Notes: generated by a model from the sequence alone, not told the origin. A stretch of 59,591 bases of DNA from an uncultured Bacilli bacterium (GCA_947632065.1 CANRNO010000005.1:1-59591), one strand, 5' to 3'; counted from the stretch's first letter, positions 1 through 59,591 are shown. Translations and numbers: made by a program.

Positions 1-178
1 CCCCTTTATTTGTAGAACTTTCTTCTTAAATTTAATAACTATCTATCTAGTGGAAGTTATTTTTTAATTCAACCATTGCTTAAAATCCAATTAATATATA
101 TAGTTTAATGCTTGTTTAGAATTTGATTTTACCTTTATTTTATGGTATAATTAGTAACAATTTAGGGGTGAATTGGTT

Positions 179-3100
179 ATGATGGATATTATCAGAAAGA
201 ATAAAGAGAAAGTTGATAATGTTTTAGAAAAATTAAATTCTTCTAATTATGATTTTAATAAAGAAGAAATATTTTTGATTTTAAATGAAAAGTCATTACA
301 AAATAAAGTTTTTTCTATTATGATGAATGATGATAATATATGGAATTATCCTATTGTATATAAAGTTAGAAATTATGTTGGAAATAATATAGATTTTGCA
401 TATAAATATGTAATAAAAGATATTAATAGTGGAGTATTTTCTTTAATAAATAATGATGTTGATAAAGATGAATGGGAACATGATAAGATACCTTTATTAG
501 AAGAATTATTAATTGAAAAACTTAGAGATCCAAATTATGAGTTGGAAAGGTTAGAAGTACCTGACTTAATATTGGGTGATATATTGGATGTTATGTTAGA
601 GACTCAAAGATATGATGATATTAAAAAACTTTATTTAAATAAAAATACTATTGATTTAGAAATGTTTGATAAACTTATGATACCATTTGAAAAAGGTATA
701 GTTTATAAATTACCTCATTTTAATATAAATGATTTAGATGAAGAAGAAATAATGGAAAAATATAATATTTCTGTTTTACCATTAGAGATTTTAGACTATT
801 TTGAAGATGGTTATGATTATGACTTTTTTTGTAAGAAATTAGAAAATAACCCTAAAGAATTTTATTATTTTGAAGATGAAAATATAAAATTGTTTTCTGT
901 TTTAAAAAGAGCAACAGTAGAAGAAAAAAGAAATTTAATATCTTTATTTTTAAAAAATGATTATTATGAACCGTTTTTTATGTATGATTTGAATGATTTA
1001 CTTAGCGATGATGATATTGATAGTATATCTAAATCTATTGTTAGAAGAAAAGAAAGTATTAGTAGTCATAATTTTTTTAGAAATAAAAATATTCTTTTTA
1101 AGAATGAGAAAATTATTTCATCTTTTATAAAAGTTTGTGATTTTTCTACTGCTTTTTGTGGTGTTGATAATATAAATGATTATAAAAAAGTAATTAAAAA
1201 GTATGAAAAAGAAATAATACGTGCTGTTGATAATTGTGATAAAAAACTTGATTCAGTAGATGTTGATATAAGAGATATTTATGAATTTCCTGAAATTATA
1301 AAAGCTTTTATTAGACATGATCCTTCATTAGAAATTTTATCTTTTATATTTCCTAGTAAATTATATGATTCTAATAAGGAAATTAGAATGATGATAGATG
1401 ATATTCTATTAAACTCTGATATAGATGATATAAAATATATTCCTGATAATAGAAATTTAATATATAAACTTTTAAAAAATAAAAAGTATGAATTTTTTAA
1501 AGAAATATGTATAGATTATTTTAGAGATAAAGAGTTTATTTCTGCCTTATATGATGCTTTTGAAGATGGTAATTTATATTTTATTAGTAGTATTTTATCA
1601 AATAGTATGGAAATAATTCTGAATGATAAATTTTTAGATTCAATTTTGTATAATAAATATTTTACACGTATAATTGTTGATAGAATAATTTATGATGGAA
1701 GTGTAAAATATTATACTGATGAGATATATAATTTCTATAAAGAAGATATAGCAAAGGAATTCTTTTTAGAAAAAGATGTTATGGATAAAATAAAGAAAGT
1801 ATTTGGTGTTTCTATATTACAGGATTTTGGTAGTTTTGGAAGTTATGATAATGTTTCTAATACAGAAAGATTATTTGATTTAGATAGTGAAGAGTTAGAT
1901 AAAATTTTAAATTTATTTTCAACTGAGGAATATACTATTCATGATTTAGAAGGTGTATATGATGCTTTAAAACAATATCAATTTTCTAAGATGTTTCCTG
2001 AAATTATTAATATATATTCTTATTTTATAAGTTCTATTGAGGATGATGATTATGCTAGATTAGAAAGTATTATTAATGAATTGAAATCTGTAATGGATGA
2101 GAAGTTCTTTAAACAATTTAGAGAAAAGTATGAAGATGTTTATAATTTGGTGAAACTTGATAAAAATTTATTATTTTCATATATTATTTATAATATTAAA
2201 AATGGTGTTTATGATACAGATATTATTCATTTTATTACTAATTATTATATTGCTAGTAAGCGTTGTGAATATAGAGAAAATAGTAATATGATAGAGGAGT
2301 TAAAGCTTCCTTTTACATTTAGATCTAAAGATGTAAAGAATTTCTTTCCGAAAGAGGCGTTAAAGAGAAATTTATTAGTTGGTGATATGAATTTAAGAGA
2401 CTATATTATTACAAATATTGATATGGATAAAAATATAGTAAATAAGTGTATTGATTATTATATTGGAAAAAGTGATTTTATAGATAATGATATTAAAAAT
2501 AATATGCCTTTAATTATTAAGAGTGTAAAAAGTGTACTTAATAAATATTATAGTTATGATGAACAAGTAGAGTTTACTAAAAAGTATGAGAATAATACTT
2601 TAGATAAGAAGCCTCTTGTTATAAAAAATAATGATAAGAATTATGAAATATTACAAGATTTGAATATACCTTTTATAATTCATAATGTTTTAAATAGTGA
2701 TAGTTATGATAGTTTGGTTAAGGTTATAAATAAGTATAAAGTTAATCAAATTCCTGAATGTTTTGATGTTATGCTTGAAGAAGGTAATTATAATTTTGAG
2801 TGGAATAATAGGATTTTTTCAAATTTTGTTAGTTTTTATCCTAAGATTTTTAATAATTTAAAGAAAAATAATATTGATAGTGACTCCAGTATTATAGATG
2901 TTTTTATAAATTCTAATATGTATGGAGAGGTAAAAGATTTTTATCAGAGTGTTTTAGGGGATAAAAGTTATTATTTAATTAAGAGTAATCCATCTCCTAA
3001 TTCTGCATCTTTACCTTTTGAGGATAGAATAAATAGTGCTTATGAGTATGTTGTTAATTCTTTTAAAAGAATTAATGTTACTGTTCCTACTTTTAATGAG

Positions 3101-3961
3101 ACTATTAAATCTAATAGTGGAAAAACTCTTAGAGTTATATTAGGTAATTTTACTCATGAGGATGCGATTGTTTATGGAGAAAAAGATGGTTCTTGTTTTA
3201 GAATTGGAGGAGTAGAAGATAGTTTTTATAATTTTTGTTTTACTAATGAAAATGGATTTACTGTAAGAATAGAAAATCCTATTACTGGAGAATATATTTC
3301 TCGTATTTCAGGATTTAGAAATGGTAATAGTGTATTTTTAAACCAATTAAGATTTAGTCATGATGAAGAAGTTAGTAATCAAGATTTAATTGATGTTACT
3401 TATACTATTGGAGAAAAGTTAGTAGAGTATAGTAAAAATGATAAAAGACCAATTGAAAATGTATTTATTAGTTCAGATAAGGTATTTTATGAAAAAGATG
3501 AAAGAGAATTTGATTTTTCTATTAATGATACAAATATTAAAAAAGGATATCCTTCTTTTATAACAGATATTGTTGAAAGGGGAATTGTACTTGCGAGTGT
3601 TTCTAAAGATTTTAAAGATATAAAATTGGATTTTGATAAAGAAGATATGCCAAGATATTTGCCTGCTAGATGTGAGATACAACAAGGTAAATATTTAAAA
3701 AGTGAAATAGAGAGAATTCATAGTATTAATCTAATTATTAAAGATTGTGAAGAGGTTGAACCTTTAGAATTTGATAGTAAAATAAAATATACTATATGTA
3801 ATAAGGATTGGTATATTTGTGTTGATGAGGATAATAGAGTGTATGCTGAGATAATTGATATTGATAAAAGAGCATTTGTAGAGTTTGAAAAGTGTTATGA
3901 TATGGTTTTAGATAAATATAATATAGGAAAAGATGATTATAAAAAATTAATAAAAATGTAA
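179..3961 (+). CDS. Large (about 1260 aa) hypothetical protein, apparently cytoplasmic, rich in D/E/N/K/I/Y
   Basis: Uninterrupted 3.8-kb ORF. The track start at 173 is TTG, but AGGGGTG (164-170) lies 8 nt before ATG 179. No signal peptide, TM helix or family motif that I can recognise. Confidence 0.6.
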   Translation: MMDIIRKNKEKVDNVLEKLNSSNYDFNKEEIFLILNEKSLQNKVFSIMMNDDNIWNYPIVYKVRNYVGNNIDFAYKYVIKDINSGVFSLINNDVDKDEWEHDKIPLLEELLIEKLRDPNYELERLEVPDLILGDILDVMLETQRYDDIKKLYLNKNTIDLEMFDKLMIPFEKGIVYKLPHFNINDLDEEEIMEKYNISVLPLEILDYFEDGYDYDFFCKKLENNPKEFYYFEDENIKLFSVLKRATVEEKRNLISLFLKNDYYEPFFMYDLNDLLSDDDIDSISKSIVRRKESISSHNFFRNKNILFKNEKIISSFIKVCDFSTAFCGVDNINDYKKVIKKYEKEIIRAVDNCDKKLDSVDVDIRDIYEFPEIIKAFIRHDPSLEILSFIFPSKLYDSNKEIRMMIDDILLNSDIDDIKYIPDNRNLIYKLLKNKKYEFFKEICIDYFRDKEFISALYDAFEDGNLYFISSILSNSMEIILNDKFLDSILYNKYFTRIIVDRIIYDGSVKYYTDEIYNFYKEDIAKEFFLEKDVMDKIKKVFGVSILQDFGSFGSYDNVSNTERLFDLDSEELDKILNLFSTEEYTIHDLEGVYDALKQYQFSKMFPEIINIYSYFISSIEDDDYARLESIINELKSVMDEKFFKQFREKYEDVYNLVKLDKNLLFSYIIYNIKNGVYDTDIIHFITNYYIASKRCEYRENSNMIEELKLPFTFRSKDVKNFFPKEALKRNLLVGDMNLRDYIITNIDMDKNIVNKCIDYYIGKSDFIDNDIKNNMPLIIKSVKSVLNKYYSYDEQVEFTKKYENNTLDKKPLVIKNNDKNYEILQDLNIPFIIHNVLNSDSYDSLVKVINKYKVNQIPECFDVMLEEGNYNFEWNNRIFSNFVSFYPKIFNNLKKNNIDSDSSIIDVFINSNMYGEVKDFYQSVLGDKSYYLIKSNPSPNSASLPFEDRINSAYEYVVNSFKRINVTVPTFNETIKSNSGKTLRVILGNFTHEDAIVYGEKDGSCFRIGGVEDSFYNFCFTNENGFTVRIENPITGEYISRISGFRNGNSVFLNQLRFSHDEEVSNQDLIDVTYTIGEKLVEYSKNDKRPIENVFISSDKVFYEKDEREFDFSINDTNIKKGYPSFITDIVERGIVLASVSKDFKDIKLDFDKEDMPRYLPARCEIQQGKYLKSEIERIHSINLIIKDCEEVEPLEFDSKIKYTICNKDWYICVDEDNRVYAEIIDIDKRAFVEFEKCYDMVLDKYNIGKDDYKKLIKM

Positions 3962-4026
3962 TATTTTAATTTAGTTTTTATATGTTTTAAAAGTATGATA
4001 TAATTATCTTAGAGGAGTGGTATAAT

Positions 4027-5628
4027 ATGTTGGTTTATATAGTTTTATTTATGATGGGATGTACAGTGTTGTTCCAATCAAAAGGAGCATTACATATGCT
4101 TCAACAAAATCTTTATAATGAAAACAATAGATATTTAAAATGGGTAGGAAAGAATTCTTATATTTTTATAAATTTAGAAATATTAGCTATTTTACTAGTT
4201 TTATATATTTTATATATAAGTGATAATTTTATAAATGTTGTATATGTTTTACTTATATTAATTTATGTTTTTGAGATTATGTCTATTAGAAAAAGACTTG
4301 CAGCTAGTCAAGAGAAAAAACCTCTTGTTATAACTAGTAGAGTTAAAAGATTAATATTTACAACAACAGTTTTATATTTAATACCAGTAGTTATTATTTT
4401 ACTTAATTATTATAATAATAAATTAGTTCTTAAAATGTTATTAGTATTAGAAGTTATGACTTATTTTAATTATATTGTTGTATATATTTCTAATATTATT
4501 AATAAACCTTATGAAAAGGGTGTTTATTATAAGTTTTTACATCAAGCAAAGAAAAAACTTCGTGATATGCCTAATTTAAAAGTAGTTGGTATTACAGGAA
4601 GTTATGGTAAGACTAGCAGTAAAAATATTTTAGCGGATATTTTAAATTATAAATATAATACACTTCCTACACCTAGAAATTTAAATACACCTAATGGACT
4701 TATGATTACTATTAATAATCATATGGATAAGTTTAATGAGGTTTTTATTGCGGAAATGGGTGCTTATAAAAAAGGTGAGATAAAAGAGTTATGTGATTTT
4801 GTTCATCCTAAGTATGGTATTCTTACTAAGATAGGAACTGCTCATCTTGAAAGTTTTGGAAGTGAGAGAAATATTCAAGAGGGTAAGTTTGAGTTGATAG
4901 AGTCTTTACCAGAGGATGGAATTGGTGTTTTAAATGGAGATGATCCTAAACAAGTTAATTATAAACTTAAAAATAATGTTAGAATTGTTTGGATAGGAAT
5001 AGATAATGAAGATGTAGATGTTAGAGCTTGTAATATAAAATGTAATCATAAAGGTACTAGTTTTGATTGTATATTTAAAGGAGATAATAAAAAATATAAA
5101 TTTGAAACTAAGTTATTAGGAAAACATAATGTTTATAACATTTTAGCTGGTATTGCTTTAGGACATGAGTTTGGTATTACACCAGAGGAGTTAATTTCTG
5201 CAGTTAAGGGAGTTAGACCTGTTGAACATAGACTTGAGATTAAACCTCTTAATGGATTTTATATGATAGATGATGCATATAATTCTAATCCTGAGGGTGC
5301 TAAAGGTGCAGTTGAGGTTTTAGGTATGATGCCAGGAGTTAAAGTTGTAGTTACACCTGGAATGATTGAACTTGGTAAAAAAGAGGCTGAGTATAATAAA
5401 ATATTTGGTACTCAGATTGCTGATGTTGCAGACTATGTAGTTTTAATTGGAGAAAATCATACTAAACCAATTTATAAAGGATTAGTTAGTAAAGGTTTTA
5501 ATAAAGATAAAATAATTGTTTATAATGATGTAAGAGATGCTTATAATTTTATTAATGGTTTAATTGGTAAAAAAGATGTATATGCACTTTTTGAGAATGA
5601 TTTACCAGATACTTATAGTGAGAATTAA
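4027..5628 (+). CDS. murF: MurF-type Mur ligase (UDP-MurNAc-tripeptide--D-Ala-D-Ala ligase-like) with an N-terminal membrane domain of about 165 aa
   Basis: Mur ligase motifs: P-loop GITGSYGKTSSK, EMGAYKKGEI, TKIGTAHLESFGS, GKHNVYN, DDAYNSNPEGAKGA, PGMIELGKKE. The first ~165 aa form 4-5 hydrophobic helices. GAGGAG RBS upstream. Confidence 0.7.
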   Translation: MLVYIVLFMMGCTVLFQSKGALHMLQQNLYNENNRYLKWVGKNSYIFINLEILAILLVLYILYISDNFINVVYVLLILIYVFEIMSIRKRLAASQEKKPLVITSRVKRLIFTTTVLYLIPVVIILLNYYNNKLVLKMLLVLEVMTYFNYIVVYISNIINKPYEKGVYYKFLHQAKKKLRDMPNLKVVGITGSYGKTSSKNILADILNYKYNTLPTPRNLNTPNGLMITINNHMDKFNEVFIAEMGAYKKGEIKELCDFVHPKYGILTKIGTAHLESFGSERNIQEGKFELIESLPEDGIGVLNGDDPKQVNYKLKNNVRIVWIGIDNEDVDVRACNIKCNHKGTSFDCIFKGDNKKYKFETKLLGKHNVYNILAGIALGHEFGITPEELISAVKGVRPVEHRLEIKPLNGFYMIDDAYNSNPEGAKGAVEVLGMMPGVKVVVTPGMIELGKKEAEYNKIFGTQIADVADYVVLIGENHTKPIYKGLVSKGFNKDKIIVYNDVRDAYNFINGLIGKKDVYALFENDLPDTYSEN

Positions 5629-5647
5629 AATTTCTCACTTTTTTTAA
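5618..5647 (+). terminator. Rho-independent terminator after murF-like gene
   Basis: GTGAGAA (5618-5624) pairs with TTCTCAC (5632-5638) and is followed by a T-run. The stop codon lies in the loop. Confidence 0.6.
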
Positions 5648-5768
5648 TTTTTTTAAAATTTAATTTTTATATAATTTTTCTTGTGAAATAATTAATTTTA
5701 ATTAGGCAATTTATTATTTTTTAAGTTATAAATCATATAGTTTGATGTAAACTATTGTAAAAAAAGAT

Positions 5769-5797
5769 TTGACAATATTGATTTTGTTGTGTATAAA
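5769..5797 (+). promoter_or_regulatory. Sigma-A type promoter of topA
   Basis: TTGACA (5769-5774), 17-nt spacer, TATAAA (5792-5797), about 20 nt upstream of the GAGGAG RBS. Confidence 0.6.
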
Positions 5798-5818
5798 TGA
5801 ATACGAGGAGATGATACT

Positions 5819-7843
5819 GTGAGTAAAAATTTAGTAATAGTGGAAAGTCCTTCTAAAAGTAAAACAATTGAGAAATATTTAGGTAAGGATTATAAAGTAG
5901 TATCTTCAAAAGGGCATATTAGAGATTTAGCAACCACAGGTAAATATGGTTTGGGTGTTGATATTGAAAATGGATTTGAACCTAACTATAAAACTATTAA
6001 AGGAAAAGGAAATATAGTAAAGGAATTAAAAAAAGATGTTAAAGATAGTGATATGATTTATCTTGCAAGCGACCCTGACCGTGAAGGAGAAGCAATTGCT
6101 TGGCATTTAAAAGAAGCATTAAAGATAAAAGATGATCAATATAAGAGAATTTTATTTCATGAAATTACTAAAGATAAAGTAATAGATGCGATTAATCATC
6201 CTACTGTTATAGATGATAATTTAGTACGTAGTCAAGAGACTAGAAGAATACTTGATCGTATTATTGGATTTAGACTTTCTAAACTTTTACAAAATAAAAT
6301 AGGTGCGAAGAGTGCTGGACGTGTACAAAGTGTTGCTTTAAAACTTATTGTAGATAGAGAAAGAGAAATAGAAGCATTTGTACCTGAAGAGTATTGGAAG
6401 ATAATTGCGAATTTTAAAGATTTTAGTGCGGAACTTTTTAAGTATAAAGATAGTGATATAGAACTACATAGTGAAGATGATACTAAAAAAGTATTAGATA
6501 ATATTGGAGAAGATTATACAATAGAGAGTATAGATAAAAAAGAAAAGAGTAAAAAAAGTAAATTTCCTTTTATTACTTCAACACTGCAACAAGAGGCTTA
6601 TACTAAATTAGGATTTACTGCTAGACGTACTATGTCAGTTGCACAAAAATTATATGAAGGTATTGATTTGGATGAGGGTCGTGTTGGTTTGATTACTTAT
6701 ATGAGAACAGATTCTACTAGACTTTCAGATGAGTTTGTTAAACCTGCTTTTGCATATATCGCTAAGAATTTTGGTAAAGAGTATTTAGGATATGTAAAGA
6801 AAAGTAAGAAAAAAGATAATGTTCAAGATGCACATGAAGGTATAAGACCTACTAGTGTAAATCGTGAACCAATAAAGGTTAAAAAATATTTAACAGATGA
6901 TGAGTTTAAACTTTATAGTTTAATATATAAAAGGACTTTAGCATCCCTAATGGCGGATGCTAAAGTTAATCAGACAACTATAGTTTTAGATAATAATGAT
7001 TATAAATTTAAATCAACAGGTAATATATTGCTTTTTGATGGATATTTAAAAATATATAAAGATTATGAAAAAAGTGAAGATAAAATTTTACCTGATATGA
7101 ATAAGGGAGAAGTTAAGAGTACTAAAGATGTTGATGTTTCTCAACATTTTACTAAACCACCTGCAAGATATACTGAGGCAAAACTTATTCGTGAAATGGA
7201 AGAGTTAGGTATAGGAAGACCTTCTACTTATGCTAAGACAATGGATACTATTAAAGAAAGAGGATATGTAGATGTTGTCGATAAGAAATTTAAACCTACT
7301 GAAATTGGAATTGAGACTACTGATAAATTACAAGAGTTTTTCTCTGATTTAATAAATGTAGAGTATACTAAAAATATGGAAGATGACTTAGATGAGATTG
7401 CTGGTGGTAAGAAGGTTTGGAATAAAATATTAGATGACTTTTATAAATTGTTTGAACCTCGTGTTAAAAATGCTTTTGATAAGTTAGAGAAAAAACCTCC
7501 AGTTGAGACTGGTGAGAAGTGTCCTGAATGCGGAAGTCCTTTAGTTATTAGAAAAGGACGTTATGGAGAATTTGTTGCATGTAGTAATTATCCTGAATGT
7601 AAATATATTAAAAAAGAGAAAAAAGAAGAAAAAGTTATTATGGACTGTCCAGAATGTGATGGAAAAGTAATAGAGAAAAAAACACGTCGTGGTAAGATAT
7701 TCTATGGATGTAATAATTATCCTAAATGTAAGTTTGCTAGTTGGGATAAACCAGTAGAAGAAAAGTGTCCAAAGTGTGGTTCTTTTATGGTAGAGAAAAA
7801 AGATAAAATAAAATGTAGTAAATGTGAATATGAAAAGGATTAG
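5819..7843 (+). CDS. topA: DNA topoisomerase I
   Basis: N-terminal Toprim (LVIVESPSKSKTIEKYLG, SDPDREGEAIAWH), active-site region ITYMRTDS, and three C-terminal CxxC...CxxC zinc ribbons. GTG start 9 nt after GAGGAG. Confidence 0.95.
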   Translation: MSKNLVIVESPSKSKTIEKYLGKDYKVVSSKGHIRDLATTGKYGLGVDIENGFEPNYKTIKGKGNIVKELKKDVKDSDMIYLASDPDREGEAIAWHLKEALKIKDDQYKRILFHEITKDKVIDAINHPTVIDDNLVRSQETRRILDRIIGFRLSKLLQNKIGAKSAGRVQSVALKLIVDREREIEAFVPEEYWKIIANFKDFSAELFKYKDSDIELHSEDDTKKVLDNIGEDYTIESIDKKEKSKKSKFPFITSTLQQEAYTKLGFTARRTMSVAQKLYEGIDLDEGRVGLITYMRTDSTRLSDEFVKPAFAYIAKNFGKEYLGYVKKSKKKDNVQDAHEGIRPTSVNREPIKVKKYLTDDEFKLYSLIYKRTLASLMADAKVNQTTIVLDNNDYKFKSTGNILLFDGYLKIYKDYEKSEDKILPDMNKGEVKSTKDVDVSQHFTKPPARYTEAKLIREMEELGIGRPSTYAKTMDTIKERGYVDVVDKKFKPTEIGIETTDKLQEFFSDLINVEYTKNMEDDLDEIAGGKKVWNKILDDFYKLFEPRVKNAFDKLEKKPPVETGEKCPECGSPLVIRKGRYGEFVACSNYPECKYIKKEKKEEKVIMDCPECDGKVIEKKTRRGKIFYGCNNYPKCKFASWDKPVEEKCPKCGSFMVEKKDKIKCSKCEYEKD

Positions 7844-7931
7844 TATTTTAAGATTTAGGGAAAGATTGTTTTGGTCTTTCTCTTTCCTTTTATTGGTATT
7901 TGTGTTAAAATTTAAGTAGGAGGATGAGGAT

Positions 7932-8852
7932 ATGAGTTCTAGAAATAATAAAAATATGCAATACTTTTTATATATAAATAATAATGGTAGAGAAGTAAAA
8001 CTTGATTATACTTTTAATAGTTTGTTAGATGTTGATCTTGCAACTGCGAAAGTAGATAATCCAAATAATTTATTTAGTGATGCTCCTCAGTTTAAGGATG
8101 ATAGTTTTCTTTTTATTAAAGATTCTAGAGGTAAAAAATATTCTGTAATATATGATAATCCTTTTGTAGTAGAGTATACTAAGGAGAAAAAACGTAATTC
8201 TTTTAATGATGAGACATTGAGGGATTTATATAAATTTTTAAGTAAGATAAAACGTTATATATCTAGTGATAAAAAAGGGTATTTAACTGATTTAGGAAAA
8301 CAAGAAGATATTAATAAATATTTGAATAAACCTTGTGAAGATAGTAATTATAAAATTACAAATGATGATGTTAGAGGACTTATACTTCCACTTGAGGTTA
8401 TTAAAGAGATTGATCAATATGCTTATAGAAAAGAGTTAGTTGATAGAAATACTAATGAGTTTGATGGTGCTTTATTAAAAAGAGAATTTCGTACTATAGA
8501 TGAGACTAGATTTATTGAAAAGATTGTTGGTAATTATAATAATCTTCGTAGTTTAATTGTTTGGGATCAATATTATCCTATTGTAATGGAAAAAGTAGAA
8601 AAGAGAAGAGAATATGAAGAAAAACAAGAAGAGAGAAGACAAAAAGAAATAAAAGAGAGATTAGAGAAAAAAGAAAATAATGAAAGTCATCAAATAACAT
8701 GGCAGGAACATTTAAAAGAAAAAGAAGAAAAAAAACAACAAAGAAAAGAAGAAGGACCTAGAATTTTAAAAAGTGGACAAGTTGTTTTTGATGGTATTCA
8801 TGTTGATCCACGGGACTTGGATTATTCTGATTCTAAAGGCAGAAGAAAATGA
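7932..8852 (+). CDS. Hypothetical protein with a highly charged K/E/R-rich C-terminal half
   Basis: ORF with an AGGAGG RBS. Its stop overlaps the xerC start (ATGA). No recognisable motif. Confidence 0.55.
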   Translation: MSSRNNKNMQYFLYINNNGREVKLDYTFNSLLDVDLATAKVDNPNNLFSDAPQFKDDSFLFIKDSRGKKYSVIYDNPFVVEYTKEKKRNSFNDETLRDLYKFLSKIKRYISSDKKGYLTDLGKQEDINKYLNKPCEDSNYKITNDDVRGLILPLEVIKEIDQYAYRKELVDRNTNEFDGALLKREFRTIDETRFIEKIVGNYNNLRSLIVWDQYYPIVMEKVEKRREYEEKQEERRQKEIKERLEKKENNESHQITWQEHLKEKEEKKQQRKEEGPRILKSGQVVFDGIHVDPRDLDYSDSKGRRK

Positions 8853-9736
8853 AAGATGTTAAGGATTTTTTAGATTATTTAAAATATCAAAAGACTTATT
8901 CTGATTATACAGTTACAAGTTATAATAATGATTTAGAGGAGTATTTAAATTATTTAAATAAGGAAGGTCTTAATTATAAAGATATTAAATATTCTGATAT
9001 TAGATTTTTTCTAATGTATTTAAAAGAAGAAAAGAAGATAAAGAGTTCTTCTATTTCTAGGAAATTAAGTGCAATTAGGGTTTTTTATAATTATTTAGTA
9101 AATAAAGAAATAATAGATAATAATCCTTTTACTTTGGTAAATGGTCCTAAGAAAGAGAAAAAATTACCTCGTTATTTTGAATATAATGAATTAGAAGAGT
9201 TATTTGATGTTCCTGATACATCTACTCCATTAGGTCAAAGAGATTATTTAATTCTTGAGATGCTTTATGCTACTGGAGTTAGAGTTGGAGAACTTGTATC
9301 TATTAAAGTTAATGATATTAATAAATATGATAAGACTATTAAAATACTTGGTAAGGGTAATAAAGAGAGATTTGTTGCTTATGGAGAGTATGCTAGTGAT
9401 GCTTTGGATAAATATTTAAAGGATGGAAGATGTAAATTAAATAAAAACAGTAGTGATTATTTATTTTTAAATCATGTAGGTGGTGTTTTAACAGAACGTG
9501 GTGTTAGATATATACTTAGTAATATTATTAAAGAAACTTCTCTTACTAAAAATATATCTCCTCATATGATTAGACATTCTTTCGCGACTCATTTACTTAA
9601 TGAAGGGTGTGACTTAATTACTGTTCAACAACTTTTAGGACATAGTAGTATTTCTGCAACACAAGTTTATACTCATGTTTCCACTGATAGACTTAAAGAA
9701 GTATATTTTAAAAGCTTTCCAAGAGCGAAAAGATAA
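8849..9736 (+). CDS. xerC: Tyrosine recombinase, XerC/XerD family
   Basis: N-terminal SAM-like domain and catalytic residues in context (ATGVRVGEL, HMIRHSFATHLL, LLGHSSISATQVYTH). Sits after topA, as codV/xerC does in Bacillus. Confidence 0.85.
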   Translation: MKDVKDFLDYLKYQKTYSDYTVTSYNNDLEEYLNYLNKEGLNYKDIKYSDIRFFLMYLKEEKKIKSSSISRKLSAIRVFYNYLVNKEIIDNNPFTLVNGPKKEKKLPRYFEYNELEELFDVPDTSTPLGQRDYLILEMLYATGVRVGELVSIKVNDINKYDKTIKILGKGNKERFVAYGEYASDALDKYLKDGRCKLNKNSSDYLFLNHVGGVLTERGVRYILSNIIKETSLTKNISPHMIRHSFATHLLNEGCDLITVQQLLGHSSISATQVYTHVSTDRLKEVYFKSFPRAKR

Positions 9737-9766
9737 AGTATTTAATTAAAAAGTAAAAAAATTGCT

Positions 9767-9797
9767 AAAAAAGTTCTAATATTAAGGAACTTTTTTG
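9767..9797 (+). terminator. Rho-independent terminator after xerC
   Basis: AAAAAGTTC / GAACTTTTT stem followed by a T-run. Confidence 0.65.
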
Positions 9798-9860
9798 TAT
9801 TTTACTTTAAATTTTTCTTGTTTTTTAGTATAATATTTTTAGTTCAAAGGAAGTGGTTTT

Positions 9861-10160
9861 ATGGATTTTGAATTTAATAGTCAAGAAGAGTTGTTTAAAA
9901 GAGTAAAACCTGCCTTAGAAGCAAAGAGAGTAGAGTTAAATAGACTAGGTGTTAAAAAAGTTAAAATAAAAGATATTTGGGATTATTTAGTGGATGTTAA
10001 ATGGTCATCTGGTCGTGAACTTATGTTATCTGATGTAGTTAGTGATATATTACATCTTGATAATAAAAGATTTAATTCTTATTTGAGAGCAAGAAAAACA
10101 AGAAGAGGAAGAAGTGATGAAAATGAAAGAAGAAAAAAACAAGAAAAAAACAAAAAATAA
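9861..10160 (+). CDS. ComN/YrzD-like post-transcriptional regulator family protein
   Basis: Small protein directly upstream of, and overlapping, secDF, as comN does in B. subtilis. The IWDYLVDVKW...LSDVVSDIL pattern fits my memory of that family. Confidence 0.5.
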   Translation: MDFEFNSQEELFKRVKPALEAKRVELNRLGVKKVKIKDIWDYLVDVKWSSGRELMLSDVVSDILHLDNKRFNSYLRARKTRRGRSDENERRKKQEKNKK

Positions 10161-12411
10161 AAAAGGGATTGTTAGTACTACTTTGATGGTTTTAATTTTA
10201 TGTATTGGGGTTTGTTTATGTCTTATTCCAATATTTAAAGATTTAAAATTTGGACTTGATTTAAAAGGTGGTTTTGAGGTTTTATATAAAGTTGAGAGTG
10301 TTGATGGTTCTCCTATGACAAGTGAGAAAGTTACTGCGACTTATAAAACTTTAAGTAAGAGAATTGATAGTTTAGGTGTTAATGAACCTGAGATAATTAT
10401 TGAAGGTGATAAGATACGTGTTAAACTTGCTGGAGTTAAGGATGCTGATAGTGCAAGGAAACAACTTTCTACAGTAGCAACACTTTCTTTTAGAGATACA
10501 AAAGATAATCTTTTAATGGAGTCTAGCGTATTAAATGCAGGTGGAGCTAAGGTTAGTCAAGATGCTAATGGTAATCCTGCAGTTGCACTTTCTGTAAAAG
10601 ATAAAGATAAATTTTATGCTGCAACTAATAAGCTTTCTAAACAAGATGATAATTTAATGGTTATTTGGCTTGATTATAATGAAGATGAAGATAGTTATTC
10701 AGCAGAGAGTAGTTCTTGTGGAACTAGTGAATCTAATTGTTTATCAGCAGCTTCAGTTTCTCAAGGATTTGCAAGTGATGTTATAATTCAAGGTAATTTT
10801 ACAGATGAAGAAGTAGAGAATTTAGTTGATTTAATTAATTCTGGTTCTCTTCCTTCTAAACTTACAGAAGTTTCATCTAAAACAGTTGGAGCATCTTTTG
10901 GAGATCAAACTTTAGAGAAAACATTTACTGCTGGGGTAGTTGGAATTGCTCTTATATTCCTATTGTTAATTGCTATTTATCATTTTTCAGGAGTTATATC
11001 AGCATTTTCACTTATCTTTTATACATTCTTAGTTTTCTTTACAAGTTGGGTAATTGGAAGTGTTTTAACTCTTCCTGGTATTGCAGCACTTGTTTTAGGA
11101 ATTGGAATGGCAGTAGATGCTAATGTAATACTTTTCTCTAGAATACAAGATGAACTTTATCGTGGTAGAAGTTTAGAGCTTGCTTTTAAAAATGGAAGTA
11201 AATCAAGTTTTAGAACTATACTTGATTCAAACCTTACAACATTACTTGTTGCAATAATTATGTTTGTATTTGGTGAGAGTAGTGTTAAGGGATTTGCTAC
11301 TATGTTAATTATTACTGTTATTGTAACAATGTTTACAATGGTGTTACTTACTAGAGTTTTAATGAATTTATTTATTAAGAGTGGATACTTTAATGATAAA
11401 TTAAAATTATTTATAAATATAGATCCTAAGAAAGTTCCTAATGTAAGTAAAGGAGAAAAAGTTGTTGAAAGAAAAATAGATAAGGTAGACTTTGTTAAGT
11501 TTGGTCCTAGATTTACTATATTTTCAATTATTATAATTGTTATAGGTGGTATATTCTTTGCTGTTAAAGGATTTAATTTAGGAATTGATTATCAAGCAGG
11601 TAGTGATATTACTGTTGTTACTAAAGATAAGGTTTCTAATAATAAGTTAAAAGATGATTTGAAGGAATTAAAATTAGATTTACGTGATATAGAGAGAAAT
11701 GATGATGAAGTTACAATGAATGTTAAAGATGTACTTGATGCTAAAGATATTAAGGATGTAACTAAACATTTTGAAGATAAGTATGAGGCTAAGGTTGATA
11801 TTAGTGTTATAAGTAATATTGTTAAAGAAGAACTTACTAAGAATGCTATACTTTCAGTACTTATTTCTATGATTGGTATAATTATTTATATTTCAATTCG
11901 TTTTAAATTTAGTTATGCAATAGCATCAGTTAGTGCTCTTGTACATGATGTGTTAGTAATATTTGCTTTATTTAGTATATTTAGACTTGAAATATCTGTT
12001 ATGTTTATCGCAGCAATTTTAGCGATTATTGGATATTCTATTAATAATACTATTGTTACTTTTGATAGGATTCGAGAGAATTTAGGTAAGATTGATGATA
12101 AAAAACTTACACGTGAAAAGTTATATGAAGTAGCTAATAAGAGTATTGCAGATACATTCTTACGTTCTATTTATACATCACTTACAACTTTACTTCCTGT
12201 TCTTGCTTTAATAGTTTTTGCATCTAGTGGAATACTTACATTTAATTTAGCAATGTTATTTGGACTTATCGCAGGAACTTATTCATCACTATTTATCGCA
12301 AGTTATATTTTCTTATTATTAGAAAGAAAAAATGTAGGTAAGAAACGTAAGCCTAAAAAGATTTATACTGATGATATTGAAGAGAAAAAAATAAAAGGAG
12401 TTAATTGTTAG
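10114..12411 (+). CDS. secDF: Protein translocase subunit SecDF (fused)
   Basis: 765 aa with two six-helix TM blocks separated by periplasmic-type domains. LDLKGG near the N-terminus and typical SecD/SecF membrane segments. Confidence 0.9.
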   Translation: MMKMKEEKNKKKTKNKKGIVSTTLMVLILCIGVCLCLIPIFKDLKFGLDLKGGFEVLYKVESVDGSPMTSEKVTATYKTLSKRIDSLGVNEPEIIIEGDKIRVKLAGVKDADSARKQLSTVATLSFRDTKDNLLMESSVLNAGGAKVSQDANGNPAVALSVKDKDKFYAATNKLSKQDDNLMVIWLDYNEDEDSYSAESSSCGTSESNCLSAASVSQGFASDVIIQGNFTDEEVENLVDLINSGSLPSKLTEVSSKTVGASFGDQTLEKTFTAGVVGIALIFLLLIAIYHFSGVISAFSLIFYTFLVFFTSWVIGSVLTLPGIAALVLGIGMAVDANVILFSRIQDELYRGRSLELAFKNGSKSSFRTILDSNLTTLLVAIIMFVFGESSVKGFATMLIITVIVTMFTMVLLTRVLMNLFIKSGYFNDKLKLFINIDPKKVPNVSKGEKVVERKIDKVDFVKFGPRFTIFSIIIIVIGGIFFAVKGFNLGIDYQAGSDITVVTKDKVSNNKLKDDLKELKLDLRDIERNDDEVTMNVKDVLDAKDIKDVTKHFEDKYEAKVDISVISNIVKEELTKNAILSVLISMIGIIIYISIRFKFSYAIASVSALVHDVLVIFALFSIFRLEISVMFIAAILAIIGYSINNTIVTFDRIRENLGKIDDKKLTREKLYEVANKSIADTFLRSIYTSLTTLLPVLALIVFASSGILTFNLAMLFGLIAGTYSSLFIASYIFLLLERKNVGKKRKPKKIYTDDIEEKKIKGVNC

Positions 12412-12433
12412 AAAAAGAGAGGGTGTAAGATAT

Positions 12434-14581
12434 ATGACTAAGACAAAAGACCGTATTACATCAAAAGAAGTTATGGAAGCAATAAAGAAGTATATTACTG
12501 ATGAAGATGATTTCTTAAAAATAAAAAATGCTTATTTGTTCGCTAAAGAAAAACATGCTGGTCAAGTTCGTAAAACGGGTGAAGATTATATATCTCACCC
12601 TCTTAATGTTGTTAAGATATTAACTGGGGTTTATGCTGATGTTCCAACTCTTGAGGCTGCATTTTTACATGATATTTTAGAACAAGATTGTAATTGTACT
12701 GCAGATGATTTAGAGCGTGAGTTTGGACGAGAGGTTACATCTTTAGTTTTAGGTGTTACTAAACTTTCTAATATTCATTTTTCTACTGAGAATGAATACT
12801 TAATTGATTATTATAAAAAAATAATTGTAGGTATGAGTGAAGATGTTAGAGTAATTATTATTAAACTTGCTGATAGTCTTCATAATATGAGAACTCTTTG
12901 GGCTCTTCCAAAAGAACGTCAAAAAGCTAAAGCAAATGAAGCACTTGAGATTTTAGCGCCTATCGCAGATCATTTAGGAATTCATAAAATTAAAAGTGAG
13001 TTAGAAGATTTAGCTTTACGTTATTTAAAAGGAGAAGTATTTTATGACATTGCAGAAAAACTTAATAAATCAAAGTTAGAGAGAAATGCTACTGTTAATG
13101 AGATGCTTCAAGAGGTTTCTAATCTTTTAAATAAGCATGAGATTAATCATGAGATTAAAGGACGTGCTAAGAGTATTTATAGTATTTATAATAAACTTAA
13201 TAAGGGTAAAAAGTTTAGTGATATTTATGATTTACTTGCTCTTAGAATTATAGTTAATACTGAACAAGAATGTTATCTTGCTTTAGGTATTATTCATTCT
13301 AAGTTTAGACCTCTTCCTAAACGTTTTAAAGATTATATTGCGATGCCTAAACCTAATATGTATCAATCTTTACATACTACTGTTTTTGGAATAGATGGTT
13401 ATTTATTTGAGATTCAAATTAGAACTCATGAGATGGATGAAGTTGCGGAAAATGGTATTGCTAGTCATTGGGCTTATAAAGAACAAAGAGATGCTAAAGA
13501 AGCAATGAAGTCTACTACTGAACAAAAATTACAATTCTTTAAGGCTATTATGGAACTTTCTAATGAGAAATTAAGTAATGAAGAGTTTGTTAATAGTGTT
13601 AAAGAAGAGGTTTTAAATAATAATATTTATGTATTTACTCCTAAAGGGGATGTTATTGAACTTCCTAGGGGAGCAACTCCTATTGATTTTGCTTATAAGG
13701 TTCATTCTAAAGTAGGAGAGACTACAGTAGGAGCAATTGTTAATAATTGTATAGTACCTCTTAATTACGAACTTCAAAATAATGATATAGTTAAGATAAA
13801 TACTAATAAAAATTCTACACCTTCTAAAGAATGGATTAATTTTGTTAAGACAGCTGGAGCAAGAAATAGAATTAAAAGTTTCTTTACTAAAAATGAAAGA
13901 GAAGTATATATAGAAAGAGGAAAATATCTTACTGAGAAAGCTCTTCGTAAAAAGAAAATACCATTTAATGAATTATTTAGTCCAGAGAATACTAAGATAA
14001 TATTTGATGAATTAAAAATAAAAAAACTTGATGATTTATATCTTAATATTGGTAATGGTAAAACATCTATTAATACAGTTATTCATATAATTTATAAACC
14101 TGAAGAAAAAATTGTTAAGAAAAAAGCACCTGTAAAAATAGATAATAATGCAGATATTATAGTATCTGGTATAGATAATGTTAAAGTATCACTTGCAAAT
14201 TGTTGTAATCCTATTTTTGGAGATGATATTATTGGATATATTACTAAAGGTAGTGGAATTACTGTTCATAGAAGTAATTGTCATAATCTAGCAACACTTG
14301 ATGATAGGACTATTGAAGTTAGTTGGAATGAGAAATCTGCTAAAAAATATGTTTCTAATTTAATAATATATTCTAATACTCGTGATAATAATATGGTTGA
14401 TTTAGTTCAAAAGATTAGTATGCAAGATATTAATATAGAAAGAATTAATATGGTCTTTCAAAGAGAAGTTGCAGTATATGAAGTTACTATTTATGTTAGT
14501 GGGTTAAAACAGTTAAATAATTTATTACTTCAGCTTGATAAAATCTCATATATTGATAAAGTAGAGAGGTTAATAAGATGA
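12434..14581 (+). CDS. relA: Bifunctional (p)ppGpp synthetase/hydrolase, RelA/SpoT family
   Basis: HD hydrolase domain (HPLNV..., LHD), synthetase motifs (GRAKSIYSIYNKL, LALRIIV, YQSLHTTV, EIQIRTHEMD), TGS domain (VFTPKGDVIELPRGATPIDFAY) and ACT domain. Confidence 0.95.
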   Translation: MTKTKDRITSKEVMEAIKKYITDEDDFLKIKNAYLFAKEKHAGQVRKTGEDYISHPLNVVKILTGVYADVPTLEAAFLHDILEQDCNCTADDLEREFGREVTSLVLGVTKLSNIHFSTENEYLIDYYKKIIVGMSEDVRVIIIKLADSLHNMRTLWALPKERQKAKANEALEILAPIADHLGIHKIKSELEDLALRYLKGEVFYDIAEKLNKSKLERNATVNEMLQEVSNLLNKHEINHEIKGRAKSIYSIYNKLNKGKKFSDIYDLLALRIIVNTEQECYLALGIIHSKFRPLPKRFKDYIAMPKPNMYQSLHTTVFGIDGYLFEIQIRTHEMDEVAENGIASHWAYKEQRDAKEAMKSTTEQKLQFFKAIMELSNEKLSNEEFVNSVKEEVLNNNIYVFTPKGDVIELPRGATPIDFAYKVHSKVGETTVGAIVNNCIVPLNYELQNNDIVKINTNKNSTPSKEWINFVKTAGARNRIKSFFTKNEREVYIERGKYLTEKALRKKKIPFNELFSPENTKIIFDELKIKKLDDLYLNIGNGKTSINTVIHIIYKPEEKIVKKKAPVKIDNNADIIVSGIDNVKVSLANCCNPIFGDDIIGYITKGSGITVHRSNCHNLATLDDRTIEVSWNEKSAKKYVSNLIIYSNTRDNNMVDLVQKISMQDINIERINMVFQREVAVYEVTIYVSGLKQLNNLLLQLDKISYIDKVERLIR

Positions 14582-15012
14582 GAGTTTTAGTACAAAGAAG
14601 TAGTGAAGCATCTGTTTTGATAGATGATAAAGAAAAAAGAGATATTTCTTTTGGACTTGTAGTGTTTGTTGGATTTACTGATGGAGATGATATTAGTAAG
14701 ATAACTTATTTAGCTAAGAAGATAGCTAATCTTAGAATATTTCCTGATGAAGAAGGTGTGATGAATAAATCTTTACTTGATTTTGGTGGAAGTATTTTAT
14801 CTATTTCACAATTTACTTTATATGCAGATTGTAATAAAGGTAATCGTCCTAGTTATATTAAGGCTTTAGGAGGAGATAAAGCATCTTTATTATATGATGA
14901 ATTTAATAAGGAACTTTCTAAATATTGTGAGGTAGTAACAGGAAAGTTTGGATCTGATATGAAAGTTACTATTAATAATATGGGTCCTACTACTATTATG
15001 TTGGAGAGGTGA
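14578..15012 (+). CDS. dtd: D-aminoacyl-tRNA deacylase
   Basis: MRVLVQR..., SQFTLYAD, GNRPSY and PTTIMLE motifs. ATGA overlap with relA. Confidence 0.9.
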   Translation: MRVLVQRSSEASVLIDDKEKRDISFGLVVFVGFTDGDDISKITYLAKKIANLRIFPDEEGVMNKSLLDFGGSILSISQFTLYADCNKGNRPSYIKALGGDKASLLYDEFNKELSKYCEVVTGKFGSDMKVTINNMGPTTIMLER

Positions 15013-15016
15013 TATA

Positions 15017-16066
15017 ATGCTTAAAAATAAACTTAATTATAAACTTATTAATTTTACTGCTTTGATGTTATTTTTATATATTGGACTTTCTAATATAGGT
15101 TTATGGATTGGAGTTTTAAATAAGATAGTTGCAGTATTAATGCCATTCTTAATTGCGTTTGTTTTTGCTTATGCCTTATCTCCTGTAGTAAGATGGTTAG
15201 AGAATAAAAATATCAAACATTCTCTTGCGGTTACTATTGTTGTTATTGCGATTGTGTTATTTTTAACATCTTTAGTTGCGATAACTTTACCACTTGTTTA
15301 TGACCAACTTTCATCTTTATATAGGATAGTGACAGAACTTACTAATGATATGCAAGGAAGTATTACAATTGGGAATTTTACTTTTGAGATTGATAAATAT
15401 ATAGAAGTTTATTTAGAAAAATTAGGAGATTTTGTATCAGATGGTGCAGTGGATTTTGTTTTTTCATCAGTTGGTATTATTGGAACTTTTATAGTAGGAT
15501 TTATCTCATGGATATATTTTCTTTTAGATATGCAAAATATTAGAAAATTATTAAGAGATACACTTAAAAATACAAGAGAGAAAACTTATAATTATTTAAA
15601 ATGCTTAGATGTAGAAATAGGTAATTATTTAAGAGGACTTGTTATATTTATGATTATTCAATTATTTGAATATTCACTTGTATTTTTCTTAGTTGGACAT
15701 CCCAACTGGTTACTTCTTGGAATTCTAGCATCTGTTACAACGGTTATTCCTTATTTTGGAGGACTTGTTACAAATATAATCGCAGTTATTACAGGTTCTG
15801 TTGTATCAACACAAGTGTTTATTGGAACAATAATTATATGTTTAATATTCCCTCAAGTAGATGGATATTTTATATCACCAAGGATATATGGTAAAACAAA
15901 TAATATTAATCCTTTAATTACAATCATGGCAGTATCTATTGGTGGAAGTCTTGCTGGTGTTTTAGGAATAATTGCGGCACTTCCTGTTTATCTACTTATT
16001 AGAAGTACTTATCATTTCTTTAAAAATGATATTAAAGAGGTATCTAAGAAGTTGAAAGAAGACTAA
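15017..16066 (+). CDS. AI-2E (PerM/YhhT) family transporter
   Basis: About 8 TM helices and the conserved IPYFGG / ISPRIYG type motifs. Confidence 0.8.
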   Translation: MLKNKLNYKLINFTALMLFLYIGLSNIGLWIGVLNKIVAVLMPFLIAFVFAYALSPVVRWLENKNIKHSLAVTIVVIAIVLFLTSLVAITLPLVYDQLSSLYRIVTELTNDMQGSITIGNFTFEIDKYIEVYLEKLGDFVSDGAVDFVFSSVGIIGTFIVGFISWIYFLLDMQNIRKLLRDTLKNTREKTYNYLKCLDVEIGNYLRGLVIFMIIQLFEYSLVFFLVGHPNWLLLGILASVTTVIPYFGGLVTNIIAVITGSVVSTQVFIGTIIICLIFPQVDGYFISPRIYGKTNNINPLITIMAVSIGGSLAGVLGIIAALPVYLLIRSTYHFFKNDIKEVSKKLKED

Positions 16067-16085
16067 GAAAGTAGAGTGATACACT

Positions 16086-17096
16086 ATGTGTAATTATGAT
16101 GAAATGTTTTTAGATAAATTAGAATATAATATCTTAAAATACGAAACTGAAATGTATCATTGTAAAAACCCTATGAAAATAACATATTATTTTTCACTTT
16201 TATCAATGTTAGAAGATCTCTTCTTTCAAAAAACAGATTCTCCTATTTCAGATAATTCTAATTTCAATTTAAAAAAGTTTAGACAATTTGAAAAAATAAA
16301 TAATGCAATTACTTATAATATAGATAAATTTATAAATAGAAGAGTAAGAAAATTTAAAAATATAAATAAAGAAAAATTAGAGAGTATTATAACTCCATTA
16401 GATATTTATTTTTCTTTAGAAGATGATGAAGAGGAGATATCTTCTAGTGAGACTTTATCTAATAAAGATTTGATTTTCTTGATAAGAGAATTTTTAAAAT
16501 ATAGTAATTGTGATATTAATTTATTAGATAAATTTATAAAAGATTATAGAATTACTACTGTAAATGAAAAAAGTAGTGGTTATGGAGGGTTTTATATACC
16601 TAATTATATAGAACCTAATAAAAGTTATATTTATATAATTAATTCTAATAATACATATGAAGATGCTATAAAAGTAGCTCATGAACTTGGTCATGATATG
16701 GAATGTAAAAAGTCAACTAAATCATATGGTAAATTTGCTTTTTTATCTTTGTATACAGAAGTAATAAGTCAATATTATGAAAATAAATTTATAGATTTTC
16801 TAATAGATGAGAAGATTGCTGTAAAACAAGGACAATCATTAAAAAAGGATTTTTTAGAAAGTATATATTATTATTTAGATGAATTATTATATGAAGAACC
16901 AACTTATGATAATATTGTATATGGTTATGGTGCTTTGATTTCATTTTATATAAAAGATTTAAAAAAGGATGAATTAGAAGTTTTTAAACATAATTTACTT
17001 TATCAAAAAGGTGTGAAATATATGAATAAAGTATTAAATAATGATAAAAAAATTAATAGAGTTTTACAAAAAGAAATAGAAAAAATAAGAAAGTAG
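16086..17096 (+). CDS. Short HEXXH protein (M3-like gluzincin active-site layout), paralog 1
   Basis: VAHELGHDME followed ~20 aa later by YTEV, the same layout as PepF in this window (HELGHSMH...VAEVAST). Shares N- and C-terminal similarity with ORF 18535-19560. Confidence 0.55.
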   Translation: MCNYDEMFLDKLEYNILKYETEMYHCKNPMKITYYFSLLSMLEDLFFQKTDSPISDNSNFNLKKFRQFEKINNAITYNIDKFINRRVRKFKNINKEKLESIITPLDIYFSLEDDEEEISSSETLSNKDLIFLIREFLKYSNCDINLLDKFIKDYRITTVNEKSSGYGGFYIPNYIEPNKSYIYIINSNNTYEDAIKVAHELGHDMECKKSTKSYGKFAFLSLYTEVISQYYENKFIDFLIDEKIAVKQGQSLKKDFLESIYYYLDELLYEEPTYDNIVYGYGALISFYIKDLKKDELEVFKHNLLYQKGVKYMNKVLNNDKKINRVLQKEIEKIRK

Positions 17097-17104
17097 GTAT
17101 TAAA

Positions 17105-18409
17105 ATGATTAGTAAACCAAAAGGTACAGAGGATATAATATTTAATAAAGCTAAACAAATAAAATATGTAGAAAAAGTTATTGATGAGGTAATGGAAAAA
17201 TATAATTATAATTATATTGATACTCCAATATTTGAATCTACTGAATTATTTCATAGAAGTGTAGGGGATGCATCAGATATAGTTACTAAAGAGACATATG
17301 ATTTTACTGATCGTGGTGGAAGAGAGATGACTTTAAGACCTGAAGGAACAGCTGGAGTTGTAAGAAGTTATATTGAAAATAAAATGTATGGTATGGCAAG
17401 TCAACCTATTAAACTTTATTATAATGGTCCAATGTTTAGATATGAAAGACCACAAGCAGGAAGAGATAGACAGTTTTCTCAATTTGGTGTTGAAGTTTTA
17501 GGTAGCGATGATGCGATGGTTGATGCTGAGGTTATTTCTCTTGCTTATAATATTTATAAAACTATAGGACTTTCTAATATTGTTGTAAATATTAATTCTT
17601 TAGGAGATACTGAGTCAAGAGATAATTATAGAAAATTAATAGTAGATTATTTTACTCCACATATAGATGATTTATGTGATGATTGTAAAAGAAGACTTAA
17701 TAGTAATCCTCTTAGAATACTTGATTGTAAAGTGGATGCTGATAGTGAAATTATGAAAAATGCTCCAAGTATTTTGGATAGTTTAAATAAAGAATCTCGC
17801 CAACATTTTGATAAAGTATGTGAATATTTGGATATTTTACAAGTTCCTTATTCTATTAATTCAAGTATTGTTCGTGGACTTGATTATTATGATCATACAG
17901 TATTTGAATTTGTAGATAAATCAATGGAAGGAAATTCTAATGTACTTGGTGGTGGGGGAAGATATAATAATCTTGTTAAGGAACTTGGTGGTGAAGATAT
18001 ACCTGCAGTTGGTTTTGCATCAGGTATTTCTAGAGTTCTTTTAGCACTTGAAGCAGAAGAAGTATCACTTGATATAAATGAGGATATAGATTTATTCTTA
18101 CTTTATGTAAATGAAGTTGAGAAGAATTATGCTATTTATTTAACTCAAGAATTACGTATGAATGGATTTATAGTTGAAACAGAATATTTAAATAGATCTT
18201 TAAAAGCACAATTTAGACAAGCAGATAGATTAAATAGTAAATTCGTTAGTGTTTTAAATAGTGAAGATTTAGATAATAATGAAATAAAAGTAAAAAATAC
18301 AAAAACAAAAGAAGAAGATGTTATTAACTTAGATGCTTTAATTTATTATTTAGAAGAAAAATCAAATGATGAGGTAATGGATGATATTTATAATTTAGAT
18401 AACGAGTAG
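17105..18409 (+). CDS. hisS: Histidine--tRNA ligase
   Basis: Class II aaRS motifs: MTLRPEGTAGVVRSY, FRYERPQAGRDRQFSQFGVE, GGGRYNNL, AVGFASGISR. Confidence 0.95.
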   Translation: MISKPKGTEDIIFNKAKQIKYVEKVIDEVMEKYNYNYIDTPIFESTELFHRSVGDASDIVTKETYDFTDRGGREMTLRPEGTAGVVRSYIENKMYGMASQPIKLYYNGPMFRYERPQAGRDRQFSQFGVEVLGSDDAMVDAEVISLAYNIYKTIGLSNIVVNINSLGDTESRDNYRKLIVDYFTPHIDDLCDDCKRRLNSNPLRILDCKVDADSEIMKNAPSILDSLNKESRQHFDKVCEYLDILQVPYSINSSIVRGLDYYDHTVFEFVDKSMEGNSNVLGGGGRYNNLVKELGGEDIPAVGFASGISRVLLALEAEEVSLDINEDIDLFLLYVNEVEKNYAIYLTQELRMNGFIVETEYLNRSLKAQFRQADRLNSKFVSVLNSEDLDNNEIKVKNTKTKEEDVINLDALIYYLEEKSNDEVMDDIYNLDNE

Positions 18410-18534
18410 GGTAAGTAGGTTGTATAAGAAAAAGTCATGAAGAAAAAGGCTTTGTAGGAATCAAAAACCATATAAAGTCTTTTTGTTTTATATAGATAAT
18501 AAATAAAATATGATAAATTAAATAGGTGGGTTAT

Positions 18535-19560
18535 ATGTATAATAGAGAAGTATTAGAAAAGTTAGAATATTTAATGATGGAATATGAAACTAAAATTTAT
18601 AGAGAAGAAGATGTAGAAAGAGCTTATATGAGTTTACGTGGTTTTAATGAATTACATAAAAGTATTACAGGTAAAGGTTTATTTGATAAAAGATTATTAA
18701 AAGCATTAAGACCAAACTTATATAATAGTGCCATACAATATAATGAATTTTTAAATGAAAATATGCTTCTTAATTTATTATCTTTAGAAAAATTTACCTT
18801 AGAAGAAATTCCTGAAGTTATAGACTTTTTAAATTATAATTTAGATAGATGCAATATAAAAGAAAAAATTGTTAGAGATATACCACTAGAAAATACTAAA
18901 GACTTTATAAATAGTTTTTTAAAACATAGTATTTATGTAAAAGATATAGATATATTTAATGTGATGTGTGCTGAGAGAAGAATAGTAAGTGGTATTTTAA
19001 AAAAGGGATATAAAGGTATGTCTTATTTTGATTTTTGTGGTAATAATGATTATATTTTAATTGGTAATAATAATTCTTTTAGTAATTATTCTAAGTGTTG
19101 TAGTGCTGCACATGAATTAGGTCATATAGAAGATGTTATGTATTTAAGTCCACTTGCTAAAACGGTTTATGCTGCTACTTCTGCTTTTATAGAAGTACCT
19201 GGTCATACTCTTCAAAATTTTATGTATGATTTTATATTAAATTATATTGAACCCGATGTGGCTAAATATTTTAAATATAAATTTCTTGAAGATTTATCTG
19301 ATAAAATGAATAATACATATTTATCTTTTGAATATAAAGATGATATTTCTGATTTAGATCTTGATCCATTTAATGATATTTTATATGCTTATGGTAAAAT
19401 GATGAGTATATATTTAACTAATTGTAATATAGAAGAATTAGGTAAGTTTAATAGATTACATTATAATTTTAAAGATTCTAGTTTGCTTACTAGGATGAAT
19501 ATAAATAAGGATAAAATGATTAAAGTATTAAGTAAAGAGTTTGAAAAAATTAATAGATAA
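18535..19560 (+). CDS. Short HEXXH protein (M3-like active-site layout), paralog 2
   Basis: AAHELGHIED ... FIEVPGH. The track start at 18526 (GTG) lies inside the AGGTGGG RBS, so ATG 18535 is the likelier start. Confidence 0.55.
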   Translation: MYNREVLEKLEYLMMEYETKIYREEDVERAYMSLRGFNELHKSITGKGLFDKRLLKALRPNLYNSAIQYNEFLNENMLLNLLSLEKFTLEEIPEVIDFLNYNLDRCNIKEKIVRDIPLENTKDFINSFLKHSIYVKDIDIFNVMCAERRIVSGILKKGYKGMSYFDFCGNNDYILIGNNNSFSNYSKCCSAAHELGHIEDVMYLSPLAKTVYAATSAFIEVPGHTLQNFMYDFILNYIEPDVAKYFKYKFLEDLSDKMNNTYLSFEYKDDISDLDLDPFNDILYAYGKMMSIYLTNCNIEELGKFNRLHYNFKDSSLLTRMNINKDKMIKVLSKEFEKINR

Positions 19561-19579
19561 AATACTTAGTAAAGTTTAA

Positions 19580-19608
19580 TTGACATAACTAATTTGATTA
19601 GTTATAAT
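19580..19608 (+). promoter_or_regulatory. Promoter with a perfect 9-3-9 palindromic operator (putative TetR autoregulation site)
   Basis: TTGACA (19580-19585), 17-nt spacer, TATAAT (19603-19608). ATAACTAAT-TTG-ATTAGTTAT (19585-19605) fills the spacer. Confidence 0.65.
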
Positions 19609-19634
19609 ATTAGTATAATTAGTTAGGAGGTAAT

Positions 19635-20204
19635 TTGTTGAAAAAATGCATTAGTGATGATGATATTATTGAAGTTTCTGCAATGCTTGCTAATGAAGTA
19701 GGACTTGATAATTTATCTTTAAAAATGATTGCATCAAAGTTAGATATTAAATCTCCATCTTTATATAATCATTTTTCTAGTTTAGATGAAATTAGAGAGA
19801 AAATTATGATTTATGGATGGATGAATGTAGGAAATAAAATGATAGAGTCAACTGTTGGAGTTACCGGTTATGATGCAATAAGAAATATGTGTTATGCTTT
19901 TTACGATTATGCATCTAATAATAAGGGAATATTTAGTGCAATGTTGTGGTATAACATGTATGATAATGAAGTTAGTCTGGAAGCTACAAAAAGATTACAT
20001 GAAGTTATATTTGAAATAGTAAAACCTTTAAATATTAGTAATAAGAATACTAAACATTGTATTAGATTAATGAGAAGTTTTTTAGAGGGATTTGCCTTGT
20101 TAGAAGATAATGATGCTTTTGGAGATTTATTATCAATAAATGAAAGTTTTGATTTATCTTTAGAAATACTTATAAATAGTATGAAGAGTCTAGAAGGTAA
20201 ATAA
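19635..20204 (+). CDS. TetR/AcrR family transcriptional regulator
   Basis: N-terminal HTH (LSLKMIASKLDIKSPSLYNHFSSLDEI). AGGAGG RBS, TTG start. Confidence 0.85.
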   Translation: MLKKCISDDDIIEVSAMLANEVGLDNLSLKMIASKLDIKSPSLYNHFSSLDEIREKIMIYGWMNVGNKMIESTVGVTGYDAIRNMCYAFYDYASNNKGIFSAMLWYNMYDNEVSLEATKRLHEVIFEIVKPLNISNKNTKHCIRLMRSFLEGFALLEDNDAFGDLLSINESFDLSLEILINSMKSLEGK

Positions 20205-20255
20205 AAAGTATTATATCCTATACTAACTATGAAACAATAAGGGAAGGAGTAAAGA

Positions 20256-20438
20256 GTGATGGAGAAGTTTGGTAAGTTTTGTGAAAAATATGAAGTAGTA
20301 TTATGGCAATTGTGTGTAGCATTCTGGTTTTTTATAGAATTTGCATGTAATCAAAAAGTAAGTTCTCTTTTATGGGATGGAGTTTTTTGGATTGCTTTTG
20401 CGGTTGTGGAATTTATAAGACTTAAAAATAAAAAATAA
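20256..20438 (+). CDS. Small membrane protein (about 60 aa, 2 TM)
   Basis: GGAAGGAG RBS and two hydrophobic helices. No homology assignable. Confidence 0.45.
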   Translation: MMEKFGKFCEKYEVVLWQLCVAFWFFIEFACNQKVSSLLWDGVFWIAFAVVEFIRLKNKK

Positions 20439-20495
20439 TAAAAATTAAGCAGGTTTTGATTTGCTTTTTAAATATATATGAAAAGAGGTATTAAA

Positions 20496-21302
20496 ATGGT
20501 AGAAGAATTTAGAAAAATATTAGAGACATCATATGATGTTAGTTTAAGTAATGTATCAGATTTTGTTATCTGTTCAATGATGATAGTTGCAATATTAATT
20601 TTAATTGTATCTGTGTTTGCTTTGGGTGTACAAATATATTTAGCAATTAAATATCATAAATATAATAAAAAGAAAAACAGTATAGATATGACTGGAGAAG
20701 ATATAGCAAGAAAAATACTTGATGATAATGGACTTGAGAAAATTAAAGTTAAATGTAGTGGATCAATTCTTTTTGGTAATAGTTATAGTCATTATTTTAA
20801 AAAAGTTAGATTAAGAAGACTTACTTGGAAAAAGAGTTCAGTTGCATCTCTTGCGATGGCTTCACAAAAATCATCTCTTGCAATATTAGATAAAGAAAAT
20901 GATCCAGATATGGAAACTAGAATTAAACTTACTCCAATTATTTACTTTGGACCACTTTTATTTATTCCTTTAGTTATTATAGGTATAATTTTAGACTTTT
21001 TAGTTTTAAGAAGTGGAACAGCAACATTTACTATTATTTGTACAGTTTTAGGACTATTACTTTATTTAATAGCGTTTGTTATGTCTTTAAAAGTATTAAA
21101 GACTGAAATTAAAGCTCAAAATAGAGCATATGAAATTTTAAAGAAGAATGGTATGGCAACTGATGAAGAATTAGAAATGCTAAAGGAATTATTTAAATTA
21201 TATAATATAGAATATGTAAACAATATGGTTATAGCATTACTAGAATTCATTTATAGGGTTTTAGAGTTAATTGCGGCAGTTCAGCAAAATAGTAATAATT
21301 AA
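20496..21302 (+). CDS. Membrane protein of the putative neutral zinc metallopeptidase family (PF04298-like) that lacks the HEXXH motif
   Basis: MTGEDIARKILDDNGL, KVRL and the TM layout match my memory of the family. The position of AAHEVGHA reads AMASQKSS. AAAGAGGT lies 6 nt before ATG 20496. Confidence 0.55.
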   Translation: MVEEFRKILETSYDVSLSNVSDFVICSMMIVAILILIVSVFALGVQIYLAIKYHKYNKKKNSIDMTGEDIARKILDDNGLEKIKVKCSGSILFGNSYSHYFKKVRLRRLTWKKSSVASLAMASQKSSLAILDKENDPDMETRIKLTPIIYFGPLLFIPLVIIGIILDFLVLRSGTATFTIICTVLGLLLYLIAFVMSLKVLKTEIKAQNRAYEILKKNGMATDEELEMLKELFKLYNIEYVNNMVIALLEFIYRVLELIAAVQQNSNN

Positions 21303-21316
21303 ATTTATAATAAAAG

Positions 21317-21343
21317 GAAAGCAGATTTATTTCTGCTTTTTTG
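21317..21343 (+). terminator. Rho-independent terminator
   Basis: AAAGCAGA (21318-21325) pairs with TCTGCTTT (21332-21339), followed by a T-run. Confidence 0.75.
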
Positions 21344-21350
21344 TGTTATT

Positions 21351-21374
21351 AATTTAGGTGAGTTTTATGTAAGT
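21351..21374 (+). repeat. Direct repeat, left copy (AATTTAGGTGAGTTTTATGTAAGT)
   Basis: Matches 21634-21657 at 21 of 24 positions. The two copies are 283 bp apart. Confidence 0.6.
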
Positions 21375-21633
21375 CATATTAAAAAAATAAAAGAACTTTT
21401 ATTATAAAGTTCCTTTCTCTTATTGCTATCATTTTATTTCTCTTATCACTATTGATAACTATGATACTCTTTCGGCATTGATAGAGAATCACTGTTTTTT
21501 TTAGAGGTGAGGTTCACTTGCTACTTAAATGTTCCTCTTTTTTATTTTATGTATTTATGATACCATATGTTAATCATTCTGTCAAAATATAAAAACATTT
21601 ATAAATTAATATTATAAGTTATTTTAATCAATT

Positions 21634-21657
21634 AAATTAGGTAAGTTTTATGCAAGT
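21634..21657 (+). repeat. Direct repeat, right copy (AAATTAGGTAAGTTTTATGCAAGT), with an extra tandem 11-mer
   Basis: AGTTTTATGCA occurs twice in tandem (21644-21654 and 21655-21665). Confidence 0.6.
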
Positions 21658-21717
21658 TTTATGCAAGTCGTATTGAATAAAATTACTATTAGTAGTATAA
21701 TATATGTAGAGAAAAAG

Positions 21718-22725
21718 GTGAGTTTTATAAAAAAAGATAAGTATTTTCCACCATTTGAAATAACACAAGAAATGTTATTGAGAGTAGCTGAAATTTCTGA
21801 AAAAGTTACTAAATTAGATATTTTTTCTAATTTAAATAAAAAGCCATATTTCATGAAACAAACTAAAATTAATTCTATTCATTCATCACTGGCAATAGAA
21901 AATAATGATTTAACATTAGAACAAGTTAAAGATGTTATTGATGGAAAATTAGTAATGGGATCTAAAAAAGATATACAAGAAGTTAAGAATACTTATAAGG
22001 CTTATGATATGATAAGTGAAGTTAATCCATATTCTATTAGAGATTTAAAAAAAGTACATGGTGTTATGACTTTTTTAACTGTGGATGAAGCAGGAAAATT
22101 TAGAAGTGGTAACGAGGGTGTTTTTGATAACGATAAATGTATTTTTATGTGTCCTTCACCTAAGTTAGTAGATGATTTGATGAGGCAATTATTTAGTTGG
22201 ATGAGAGAAAATAAAGATAAAATACATCCTTTAATATTATCAAGTGTGTTTCATTATGAATTTGTTTTTATTCATCCTTTTTCTGATGGTAATGGTAGAA
22301 CAGTAAGGTTATGGCAAAATATTTTACTTTATAATTGGAAAGATATTTTCTTATATTTACCAATTGAATCTCAAATTCATAAATATCAAGATGATTATTA
22401 TAGGGCTATTGCTAATTGTAATAGTAAAGGGGATTCTACTGAGTTTATAGAGTTTATGCTTAAAATGATAGATGAGACAATAGAAGAAGTTTTGAAGGTT
22501 CCTATTGAGCCAATAAATCAAGAGACAATTAATATAAATAAATTGTTAGATTGTTTAGAAAAGAATACTCCACTCAGTGCTAATGAAATAATGGATAAGT
22601 TAAATATTAAGTCAAAAGATACTTTAAGAAATAAGTATTTACATCCTGCTATAAAACAAGGTTTAGTTAAATTGACTATTCCAGATAAACCTAATAGTAG
22701 TAATCAGATGTATTATAAAGATTAG
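21718..22725 (+). CDS. Fic family protein (class II layout: N-terminal inhibitory helix, Fic core, C-terminal wHTH-like tail)
   Basis: Fic motif HPFSDGNGRTVRL and inhibitory-type motif SLAIEN ((S/T)xxxE(G/N)). TTGAAT-17-TATAAT lies inside the track ORF 5' end, so GTG 21718 is preferred over ATG 21661. Confidence 0.8.
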   Translation: MSFIKKDKYFPPFEITQEMLLRVAEISEKVTKLDIFSNLNKKPYFMKQTKINSIHSSLAIENNDLTLEQVKDVIDGKLVMGSKKDIQEVKNTYKAYDMISEVNPYSIRDLKKVHGVMTFLTVDEAGKFRSGNEGVFDNDKCIFMCPSPKLVDDLMRQLFSWMRENKDKIHPLILSSVFHYEFVFIHPFSDGNGRTVRLWQNILLYNWKDIFLYLPIESQIHKYQDDYYRAIANCNSKGDSTEFIEFMLKMIDETIEEVLKVPIEPINQETININKLLDCLEKNTPLSANEIMDKLNIKSKDTLRNKYLHPAIKQGLVKLTIPDKPNSSNQMYYKD

Positions 22726-22742
22726 ATTAAAAGGTGAATGAT

Positions 22743-23735
22743 ATGGATTTATTTTTTAATAAGATGGTTAAAGAACTTGATTTGGGTAATATAATTGAAA
22801 AGCCTTTAAGGGTTACTGGTGGTTTAACTCATCGTATGTTTAAAGTTGTTACTGATAAAGGAAGATATATTGTTAAGTTATTAAATCCTAATATTATGAA
22901 AAGAACTACTGCTATGGATAATTTTAATAAAGCAGAAAAATTTGAGGAAATATTAAAAGATAATAATATTAAGGCTATATATTCTTTAGAATTTAATGAT
23001 AGAAAAATGCAAAAGATAGATGATAGATATTTTTATGTTTATGAGTGGTTTGATGGTAAAGCTTTAAAAGATGAGGAAATAACTAAATATCATTGTAAAA
23101 AAATAGTAAAGGCATTAGCGGGCATTCATAAAATAGATTTAAAACATGAAGGAGTAGAAATAAAAAAGAAAGATATAGACTTTGAATATTATATTAATCT
23201 TGCGAAAAATAAAAATTCTTTAATTTATGAAATGTTATATGATAAATTAGATATATTAAATGAAAGTATGAATAAAGGTAATATTGCGATTTCTAAGTTA
23301 GATAAAGTTAGGGCAATATGTCATAATGATTTGGATAGTAAAAATGTAATGTGGTTGAATGATCAATATAAAATAATTGATTTAGAATGTTTAGGGTATT
23401 CTAATCCTTATTTGGAATTATATGAGATTGCTTTATGTTGGTCTGGCTATGAGAAATGTAGTATAGATTTTGATTTGTTTAAAACGTTTTTTAAAACATA
23501 TTTTGATAATATTGATTTAGATAAGAATATAGATTGGGAAAGTATTTATTATGCTAATAATGGTAGATTAGAATGGTTAGAGTTTAATATTAAAAGATCA
23601 TTAATGATAGAGTGTGATACAAAAGAAGAACAGGAAATAGGTATAAAAGAAGTTGAAGATACAATTAACCATATTGTTTATTATGATAAAATAAAAAATG
23701 ATATATTAAACAATATAAGAGACATATTAAATTAA
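22743..23735 (+). CDS. Aminoglycoside phosphotransferase / choline-kinase-like (APH family) kinase
   Basis: Brenner-type motif ICHNDLDSKNVMW followed by IIDLE, plus an N-terminal VTGGLTHRMFKV nucleotide-binding loop and K. Confidence 0.75.
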   Translation: MDLFFNKMVKELDLGNIIEKPLRVTGGLTHRMFKVVTDKGRYIVKLLNPNIMKRTTAMDNFNKAEKFEEILKDNNIKAIYSLEFNDRKMQKIDDRYFYVYEWFDGKALKDEEITKYHCKKIVKALAGIHKIDLKHEGVEIKKKDIDFEYYINLAKNKNSLIYEMLYDKLDILNESMNKGNIAISKLDKVRAICHNDLDSKNVMWLNDQYKIIDLECLGYSNPYLELYEIALCWSGYEKCSIDFDLFKTFFKTYFDNIDLDKNIDWESIYYANNGRLEWLEFNIKRSLMIECDTKEEQEIGIKEVEDTINHIVYYDKIKNDILNNIRDILN

Positions 23736-23758
23736 TACTAAGTAGTGAGGAGAAGAAT

Positions 23759-24097
23759 ATGCATGAGATGAAATTACAACCTGAGTATTATGATTTTATA
23801 CTTAATGGTACAAAAAGAATTGAGATTAGACTTAATGATGAGAAAAGAAGACAGATTAAAATTGGGGATACTATTAAATTTTTAAAAGAACCTGAACTTA
23901 CGGAATCTTTTAAAGTAAAAGTTATTGACTTGTTAAGATATGATACTTTTGAAGATATGTTTAAAGATTTTGATATTTCTGTTTTAGCAGACATCTCTAT
24001 GACTAAAGAAGAATTAATTTCTGTTTTAGAAGAGTTTTATCCTAAAGAAAAACAAAAACTATATGGTGTTTTAGGAATAAAGTTAGAATTGATTTAA
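23759..24097 (+). CDS. ASCH domain protein
   Basis: LQPEYYDFILNGTKRIEIRLNDEKRRQIKIGDTIKF is a typical ASCH N-terminal pattern. GAGGAG RBS. Confidence 0.65.
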   Translation: MHEMKLQPEYYDFILNGTKRIEIRLNDEKRRQIKIGDTIKFLKEPELTESFKVKVIDLLRYDTFEDMFKDFDISVLADISMTKEELISVLEEFYPKEKQKLYGVLGIKLELI

Positions 24098-24120
24098 GAC
24101 AAGTTATTGTCTTTTTCTTT
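24097..24120 (+). terminator. Rho-independent terminator
   Basis: AGACAA-gtta-TTGTCT followed by a T-run. Confidence 0.6.
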
Positions 24121-24144
24121 TGGCTTTACATATAATGTATAGAG

Positions 24145-24981
24145 GTGGATTTTTTGGATAAAGAGTATACAGTAAAACCTGGGGATACTTTGTATGGTAT
24201 TAGTAAACAATTTGGAGTTTCTGTTAATGAGCTGAAAAAAGCAAATGATATGACTGATAATATTGTTACGTTAGGCTCTGTTATGATTATTCCTGATACT
24301 TCTGTTTTAACATATACAGTAAAGCCTGGTGATAGTATTTATTCTATTGCTAGAGATTTTGGAGTAACAACAGATGAGATAATAAATGCTAATAACTTAA
24401 ATAGTGATATGTTGATGATAGGAGAGATACTTACTATACCATCTAGTGGAAGTAATCCTTCTTTTATAAATTATAAAATTAAAAAGGGAGATAATTTATA
24501 TGATTTAGCAAGCACCTATAATACAACAGTAGATGCGATTAAGTCATTAAATAATCTTAAAAGTAATGATTTAAGTATTGGAGAGGTTATTAAAATTCCT
24601 ACGGTATTAGTAGATGAGGTTTCAATATTTAAGAAAAATTATAAAGAATATACTGTTAAGCCAGGAGATAATTTATATTCGATTGCAGAGTCTTTTGGAG
24701 TATCAGTTGATGATATTAAAAAAGTTAATAAACTTGATAATAATAATTTAACTATTGGAGAAGTATTACTTATTGGAAGTTTTATACCTGATAGTGTTTT
24801 AGGACTTTCTTGTTATGGGAATGATTCTGATTTGATTACTTATATAGTTAAAAAAGGGGATGACTTATATTCTATTGCGAGTAAATATTCTACTTCAGTT
24901 AATAGTATTAAAGAGATTAATGATTTAAAAAGTGATGATTTAGATATAGGTCAAATATTAAAAATAAGAAAGGGGTCTTGA
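24145..24981 (+). CDS. Protein with five LysM repeats and no signal peptide (spore coat/cortex-associated candidate)
   Basis: Five copies of Y.VK.GD.LY.IA..... N.L....L.IG..L.IP. The start is uncertain (GTG 24145 or TTG 24154). Confidence 0.8.
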   Translation: MDFLDKEYTVKPGDTLYGISKQFGVSVNELKKANDMTDNIVTLGSVMIIPDTSVLTYTVKPGDSIYSIARDFGVTTDEIINANNLNSDMLMIGEILTIPSSGSNPSFINYKIKKGDNLYDLASTYNTTVDAIKSLNNLKSNDLSIGEVIKIPTVLVDEVSIFKKNYKEYTVKPGDNLYSIAESFGVSVDDIKKVNKLDNNNLTIGEVLLIGSFIPDSVLGLSCYGNDSDLITYIVKKGDDLYSIASKYSTSVNSIKEINDLKSDDLDIGQILKIRKGS

Positions 24982-24982
24982 T

Positions 24983-25387
24983 GTGAATTTTATTACATTT
25001 GATGAGTTTAAAGATAGTGATGATTATGGAGATTTTATAAAAGATAATCCTAGTTTAGGGAACTTTAAAGTGCAAGTTAGTATGGGAAGTGGTGGTATTC
25101 CTGTTGATGGTGTTGAGGTTTTAGTTACTAAAGATATTAATAATAAGAAAGTTTTATTTTTTAAAGGAGAGACTGATGATAGTGGAATGATTGATAATAT
25201 TAAAGTACCAGCACCTAAGTCAATGACGGATTTTTCTTTTAAAGAGTTTCCTAATCATACTGATTATGATTTAAGTATTATTTGTAAAAAGCATAATGTT
25301 ATTAAAGAGTTTGTATTGCAAGCTTATGGTGATGTTAAGGCAATACAAAATGTTAATATTGTACCTAGTGGTGGTGTTGATGGCTAG
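24983..25387 (+). CDS. Small protein with a carboxypeptidase-regulatory-like (prealbumin-fold) pattern
   Basis: GIPVDGVEVLVTKD...GETDDSGMIDNIKVP pattern. Translationally coupled to the next gene (ATGGCTAG overlap). Confidence 0.5.
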   Translation: MNFITFDEFKDSDDYGDFIKDNPSLGNFKVQVSMGSGGIPVDGVEVLVTKDINNKKVLFFKGETDDSGMIDNIKVPAPKSMTDFSFKEFPNHTDYDLSIICKKHNVIKEFVLQAYGDVKAIQNVNIVPSGGVDG

Positions 25388-26729
25388 AATTGATTATCCT
25401 ACTATTCCTAAGAATATTACTGTTCATTTAGGAGAACCTAATGAGGCAGCTGAGAATATTACAGTATCATTTAGAGATTATATAAAAAATGTAGCATCCA
25501 GTGAGTTGTATGCTAATTGGCCTATTGATGCTCTTAAAGCAAATATTTTAGCACAAATTAATTTTGCTCTTAATAGAGTTTATAATGAATGGTATAGATC
25601 TAATGGTTATAACTTTGATATAACGTCTCTTCCTAATTATGATCAAACTTATATTAAAGATAGAGAGGTATATGATACTATATCTAAATTAGTAGATGAA
25701 CTTTTTAATACTTATTTTACTAAAGGAGATCAAGTACAACCTTTTTTTGCTTCTTATTGTGATGGTAAAGTTGTCATGTGTGATGGACTTTCTCAATGGG
25801 GTAGTGTAGAACTTGCGAATCAAGGGAAATCTTTTCAAGAAATACTTAAATACTATTATGGAGATGATCTTAATTTCTTTTATAATGCTCCACTTGAAGA
25901 TAGGACACAGTCTTATCCTGGATATGAGGTAAAAGAAGGAATTGCTGGAGATATGGTTTTAGAGTTAAAAAGAGAACTTAATAGAATTTCTCAGAATTAT
26001 CCAGCTATTCCAATAATAGAAGAGGAGAATATTTATTTTACTAAAGACCTTGAGGATAGTATAAAGGCTTTTCAAGAGGTTTTTAACTTAAATGTTACAG
26101 GAGTTGTAGATAGTGCTACTTGGTATAAGATAAAATATGTTTATAATAGTGTTAAAAAAATAAGTGATATTTATTCTGAGGGTATTAGTGTAGAAGAGGC
26201 TACTAAGAAGTATCCATCATCTTTAAAATATGGAGATACAGGAGATTATATAAATTCTCTTGCTTATTATCTACAAGCAGTTGCATACTTTAATCCTAAT
26301 ATTCCTTATTTAGAGGTTAGTGATGAAGTTTTTGATGATAATTTAAAGACTATGGTTATTGCTTTTCAAAAAGATAATGGACTTGATGCGGATGGTGTAG
26401 TGGATGCTACTGTTTGGGTTAAGTTAAAAGAAGTATATAAAGATATTGTAGATATGCTTCCTTTTGAATATAGAGAATATGAAGATTTATTTTTTCCAGG
26501 GAGATATTTACTTTATGGTATGAGAGGAGAAGATGTAATTCGTCTTCAAATGTTACTTTATCAGATATGTATTAAAACTAAAAGTATTCCTGGTGTTGTT
26601 ATTAATGGGGATTTTGATGAATTAACAAGAGAGTCTGTTATAGATTTACAGAAGAGATTTGGGTATGAACAAACTGGTGTTATTAATCCAGCTACTTGGA
26701 AGTCTATAGTGGAATTATCAAGGGAATAG
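25380..26729 (+). CDS. SleC-like spore cortex-lytic enzyme / peptidoglycan-binding protein
   Basis: N-terminal ITVHLGEPNEAAENITVSFRDYIKNVASSELYANWP...ALKANILAQINFALNRVYNEWYRS, which I recall from clostridial SleC. Three PG_binding_1-like repeats (FQ..F.L...G.VD..TW). ATG 25380 preferred over the track start 25296. Confidence 0.65.
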   Translation: MARIDYPTIPKNITVHLGEPNEAAENITVSFRDYIKNVASSELYANWPIDALKANILAQINFALNRVYNEWYRSNGYNFDITSLPNYDQTYIKDREVYDTISKLVDELFNTYFTKGDQVQPFFASYCDGKVVMCDGLSQWGSVELANQGKSFQEILKYYYGDDLNFFYNAPLEDRTQSYPGYEVKEGIAGDMVLELKRELNRISQNYPAIPIIEEENIYFTKDLEDSIKAFQEVFNLNVTGVVDSATWYKIKYVYNSVKKISDIYSEGISVEEATKKYPSSLKYGDTGDYINSLAYYLQAVAYFNPNIPYLEVSDEVFDDNLKTMVIAFQKDNGLDADGVVDATVWVKLKEVYKDIVDMLPFEYREYEDLFFPGRYLLYGMRGEDVIRLQMLLYQICIKTKSIPGVVINGDFDELTRESVIDLQKRFGYEQTGVINPATWKSIVELSRE

Positions 26730-26834
26730 TTATAACTACTATTCTTTTTCTATGTGTAAAAATTAGTAAAATTAATTGAAAGACTTTGACAATTTTTGAT
26801 ATAATTATTATTGAGAGTAAGGACGTGATAATAA

Positions 26835-28742
26835 ATGGCTTTAAAATATGATGAAAATTCTATAAAAGTTTTAGAAGGACTTGAAGCTGTACGTAAAAGA
26901 CCTGGTATGTATATTGGGTCTACTGATAAAAGAGGGCTTCATCATTTAGTGTGGGAGATAGTTGATAATTCTATTGATGAGGCTATTAATGGTTTTGGAG
27001 ATTATATAAAAATAGTTATACATCGTGATAAGAGTATAAGTGTTGAGGACTTTGGTCGTGGTCTTCCTGTTGGTGTTCATAAAACTGGTAAGAGTACGCC
27101 TGAGGTTATTTTTACTGTACTTCATGCTGGTGGTAAGTTTGAGTCTGGTGGATATAAAGTGTCTGGTGGACTTCATGGTGTGGGTGCTAGTGTTGTTAAT
27201 GCTTTATCTAAATGGTGTGAGGTTACTATTAAACATGATAAGGGAGAATATTTTATTCGTTTTGAAGATGGTGGTCATGTTGTAGATGGTGGACTTAAAA
27301 AGATAGGTACTACTAATCGTACTGGTACTAAAGTTAGATTCTTACCAGATGATACTATTTTTTCTCATACTAATTTTTCATTTACAACAATTTGTGAGAG
27401 AATGCAAGAGAGTGCTTTTCTTTTAAAGGGAATTACTATTGAAGTAGTTGATGAAGAAGATGAAAAAGATGTTGTATACTGTTATGAGAGAGGAATTGAA
27501 GAGTTTGTTGAAGATTTAAATAAGGGTAAGAACACTTTACATAAAGTTCTTAATATGAATGGTGTTAAAGATAAGATAGAAGTAGATATTGCGATGCAGT
27601 ATACTGATACTTATAATGATACTATTGTTAGTTTTGTTAATAATGTTAAGACTGTTGATGGTGGTAGTCATGAAGTTGGATTTAAGACAGCTCTTACTCG
27701 TGTTTTTAATGATTATGCTAAGAGTAATGGATTTTTAAAGGCTAAAGATAAATCTTTAGAAGGTAGTGATGTTAGAGAAGGACTTACAGCGGTTATTTCT
27801 CTTAAGATACCTGAGGATTTATTACAATTTGAAGGACAAACTAAAGGAAAACTTGGTACTCCTAAGGCTAGAACTATAGTGGAGGCTATTACTAGTGAAC
27901 AATTGAGAGTTTATTTAGAAGAGAATAAATCTATTGCGATAGAAGTTATTGAGAAATCTTTAAAGAGTAAAGTGGCAAGAGAGGCTGCTAGACGTGCTAG
28001 AGAAGAGGCTCGTAAGGGTAAGAATAGAACTACTAAAGAGAGAGCTCTTTCTGGTAAACTTACTCCTGCTCAAAGTAAAGATAAAAGTAAAAAAGAGTTA
28101 TTCTTAGTGGAAGGGGACTCTGCAGGGGGCTCTGCTAAACAAGGACGTGATCGTAAATATCAGGCAATTCTTCCTTTACGTGGTAAAGTTTTAAATACTG
28201 AGAAAACTCGAGAAGAGGATATTTTAAAAAATGAAGAATTAAATACAATGATATATACTATTGGAGCTGGATATGGTGCTAACTTTGATATTCATGATTG
28301 TGAGTATTCTAAAGTTATTATCATGAGTGATGCTGATGAGGATGGTGGACATATTCAATGTTTACTTCTTACATTCTTTTATCGTTATATGAGACCTTTA
28401 ATTGAAGATGGTAGACTTTTTGTAGCACTTCCACCACTATTTAAAATACAAAGTGGTAAGAATATTGAATATGCTTATACAGTTGAAGAAATGAAAGAAA
28501 AGTCAAATGGTAAGAAGTGTGAAATACAGCGTTATAAAGGACTTGGTGAGATGAATGCTGATCAGTTATGTGAGACTACAATGAAGCCTGGTTCTAGAAC
28601 TTTAATTAGAGTAAATATTGAAGATGCACAACTTGCAGAAAAACGTGTTTCTATACTTATGGGAGATGATGTTCCTCCTCGTAAGGAATGGATTGAAGAG
28701 AATGTTGAGTTCTCACTAGAAGATGATTATGAAATTGCTTAA
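26835..28742 (+). CDS. parE: Type IIA topoisomerase subunit B, assigned as topoisomerase IV ParE
   Basis: GHKL ATPase (LEAVRKRPGMYIG, HHLVWEIVDNSIDE, GGLHGVGASVVNA) and Toprim (ELFLVEGDSAGGSAKQGRD, IMSDADEDGGHI). Paired with a subunit A that lacks a GyrA box. Confidence 0.8.
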   Translation: MALKYDENSIKVLEGLEAVRKRPGMYIGSTDKRGLHHLVWEIVDNSIDEAINGFGDYIKIVIHRDKSISVEDFGRGLPVGVHKTGKSTPEVIFTVLHAGGKFESGGYKVSGGLHGVGASVVNALSKWCEVTIKHDKGEYFIRFEDGGHVVDGGLKKIGTTNRTGTKVRFLPDDTIFSHTNFSFTTICERMQESAFLLKGITIEVVDEEDEKDVVYCYERGIEEFVEDLNKGKNTLHKVLNMNGVKDKIEVDIAMQYTDTYNDTIVSFVNNVKTVDGGSHEVGFKTALTRVFNDYAKSNGFLKAKDKSLEGSDVREGLTAVISLKIPEDLLQFEGQTKGKLGTPKARTIVEAITSEQLRVYLEENKSIAIEVIEKSLKSKVAREAARRAREEARKGKNRTTKERALSGKLTPAQSKDKSKKELFLVEGDSAGGSAKQGRDRKYQAILPLRGKVLNTEKTREEDILKNEELNTMIYTIGAGYGANFDIHDCEYSKVIIMSDADEDGGHIQCLLLTFFYRYMRPLIEDGRLFVALPPLFKIQSGKNIEYAYTVEEMKEKSNGKKCEIQRYKGLGEMNADQLCETTMKPGSRTLIRVNIEDAQLAEKRVSILMGDDVPPRKEWIEENVEFSLEDDYEIA

Positions 28743-28759
28743 GACAAAAAGTAGGTGAT

Positions 28760-31273
28760 ATGATGGCAAAAAAGAAAACTGAAACAGAAAAAGTTATTGA
28801 AAAGATTTTCGATTATACACTTGAAGATATAATGGGTGAGAGATTTGGTAGTTATTCTAAATATATTATTCAAGATAGAGCTATACCGGATGCTAGAGAT
28901 GGATTAAAACCTGTTCAAAGAAGAATTTTATATTCAATGTATAAAGAGAAAAATACATATGATAGGGGATATAGAAAGAGTGCTAAAACTGTTGGAGATG
29001 TTATAGGTAATTATCATCCACATGGAGATACTTCTATATATGATGCGATGGTTAGAATGAGTCAGTCTTGGAAGACTAGACTTCCTTATATTGATATGCA
29101 TGGTAATAATGGATCAATAGATGGAGATAGTCCTGCTGCTTATCGTTATACTGAGGCTAGACTGTCTAAAATTTCTAATGAAATGCTTCGTGATATAGAT
29201 AAAAATACAGTTTTATTTGCACCCAACTTTGATGATACTACTAAAGAACCTACTGTACTTCCTGCTAGATTTCCAGCTCTTTTAGTATATGGAGCACAAG
29301 GAATTTCTGCTGGATATGCAACAAATATTCCTCCTCATAATTTAGCTGAGGTAATAGATGCTACAGTTCATAGAATTGATAATCCTAATTGTAGACTTGA
29401 GACTTTAATGGAATATGTAAAAGGACCTGATTTTCCAACTGGTGGTATTGTATGTGGAAGAGAAGGACTTAATGATGCATACAAGAGTGGAAGAGGTAGA
29501 GTTGTTATAAAAAGTAGATATGAGTTTAGTGGTAATCATATGATTATTACTGAAATTCCATATGAGGTTAATAAAGCTCTTTTAGTTAAGAAAATAGATG
29601 ATATACGTATTGATAAAAAAATAGATGGAATAGTAGAAGTTAGAGATGAATCTACTGATGATGTTAGAATTGTAATTGATTTAAAGAAAGATTGTAATAA
29701 AGAATTAATAGAGGCATACTTACTTAAGAATACTAATTTACAAATAAGTTATAACTTTAATGTTGTATCTATTGTTAATCGTCGTCCTAAACTTTTAGGA
29801 CTTAAAGAAGCCCTTGATGCTTTTATTGCACATCAAAAAATAGTTATTAGAAAAAGAACTGAATTTGATTTAAATCATGCTAAGGCAAGACTTCATATAG
29901 TAGAAGGTCTTATTAAATGTATTTCTATATTAGATGAGGTTATTAGAGTTATTAGAAAAAGTAAAAATAAAGGAGATGCTAAAGATAATTTAGTTAAAGA
30001 ATTTGCTTTTAGTGAAGAGCAAGCTGAGGCTATTGTTACTTTAAGACTTTATAGACTTACTAATACAGATGTTGTCTCTTTACAAGAAGAGATGGATATG
30101 TTAAAGAAGATTATTGATGGTCTTAGTAGAATATTAAATGATGAAGAAATACTTAAGAAAGTTATGAAAGATGAACTTCGTAAAGTAAAACATGAATATA
30201 AAACAGAGAGACTTACTGAGGTAAGAGATGAGATAGAAGATATTAAAATAGATAAGACTTCTATGATTAATGAAGAAGATGTTATAGTATCTATTACTAA
30301 AGATGGTTATATAAAAAGAAGTAGTCTTAGAAGTTATTCATCTACAACAGATGGAATGGATTTAAAAGAGGGAGATTATTTACTTGGTCTTGTTAAGATG
30401 AGTACTTTAAATACATTGTTACTATTTACTAATTTAGGTAATTATTTATTCTTACCTGTTCATACTATACCAGATATGAAATATAAAGATATGGGAAAAC
30501 ATGTTAGTAATGTTATACCTTTAAGTGAAGGAGAAGAGATTATTTCTAGTATTCCTGTATATGACTTTAATAGTGATGAGATGATAGTGTTAGTATCTAG
30601 TAAAGGTTTAGTTAAGAGAACTAAAGTAAAAGACTTTAATATTACAAGATATTCTCGTCCTACTTTATGTATGAAGATAGATACGTCAGATAAATTAGTT
30701 AATGCTTTTATAGATAATAAGCCAAATATTTTCTTAGCGACCGATTCAGGTTATGGACTTGCCTTTAAAACAGAAGATATTCCTGTTGTTGGTGTTAAGG
30801 CAAAAGGTGTTAAAGGTATTAAGTTAAAAGATGATTTAGTTGTATCTGCTAATAATTTCTCTTATGAAGAAGATGAGTTCTTAACTGTTATAACAGATAG
30901 AGGTACTGGTAAGAGAATTAGACTTAATGAGTTTGATCTTTCATCAAGAGCACGTAGAGGACTTTTAATAATTCGTGAAGTTAAGACTAATCCATATAAA
31001 GTATTAAAGACATTTATTACTGATAGTCGTAATCATATAATTTTAAAAAATGATTCTTTAGAAGAAATTAAAATAACTGCTCTTACAATACTTGATCGTT
31101 ATTCTACTGGTAAAGAAATATCTAAGAATAATTTAGATGATGCTTGTGTTGTTGTATCTTTAGAAGAAGAGAGAGTACCAGTAAAAAAAGAAGATACAGT
31201 AGTAAAGAAGAAGACTATAGATTTAAATGAAATAGATGATAAATTAATGACAATTGATGATTTCCTAAATTAA
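28760..31273 (+). CDS. parC: Type IIA topoisomerase subunit A, assigned as topoisomerase IV ParC
   Basis: DGLKPVQRRILY, YHPHGD, active-site AAYRYTEARL. I see no QRRGGKG-type GyrA box in the C-terminal domain. Confidence 0.8.
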   Translation: MMAKKKTETEKVIEKIFDYTLEDIMGERFGSYSKYIIQDRAIPDARDGLKPVQRRILYSMYKEKNTYDRGYRKSAKTVGDVIGNYHPHGDTSIYDAMVRMSQSWKTRLPYIDMHGNNGSIDGDSPAAYRYTEARLSKISNEMLRDIDKNTVLFAPNFDDTTKEPTVLPARFPALLVYGAQGISAGYATNIPPHNLAEVIDATVHRIDNPNCRLETLMEYVKGPDFPTGGIVCGREGLNDAYKSGRGRVVIKSRYEFSGNHMIITEIPYEVNKALLVKKIDDIRIDKKIDGIVEVRDESTDDVRIVIDLKKDCNKELIEAYLLKNTNLQISYNFNVVSIVNRRPKLLGLKEALDAFIAHQKIVIRKRTEFDLNHAKARLHIVEGLIKCISILDEVIRVIRKSKNKGDAKDNLVKEFAFSEEQAEAIVTLRLYRLTNTDVVSLQEEMDMLKKIIDGLSRILNDEEILKKVMKDELRKVKHEYKTERLTEVRDEIEDIKIDKTSMINEEDVIVSITKDGYIKRSSLRSYSSTTDGMDLKEGDYLLGLVKMSTLNTLLLFTNLGNYLFLPVHTIPDMKYKDMGKHVSNVIPLSEGEEIISSIPVYDFNSDEMIVLVSSKGLVKRTKVKDFNITRYSRPTLCMKIDTSDKLVNAFIDNKPNIFLATDSGYGLAFKTEDIPVVGVKAKGVKGIKLKDDLVVSANNFSYEEDEFLTVITDRGTGKRIRLNEFDLSSRARRGLLIIREVKTNPYKVLKTFITDSRNHIILKNDSLEEIKITALTILDRYSTGKEISKNNLDDACVVVSLEEERVPVKKEDTVVKKKTIDLNEIDDKLMTIDDFLN

Positions 31274-31288
31274 TTAGGTATAAAAGTT

Positions 31289-31328
31289 TCCTTTTCTCAT
31301 ATTATGAAATAGAAAAGGAGATTTTTTT
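31289..31328 (+). terminator. Terminator-like hairpin after parC whose 3' arm contains the RBS of the next gene
   Basis: TCCTTTTCT (31289-31297) pairs with AGAAAAGGA (31311-31319), followed by T7. AAAGGAG (31314-31320) is the spoVID-like RBS. Confidence 0.55.
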
Positions 31329-32039
31329 ATGAAGAAAATTATATCTATTGATAGAGATATATCTTTTAAAACTATGATTAAAGAGATTACTAGTATTTGT
31401 CTTGATCATACTTTAAAATTTGTCTCAAATAGTAGTGTAGAAGGAGATTTAATTGTTAGTGGTACTTATAAGATGACTGAGGCTAGTAGATTAGAAGAAG
31501 ATTTTGAATATAAGATCCCTGTTTCTATTTCTACTACTTTGAATTTTGTTTTAGATACTGCAGAAGTTGAGATAGATGATTTTTCTTATGAAGTTGTAGA
31601 TGATGATACTCTTAGTGTAAAAATTGATATTTTACTTGAAGGAGTAGAAGAGGTTATAATAGAAAAAGAAGAGGTTCGTGAATGTGATGGAGAAGAAGAA
31701 AAAGAGGTAGAAATTCCTTTGAAAGAAGTAGATGATGAGACTGTTTTAGTTAATAATGATATAGAAGTAGTCGAAGATAAAAAAGTAGAAGTAGAAGAAG
31801 TTGAAGAAAAAGACAATGACAAAGATAAAGATAATAAAACTATTAATTCTCTTTTTATGAGTCTTACTGAAGAAGATGAGACATTCTCTACTTATCTTGT
31901 ATATATTATGAGAAAAAATGATTCTATTGAAAAAGTATTAGATATGTATGGTATAACACGTGAAGAACTTTCTAATTATAATGATTTAGATTCTGTTGAG
32001 GTAGGAAGTAAATTAATTATTCCTTGTAGTAATGAGTAA
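31329..32039 (+). CDS. spoVID: SpoVID-like sporulation protein (N-domain, acidic E/D/V-rich linker, C-terminal LysM)
   Basis: Architecture plus a C-terminal LysM (YIMRKNDSIEKVLDMYGITREELSNYNDL..VGSKLIIP). Followed by a CotS/YsxE-like gene, as in the B. subtilis spoVID-ysxE operon. Confidence 0.55.
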   Translation: MKKIISIDRDISFKTMIKEITSICLDHTLKFVSNSSVEGDLIVSGTYKMTEASRLEEDFEYKIPVSISTTLNFVLDTAEVEIDDFSYEVVDDDTLSVKIDILLEGVEEVIIEKEEVRECDGEEEKEVEIPLKEVDDETVLVNNDIEVVEDKKVEVEEVEEKDNDKDKDNKTINSLFMSLTEEDETFSTYLVYIMRKNDSIEKVLDMYGITREELSNYNDLDSVEVGSKLIIPCSNE

Positions 32040-32937
32040 TATAAAAGATATAATAGATAAATATAATTTATATTCTGATGTTTATACATATAAAAATAAT
32101 ACTAGAATATTAGATACTAAAGAGGGTAAAGTGGTGATTAAAGAAAAAAAGAAAGATAAAAATAAAATATATAATTATCTTCTTTCTCGTAAATTTAATC
32201 ACTTTTTACTTTGTGAAAAAGAATATAGAGATTTTGAAGTTTATCCTTATGTAGAAGAAGTTTCTGTTATGGAAGATGCTAAAGCAATGGATTTAATTAT
32301 AACACTTTCTTTTTTACATATTAAGACTACTTTTTATAAAGAGAATAACTTAGATGATATTAAGAAAATATATGAGGATACTTTAAATAATATTGATTAT
32401 TTATATAAATATTTTTTAGATTTACAAGATGTTATAGAAAAACGTGAGTATATGTCTCCTGTTGAGTATTTACTTATTAGAAATATTACTAAAGTATATA
32501 AGTCTCTTGAGTTTTCTCGTAATAATATAACTCTTTGGTATGAAGAAGTTACAAAACAAAAAAGTTCTCGTTATGTGTTACTTCATGGTAGTGTATGTTT
32601 AGATCACTTTTTAGTTGGGCGTGATAGTCTAAGTTTTATTAGTTGGGATAAAGCTAGATTCGGTATGGTTATATATGACTTTTTAGATTTTTTTAGAAAT
32701 GAGTATTTAAATGTAGATACTTCTAGACTTTATGATGTATATCAAAGTAGATATAAATTTACAAGAGAAGAAGAACTTTTGTTTTTCGCAAGTGTTTCTA
32801 TACCTTGGAAGATTGATATAGATAATAGTTTAGATGGTTGTATTAAAGTTTATGAGTGGGTTGAATATTTAGAAAAGTGTAATGAACTTATTTCAAAACA
32901 AAACCAGAAATATGAAAAAGTAACACAAACAGAATAA
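32032..32937 (+). CDS. CotS/YsxE-like spore coat kinase-fold protein
   Basis: LLHGSVCLDHFLV ... FISWDKARFGMVIYDFLDFF (kinase-like HGD/N ... D pattern). ATGA-type overlap with the upstream gene. Confidence 0.55.
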   Translation: MSNIKDIIDKYNLYSDVYTYKNNTRILDTKEGKVVIKEKKKDKNKIYNYLLSRKFNHFLLCEKEYRDFEVYPYVEEVSVMEDAKAMDLIITLSFLHIKTTFYKENNLDDIKKIYEDTLNNIDYLYKYFLDLQDVIEKREYMSPVEYLLIRNITKVYKSLEFSRNNITLWYEEVTKQKSSRYVLLHGSVCLDHFLVGRDSLSFISWDKARFGMVIYDFLDFFRNEYLNVDTSRLYDVYQSRYKFTREEELLFFASVSIPWKIDIDNSLDGCIKVYEWVEYLEKCNELISKQNQKYEKVTQTE

Positions 32938-33120
32938 GAATAACAATATAATAGCGTTTATTCTAGTAGTTATAAAAATTATTAAAATCATTTGATATAA
33001 AGATACTACGAAAGTTATACCTATAAGTGCTAAATAGAAGACGGAACTTCTTCTTTTTTGTTTACAAGATGGGCATCTACAAAAAAATGAGTGTTTAGAT
33101 CCTTTAAACATTATATTCAC
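32893..33120 (-). CDS. Possible small membrane protein (75 aa; CxCPxC then 2 TM)
   Basis: AGGTGA RBS 5 nt before the ATG. The 3' end overlaps the convergent ysxE-like gene by 45 nt. No homology assignable. Confidence 0.3.
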   Translation of the reverse strand: MNIMFKGSKHSFFCRCPSCKQKRRSSVFYLALIGITFVVSLYQMILIIFITTRINAIILLFLFCLCYFFIFLVLF

Positions 33121-33219
33121 CTATAATATTTTATGTTAAATGTTGTCTTTTGTTATAAAAATATAGAAAAATATATTAAAAGTATTGTATAATAAATATA
33201 AGATTATGGGAGTGGTTAT

Positions 33220-33645
33220 ATGAATAATAAAGGATTTACGTTAATTGAACTTTTAGTTGCTTTAGCTATATCAGCTTTAATTTTAATAATGGCAATACCA
33301 TCTATTAATAATATGAGTAGTGATACTCAAGATAGAGAATATCAAGAATATAAGGAATCTATTGTGTATGGTGCTAAACTTTATTATAGACAAAAGTATG
33401 ATGATATAAGTGGATGGGTTACAAAGGGTAATGTTAGTACTGTTGATATATATTATTCTGATTTAGTTGGAGCAAATTATGTTAAAGACTTTTCACCAAC
33501 TGAAAGAGGAAGTAAGAAAAAATGTGATGCTAGTGAAGTTACTGTTACAATCACGGTTACAACAAATACTAAGGGAAGTAAAAAGGTAGAATATAAAGTT
33601 AATGGTTTAGAGTGTGGAGTTAATAAATTAGAACCTGTTGAATAA
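33220..33645 (+). CDS. Type IV pilin / competence pseudopilin-like protein with a prepilin N-methylation signal
   Basis: MNNKG|FTLIELLVALAISALILIM is the canonical class III signal (G-F, E5). Confidence 0.85.
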   Translation: MNNKGFTLIELLVALAISALILIMAIPSINNMSSDTQDREYQEYKESIVYGAKLYYRQKYDDISGWVTKGNVSTVDIYYSDLVGANYVKDFSPTERGSKKKCDASEVTVTITVTTNTKGSKKVEYKVNGLECGVNKLEPVE

Positions 33646-33671
33646 AGAAATTTATTTTCTTTTTTTCTTTC

Positions 33672-33714
33672 TTGAAGAATTATTATAATTTATGTTATAA
33701 TGATAATAGTTATC
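33672..33714 (+). promoter_or_regulatory. Promoter with an overlapping Fur-family box
   Basis: TTGAAG (33672-33677), 18-nt spacer, TATAAT (33696-33701). TATAATGATAATAGTTATC (33696-33714) matches the classical Fur box GATAATGATAATCATTATC at 16 of 19 positions. Confidence 0.55.
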
Positions 33715-33734
33715 AATAAGAATTGAGGTGATTT

Positions 33735-34124
33735 ATGGAACTAGGTCGTAATACTAAACAAAAACAACTTATTTTAGAAGTTATAAAAAAAGAAAAGAAT
33801 CATCCTACTATTTCAGATTTATATGAGGAAGTTTTAAAGATTGATCCTAGTATTGGACAAGCTACTGTATATAGAAATGTTAATAAATTGTTGGATGAAG
33901 GTAAAATAAAAAGGATAATTACTGATAGTGGTATTAGGTATGATTGTGATTGTAATAACCATTATCATTTAGAGTGTAGTAAATGTGGTAGAATTATGGA
34001 CATTTACGATGATAAATATATGAAGTTGACTAGAAGAATGGAGGAGGAATACTCTGTTAAAATAGATGATTGTACTGTTTTATTTAAGGGTATTTGTGAT
34101 AAGTGTTTGAAATATGAAAAGTAA
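33735..34124 (+). CDS. Fur family transcriptional regulator (PerR-like by context)
   Basis: wHTH (ATVYRNVNKL), HYHLEC metal site, and two CxxC pairs (CSKCG, CDKC). Confidence 0.85.
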   Translation: MELGRNTKQKQLILEVIKKEKNHPTISDLYEEVLKIDPSIGQATVYRNVNKLLDEGKIKRIITDSGIRYDCDCNNHYHLECSKCGRIMDIYDDKYMKLTRRMEEEYSVKIDDCTVLFKGICDKCLKYEK

Positions 34125-35472
34125 TAAAAAGCCGGTTGTTATTAAAAGTGATAATCCATCAATTGCAAGAGTAGAATCTAGATGTATTAAATGTGGTAGA
34201 TGTAGTTATATTTGTAGTGAAGTTGTTGGAGTACCAAAAGATAAGCATGTATGTCTTAATTGTGGACAGTGTATTATTAATTGTCCAACGGGTGCTTTAG
34301 TTACAAAATATAATTATAAGAAGGTACTTGATTATATAAATGATACAGAAAAGTGTGTTGTATGTCATATCGCACCTTCTGTTAGAGTATCTTTAGGAGA
34401 AGCATTTGGTATGGACTTTGGTGAGAATGTAGAAGGTAAGATAGTTACAGCATTAAAAAAAGTAGGTTTTGATTATGTGTTTGATACTACTTTTGGAGCT
34501 GATCTTACAGTTGTAGAAGAAGCAAGTGAATTTGTTCTTCGATATAAAAATAAAAAAAGACTTCCACAGTTTACTAGTTGTTGTCCAGCTTGGGTTAAAT
34601 ATATAGAGACATTTCATCCCTCATTAATTGATAACTTATCAACTTGTAAGAGCCCAATTGGTATGCAAAACTCATGTATAAAAACTTATTTTAGTGAGAT
34701 GGAAGAGATAGATCCAGAAAATATAATAACAGTATCTATCGCACCTTGTACTGCTAAAAAAGCAGAGTGTATGCAAAAGGATTTTAAAGATGGAGATTTT
34801 TCTCTTACAACAGTAGAGGCTGCTTTAATGATTAAAGAGTGTGGTATTGATTTTGAAAACTTAAAAGATAGTGAGGCTGACTCTTTAATGGGAAGAGGAA
34901 GCAGTGGTGGAGTTATATTTGGTACTAGTGGAGGTGTTTGTGAATCTGTTTTTCGTAATTGTTATTATGTATTGACAGGAAGAAGACCTACAAAACAATT
35001 TTTAGACTTTAAAAAAGTTAGAGGTTATGATAATCTAAAAGAAGCCACTGTTAAAATTAAAGATGATGAATTTAGAATTTTAGTTTGTCATGGACTTAAA
35101 CATATAGAAGATATTTTACAAGATATTGAGAATGGTAGGATTAATTATGACTTTATAGAAGTTATGAATTGTCCTGGTGGCTGTATTGGTGGTGGAGGAC
35201 AACCTTTAGGAGTGATTGCTAAGGTTGATGATATTAATAAAAGACGTAGTGATGCTTTATATAAAGAAAATGATGAGGTTGATGTTAAGTTCTCTTATGC
35301 CAATAAAAATATTAGTGAATTATATAGAAGCTATATGGGAGATGTTCTGGGAGAAAAAGCAGAAAAAATTCTTCATAGAAGCTTCAAGAAAAAGAGGGTA
35401 TTAAAAGAAGATAATTCTTTTGATATAGATAAAAATAAACGTAGTAGAAAGAAGGAGAAATTATGGAATTAA
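34114..35472 (+). CDS. hydA: [FeFe] hydrogenase with an N-terminal 2x[4Fe-4S] ferredoxin-like domain
   Basis: [11 protein letters not shown] and [12 protein letters not shown] clusters. H-cluster motifs [37 protein letters not shown]. Confidence 0.9.
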
Positions 35473-36005
35473 AAGGATCAAAAACTGAACAAAATTTAAT
35501 GACAGCATTTGCTGGAGAAAGTCAAGCAAGAAACAAATATACTTTTTATGCTAGTAAAGCTAAAAAAGATGGTTATGAACAAATTGCTGCAATCTTTGAA
35601 GAGACTGCAAACAATGAAAAGGAACATGCTAAACTTTGGTTTAAACAACTTCATGATGGAGGAATTCCTACAACAGAAGAAAACTTAAAAGATGCTGCTG
35701 GTGGTGAAAACTATGAGTGGACTGAAATGTATAAAGAGTTTGCTGAAGTTGCAAAAGAAGAAGGATTCGATCATATTGCTTACTTATTTGAAGAAGTAGG
35801 AAAGATTGAAAAAGAACATGAAGAAAGATATTTAACATTACTTAAAAATGTTGAAGATGATAGAGTATTCCATAAAGATGGAGATAAGATTTGGATTTGT
35901 CGTAACTGTGGACATGTTTATACAGGACGCGATGCTTTAGAAGTATGTCCAGTATGTGCACATAAACAAAGTTTTATGGAAGTTCGTAGTGAAAATTATA
36001 AGTAG
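35463..36005 (+). CDS. rbr: Rubrerythrin
   Basis: N-terminal diiron ferritin-like domain ([27 protein letters not shown]) and C-terminal rubredoxin CRNCGH...CPVCAH. Confidence 0.9.
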
Positions 36006-36125
36006 TAAAGACAGACGTTTTTACTTCTTTTTTTGTGTTGTTTTTAGTAAACTGTTGATAAAAATATTGACATGGTATTAAGTATAATATATACTTGATA
36101 TATTATAGAAAGGAGAATTTTTAAA

Positions 36126-37361
36126 ATGAAAAAAATGATTTTTTTGGCGACTATGATAATTTCTGGGTTAATGTTTATGCCAAACGTGTATGCTGCAGGT
36201 AGTGAAAAGTCTGTAAGTAGTATTGATAGTTTACAAAGTACAATTGATACAGCAGAAGAGGGAGATATTGTTAAATTTACAATGGATAGTGGAGATCCTG
36301 TTACAGCAAACACTACTATTACTATTAATGGAAAGGATATTACATTAGATCTTGGTGGAAAAACTTTAACATCAAGTCAAAATATTACTTTAACAGTAAC
36401 AAATAGTACAGTAAATATTATAAATGGTACTATTGATAATACTAATGCAACAGGAATTGCTTTAAATATCAAAGAATCAACTGTTGAAGTTGGTACTAAT
36501 GCTAAAGTTAACGCTACATACACTGCTATTAATTTTCCAGAGGTTAATAGTGGAAAGAATAAGTCTAGTTTAACAATTGAAAGTGGAGCTGTTGTTTCAG
36601 CTACAAATAATGTTGGTTTGACTGTTAATGGTTTAATTAAAGATGCTGCTGAAATTCCTGAGATCAATATCAAAGATGGTGCTTTTGTAAAATGTGAAAA
36701 TGATTTTGCTATTTATCAAGCAGGAAACTCTAAAATTACAATTGGTAAAGCAACTATTGAGGGAGAATCTGGAATTGGTACTAAAGCAGGAAGTTTAGTA
36801 CTTAATGGTACAACTGTTAAAGCAACTGGTGCTATAGAAGAGGCATCACCAAGAAGTGGTGGTATGACGTCAACTGGTGCTACAATCCAAATGGAGACTA
36901 ATAATGCATATAATGGAAATATAGATATCGAAATTAATGGTGGTACTTATACAAGTAAATCAAATGTAGTATTTTTAGAATATCCAAAAGAGGGAGTAAG
37001 TGATGCTAGTGCAGTAAGTAGACTTCATATTACTGAAGGTACTTTCCAAGCTGCAGATGGGAAAGAAGTATTTGATGTTTCAGCTCCTTTTGAAAAAACA
37101 CTTACAAAAGAAAAAAGTATAGAAGGTGGTACTTTCCTAAGTGGAGATACTCCAGCAGATATTTCTTTATATATAAAAGAAGGATTACAACAAGATAAAA
37201 ATGGAAAAGTAATTAATCCAACATCTGCAGATATAGTAGATACACCAAAAGAAGATGCTAAAAACCCAGATACCGCAGATATTAATTTATTAATGTTAAT
37301 TAGTCTTATAACTTTAAGTGGATTAGGACTTGGTTATACTGTTAGAAAAAGATTTAATTAA
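36126..37361 (+). CDS. Secreted cell-surface protein, beta-helix-like repeats, C-terminal wall/membrane anchor
   Basis: Signal peptide ending VYA|AG. T/N/G/I-rich repeats. C-terminus NPDTAD + hydrophobic helix + RKRFN. Confidence 0.7.
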   Translation: MKKMIFLATMIISGLMFMPNVYAAGSEKSVSSIDSLQSTIDTAEEGDIVKFTMDSGDPVTANTTITINGKDITLDLGGKTLTSSQNITLTVTNSTVNIINGTIDNTNATGIALNIKESTVEVGTNAKVNATYTAINFPEVNSGKNKSSLTIESGAVVSATNNVGLTVNGLIKDAAEIPEINIKDGAFVKCENDFAIYQAGNSKITIGKATIEGESGIGTKAGSLVLNGTTVKATGAIEEASPRSGGMTSTGATIQMETNNAYNGNIDIEINGGTYTSKSNVVFLEYPKEGVSDASAVSRLHITEGTFQAADGKEVFDVSAPFEKTLTKEKSIEGGTFLSGDTPADISLYIKEGLQQDKNGKVINPTSADIVDTPKEDAKNPDTADINLLMLISLITLSGLGLGYTVRKRFN

Positions 37362-37401
37362 TAGTTGATTTTTTGTAAATGATATAATATATTATCTATT
37401 G

Positions 37402-37463
37402 AAAGACATCTTGACTAATTGACGGTAGATTTATCTACTTTGCCAATTTCAGATGTCTTTTTA
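37402..37463 (+). terminator. Long-hairpin terminator after surface protein gene
   Basis: AAAGACATCT (37402-37411) pairs with AGATGTCTTT (37451-37460), followed by a T-run. Inner GTAGAT/ATCTAC stem. Confidence 0.6.
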
Positions 37464-37507
37464 TAATGTTTGACTTTTTATAAGTTCTATAATATATTAT
37501 TAGTTGT

Positions 37508-37573
37508 AAAGAAGTACCTAGTGATTCAGTCGCAGTATTTACTGGTGAACTGATATGGGTACTTCTTTTTTTA
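37508..37573 (+). terminator. Second long hairpin with T-run (terminator or short sRNA)
   Basis: AAAGAAGTACC / GGTACTTCTTT 11-bp stem, 39-nt structured loop, T-run. TTGACT (37470-37475), 17-nt spacer, TATATT (37493-37498) lies just upstream. Confidence 0.45.
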
Positions 37574-37590
37574 CATTTTTTAAATATTTT

Positions 37591-37663
37591 TTAGCAATTA
37601 TCCTTGACAAGTGCTAAAAGTAGTCATATAATATACTCAGCACTCATAAATTAGTAGTGCTAA
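37591..37663 (+). promoter_or_regulatory. hrcA operon promoter flanked by two CIRCE operators
   Basis: CIRCE-1 TTAGCAATT-N9-AAGTGCTAA (37591-37617) overlaps the -35 TTGACA (37604-37609). -10 TATAAT is at 37627-37632. CIRCE-2 TCAGCACTC-N9-TAGTGCTAA is at 37637-37663. Consensus is TTAGCACTC-N9-GAGTGCTAA. Confidence 0.85.
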
Positions 37664-37681
37664 GAAAGTGAGGTTGTAGTA

Positions 37682-38671
37682 GTGGTGTTGACTGATAGAC
37701 AAAGTAAAATATTAAAGTTAATAGTAGAACATTACATTAAACTTGCTAAACCTGTTAGTTCTAATTTAATATGTAAAAAGTTAAAATGTTCTAGTGCTAC
37801 TGTGCGTAGTGAGATGGCAACCTTAGAAGAGAAAAAACTACTTGAAAAAACACATACATCATCTGGTAGAATTCCATCAGAAGAAGGTTATAGATATTAT
37901 GTAGATAACTTGATGGAATTAAAAAAGATGAATGCTGAGGATATGTTAAAATTACAAATTATATTTAAGAATCAACAAATGGTTTTATCTGATTGTATTA
38001 ATAAGAGTTTACAAGTTATATCTGATATGACTAGTTATGCTACAGTTGTACTTGGATCATCTTCACATGAGAACTTACTTAAAAAAATAGAAGTTGTTCC
38101 TTTAAATGAAGATAGTCTTATTGTAATAGTAGTTACTGATAAAGGTCATGTAGAACATAAGAATATTACACTTGAAGGTATTAATATAAAAGATATTTCT
38201 AAGACTGTTTCTTTAATTAATAATTTGATTGTTGGTACTCCTATTGATGAGGTATCATCAAAGTTAGAATATGAAGTTAAACCTATAATAGGAAAATATG
38301 TTGATCAACATGAACAAATATATAATGCATTCTATAATGTTTTTTCAGAATTTTCAGAACCTGATATTAATATCGTTGGTAAGAATAAATTTTTAAGTCA
38401 ACCTGAGTTTAGTAGTATTGATAAAATAAAAGATTTATTTAATAAACTAGATGATAAGGAAGTAGTTAATGATATTAAAGCAGATGATGATAACAATATA
38501 AATATTTATATTGGTAGTGAAAATAATATTGATGAAGATGTTACTGTTATAAAGACTAAATTTAAGACTCCAACTGAAGAGGGAACTTTAGCTATTATTG
38601 GTCCAAAACGTATGGAATATGATAGAGTTGTTTCTATGCTTGAGTACTTAAAAGAAAATATTGAAAGGTAG
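37682..38671 (+). CDS. hrcA: Heat-inducible transcription repressor HrcA
   Basis: LTDRQSKILKLIVEHYI...PVSS N-terminal wHTH, typical length, and position before grpE-dnaK. Confidence 0.9.
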   Translation: MVLTDRQSKILKLIVEHYIKLAKPVSSNLICKKLKCSSATVRSEMATLEEKKLLEKTHTSSGRIPSEEGYRYYVDNLMELKKMNAEDMLKLQIIFKNQQMVLSDCINKSLQVISDMTSYATVVLGSSSHENLLKKIEVVPLNEDSLIVIVVTDKGHVEHKNITLEGINIKDISKTVSLINNLIVGTPIDEVSSKLEYEVKPIIGKYVDQHEQIYNAFYNVFSEFSEPDINIVGKNKFLSQPEFSSIDKIKDLFNKLDDKEVVNDIKADDDNNINIYIGSENNIDEDVTVIKTKFKTPTEEGTLAIIGPKRMEYDRVVSMLEYLKENIER

Positions 38672-38677
38672 GATTTG

Positions 38678-39250
38678 ATGGAAGAAAACGTAAAAGAAGA
38701 AGTTGTAGAACAAGAAGAGAAAGTTGTACAAAAAGAAAAACATAAAAAAGAAAAGAAGAATAAAGATAAAGAAAAGATAAAAGAGTTAGAAAAACAAATT
38801 GAAGAACTTACTGAAAAAATTAAGTATCATCAAGCAGAGTTAATAAATTATCGTAAGAGAAAAGATGAAGAAATGGTACAGTTTAGAAAATATTGTAATC
38901 AAGATATCATTTTAGAGTTGATTGGTGTTATTGATAATTTTGAGAGAGCTATTAATATTGATACTAATAATGTAAGTGAGGATGTTTCTAAATTCTTAGA
39001 AGGATTTAGAATGATGTATTTAAGTATGAAAGAGATACTTAAAAATTATGGAGTAGAAGAGATAAATCGAGTTGGGGAAATATTTGATTCATCTTGTGAA
39101 CAAGCCTTAATGACAGATGATGTTAAAGATCATAAGGAAGATGAGGTTTTGGAAGTTCTACTTAAAGGATATAAATTAAAAGACAGGGTCATAAGACCTG
39201 CGTCAGTTAAAATAAATAAGAAAAAAGAAGGAGAAGATAATAATGAGTAA
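38678..39250 (+). CDS. grpE: Nucleotide exchange factor GrpE
   Basis: Charged coiled-coil N-terminus, YRKR, DNFERA, and C-terminal beta domain GY.L.DRVIRPA.V. Confidence 0.9.
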
Positions 39251-41060
39251 AATAATAGGAATTGATTTAGGAACTACAAACAGTTGTGTTTGTGTACTTG
39301 AAGCTGGGGTAGCAAAGGTTATCCCAAATCCAGAAGGAGGAAGAACAACTCCATCTGTTGTTGCATTTAAAAATGGAGAAAGAATAGTTGGGGATGCTGC
39401 GAAGAGACAAGCTATTACTAATCCAAATACAATATCATCAATTAAGAGATTAATTGGTACTTCTGAGAAAGTTGAGGCTGAAGGTAAGAAATATACACCA
39501 GAAGAAGTAGAAGCTATGATTTTATCTTATATGAAAGATTATGCAGAAGATTATTTAGGAGAAAAAGTTACTAAAGCTGTTATTACAGTACCAGCATATT
39601 TTAATGATTCTCAAAGACAAGCTACTAAGAATGCAGGTAAAATTGCTGGGCTTGATGTTGAGAGAATTATAAATGAACCAACTGCTGCATCGCTTGCTTA
39701 TGGTCTTGAAAAAGAAGAAGGACAAACAATTTTAGTATATGACTTAGGTGGAGGAACATTTGATGTTTCAATACTAGAACTTGGAGATGGAGTATTTGAA
39801 GTTAAATCTACTAGTGGTAATAATAAACTTGGTGGAGATGACTTTGATCAAAGAATTATTGATTATTTAGTTGAAAACTTTAAAAAGGATAATGGAGTTG
39901 ATTTATCTAAAGACTCTATGGCTATGCAAAGATTAAAAGAAGTTGCAGAAAAAGCTAAGAAAGATTTAAGTGGTGTTAATACTACTCAAATTTCAGCACC
40001 TTTCATTACACAAGGTAGTGATGGTGGACCACTTCACTTAGATGTAACTTTAACTCGTGCTAAGTTTGAAGATTTAATTAGAGATTTAGTTGAATCTACT
40101 TTAGAGCCAGTTAGAAAAGCACTTAAGGATGCTAAGTTATCTAAGAGTGATATTGATAAAGTAATATTTGTTGGTGGTTCTACTCGTATACCAATGGTTT
40201 ATGATTTAATTAGTAAAGAGTTAGGACAAGAACCAAGTAAAGAAGTTAACCCTGATGAAGTTGTTGCGATGGGTGCTGCTATTCAAGGTGGAGTATTAAC
40301 AGGAGATGTTAATGATATAGTTTTACTTGATGTTACACCACTTTCACTTGGTATTGAAACACTTGGTGGAGTATGTACAGTATTAATTCCAAGAAATACA
40401 ACTATTCCAACAAGTAAGAGTGAAGTATTCTCAACTGCAGCAGATAATCAACCAGCAGTTGATGTACATGTACTTCAAGGTGAAAGACCAATGGCTGCAG
40501 ATAATAAAACTTTAGGTCGTTTCCAACTTGGTAATATACCTGCTGCTCCTCGTGGAGTTCCTCAAATTGAAGTTAAATTTGATATAGATGCTAATGGTAT
40601 AGTTAATGTTACTGCTAAAGATCTTGGAACTAATAAAGAACAATCTATTACAATTACTGCTAGTACAAATTTAAGTGATGATGAAATAGAAAGAATGAAA
40701 AAAGAAGCAGAAGAAAATAAAGAAAAAGATGAAAAACGTAAAGAAGAAGCAGATGCTAGAAATGAAGCAGAACAAATGGTATTCCAAACAGAGAAATCTA
40801 TTAAAGACTTAGGAGATAAAATAAATGATGATGAGAAAAAAGAAGTAGAAGGATTAATAGATGATCTTAAGAAAGCACTTGAAGGAGACGATATTGAAGA
40901 TATCAAAGCTAAAAAAGATAAATTAAGTGAGAAAGCTATGGGACTTGCTGCTAAAGTTTATGAAAATATAAATAAAGAAAGAGCAGAAGCAAGTAATAAT
41001 GATTCTTCTAAAGAAGATAAAAAAGACGATGTTCAAGATGCTGAATATGAAGAAAAATAA
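39243..41060 (+). CDS. dnaK: Chaperone DnaK (Hsp70)
   Basis: [42 protein letters not shown]. Confidence 0.97.
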
Positions 41061-41070
41061 TGTACATAAT

Positions 41071-41106
41071 AAGATATAAGTTCTAGGTTACTAGGACTTA
41101 TATCTT
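41071..41106 (+). other. Perfect 11-bp hairpin after dnaK without a T-run (processing/attenuation site candidate)
   Basis: AAGATATAAGT (41071-41081) pairs with ACTTATATCTT (41096-41106), with an inner CTAG/CTAG stem. Confidence 0.5.
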
Positions 41107-41130
41107 AAAAGTATTAAAAGGAGGAGGACG

Positions 41131-41784
41131 TTGAGTAGTACTACAACAAAGATAAAGAAAACTAAAAGTAATAAAAAACATTTAAAATTGGAGAAAACTC
41201 ATAAAAATAATATTATTATTTCAGATAAAAATTTAGGAAATAAATTCACTAATTTTGAAGAGTCTAGACTTGATGAAAGTAAGACGTTACTCTATGAAGT
41301 GAATTCTAATCCAACTTATTTTAAAAAGTTTTCACGTGGACAAATTATTAAAGTGAGATTTGGTGTTAATATTGGCAGTGAATTTTCTGGTGAACATTTT
41401 GCAATTGTTATTTCTATGAGAGATTCTATAAAAAATTCAATTTTATATGTTATTCCACTAACGTCTAAGAAAAATAAGTATAATATTAATATTGGAAATA
41501 TATTGTATGATGAAGATAAAATATTCAGATTAAAGAAGAGATTAAAAGAAGAGAGTAATCCTAAACAATTAAAGCAAATAAAGAAATGTATTGATTATTA
41601 TTCTAAAAGAAAAAATAAAAAAAGTTATGCTTGTATTCAACATTTGAAAACAATTAGTAAATTGTCTATTTGTAAAACTATGAATGATTTTGACTATTTG
41701 CATGAATTGAAAGTATCCTCTTCTATTTTGAAAGAACTTGATAAAAAAATTATTAAGGAATTTACTAACATAAAAGAAAATTAA
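41131..41784 (+). CDS. PemK/MazF-fold protein with a basic N-terminal extension of about 65 aa and an internal insertion
   Basis: RGQIIKVRFGVNIGSEFSGEHFAIVIS ... VIPLTSKK ... IQHLKTISKLSI aligns by eye with E. coli MazF GDLIWVDFDPTKGSEQAGHRPAVVLS ... CVPCTTQ ... ADQVKSIAWRAR. GGAGGAGGA RBS, TTG start. Confidence 0.65.
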   Translation: MSSTTTKIKKTKSNKKHLKLEKTHKNNIIISDKNLGNKFTNFEESRLDESKTLLYEVNSNPTYFKKFSRGQIIKVRFGVNIGSEFSGEHFAIVISMRDSIKNSILYVIPLTSKKNKYNINIGNILYDEDKIFRLKKRLKEESNPKQLKQIKKCIDYYSKRKNKKSYACIQHLKTISKLSICKTMNDFDYLHELKVSSSILKELDKKIIKEFTNIKEN

Positions 41785-41788
41785 GAAA

Positions 41789-41817
41789 TTGACTAATTTT
41801 GGATGATAATGTATAAT
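41789..41817 (+). promoter_or_regulatory. Near-consensus sigma-A promoter upstream of a ~230-nt leader before pepF
   Basis: TTGACT (41789-41794), 17-nt spacer, TATAAT (41812-41817). Confidence 0.6.
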
Positions 41818-42051
41818 GTTATTGTAATATTAAATTGATTTTGATATTATTACATATGCTTATTGATTTATATCAAGTGGCATTTTACGATACTAAATTA
41901 TAGTTTGGTATCATCACATAACCAACTAACTTTATGTTGATTGGTTTTATGACACTAATTTATTTAGTGTTAAACATTATATTTTAAATGTAATTGTACA
42001 TTAAAAGAGTTAGTCAAGTACTAACTCTATTTTAGTTAAAAAGGAGAAAAT

Positions 42052-43863
42052 ATGGAAAAAGAAAAACTACGTAGTGAAATAGAAGAGAAGTATAAATGGG
42101 ATTTGACTAGAATATATAAAAATCCTAAAGAATGGGATAAAGATTTAGAAGAATTAGATAAATTAATTGATAAGATTCCTTCTTTTAAAGGAAAGTTATT
42201 TTCAGATAGTAAAACTTTAAAAGAATATTTTGAAATAGAAGTAGAAATAGATAAATTAATTAATAAATTATATTCTTATGCTAGTCTAGAACATGATGTT
42301 GATATAAGTAATACAGAAAGTCAAAAACGTCAAGATTTAATTCTTTCTAGTATTTATAAATTTAGTGAGAAAGATTCTTTCTTTCAAGAAGAATTATTTA
42401 AAAAAGAAAATGAAGAAGTTAAGAAATTACTAGATGAAGATGATTTTCTAAAAGATTATGAATTATTAATAGAAAGACAAAATCGTTATAGAGATCATTA
42501 TTTAACTTCAGAAAAAGAAGAATTAGTTTCTATTATGTCTAAAGCATTAGAAGCTAATGATAATACATATAAAATTTTAACTAATTCAGAATTAAAATTT
42601 GATTCTATTAAAGATGAGGATAATAATATAGTTGAATTAACTGATACTAATTATGCAACATACATTAGAAGTAAAGATAGAAGAGTAAGAGAAGAGGCTT
42701 TTAAATCTTTATATAAAGGATATGAAGGTTTAAAAAATACTATTACTTCTACTTATATGGGAAGTGTAGATGGAAATATTGCGATATCAAAGATATATAA
42801 ATTTCCAGGTGTACTTGAAAATAAACTTTATAATGATAATATACCAGTTAAAGTTTATGATAATTTAGTAGAAGAAGTAAGTAAAGGTCTTGATAATCTT
42901 TATGAATATTATAAATTTAAAAAAGATATTTTAGGGGTAGAAGAATTACATTTATATGATACTTATGTAGATTTAATTCAAGAGAAGACTAAAAAATATA
43001 CTTATGAAGAAGCTAAAGATATTGTATTAGATGTTATTAAGCTTTTTGGAGATGATTATGTAGAAAAAGCAACAAAGATATTTGATAATAAATTAATAGA
43101 TGTTATGCCTAATAAGAATAAAAGAGGTGGGGCATATTCATCTGGTACTTATGATACAGATCCATTTATACTTACAAATTTTAATGGTAGTTTAACTGAT
43201 GTTTCAACTATAATTCATGAATTAGGACACTCTATGCATACTACTTATTCTAATGAGAATAATATAAGACAATATGCTGATTATAGAATATTTGTCGCAG
43301 AAGTAGCATCTACAGTAAATGAAATTTTACTTGCTTTAACAATGCTTGAAAATAGTGATGATGAAAAAGAAAAACTTTCTATTATTAATAAATTACTTGA
43401 TGATTATAAAGCAACTATTTATCGTCAAACTATGTTTGCTGAATTTGAAAGATATGTATATAGTCAAAGAGAAAAGGGAGTTGCTTTAACTAGTGATGAA
43501 TTATGTGATTATTATTTAGAATTAAATAAAAAATATTTTGGTAAAGACGTAGTAGTTGATGATGAAATTAAATACGAATGGGAAAGAATTCCTCATTTTT
43601 ATACTCCTTTTTATGTTTATAAATATGCAACTAGTATGAGTGCATCTATAGTAATTGCAAACAAAATATTTAGTGGAGATAAAGAATTTACTAAAAAATA
43701 TATTAATTTCTTAAGTTTAGGTGGAAGTATGTGGCCAATTGATGAACTTAAAACGTTAGGTATAGATATGGAAGATGGTAAGGTTATAAAAGAGGCAATG
43801 GACTCTTTTGGAAAGTTACTTGATGAGTTTATAGAAAAATATAAATTAGTCTACAATGATTAA
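42052..43863 (+). CDS. pepF: Oligoendopeptidase F (peptidase M3B)
   Basis: 603 aa, HELGHSMH plus downstream VAEVAST glutamate, typical PepF length and N-terminal WDL motif. Confidence 0.9.
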   Translation: MEKEKLRSEIEEKYKWDLTRIYKNPKEWDKDLEELDKLIDKIPSFKGKLFSDSKTLKEYFEIEVEIDKLINKLYSYASLEHDVDISNTESQKRQDLILSSIYKFSEKDSFFQEELFKKENEEVKKLLDEDDFLKDYELLIERQNRYRDHYLTSEKEELVSIMSKALEANDNTYKILTNSELKFDSIKDEDNNIVELTDTNYATYIRSKDRRVREEAFKSLYKGYEGLKNTITSTYMGSVDGNIAISKIYKFPGVLENKLYNDNIPVKVYDNLVEEVSKGLDNLYEYYKFKKDILGVEELHLYDTYVDLIQEKTKKYTYEEAKDIVLDVIKLFGDDYVEKATKIFDNKLIDVMPNKNKRGGAYSSGTYDTDPFILTNFNGSLTDVSTIIHELGHSMHTTYSNENNIRQYADYRIFVAEVASTVNEILLALTMLENSDDEKEKLSIINKLLDDYKATIYRQTMFAEFERYVYSQREKGVALTSDELCDYYLELNKKYFGKDVVVDDEIKYEWERIPHFYTPFYVYKYATSMSASIVIANKIFSGDKEFTKKYINFLSLGGSMWPIDELKTLGIDMEDGKVIKEAMDSFGKLLDEFIEKYKLVYND

Positions 43864-43877
43864 GGCGGTGAAGTAGA

Positions 43878-45029
43878 TTGAATAAGAAAGATTATTATGA
43901 AGTGCTTGGAGTAGCTAAGGATGCTAGTGAAAAAGAAATTAAAAGTGCTTTTAGAAAAAAAGCTAAACAATATCATCCTGATTTAAATAAAGATAATCCT
44001 GCTGCAGAAGAGAAGTTTAAAGAAGTACAAGAAGCTTATTCTGTACTTTCTGATAAAAATAAAAGAAGTCAATATGATAGATTTGGACATGCTGGAGTAA
44101 GTGGTGCTGGAGCAGGTAGTGGATTTGGAGGATTCTCTGGATTCTCAAGTGGATTTGATGGAGTTGATATTGATTTAGATGATATCATCGATAGTGTATT
44201 CGGTGGTGGAAGAGGTGGATTTTCATCTGGTTTTGGAGGAGGACGTAGTAGAAACTCTTCAAGACGAGGAGATGATTTACTTATTAGAGTTGATCTTAGT
44301 TTTATGGAATCTGTTCATGGAACAGAAAAAGACTTTGATTTAGATGTTGTAGAAAATTGTAAGAAATGTAAAGGTAAAGGTGGATTTGATGAAGAGACTT
44401 GTTCTACTTGTCATGGTAGTGGTACAGTAACATCAGAACAGCATACTTTATTTGGATCTTTTCTTACAAAAACAACATGTCCTGATTGTAAAGGTAAAGG
44501 AAAAACTTATAAGAGAAAATGTAGTGAATGTCATGGTACTGGTAAAATTACTGAAAATAAAACTATTACAGTTAATATACCTGCTGGTATAAATACTGGA
44601 GATAGACTTAGAGTTGCAGGAAAAGGAAATGCTGGAATTAATGGAGGAGAAGCAGGAGATTTATATTTAGAATTTCACGTTAAAAGTCATGAATACTTTG
44701 AACGTGAAGGAGACGATATATACTTAGAAGTTCCTCTTACTTTGACTGAGGCTTTACTTGGATGTAAGAAGATTATTCCTACAATTAATGGTAATTTAAA
44801 ACTTACTGTTCCTAGTGGTACTAGTACTAATGATAAACAAAGAATTAAAGGGCGTGGTGTAGATAATAAAAATAGACATCATAAAGGTAATATGTATGTT
44901 GTATTTAAAGTAGCTATGCCTAAGAAGCTTACTCGTGAACAGAAAAAATTATTTGAAAAACTTTCTAAAACTGACTTAGAAACTAAAGAAATATTAGAAT
45001 TTGATAAATTTACTGAAAAGAATGCGTGA
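43878..45029 (+). CDS. dnaJ: Chaperone DnaJ
   Basis: J domain (DYYEVLGV...HPD), G/F-rich region, and four CxxCxGxG zinc-finger repeats. Confidence 0.95.
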
Positions 45030-45067
45030 GTATTCTTTTTTTATGTGTTATAATATTAGAAGTTTAA

Positions 45068-46192
<1,125 letters not shown>

Positions 46193-46193
46193 A

Positions 46194-46223
46194 ACATCAG
46201 TTATATGAACTGATGCTTTTTTT
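46194..46223 (+). terminator. Rho-independent terminator after tgt
   Basis: CATCAGTT (46195-46202) pairs with AACTGATG (46208-46215), followed by CTTTTTTT. Confidence 0.8.
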
Positions 46224-46267
46224 ACCATAAATTTCTAACTCTAAACAATAATCGATATGATATAGTT

Positions 46268-46294
46268 AAATTATAAATTAACAATTTATAATTT
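46268..46294. repeat. Perfect 12-3-12 AT-only palindrome downstream of the XRE gene
   Basis: AAATTATAAATT-AAC-AATTTATAATTT. The 11-mer AAATTATAAAT recurs at about 46616-46626 in the divergent promoter region. Confidence 0.5.
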
Positions 46295-46311
46295 AATAAG
46301 ATAGAGGAGTA

Positions 46312-46581
46312 TTATATGGTAATAGGTTTATATTGATCTACACGTGCTGGCAAAGATTTTGCTTTTTTTGCTGTTTTACTATTAAATAAATCTGCTGGTT
46401 TTATATTTAATGCTGTTGCTATAACATCTATGTTATTACAAGTTAAATTAGCACGTCCACTTTCAATGAGACTAATATAAGCCATTTTAAATTTGGTTTT
46501 TTCTGAAAATTGTTCTTGAGTTATTAGATTTTGATATCTATACCATTTTGTATTTAAACCTATAAGTTCTTTTGAAGTCAT
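46312..46581 (-). CDS. XRE family HTH transcriptional regulator
   Basis: QEQFSEKTKFKMAYISLIESGRANLTCNNIDVIATALNI is an HTH_3 pattern. GGAG RBS before the ATG at 46581, so the track start at 46599 is likely too long. Confidence 0.8.
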   Translation of the reverse strand: MTSKELIGLNTKWYRYQNLITQEQFSEKTKFKMAYISLIESGRANLTCNNIDVIATALNIKPADLFNSKTAKKAKSLPARVDQYKPITI

Positions 46582-46739
46582 GTTATATCTCCTTTTCATT
46601 AAAATTATTAATATATAAATTATAAATCTTGATTAGAAGAAAATTAATACCGATAAAAATTGTTAATTTATATATGAAAAAGATTATACTTTTGTATAGT
46701 AATCATTTTTTTATACAGAATAAAGGTAAGGAGTGTATT

Positions 46740-49700
46740 ATGAAAGAAGAGAAGAATAAAAAAATAGGGATAATAATAGGATTAGTATTATTATTTATAA
46801 CTATAATAGGAGTAACATATGCAGCATTCCAATATACAAAGAGGGGAACAAAAGAAAATGAATTATCAACAGGAACAGTATCATTTGTATATAATGAAAC
46901 ATCAAATGGTGTAACATTAACAAATGCCTATCCATTAAGTGATAGTGAAGGAAAGAATTTAACAGAAGCAACAGAAGAAGATAATGGATATTTTGACTTT
47001 AATGTAACATCCACTCTAGGAGGAGATATCACAATACCATATTATGTGTATGCAGTAGATATAACAGGAGATGTAGAGAATAAATTAAGTGAAGACTATG
47101 TAAAAGTATATCTAACAGATCAAGAAGATCAACCTTTAGAAAAGTATAATGGAGAAGTACCATTATATAGTGACTTAGATGATATAAATGCACAAAGTAA
47201 AGAAGGACAAGAAGTACAAGGAAAACTATTATATCAAAATGAATTCACAGAGAGTGGAGTACATAAATATAGATTAAGGATATGGGTAGCAGACACCTAT
47301 AAAAACTCAGATAAAGCTGAAACATTTAAAATGAGAGTAGATGTAAATACAGAAGCAGAAGTAGTACCAAAAGACCAAAATAAGCCAACATGTGAGATAT
47401 TAAATGCTCAGCCAGAAGAAGCAAATGGAACACAAGATATAAGTATGACAATAAAGTGTACAGATGACAATGGAACAGTAACTTCAAATATGACAAGTGA
47501 AAATATACATGTACTTGTAGATAATGAGGAAGTAGAACCTACAAAGAAAGAACTAACAGAAGGAATAGCGGCAACAGAAGTAACAGGAGAGAATGGAATA
47601 CAACATAACTTAACTTTAAGTGGCTTTGAAAAAGATGGACCACTTTCAATCAAAATAGATAGTGGAGTAGTACAAGACCAATATAAAAACACAAATGATG
47701 AACAAGAATTATCTACAAATGTAACAGTAAATGGACAAGGTCCAACTTGTACATTAGAAGATTATTTTCCAACGAAGACAATAACAAAAGATAAGACATT
47801 AGAATTAACAATAAAATGTACAGATGATGATGGAATAAGTAAAGATTTAACTAGTGATGGATTAAAAATAAAAGTAGGAGATGAAGAAGAAACAGAATTA
47901 ACAAAAGAAATAACAAAAACAGATACAATAGAAAAAGGAAAGAAATACACAGTAGAAGTAAAAGAATTTACTAAAACAGGAAAGATTACACCAATAATAA
48001 ATGCAGAAGCATTACAAGATACAGTAGAAAACCCAAATAAAGAGACAACGTTAGATATGGATTTAGAAATAGGTAATACTCCAGCAGAAGATTTTACAGA
48101 GAATGCAAATTCATCAGAAACAGAATATAATGACGATACAAAACATGATATGTTTGAATTTAGTCAACCAGATGGAAGTACAGGATATAGATATATAGGA
48201 GATGATCCATATAACTATGTACAAATAGATGGAGAGAGTAGTTTATGGAGAATAATAGGGGTGTTTGAAGATCTATCATCTGCAAATGATAAATCTCCAA
48301 GAATAAAATTAATAAGAGATGAATCAATAGGAGATTATTCATGGGATAATAAAGCAAAGGGAACAGGATCAAACCAAAGTAGTAGTTTAGGGTCAAATAA
48401 CTGGAACGATGCAACATTAATGAATATATTAAATAGTGGAGCGTATTGGAATAAGCAAAATGGAACATGTTCAAGTGGAACTACCCTAGGAGCGACGAAA
48501 TCATGTGATTTCAGTACAACAGGACTATCAAGTACATTGAAAAACAAAATTGAAGAAATGAAATGGTATACAGGCGGATATGATAATAGTCAACCATCTG
48601 GTGCAGAGAACTATTTTACACAAGAGAGAGGAAGTAAACCAGCTGGAGCACCTAATAGTACTACGACCTGGGACGGATTTGTGGGATTGATGTATTTAAG
48701 TGACAATTATTATACATATGGAAATGGTGTAGATGATACTTGTTTTAGCAATTCTAGTAACAATTGTGATTCAAGCAATCCTAAAAAAGGATGGATACAT
48801 GCTCCATTTAATGGTCAAAAGACTCAATGGACCCTTACTCCGTCCCCCTACGATGAGCGTTCTGTAAAATTAGTCCACTCAAGCGGCTCCTATGGAAACA
48901 GTGACGCGTACGGCGAGCGTGTGGTCCGCCCAGTCGTATATCTTAAGTCTGGAACTACCCTTGGAGGAGGAGACGGACAAAAAACAAGTCCATATACAAT
49001 TGAAGAAAAGACGGTTGCGGACATAGATTTAGAAAGTCCAATCTGTAGTATAGAGTCAGTAACACCACAAAATCCTACTCAAGAAGATGAAGTACAAATA
49101 AAAATAAATTGTACGGATAATAGTGGAAAAGTAATAGAAAGGACTCCACTAATAAAGGATGATATAGAAGTGAAAATAAATGGAGAGACATCAAGTGCAA
49201 CAAAAGAATTAAATAAAACATCATCAACAGATAATGAAATAAAATATACATTAACACTAAATAATTTTGAAGAAATAGGTTCGTTATCAATAAATATACC
49301 AGCAAATAAAATATATGATGAAAGTGGAAATAGTAATATAGCGACTTCATTGACAGCAGTATTAATAAGAGGAAAGACTATAGATGTTAATGGTTTACCA
49401 AGTAATCCAAAAGATGCAGAATACAGCGATGGAACTAAAAATTCAATGTTTGAGTTTAGTCAACCAGATGGAAGTACAGGATATAGATATATAGGAGATG
49501 ATCCATATAACTATGTAAAGATGAATGATGATAATAGTGTATGGAGAATAATAGGAGTATTCAATGATTCTGACTCAACAGGAAGTAAAGACAAACAAAG
49601 AATAAAACTAATAAAAGATCAATCAGTAGGAAATATAGCATGGGATTCAAACAATAAAAATAATTGGACTAAACCAGCAACTCTACAAACCGACTTAAAT

Positions 49701-50195
49701 TCAGGAAGTACATATAGTTCATTATCAGCTACCTTAAAAGGGAAGATAGATAAAATGAAATGGTACTTAGGAGGATATGATTGGAGCGGCACTCCTTCCC
49801 TAACAACATTATTCAATGCAGAAAGAGGAAGTAATGGTGGAAACAATGGAAGTGCCCTAACCACATGGGATGGGTATGTAGGATTAATGTATCCAAGTGA
49901 TTATGGATATACATACGAAAAAGGAATAAGTGCTGCATGTACAGGTAATTTTGTTAATTGTTCTAGTGATTCAACAAAAGGATGGATACGAAAAGGACAT
50001 GAATCTGAGTATCAATGGACTCTTACTCCACGATCTAACGACACCCAATCCGTGACTCTTATCAACTTGCTCGGCTATGTCAATCCCGATTGGGCGAGCA
50101 ACGAGTTTGCGGTCCGCCCCGTCGTTTATCTTAAATCCGGAACTACCTTCTCTGGTGGAACCGGTACCAGTAATTCTCCATATATCTTAAAATAG
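46740..50195 (+). CDS. Giant surface protein, paralog 1 (1151 aa): TasA/camelysin-like signal and N-domain, two Cys-pair Ig-like repeats, lectin-like domain, Ig-like repeat, second lectin-like domain
   Basis: AAGGAG RBS before ATG 46740. N-terminus MKEEKNKKIGIIIGLVLLFITIIGVTYAAF. Repeats of ..P(T/I)C........I(K/N)CTD(D/N).G. Two domains ending WTLTP...VRPVVYLKSGTT. Confidence 0.85.
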   Translation: MKEEKNKKIGIIIGLVLLFITIIGVTYAAFQYTKRGTKENELSTGTVSFVYNETSNGVTLTNAYPLSDSEGKNLTEATEEDNGYFDFNVTSTLGGDITIPYYVYAVDITGDVENKLSEDYVKVYLTDQEDQPLEKYNGEVPLYSDLDDINAQSKEGQEVQGKLLYQNEFTESGVHKYRLRIWVADTYKNSDKAETFKMRVDVNTEAEVVPKDQNKPTCEILNAQPEEANGTQDISMTIKCTDDNGTVTSNMTSENIHVLVDNEEVEPTKKELTEGIAATEVTGENGIQHNLTLSGFEKDGPLSIKIDSGVVQDQYKNTNDEQELSTNVTVNGQGPTCTLEDYFPTKTITKDKTLELTIKCTDDDGISKDLTSDGLKIKVGDEEETELTKEITKTDTIEKGKKYTVEVKEFTKTGKITPIINAEALQDTVENPNKETTLDMDLEIGNTPAEDFTENANSSETEYNDDTKHDMFEFSQPDGSTGYRYIGDDPYNYVQIDGESSLWRIIGVFEDLSSANDKSPRIKLIRDESIGDYSWDNKAKGTGSNQSSSLGSNNWNDATLMNILNSGAYWNKQNGTCSSGTTLGATKSCDFSTTGLSSTLKNKIEEMKWYTGGYDNSQPSGAENYFTQERGSKPAGAPNSTTTWDGFVGLMYLSDNYYTYGNGVDDTCFSNSSNNCDSSNPKKGWIHAPFNGQKTQWTLTPSPYDERSVKLVHSSGSYGNSDAYGERVVRPVVYLKSGTTLGGGDGQKTSPYTIEEKTVADIDLESPICSIESVTPQNPTQEDEVQIKINCTDNSGKVIERTPLIKDDIEVKINGETSSATKELNKTSSTDNEIKYTLTLNNFEEIGSLSINIPANKIYDESGNSNIATSLTAVLIRGKTIDVNGLPSNPKDAEYSDGTKNSMFEFSQPDGSTGYRYIGDDPYNYVKMNDDNSVWRIIGVFNDSDSTGSKDKQRIKLIKDQSVGNIAWDSNNKNNWTKPATLQTDLNSGSTYSSLSATLKGKIDKMKWYLGGYDWSGTPSLTTLFNAERGSNGGNNGSALTTWDGYVGLMYPSDYGYTYEKGISAACTGNFVNCSSDSTKGWIRKGHESEYQWTLTPRSNDTQSVTLINLLGYVNPDWASNEFAVRPVVYLKSGTTFSGGTGTSNSPYILK
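48117..49001 (+). repeat. Lectin-like domain copy 1 of paralog 1 (intragenic duplication with 49413-50192)
   Basis: Shares a 71/72-nt identical block (48150-48221 vs 49446-49517) and the same motif order (YRYIGDDPYNYV, WRIIGVF, MKWY.GGYD, GLMY.SD, QWTLTP, VRPVVYLKSGTT). Confidence 0.8.
48831..48937 (+). other. GC-rich, A-poor, NNC-codon hypervariable island A (DGR VR-like)
   Basis: Encodes TLTPSPYDERSVKLVHSSGSYGNSDAYGERVVRPV. Codons such as TCC CCC TAC, CAC, AGC GGC TCC, GAC GCG TAC GGC, and CGC for Arg. Confidence 0.5.
49413..50192 (+). repeat. Lectin-like domain copy 2 of paralog 1
   Basis: See 48117-49001. Confidence 0.8.
50019..50170 (+). other. GC-rich, A-poor, NNC-codon hypervariable island B (DGR VR-like), close to the stop codon
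   Basis: Encodes TLTPRSNDTQSVTLINLLGYVNPDWASNEFAVRPVVYLKSGTTFSGGTG. Contains GCGGTCCGCCCCGTCGT. Confidence 0.5.
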
Positions 50196-50294
50196 TCAGA
50201 TTAAAAGATACTTTTGTTTTTCTTCTTAAGTATGTGTTCTAAAAGTGAAAAGATAGTTATTAAATAATAAAAGAGTGTTTGTTTGATAATATAT

Positions 50295-50322
50295 AAGAGA
50301 GTATACTTGTGTATACTCTCTT
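50295..50322. terminator. Bidirectional 12-bp perfect hairpin between convergent genes
   Basis: AAGAGAGTATAC-ttgt-GTATACTCTCTT. Confidence 0.7.
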
Positions 50323-50329
50323 AAAGATT

Positions 50330-50638
50330 TTATAAATAAAAAATAGGTTGATTATCTGTTGCTTGTTGTATGTTGTTTTCTTGCGCTATGCTTTCATTTG
50401 TGTTGTTATCTCCTTTTACTGCACCAATTATTTTAAACATTGTTTTAGCATTATTCACCATGGGTTTTACTTGATAAGCAATTGGTATAGCTTGATTTAT
50501 AATATTTAAAGTTTTTTGAGTATTATTTAACATAGTTGACCAATTTATACTTCTTAATCCTGCAACTGGGAAAATTCTGCTTAAAAGACTTCCACCTCTA
50601 GGTATAGGAGTAGGGTTGAATCCAAATCCACCATTCAT
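50330..50638 (-). CDS. VrrA/YqfQ family protein (102 aa)
   Basis: G/P-rich N-terminus, then INWSTMLNNTQKTLNIINQAIPIAYQVKPMVNNAKTMFKIIGAVKG, which matches my memory of Bacillus YqfQ. AGAGGTG RBS before ATG 50638, so the track start at 50785 is too long. Confidence 0.6.
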   Translation of the reverse strand: MNGGFGFNPTPIPRGGSLLSRIFPVAGLRSINWSTMLNNTQKTLNIINQAIPIAYQVKPMVNNAKTMFKIIGAVKGDNNTNESIAQENNIQQATDNQPIFYL

Positions 50639-50753
50639 AAATATACACCTCTTATTAAAGTATATGTTAAAAAAATAAAAATGTTTTAAAAAGCATTTAA
50701 AAAATATAGTAATTATGATATATTTGTTATATAGGATAAGGAGGGCTCTTGAT

Positions 50754-52163
50754 ATGGACATACTTTTAAAACCATTTATATACATATATCATGCAGTTAG
50801 TGGTATTTTTTCAGCACCTAAAAATATATCAAAAAAAGAGCCTGTACATAATTATGGGACTCCTATAAGTAAAAAGAAAAAAGAAGAAGATAAAAATGAA
50901 GATTATAAAAAGAATTTAGTTGGTATAGTAGATAATAAAAAGAAAGAAGTTAAAAAATTAAATCAATTTAGATATACTATTATAAATTCTAGTGGTAAAA
51001 AAGAAAGTTCTATATTTGAAGCTGAAACTATAGAAGAAGCTAGAAATTATCTTACATCACAAGATTATAAAATAGTAAAACTAGAACCTAAAAGTAAATA
51101 TGATATAGAAATAGGTGGAGATGGAAAACTAAAAGCTGCACAACTTTCATTTTCGCTTACACAACTTTCTACATATATAAAAGCAGGTATACCTTTAGTA
51201 GATTCTATGAAGATACTTGCTAAACAAGCTACTAAATCTAATGAAAAAAGAGCATATCAAAGAATAGTATATGATTTACTTCGTGGAGAAAATTTATCTG
51301 ATGCAATGGAAAAACAAGGAGAGAAATTTCCTAAACTATTAATTAATATGATTAAAACAGCAGAGATGACAGGAGATTTACCTAGTATATTAGATGATAT
51401 GGCAGAGTATTATACTTCAATGGAGAAAACTAGAAAAGCAATGATTAGTGCGATGACTTATCCTGTTGTTGTATTAACTATTGCAATAGGTGTTTTAATA
51501 TTTATGCTTATGTTTATAGTTCCTAGATTCGTTGAAATGTTTGAAAGTCAAGATGCAGAACTTCCTTTTATAACTTTAGCAGTTATAGGTGCTAGTGACT
51601 TTTTAAAAGCTAATTATTTATGGGTTTTACTTTTTCTTGTAGTGTTTATAGGAACAATATATTACTTATATAAAAATATAGTTGGATTTAGAAAAAATGT
51701 ACAATTTGTATTAATGAAAATACCTGTTGTTAGTAAGATTATTATATATAATGAAGTTACTAATTTTACTAAGACTTTTGCATCTCTTTTAAATCATGGA
51801 GTTTTAATTACTGATTGTATGGATATATTATCTAAGATTACTAATAATGAAATTTATAAAGAGATAATTGCTAAGACTTTATATAATCTTGGTAAAGGGG
51901 ATTCTATATCAGAATCATTTAAAGGTCAATGGGCTTTTCCTGTTGTTGCATATGAAATGTTAGTTACTGGAGAAAATACAGGACAGTTAGGTTTAATGAT
52001 GGAGAAAGTATCTGATCATTTTCAAACATTGCATAAAGCAATTATTGATCAGTTAAAGGCATTAATTGAACCTTTAATGATTGCTGTTTTAGCAGTTATA
52101 GTTGGTATTATATTACTTTCTATAGTTGTTCCAATGTTTGATATTTATGGAAAGATTCAGTAG
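50754..52163 (+). CDS. Type II secretion system F family platform protein (PilC/ComGB-like) with an N-terminal extension of about 90 aa
   Basis: FRYTIINSSGKKESSIFEAETIEEARNYL N-domain, two T2SSF repeats and 3 TM helices. AAGGAGGG lies 8 nt before ATG 50754. Confidence 0.85.
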   Translation: MDILLKPFIYIYHAVSGIFSAPKNISKKEPVHNYGTPISKKKKEEDKNEDYKKNLVGIVDNKKKEVKKLNQFRYTIINSSGKKESSIFEAETIEEARNYLTSQDYKIVKLEPKSKYDIEIGGDGKLKAAQLSFSLTQLSTYIKAGIPLVDSMKILAKQATKSNEKRAYQRIVYDLLRGENLSDAMEKQGEKFPKLLINMIKTAEMTGDLPSILDDMAEYYTSMEKTRKAMISAMTYPVVVLTIAIGVLIFMLMFIVPRFVEMFESQDAELPFITLAVIGASDFLKANYLWVLLFLVVFIGTIYYLYKNIVGFRKNVQFVLMKIPVVSKIIIYNEVTNFTKTFASLLNHGVLITDCMDILSKITNNEIYKEIIAKTLYNLGKGDSISESFKGQWAFPVVAYEMLVTGENTGQLGLMMEKVSDHFQTLHKAIIDQLKALIEPLMIAVLAVIVGIILLSIVVPMFDIYGKIQ

Positions 52164-52171
52164 GTGATAGT

Positions 52172-52936
52172 ATGGAGTTATTATATTATATAGGATTCTT
52201 TGTTCTAGGTATTCTACTTGGATCTTTTTATGGTGTTGTGGGAATGAGGATGCCTGTTAATGAAAGTTTTATAAAAGGGAGAAGTCATTGTGATAAATGT
52301 CACCATGAACTTTCTTTTATTGATTTAATACCTCTTTTATCTTTTGCAATGAGTGGAGGTAGATGTCGTTATTGTGGTAAGAAAATATCAGCGATACTAC
52401 CTTTAACTGAACTTGCTTGTGGTATTTTATTTATGGTTTCATATTATAGTTTTGGTATTTCTCTTGATTTAGTTTTAGCACTTTCAATAGTATCATTACT
52501 AATGATAGTATTAGTTAGTGATTTAACTTATTTTATTATTCCTGATGAAGTATTATTGTTTTTTAGTATTGAGTTTATAATTATTCAAATTTTTAGAGTA
52601 GGATTTTTATCTACTTTAGGACATATAGGATGTGGTATGTTTTTATTTGCACTTATGTATTTAATATTGGTTATAGGAAATAAATTGTTTAAAAAAGAGA
52701 GTATGGGGGGTGCTGATGTAAAACTGATGTTTTTATTTGGTCTTGTACTTGATCCTTTATTAGGTACTATAACAATATTTTTAGGAAGTTTTTTTGCTCT
52801 TCCTATATCAATGATAATTTATTATATAAATAAAGATAGAGTTATACCTTTTGGACCTTTCTTAGTACTAGCATTCTTATTTATGTTTTTTGTAAAAATA
52901 TCAACCGCAGAAATTCTTTATTTTTTGGGGATTTAA
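52172..52936 (+). CDS. Prepilin peptidase (peptidase A24, PilD/ComC type)
   Basis: N-terminal CxxC...CxxC (CDKCHH, CRYCGK), catalytic Asp motifs (VSDLTYFIIPDE, GGADVKLM) and a polytopic membrane layout. Confidence 0.9.
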   Translation: MELLYYIGFFVLGILLGSFYGVVGMRMPVNESFIKGRSHCDKCHHELSFIDLIPLLSFAMSGGRCRYCGKKISAILPLTELACGILFMVSYYSFGISLDLVLALSIVSLLMIVLVSDLTYFIIPDEVLLFFSIEFIIIQIFRVGFLSTLGHIGCGMFLFALMYLILVIGNKLFKKESMGGADVKLMFLFGLVLDPLLGTITIFLGSFFALPISMIIYYINKDRVIPFGPFLVLAFLFMFFVKISTAEILYFLGI

Positions 52937-52950
52937 AAATAATTTTAATG

Positions 52951-52973
52951 AGCACTTGTTAGTGCTTTTTTTA
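52951..52973 (+). terminator. Rho-independent terminator after prepilin peptidase gene
   Basis: AGCACT-tgtt-AGTGCT followed by T6. Confidence 0.7.
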
Positions 52974-53125
52974 TTTGTATAAAATTCTACAAATTACTAC
53001 TTTTTATTTTTGTATAATGATTATACTAACTTGGTAATAATTGGGTGGCTACAAATACGAACGTAAATGGTACAATCATAATGAAGATAGTAACGATATG
53101 TAGAGTATAGTGAGGAGAGTATGAA

Positions 53126-56100
53126 ATGAAAGAAGAAAAGAATAGAAAAGCAATAATAATGATATTAACAATATCATCAATATTAGTAGTATTAGGGACA
53201 ACATATGCAGCATTTGTATATACAGGGAAAGGAACAAAAGAAAACAGTGTAACAACAGGAGATGTTTCTTTTGTATATAATGAAACAAGTAATGGAATAT
53301 CCATTACAAATGCATATCCAATGAATGATGAAAAAGGAAAAGTTCTAACAGATGAAGGAGAAAATGTAACAAAAGGATATTTTGATTTTAATGTAGAGTC
53401 AACAATGGGAGCATCAACAATAATACCATATTATGTGTATGCAGTAGATATGACAGAAGAGGATGCTAAAAAATTAGATACAAATTATGTAAAGATATAT
53501 CTAACAGACCAAGATGAGAGTGCAATAGAAGGATATGAAGAAGTACCAGTATATGCAGATTTAGATGATATAACAGCACAAGAGGATGGAGAGGAAGTAA
53601 AAGGAAAATTATTATATCAAGATACATTTTATGAAAGTGGAACAAAAGAGTTTAGATTAAGATTATGGGTATCAGATGAGTATGAAGTAAAAGAAGAGTC
53701 AGAAAAGTTTAAAATGAGAGTAGATGTAAGTACAGATGCAGAAGTAATACCAAAAGACCAGAATAAACCAACATGTGAAATAGTAGATGCAAGTCCACAA
53801 ACAGCAGGAGCAAATCAAGATATAAGTATGACTATAAAATGTACGGATGATAATGGAACAGTAACTTCAAATATGACAAAAGAAAACATACATGTCTTAG
53901 TAAATAACGAAGAAGTAGAACCTACAAAGAAAGAGTTAAGTGAAGGAATAGCGGCAACAGAAGTAACAGGAGAGAATGGAGTACAACATAACTTAACATT
54001 ATCAGGTTTTGAAAAGGATGGACCACTTTTAATAAAAATAGATAGTGGAGTAATAAGTGACCAATATAAGAACACAAATGATGAACAGGAACTATCAACA
54101 AATGTAACAGTAAATGGACAAGGTCCAACTTGTACATTAGAAGATTATTTTCCAACAAAGACAATAACAAAAGATAAGATATTAGAATTAACAATAAATT
54201 GTACAGATGAAAATGGAATAGGTAAAGATTTAACAGAAGATGGATTAAAAATAAAAGTAGGAGATGAAGAAGAAACAGAATTAACAAAAGAAATAAAAAA
54301 TACAGAGTCTATAGACCAAGGAAATAAATACACAGTAGAAATAAAAGGATTTACAAAGACAGGAAAGATAGAACCAATAATAAATGCAGATTCATTACAA
54401 GATACATTAGAAAATTCAAATAAAGAGATAACATTAGATATGGATTTAGAGGTTGAAGCTGCAACAATAAACGGAGTATCTACGAATACTTCAGAAACAG
54501 AATATAATGATGATACAAAGCATGATATGTTTCAAATTACACATGATGGAGTCACAGAATATAGATATATAGGAGATGATCCATATAATTATGTACAAAT
54601 AGACGGAGAAAGTAGTTTATGGAGAATAATAGGAGTAGTAGAAGATGAAAACTCATCAGGAGTAAAAGAAGGAAGAATAAAATTAATGAGAGATGAGAAT
54701 ATAGGAAAGTATTCATGGGATAATAAAACAAAAGGAAGTGGTTCTAACTTAAGTAGTAGTTATGGATCAAACAACTGGAATGATTCGACATTAAAAGGAA
54801 TACTAAACACAGGTGGAGCATATTACAATAAAACGAATGGAACATGTTCAACTGGAGCAACCTTAGGAGCAAGTAAAGTATGTGACTTCAGTACAACAGG
54901 ATTATCAAGTACATTAAAAGGCAAGATAGAGAATATGAAGTGGTACTTAGGGGGAATGAGAAGTTATAGTAATTTTACAACATCAGACTGGTATAAGGGA
55001 GAAAGAGGAAGTGAAACATGTATCACAACAGGAAGTTGTTCAAGTGAGAAAACAAGAGAGACAACAGGAACAGGAGAAGTAGGATTAATGTATCCATCAG
55101 ATTATGGATTTACATTTGCAAATGGAGTAAACCAAGGATGTTATGATAAACCTAATTCATGTTATAGTGGAGGAAGTACAACAGATCCTCAACCAAGTAA
55201 AAGTTGGATTTATAAACAAGATTCAAGTAGTGCCCAATGGACTCTCTCTCCGCGTTCGGATTACGCGTACGGCGTGTTCTATGTCTACCCGAACGGCAAT
55301 GTCGACGGCAGCGGCTACGCGAACAACGAGATTGTGGTCCGCCCAGTTGTATATCTAAAATCTGGTACGACCCTTGGAGGAGGAGATGGACAAAAAACAA
55401 GTCCATATACAATTGGAGAAAAGACGGATGCGGACATAGATTTAGAAAGTCCAATCTGTAGTATAGAGTCAGTAACACCACAAAATCCTACCCAAGAAGA
55501 TGAAGTACAAATAAAAATAAATTGTACAGATAATAGTGGAAAAGTAATAGAGAAGTCAACAATAACAAAAGAAGATATAGAAGTAAAAATAAATGGAGAG
55601 ACATCAAGTGCAACAAAAGAATTAAATAAAATATCATCAACAGATAATGAAATGAAATATACATTAACACTAAATAATTTTGACAAAGCAGGTTCTCTAT
55701 CCATAAATATACCAGCAAATAAAGTATATGATGAAAGTGGAAATAGTAATATAGTAACTTCATTAACGGTAGGAATAATAAGAGGAAAGACTGTAAATGT
55801 TAATGGATTACCAAGTAATCAAAAAGATGCAGAATACAACGATGGAACTAAAAATGCAATGTTTGAGATAGAACATGACAACGTCACAGAATATAGATAT
55901 ATAGGAGATGATCCATATAACTATGTACAAATAGATGGAGAAAGTAGTTTGTGGAGAATCATCGGAGTAGTAGAAGATGAAAACTCAACAGGAAAGAAAG
56001 AAGCAAGAATCAAATTAATGAGAGATGAGAATATAGGAAGTTACTCATGGGATAATAAAACAAAAGGAATAGGATCGAATTTAACTAGTAGTTTAGGGTC

Positions 56101-56749
56101 AAATAACTGGAATGATTCAACGTTAAAAGGAATATTAAATACAGGAGCATATTGGAATAAAGAAAATGGAACATGTTCAACTGGAACAACCTTAGGAGCA
56201 AGTAAAGCATGTGATTTCTCAACAACAGGATTATCAAGTACATTAAAAGGAAAAATAGAGAATATGAAATGGTACTTAGGAGGAATGCGAAATTATTCTA
56301 ATTTCACAACATCAGATTTCTATAACGGAGAACGAGGAAGTGAAACATGTATAACAACAGGAAAATGTTCAAGTGAGAAAACAAGAGAGACAACAGGAAC
56401 AGGATATGTAGGATTGATGTATCCTTCAGATTATGGATTTACATTTATAAATGGAGTAAACCAAGGATGTTATGATAAACTTAATGCATGTTATAGTGGA
56501 GGAAGTAGTACTTCTACTCCTGACCCAACCAAGAGTTGGATTTATAAACAAGACTTAAGTAGTGTACAATGGACTCTCTCTCCGTATACCGACTACTCAA
56601 GCGATGTGTTCTATGTCCTCTCAAGCGGCCGAGTCACCTTCTACAGCGCGAACACCGAGTTTGGGGTCCGCCCCGTCGTATATCTAAAATCTGGAACTAC
56701 TCTTGGTGGTGGAACAGGAGCTAAGGAGAATCCGTATAAAATACAATAA
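53126..56749 (+). CDS. Giant surface protein, paralog 2 (1207 aa), same architecture as paralog 1
   Basis: GAGGAG RBS. N-terminus MKEEKNRKAIIMILTISSILVVLGTTYAAF. About 90% identical to paralog 1 over the Ig-like segments by eye. Two lectin-like domains ending WTLSP...VRPVVYLKSGTT. Confidence 0.85.
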   Translation: MKEEKNRKAIIMILTISSILVVLGTTYAAFVYTGKGTKENSVTTGDVSFVYNETSNGISITNAYPMNDEKGKVLTDEGENVTKGYFDFNVESTMGASTIIPYYVYAVDMTEEDAKKLDTNYVKIYLTDQDESAIEGYEEVPVYADLDDITAQEDGEEVKGKLLYQDTFYESGTKEFRLRLWVSDEYEVKEESEKFKMRVDVSTDAEVIPKDQNKPTCEIVDASPQTAGANQDISMTIKCTDDNGTVTSNMTKENIHVLVNNEEVEPTKKELSEGIAATEVTGENGVQHNLTLSGFEKDGPLLIKIDSGVISDQYKNTNDEQELSTNVTVNGQGPTCTLEDYFPTKTITKDKILELTINCTDENGIGKDLTEDGLKIKVGDEEETELTKEIKNTESIDQGNKYTVEIKGFTKTGKIEPIINADSLQDTLENSNKEITLDMDLEVEAATINGVSTNTSETEYNDDTKHDMFQITHDGVTEYRYIGDDPYNYVQIDGESSLWRIIGVVEDENSSGVKEGRIKLMRDENIGKYSWDNKTKGSGSNLSSSYGSNNWNDSTLKGILNTGGAYYNKTNGTCSTGATLGASKVCDFSTTGLSSTLKGKIENMKWYLGGMRSYSNFTTSDWYKGERGSETCITTGSCSSEKTRETTGTGEVGLMYPSDYGFTFANGVNQGCYDKPNSCYSGGSTTDPQPSKSWIYKQDSSSAQWTLSPRSDYAYGVFYVYPNGNVDGSGYANNEIVVRPVVYLKSGTTLGGGDGQKTSPYTIGEKTDADIDLESPICSIESVTPQNPTQEDEVQIKINCTDNSGKVIEKSTITKEDIEVKINGETSSATKELNKISSTDNEMKYTLTLNNFDKAGSLSINIPANKVYDESGNSNIVTSLTVGIIRGKTVNVNGLPSNQKDAEYNDGTKNAMFEIEHDNVTEYRYIGDDPYNYVQIDGESSLWRIIGVVEDENSTGKKEARIKLMRDENIGSYSWDNKTKGIGSNLTSSLGSNNWNDSTLKGILNTGAYWNKENGTCSTGTTLGASKACDFSTTGLSSTLKGKIENMKWYLGGMRNYSNFTTSDFYNGERGSETCITTGKCSSEKTRETTGTGYVGLMYPSDYGFTFINGVNQGCYDKLNACYSGGSSTSTPDPTKSWIYKQDLSSVQWTLSPYTDYSSDVFYVLSSGRVTFYSANTEFGVRPVVYLKSGTTLGGGTGAKENPYKIQ
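54494..55414 (+). repeat. Lectin-like domain copy 1 of paralog 2
   Basis: Internal duplication with 55826-56746 (EYRYIGDDPYNYVQIDGESSLWRIIGVVEDENS is almost identical in both). Confidence 0.8.
55241..55350 (+). other. GC-rich, A-poor, NNC-codon hypervariable island C (DGR VR-like)
   Basis: Hand count over 110 nt gives 64 G+C (58%) and 20 A (18%). 16 of the 28 codons between TLSP and VRP are NNC. Encodes TLSPRSDYAYGVFYVYPNGNVDGSGYANNEIVVRPVV. Confidence 0.55.
55826..56746 (+). repeat. Lectin-like domain copy 2 of paralog 2
   Basis: See 54494-55414. Confidence 0.8.
56573..56680 (+). other. GC-rich, A-poor, NNC-codon hypervariable island D (DGR VR-like), close to the stop codon
   Basis: Encodes TLSPYTDYSSDVFYVLSSGRVTFYSANTEFGVRPVV. 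16 of 27 variable-segment codons are NNC. Contains GGGGTCCGCCCCGTCGT. Confidence 0.5.
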
Positions 56750-56780
56750 AGTAATTAAGAAAATTCAAATTGTAATATAA

Positions 56781-56810
56781 AAGAGAATGTAATGAGAGTT
56801 ACATTCTCTT
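56781..56810 (+). terminator. 12-bp hairpin terminator after paralog 2
   Basis: AAGAGAATGTAA-tgagag-TTACATTCTCTT. Confidence 0.65.
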
Positions 56811-56941
56811 AGTTTGTGAATTCACTAATTATTGGGAAAGTTAATCTTTCTTTTTTTTGTGTTTTATTACTTCTTCCATCATTTTGTTTTTTAATTTATA
56901 ATTTTGATGTATAATAAATTATAGAGTTAAAGGAGGATATT

Positions 56942-58237
56942 ATGAAGAAGAATATTACTACATTGCCTGCGGATACTTATTTGGTAGTTAATAAAACTAA
57001 TATAGTTGAGTCTGATCGTAAGATTATTACTATGCTTTATCAACCTATTATTGGATATACTTCAGTTAGTTTGTATTTTACTTTAATAGATGATTTAGAA
57101 AAGTCTATTGATGAGTTTACTCATCATCATTTAATGACTATTATGCAACTTAAACTTGATGATATTGTGAGTGCTAGAGAAAGATTAGAGGCAGTTGGAC
57201 TTTTAAAAACTTATATTAAACCTGGTAATGTTAATAAATATATTTATCAAATATATTCTCCTATATCTGCTCATGATTTTTTTAATCATCCAATACTTAA
57301 TGTAGTACTTTATAATAATATAGGTAAGAAAGAGTATGAAGAGGCTTTATCATATTATAAAGTACCTAGAATTAATTTAAGAGATTATGATGATATCACT
57401 TCAAAGTTTGATGATGTTTTTAAAACTTATCCTGGACATGGAGTAGAGGGTAATACTGATATAATAAAACATGAAAGTAATAAAATATCTTTAAATAAAG
57501 AAATTGATTTTGATATGTTAATATCTAGTATTCCTAAGAGTATGGTTAGTGATAGGTGTTTTAATAAAGATGTTAAATATTTAATTAATTCTTTGAGTTA
57601 TGCTTATAATATAGATACTTTAAATATGTTAGGACTCGTTAGAGATTCTATTAATGAGAAAGGACTTATTGATCAAAAACTATTAAGAAAGAGTTGTCGT
57701 AATTTTTATCAATTTGAAAATGGGGGTAGACTTCCTACTTTGATTTATACAAAACAACCTAGTTTTTTAAAGAAACCTGAAGGAGATAATTCTAAATGGG
57801 CTAAGATGGTTTATACTTTTGAAAATATTTCTCCATATGACTTTTTAAAGAGTAGATGTAAAGGTGGGGAACCTACTAATAGAGATGTTAGACTTATAGA
57901 GAGTCTACTTGTTGATCAAAAACTTAAACCTGGTGTTGTTAATGTGCTTATATATTATGTTTTAAAGATGAATAATCAAAAACTTAATAAGAGTTATATA
58001 GAAAGTATTGTTGGACAATGGAAAAGACTTAATATTGAGACTGTAGAGGAAGCTATGAGGATTACTGAAAAAGAACATAAGAAGAATAAGAAATTATTTA
58101 ATAAGAATAAGATAATTAATAAGAAGAAAAAACGTGAAGAAGAACTTCCTGCATGGTTTAATGAGAATTTAGATAATTTATCTGCTTCTAAAGATGAAGA
58201 GGAAGAAATGGAGAAAATACTTAATGAACTTGCATAA
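56942..58237 (+). CDS. DnaD-domain replication initiation / helicase-loading protein (Firmicute DnaB-like)
   Basis: N-terminal wHTH-like region (MLYQPIIGYTSVSLYFTL) and C-terminal DnaB_2/DnaD repeat (VNVLIYYVLKMNNQKLNKSYIESIVGQWKRLNIETVEEAM). AAAGGAGG RBS. Confidence 0.65.
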   Translation: MKKNITTLPADTYLVVNKTNIVESDRKIITMLYQPIIGYTSVSLYFTLIDDLEKSIDEFTHHHLMTIMQLKLDDIVSARERLEAVGLLKTYIKPGNVNKYIYQIYSPISAHDFFNHPILNVVLYNNIGKKEYEEALSYYKVPRINLRDYDDITSKFDDVFKTYPGHGVEGNTDIIKHESNKISLNKEIDFDMLISSIPKSMVSDRCFNKDVKYLINSLSYAYNIDTLNMLGLVRDSINEKGLIDQKLLRKSCRNFYQFENGGRLPTLIYTKQPSFLKKPEGDNSKWAKMVYTFENISPYDFLKSRCKGGEPTNRDVRLIESLLVDQKLKPGVVNVLIYYVLKMNNQKLNKSYIESIVGQWKRLNIETVEEAMRITEKEHKKNKKLFNKNKIINKKKKREEELPAWFNENLDNLSASKDEEEEMEKILNELA

Positions 58238-58286
58238 AGTTCTTTTTTTTGGTATAATATGTCCTACATTTTTGGGGGTTTTAGTT

Positions 58287-58835
58287 ATGAGTAAATATGC
58301 TAAAAGGGAAATTAAAAGAAGGATTTTTTATATACTTTATACAGTTGTTTTTGTTGTGGTATCAACTTATATTTGGCTTGGTTATAGAGATAATATAAAA
58401 ACAAGTAGAAATATTTCTTTTAGTAGAGTTGCTTATGCTGAAAAGTTAGATTTTAAAGAGATTACAGAGCCCTTAGATGTAAATTCAGATAAGTTAACAG
58501 AAGAAGATGAATATAAATTTTCTATTACTAATAAATCATCAAAAACTATTAGTTATTTAGTATCTTTTAGAAGTGATACTAATAAAATAGGAAGTGATGG
58601 ATGTAGTAGAATTATTCCTAATAATTATATTAAGTATCGTATTAAGAAAAATGATGAAGAGTATAGTTCTATTAGAAATTTAGCTGTTGATGGTAAGATA
58701 TATTTAGATAATTTAGACAGTGGTGATACATCAGTTTTTAGTATTATGTATTGGATTGATGATAGTGCGTATAATGATGTAAAGAATGGACATTTTCATA
58801 GTAAAATTGCGTTAATTAATAATAATTATTCTTAA
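58287..58835 (+). CDS. Membrane-anchored small protein resembling the N-terminal domain of the giant surface proteins
   Basis: GGGGG lies 8 nt before ATG 58287. One N-terminal TM. YKFSITN...YIKYRI...GKIYLDNL...FSIMYWIDDS...FHSKIAL parallels YFDFNVT...YVKVYL...GKLLYQNE...YRLRIWVADT...FKMRVDV. Confidence 0.5.
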   Translation: MSKYAKREIKRRIFYILYTVVFVVVSTYIWLGYRDNIKTSRNISFSRVAYAEKLDFKEITEPLDVNSDKLTEEDEYKFSITNKSSKTISYLVSFRSDTNKIGSDGCSRIIPNNYIKYRIKKNDEEYSSIRNLAVDGKIYLDNLDSGDTSVFSIMYWIDDSAYNDVKNGHFHSKIALINNNYS

Positions 58836-58893
58836 AATAATTGTTATTTAGTCTCTTCTATGTTAAACTTAAAAGAGTGAAAAGGTGATTTTA

Positions 58894-59394
58894 ATGTTTA
58901 ATAAATCGAATGAAGATTTTTGTAGTATAGTACAAGATATTTTAGATAATAAAGAGTTTCAAGAAATGAAGTCTATAGCACATCATGGTATTACTAGATA
59001 TCATCATTTACTTCGTGTTTCTTATTATACATATATTGTTACTAAGTTTTTAAGACTTGATTATAAGAAGTCTACTAGGGCAGCTTTACTTCATGATTTT
59101 TTCTATAATGAAGAGGGGGAAAATCATAGTAAGGCTCGTGTTTGGAGAATGCATCCTGAGTATGCTGTTAAGAATGCTGAGAGAGTTTTTGGTTCTCTTA
59201 GTGAGAAAGAAAAGGATATTATAAGAACTCATATGTTTCCTGTTACATTTACACCACCTAAGTATTTAGAAAGTTGGATTGTAGATTTTATTGATGATAT
59301 AGCAGGTATATATGAAAAGACTTATAGTTTACGTATTGAATTTAATACAGTTAGTAGTTTTTTAATGTTTATATTTATTAGTTATTTTCATTAA
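58894..59394 (+). CDS. HD domain phosphohydrolase-family protein
   Basis: HHGITRYHHLLRVS ... ALLHDFF (H...HD signature). Confidence 0.7.
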   Translation: MFNKSNEDFCSIVQDILDNKEFQEMKSIAHHGITRYHHLLRVSYYTYIVTKFLRLDYKKSTRAALLHDFFYNEEGENHSKARVWRMHPEYAVKNAERVFGSLSEKEKDIIRTHMFPVTFTPPKYLESWIVDFIDDIAGIYEKTYSLRIEFNTVSSFLMFIFISYFH

Positions 59395-59442
59395 ACATGA
59401 AATGGTTTCATGTTTTTTCTTTTTGTGATAAAATATATTTAT

Positions 59443-59519
59443 GTCTTTGTAGCTCAGTTGGATAGAGCAATCGCCTCCTAAGCGATAGGTCGGCAGTTCG
59501 AATCTGCCCAAGGACACCA
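59443..59519 (+). tRNA. tRNA-Arg (anticodon CCT)
   Basis: Cloverleaf read by hand. Acceptor GTCTTTG/CAAGGAC, D arm GCTC-AGTTGGATA-GAGC, anticodon arm ATCGC-CTCCTAA-GCGAT, T arm GGCAG-TTCGAAT-CTGCC, encoded CCA. Confidence 0.9.
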
Positions 59520-59561
59520 TTGGGAAATCTGGTCGAACTTTTTTCGACATTGATATATAGG

Positions 59562-59587
59562 TCAACCTAAAAATAGGTTGATTTTTC
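59562..59587 (+). terminator. Rho-independent terminator after tRNA
   Basis: TCAACCTA-aaaa-TAGGTTGA followed by TTTTT. Confidence 0.75.
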
Positions 59588-59591
59588 TTTT

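Follow-up and report, generated by a model that had tools for sequence, protein, structure and literature searches.

The diversity-generating retroelement (DGR) of Bordetella phage BPP-1 comprises Mtd, Avd, a template (TR), and a reverse transcriptase (RT), bRT. In this work, we analyzed a 59,591-nt stretch of DNA from an uncultured gut Bacilli bacterium (GCA_947632065.1, CANRNO010000005.1:1-59591; hereafter the window) and found four short islands in two giant paralogous genes that are very probably variable regions (VRs) of a DGR. What they have in common with BPP-1 is a C-terminal VR in a C-type-lectin-like fold, a GC-rich element that closes the VR on its 3′ side, and, judging from relatives, adenine mutagenesis. 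The differences are that no significant Bordetella-type DNA hairpin was found downstream of the four VRs, that relatives often have their TR either right after the target or downstream of the RT, and that these relatives carry an extra accessory gene of 127 aa.

The Faecalibacterium prophages Lelie, CP11, Roos, and Pioen and the "tentaclins" of phages nd4 and nd12 belong to the same domain family (PMC11792537; PMC10743442). The DGR VRs of this family, DUF6273, map to the C-terminus of the domain (PMC11792537; PMC10743442), which has been described as C-type-lectin-like (PMC10743442). The likeness to these targets of gut Firmicutes phages lies in the VR at the C-terminal end of the domain and in AAC-rich templates; in addition, the TR of a relative, L002, has a weak blastn match in phage nd12, in a stretch without annotation. 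Unlike the phage targets, the two genes found here (G1 and G2) are chromosomal, encode giant proteins (1151–1207 aa) with two diversified domains each, and flank pilC and pilD without an adjacent DGR core. A tblastn search of 50,697 phage records for targets of the G1/G2 type gave no match, and only one relative of these targets was found in IMG/VR.

Remote or multiple DGR targets have been described in Treponema denticola (the TvpA family), Legionella (LdtA), and Stenotrophomonas (PMC4891356; PMC5758913; PMC6642488). Stenotrophomonas has two TRs and several VRs, and computational work has reported elements with more than one TR (PMC4891356; PMC5758913; PMC6642488). The locus studied here would resemble these systems in having VRs served in trans, several targets per genome, and targets that lack a core in some strains. 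However, the remote VRs of Treponema, Legionella, and Stenotrophomonas match one TR (or two), whereas the four VRs of the window appear to need several.

Canonical DGR loci also exist within the domain family. In the gut-metagenome loci L010, L050, L068, L075, L078, and L079, genes for Avd, RT, and the accessory protein, together with a TR, adjoin homologues of the domain (35–43% identity). These cassettes have a homologous target domain and the same TR family, 3′ boundary, and 3′ element. Each consists of one target of ~400 aa beside the accessory gene, Avd, RT, and one TR, unlike the window with its four VRs and zero core genes. Mismatches between VR and TR at non-adenine positions number zero in L075 and L079 and 1–2 in L010.

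The features of the window that are relevant to this comparison are listed below.

46740-50195 (+): giant paralogue G1, 1151 aa when read from MKEEKNKK (mechanical ORF from 46629)
48838-48931 (+): variable region A, 94 nt, CTCCG...GTCCGCCC, closing the first lectin-type domain of G1 (domain ~48090-49010)
48924-48937 (+): GC-rich 3′ boundary core of island A, GTCCGCCC(A/C)GT(C/T)GT
50026-50119 (+): variable region B, 94 nt, closing the C-terminal lectin-type domain of G1 (domain ~49419-50192)
50112-50125 (+): the same core in island B
50715-52163 (+): PilC-like platform protein (T2SSF; Pfam E = 1e-50), between G1 and G2, context only
52172-52936 (+): prepilin peptidase (A24; Pfam E = 7e-29), between G1 and G2, context only
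53126-56749 (+): giant paralogue G2, 1207 aa, with the architecture of G1
55248-55344 (+): variable region C, 97 nt, closing the first lectin-type domain of G2 (domain ~54500-55420)
55337-55350 (+): the same core in island C
56580-56673 (+): variable region D, 94 nt, closing the C-terminal lectin-type domain of G2 (domain ~55832-56746)
56666-56679 (+): the same core in island D

G1 has a hydrophobic segment at its N-terminus, Ig-like repeats, and two lectin-type domains that resemble DUF6273. P0002 is the same 1151-aa protein as G1 and shares 65% identity with G2. Both giant proteins are likely adhesin-like and pilus-associated. A prepilin-type gene followed by the target gene was also observed at the canonical locus L010. 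The impression of a SipW/TasA-type signal peptide in the giant proteins was unsupported, as NCBIfam gave no match.

The window has a G+C content of 27.5% (C only 9.2%) and 39% adenine. An earlier note, made from the sequence alone, had described the four islands as foreign to this background, with over half of their codons being NNC, a shared core at every end, and one extra codon in island C (97 vs. 94 nt), and the analysis bears this out. The top 100-nt GC peaks of the window (0.56–0.60; mean 0.275, sd 0.061) are the four islands (A 0.58, B 0.56, C 0.60, and D 0.58), and a tRNA at the contig end is the sole other peak above the mean + 3.5 sd. The islands are 52–58% GC and 18–22% A. Third-position C accounts for 53% of the 113 island codons vs. 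6% of the remaining 2247 codons of G1 and G2 (odds ratio 17.7, p = 2e-38), and third-position A for 9% vs. 54%. NNC codons number 13/28 in A, 13/28 in B, 17/29 in C, and 17/28 in D. Within the islands, Val is encoded by GTC/GTG in place of GTA, Gly by GGC in place of GGA, and Ala by GCG in place of GCA. There are exactly four copies of GTCCGCCCMGTYGT in the window, one closing each island (0.06 expected), and the boundary core is presumably an IMH-like end of retrohoming.

Three other claims of that note stand in part. The four islands are real, but the variable segments proper are those listed above, and the limit given for B (50170) extends into a GC-richer C-terminal tail. The codon flip is true of Val (GTC/GTG) but not of Arg, for which CGC had been claimed; the islands use CGT/CGA, and CGC is the conserved Arg of VRPV. 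Finally, the flanks had been called near-identical. The downstream flank is indeed well conserved in 4/4 copies, but in the upstream flank only the pair C/D is near-identical (four differences in 30 nt; 12–18 in the other pairs).

The identity of the domain was examined by profile and structure searches. Pfam DUF6273 (PF19789) matches residues 700–746 of G2 with 38.1 bits (gathering cut-off 23.5); this match is confined to one domain and to profile positions 127–172 of 172, and it covers VR C. No Pfam match to DUF6273 at E ≤ 0.01 was found in G1. PF19789 is carried by homologues, including P0003, and the domains of G1 and G2 are longer than the profile (~260–300 vs. 172 aa), with insertions. 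For domain B, the AlphaFold model (pLDDT 84, pTM 0.87) matched many phage DUF6273 proteins in Foldseek (E = 1e-8 to 1e-4), and its matches to Lcl and C-type lectins were weak (E ≥ 0.3). The VRs thus lie at the C-terminal end of a DUF6273-type domain, whose C-type-lectin-like nature is taken from the DUF6273 literature (PMC10743442). The domain family includes 2306 proteins at E ≤ 0.001. In a 77-sequence alignment of the domain, no 27-residue window is more variable than the VR (rank 1/232). The adenine-poor and NNC signature of DGR VRs is present in the islands and across the domain family.

The islands are also homologous to real templates at the DNA level. An nhmmer profile built from six TR units matches the window at the four islands only (E-values: A 2e-5, B 9e-11, C 1e-15, and D 4e-14). 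These matches cover essentially the TR part (profile positions ~31–132 or 140; that of island C starts at 6) and end at or just past the last TR column (profile position 132–140). The closest relative that has a TR is L002, from a rabbit-gut Bacilli MAG. Its VR differs from TR2 at 11/94 positions, and 11/11 of these are TR adenines. Directly downstream of the L002 target gene is a tandem array of five distinct, non-coding, AAC-rich TR units; no RT was found within ~10 kb upstream or ~9 kb downstream of this target. The L002 units and the TR of the Avd/RT-linked locus L010 have a 5′ leader and a structured 3′ element in common, and these shared elements have compensatory changes at 13 base pairs. 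A Rfam scan of the L002 array gave no match, and a promoter scan of it gave nothing above shuffles. In L002 and L010, VR/TR homology stops at GGGGTCCGCCC. The GC-rich element that the earlier note had placed at the VR 3′ end therefore coincides with the point where VR/TR homology stops in L002, which supports the reading of the islands as DGR variable regions.

Comparisons with the foreign TRs of L002 revealed an enrichment of mismatches at TR adenines for two of the four islands. VR D mismatches TR1 at 62% of adenine positions vs. 12% of the others (p = 8.5e-7). For VR C, the mismatch is 47% at adenines vs. 10% elsewhere (p = 1e-4), with 15 mismatches to TR1 at adenines and six at non-adenines. 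VRs A and B mismatch foreign TRs at 24–35% of non-adenine positions, so either their templates are quite different from these TRs or these VRs have drifted.

The DGR reading proposed in the earlier note is therefore upheld. In the window, it is based on the signature (NNC-rich and adenine-poor codons and a GC-rich boundary), DNA homology to real TRs, and the fold family (C-terminal DUF6273 position); relatives add adenine-specific VR/TR pairs and targets linked to Avd and RT. In the mechanism that we propose, an AAC-rich, otherwise adenine-poor and GC-rich TR would be transcribed, and an Avd-RT complex would make cDNA from it with template adenines randomized. The cDNA would then replace the VR as far as the GC-rich boundary GGTCCGCCC. 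Scaffold codons (GTC, GGC, GCG, TCG, and CGC) would be copied faithfully from the adenine-avoiding template and AAC would become NNC, which would explain the foreign composition of the islands. Each island would thus encode the C-terminal ~28–29 residues of a DUF6273-type domain, written by mutagenic retrohoming.

A single template for all four VRs is ruled out, in agreement with the earlier note. More than one is needed because the four VRs vary at 58/94 columns (62%), adenine makes up only 29–37% of TRs in the family, and VR C has an extra codon. Several templates are thus likely to have been involved, and the most likely source of the four VRs is a set of related TRs that differ slightly in length. 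The five-unit array of L002 provides a model for such a multi-template origin. We found no description of a five-unit tandem TR array beside a target and away from the RT in the literature searched.

The absence of an RT and a template from the window, also claimed earlier, was confirmed by several searches. Pfam found neither RVT_1 nor Avd among the 39 ORFs that are ≥150 aa long, and the 59.6-kb window gave no tblastn match to the Avd, RT, or accessory protein encoded at L010. When templates were searched for in the window with the core pattern allowing two mismatches, with an adenine-tolerant sliding comparison of both strands, and with the TR-unit nhmmer profile, only the four islands themselves were matched. 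A motif from the TR 3′ element is absent from the window. Outside the window, a pattern search of genome contigs with AACGAGAATGNGGTCCGCCC returned only the L002 contig, and a gapped TR pattern found nothing in metagenome and viral contigs. Four matches of GGTCCGCCCACTCGATA in viral contigs are all in GC-rich phages and were judged to be due to chance. This genome likely carries, or once carried, TRs and an RT of its own; the RT, Avd, accessory gene, and TRs of the system probably either work in trans from another part of the genome or are no longer present.

One tentative form of the DGR reading is that the DGR is split in this lineage of gut Bacilli, with a trans-acting RT serving a tandem library of distinct TR units that share the homing end GGGGTCCGCCC; every unit would have a separate leader, structured 3′ element, and terminator-like hairpin. 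A rather doubtful alternative is that a DGR wrote the islands earlier, its core (RT, Avd, and TRs) has since been lost, and the islands are now frozen fossils. The contig without a DGR core fits such a history, and so do several patterns in the family: an RT was found at only 4/42 homologous loci having at least 3 kb of downstream sequence, an IS605 TnpB occupies the expected place of Avd/RT in L025, the RT of L010 is split by three recombinase genes, and target genes of Treponema persist after core loss (PMC4891356). However, DGRs are well known to serve remote targets in trans (PMC5758913), and the GC-rich NNC composition is fully kept in a genome of 27.5% GC with 6% third-position C. AT-biased mutation should erode synonymous sites, which suggests recent writing.

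Comparisons among strains bear on the same question. VRs A and B are identical in sample ERZ27249097, and VR D is identical in samples ERZ27249097 and ERZ27249309. There is thus no sign of ongoing diversification at the consensus level, as expected for frozen islands, but these samples hold essentially the same strain (99.9–100% identity) and provide little information on rate. The orthologue P0001 shares 77% identity with G2 overall. Residues 1–870 are mostly ~90–100% identical, except for the island and a dip at ~421–480. At VR C, only 12/29 residues are shared, with near-identical flanks. That the differences lie chiefly in the VR argues against frozen islands.

The earlier note had also raised cassette gene conversion, in which GC-rich silent donors are copied by homologous recombination without an RT, as in the pilS/pilE, vls (vlsE), tprK, and MgPa systems. 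The five tandem non-coding cassettes of L002 with no RT in the surrounding ~10 kb upstream and ~9 kb downstream are what such a process might look like, the islands of the window differ beyond point changes (including in length), and patch exchange between paralogues does happen in these genes. Recombination, however, would not place 11/11 VR/donor differences of L002 at donor adenines, the L002 cassettes share their leader and 3′ element with the RT-linked TR of L010, and the donors are AAC-rich like DGR templates. Given the strictly adenine-specific VR/TR differences in relatives, we reject this alternative as very improbable. That no special mechanism exists, the islands being due to residue/codon selection or to a GC-rich domain segment acquired horizontally long ago, is hardly credible despite a widespread family (2306 proteins) in which most members have no nearby RT, as the anomaly is limited to ~95 nt of an AT-rich domain with a sharp stop at the TR boundary, recurs at the same position in 4/4 copies here and family-wide, includes flips in synonymous codon choice that are unexplained by residue selection, and matches non-coding templates of relatives at the DNA level.

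The identification of the islands as DGR variable regions indicates that such regions are recognizable from raw sequence, as a GC-rich, NNC, and adenine-poor island that ends a lectin-type domain. This recognition works even on contigs that lack the RT and template, which RT-anchored DGR finders skip. The list of DGR targets gains chromosomal, giant, and doubly diversified surface proteins near pilus-assembly genes in uncultured gut Bacilli. If a trans-acting RT does serve a library of TR units, any template would be writable into any of at least four VRs of giant pilus-linked proteins, cassette-style switching of scaffold and length would be joined to adenine mutagenesis, and template choice would have left its footprint in the four very different islands. 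Several templates, together with the five-unit array of L002, suggest a possible extra layer of DGR diversity, namely, the choice among scaffolds that differ in sequence and length.

The window comprises 59,591 bases at 27.5% G+C, is strongly skewed between strands (G 18.3% vs. C 9.2%), and carries Bacilli-type chromosomal housekeeping genes, namely, topA, secDF, relA, hisS, gyrBA, the hrcA-grpE-dnaK-dnaJ operon, and tgt. Among its ORFs of at least 150 aa, 38 of 39 lie on the plus strand, such that the contig is wholly co-oriented; this orientation presumably follows replication. At the contig start, a 1262-aa ORF (173-3961) encodes a large protein of unknown function that has neither a Pfam/NCBIfam match nor an island resembling a variable region (VR). 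Two giant paralogous surface-protein genes share 65% identity and are separated by a PilC-like gene and a prepilin peptidase gene:

46740-50195, plus strand: giant gene G1, containing VRs A and B
53126-56749, plus strand: giant gene G2, containing VRs C and D

A YqfQ-like ORF between G1 and pilC (50330-50785, minus strand), annotated as a 102-aa gene in the same-strain contig L096, is the sole minus-strand gene of the window.

Each giant gene contains two copies of a domain of ~260-300 aa, and every copy ends with QWTL(T/S)P, 28-29 residues, and VRPVVYLKSG. In GC content, nothing else in the window peaks as high as the four stretches coding for these 28-29 residues (0.56-0.60 in 100-nt windows; mean 0.275, sd 0.061). 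Third-position C accounts for 53% of codons in the islands vs. 6% in the rest of G1 and G2 (odds ratio 17.7, p = 2e-38), while third-position A accounts for 9% vs. 54%. Synonymous codon choice is inverted inside the islands, with GTC/GTG replacing GTA, GGC replacing GGA, and GCG replacing GCA. The VR boundary sequence is GGTCCGCCC, and the core GTCCGCCCMGTYGT occurs four times in the window, once per island end (0.06 expected). The anomalous composition and codon usage described in the earlier note were thus confirmed with minor corrections. All four islands are real, but their limits are better placed at 48838-48931, 50026-50119, 55248-55344, and 56580-56673; those first proposed for island B overran into the C-terminal tail. 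The flanks had also been described as near-identical, which holds for the downstream flank (well conserved in all four copies) but not for the upstream one.

The expectation that the window itself lacks the machinery was borne out. Neither Avd nor RT, the core proteins of diversity-generating retroelements (DGRs), was found by Pfam across the 39 ORFs of at least 150 aa, and tblastn of the window with Avd, RT, and the 127-aa accessory protein from a related DGR gave no match. When each island was compared with all window positions on both strands, tolerating differences at adenines, no template repeat (TR) was found, the best non-island sites having at least 18 non-adenine mismatches.

Whole-protein searches of the giant proteins returned seven homologs, mostly from rabbit-gut MAGs. 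The closest relative with a template is P0006, on contig CANQHJ010000021.1 ("MAG: uncultured Bacilli bacterium Lapin-030__bin52"; locus L002). This locus has a single island of the window type, and 1.8 kb of non-coding DNA downstream of the P0006 gene harbors a TR array:

13098-13191 of L002: the single island
13525-14885 of L002: TR array of about five tandem ~285-nt units, in non-coding DNA just past the target stop codon

Each unit has its own leader, an AAC-rich copy of the island (91 or 94 nt; translated as, e.g., HSGNTNNVNLVWSNGNVNNNNAYNENGVR) that ends with GGGGTCCGCCC, a conserved and structured ~110-nt 3' element, and a terminator-like hairpin. Relative to unit 2, the island is changed at 11 of 94 positions, every one of them an adenine in the unit; this pattern is diagnostic of mutagenic retrohoming by a DGR. 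The remaining units also have non-adenine differences from unit 2, and unit 1 is one codon shorter. RT was absent from the 10 kb upstream of the array and from the roughly 9 kb that follow it. The gene that follows the array (L002:15034-22698) encodes a 2554-aa Peptidase_M26 (IgA-protease family) protein.

The window islands are related to such templates. An nhmmer profile built on six TR units matched the four islands and nothing else in the window (E = 1e-15, 4e-14, 9e-11, and 2e-5). These matches span essentially the TR part of the profile (~31 to 132-140) and exclude the 3' element; that of island C starts at position 6. Scaffold codons (GTG, GTC, AAC-GGC-AAT-GTC, GCG, and GAG) align codon for codon between the islands and the L002 TRs. 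When compared with the first L002 unit, VR D has mismatches at 62% of TR adenines vs. 12% of other positions (p = 8.5e-7), and VR C at 47% vs. 10% (p = 1.3e-4). VRs A and B follow the same adenine trend, but mismatch the L002 TRs at 24-35% of non-adenine positions; their templates would therefore be more different from the L002 TRs.

Because 58 of the 94 aligned columns vary among the four VRs (many at third codon positions), VR C has one codon more than the other three, and TRs of this family contain only 29-37% adenine, a single template is insufficient for all four, as had been anticipated. VRs C and D, with 30 differing columns, could derive from one shared template or two similar ones, and VRs A and B need templates other than those. 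The L002 array provides a concrete model for several templates, with five TRs that are unlike at non-adenine positions and in length and have a common homing end. We infer a comparable TR array in the genome of the window's strain. A third giant paralog, P0005 (1143 aa; L003/L004: 481-3912; ENA ERZ27249309, ERZ27249097), nearly equals G1 in sequence at the N-terminus and carries a GC-rich VR of its own at 3736-3843. Since it was found in the same samples as the window's strain at similar coverage, this genome probably has at least five VRs. The P0005 gene is followed by an AAA ATPase gene, with no TR array there.

Canonical cores occur in the wider domain family, for which a single-domain search returned 2306 proteins, mostly ~400 aa and from gut metagenomes. 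In locus L010, the gene order is a prepilin-type gene, the target, a 127-aa accessory gene, Avd (NCBIfam DivGenRetAVD), RT, and TR; intact Avd and RT were found in L050, L068, L075, L078, and L079. The VR/TR pairs of L075 and L079 have zero non-adenine mismatches over the 60-nt segment compared. The L010 TR unit is homologous to the L002 array units across the 5' leader, TR, and 3' element, and the last of these has a conserved fold (43 pairs, 13 with compensatory changes) with a terminator-like hairpin at its end. In L010 (12126-16635), the RT gene is broken into 206-aa and 151-aa parts by three consecutive tyrosine-recombinase genes (12867-16048), and the TR remains downstream of the C-terminal part despite this insertion. 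A conserved protein of ~120-130 aa accompanies Avd in the DGR cores of this family (L010, 11428-11811; homologs in L017, L025, L050, L068, L075, L078, and L079); it has a weak MutS_I Pfam match and is presumably an accessory factor. Of the homologous metagenomic loci that extend 3 kb or more downstream, only 4 of 42 have RT, yet the VR composition signature is general across the family; orphan or remote VRs are thus common. Decayed cores also exist: L025 (6386-8287) is a remnant DGR that retains a target, TR, and accessory gene, after which an IS605 OrfB/TnpB gene occupies the expected place of Avd and RT.

These patterns make it very probable that the islands are DGR-written variable regions. 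The adenine-specific differences contradict RT-independent cassette conversion as their source, as do the RNA elements in common with an RT-linked TR. Neither selection nor horizontal transfer explains an anomaly that is sharply bounded, lies at synonymous sites, and matches non-coding templates.

The GC-rich synonymous sites of the islands are intact though the genome is very AT-rich, and P0001, the ortholog of G2 on an 18.7-kb NCBI MAG contig, is about 90-100% identical to G2 over most of residues 1-870 but has only 12 of 29 VR residues in common; both are evidence for recent writing. Contrary or neutral evidence comes from other samples: the window's strain was found at 99.9-100% identity in three of them (ENA ERZ27249097, ERZ27249309, and ERZ27249088). 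L096 is 99.86% identical to window 46621-53180, with VRs A and B identical, and same-strain contigs L098 (55994-59569) and L099 (56366-59569) match the window at 100% identity, VR D included. The dominant VR alleles are thus constant across the samples, all of which probably contain a single clone. If the islands were DGR-written, the chances that the system still works in this genome are roughly even. The sole differences between the window and L096 (sample ERZ27249097) cluster at 47774-47855, where L096 carries a sequence 100% identical to the G2 paralogous segment 54143-54253; this patch is either a gene conversion between paralogs or an assembly chimera.

At the protein level, G2 residues 700-746 (VR C and its flank) match DUF6273 profile positions 127-172 of 172, above the gathering score. 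DGR variable regions were reported at the DUF6273 C-terminus in two papers, one of which called the domain C-type-lectin-like (PMC11792537; PMC10743442). No 27-residue window of the family alignment varies more than the VR (rank 1 of 232). In a confident AlphaFold model of domain B (49419-50192; 77-sequence alignment; pLDDT 84, pTM 0.87), the VR forms part of beta strands. Matches of the model in BFVD include many phage DUF6273 proteins (E = 1e-8 to 1e-4), along with some of the DUF1566 type. The best PDB match is a Thomasclavelia ramosa IgA peptidase domain (9qa6, E = 4e-7, TM 0.55, 295 columns), below which the C-terminal domain of Legionella Lcl and the classical C-type lectins match only weakly.

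The window's giant proteins are very probably DGR targets of the DUF6273 class, an already known kind. Their particular features are that they are chromosomal and not phage-borne, are giant with two diversified domains each, lie on either side of pilC and pilD, have no adjacent core, and require several templates. Remote targets, multiple targets, and occasional two-TR elements were already described (PMC5758913; PMC4891356; PMC6642488); a limited literature search turned up no account of five TR units arrayed in tandem next to a target and away from any RT. The IgA peptidase fold match and the Peptidase_M26 neighbor in L002 hint that these proteins may be connected with binding to host immunoglobulin or mucosa. 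On a more novel and less probable reading, this lineage may have a template-library variant of DGR.
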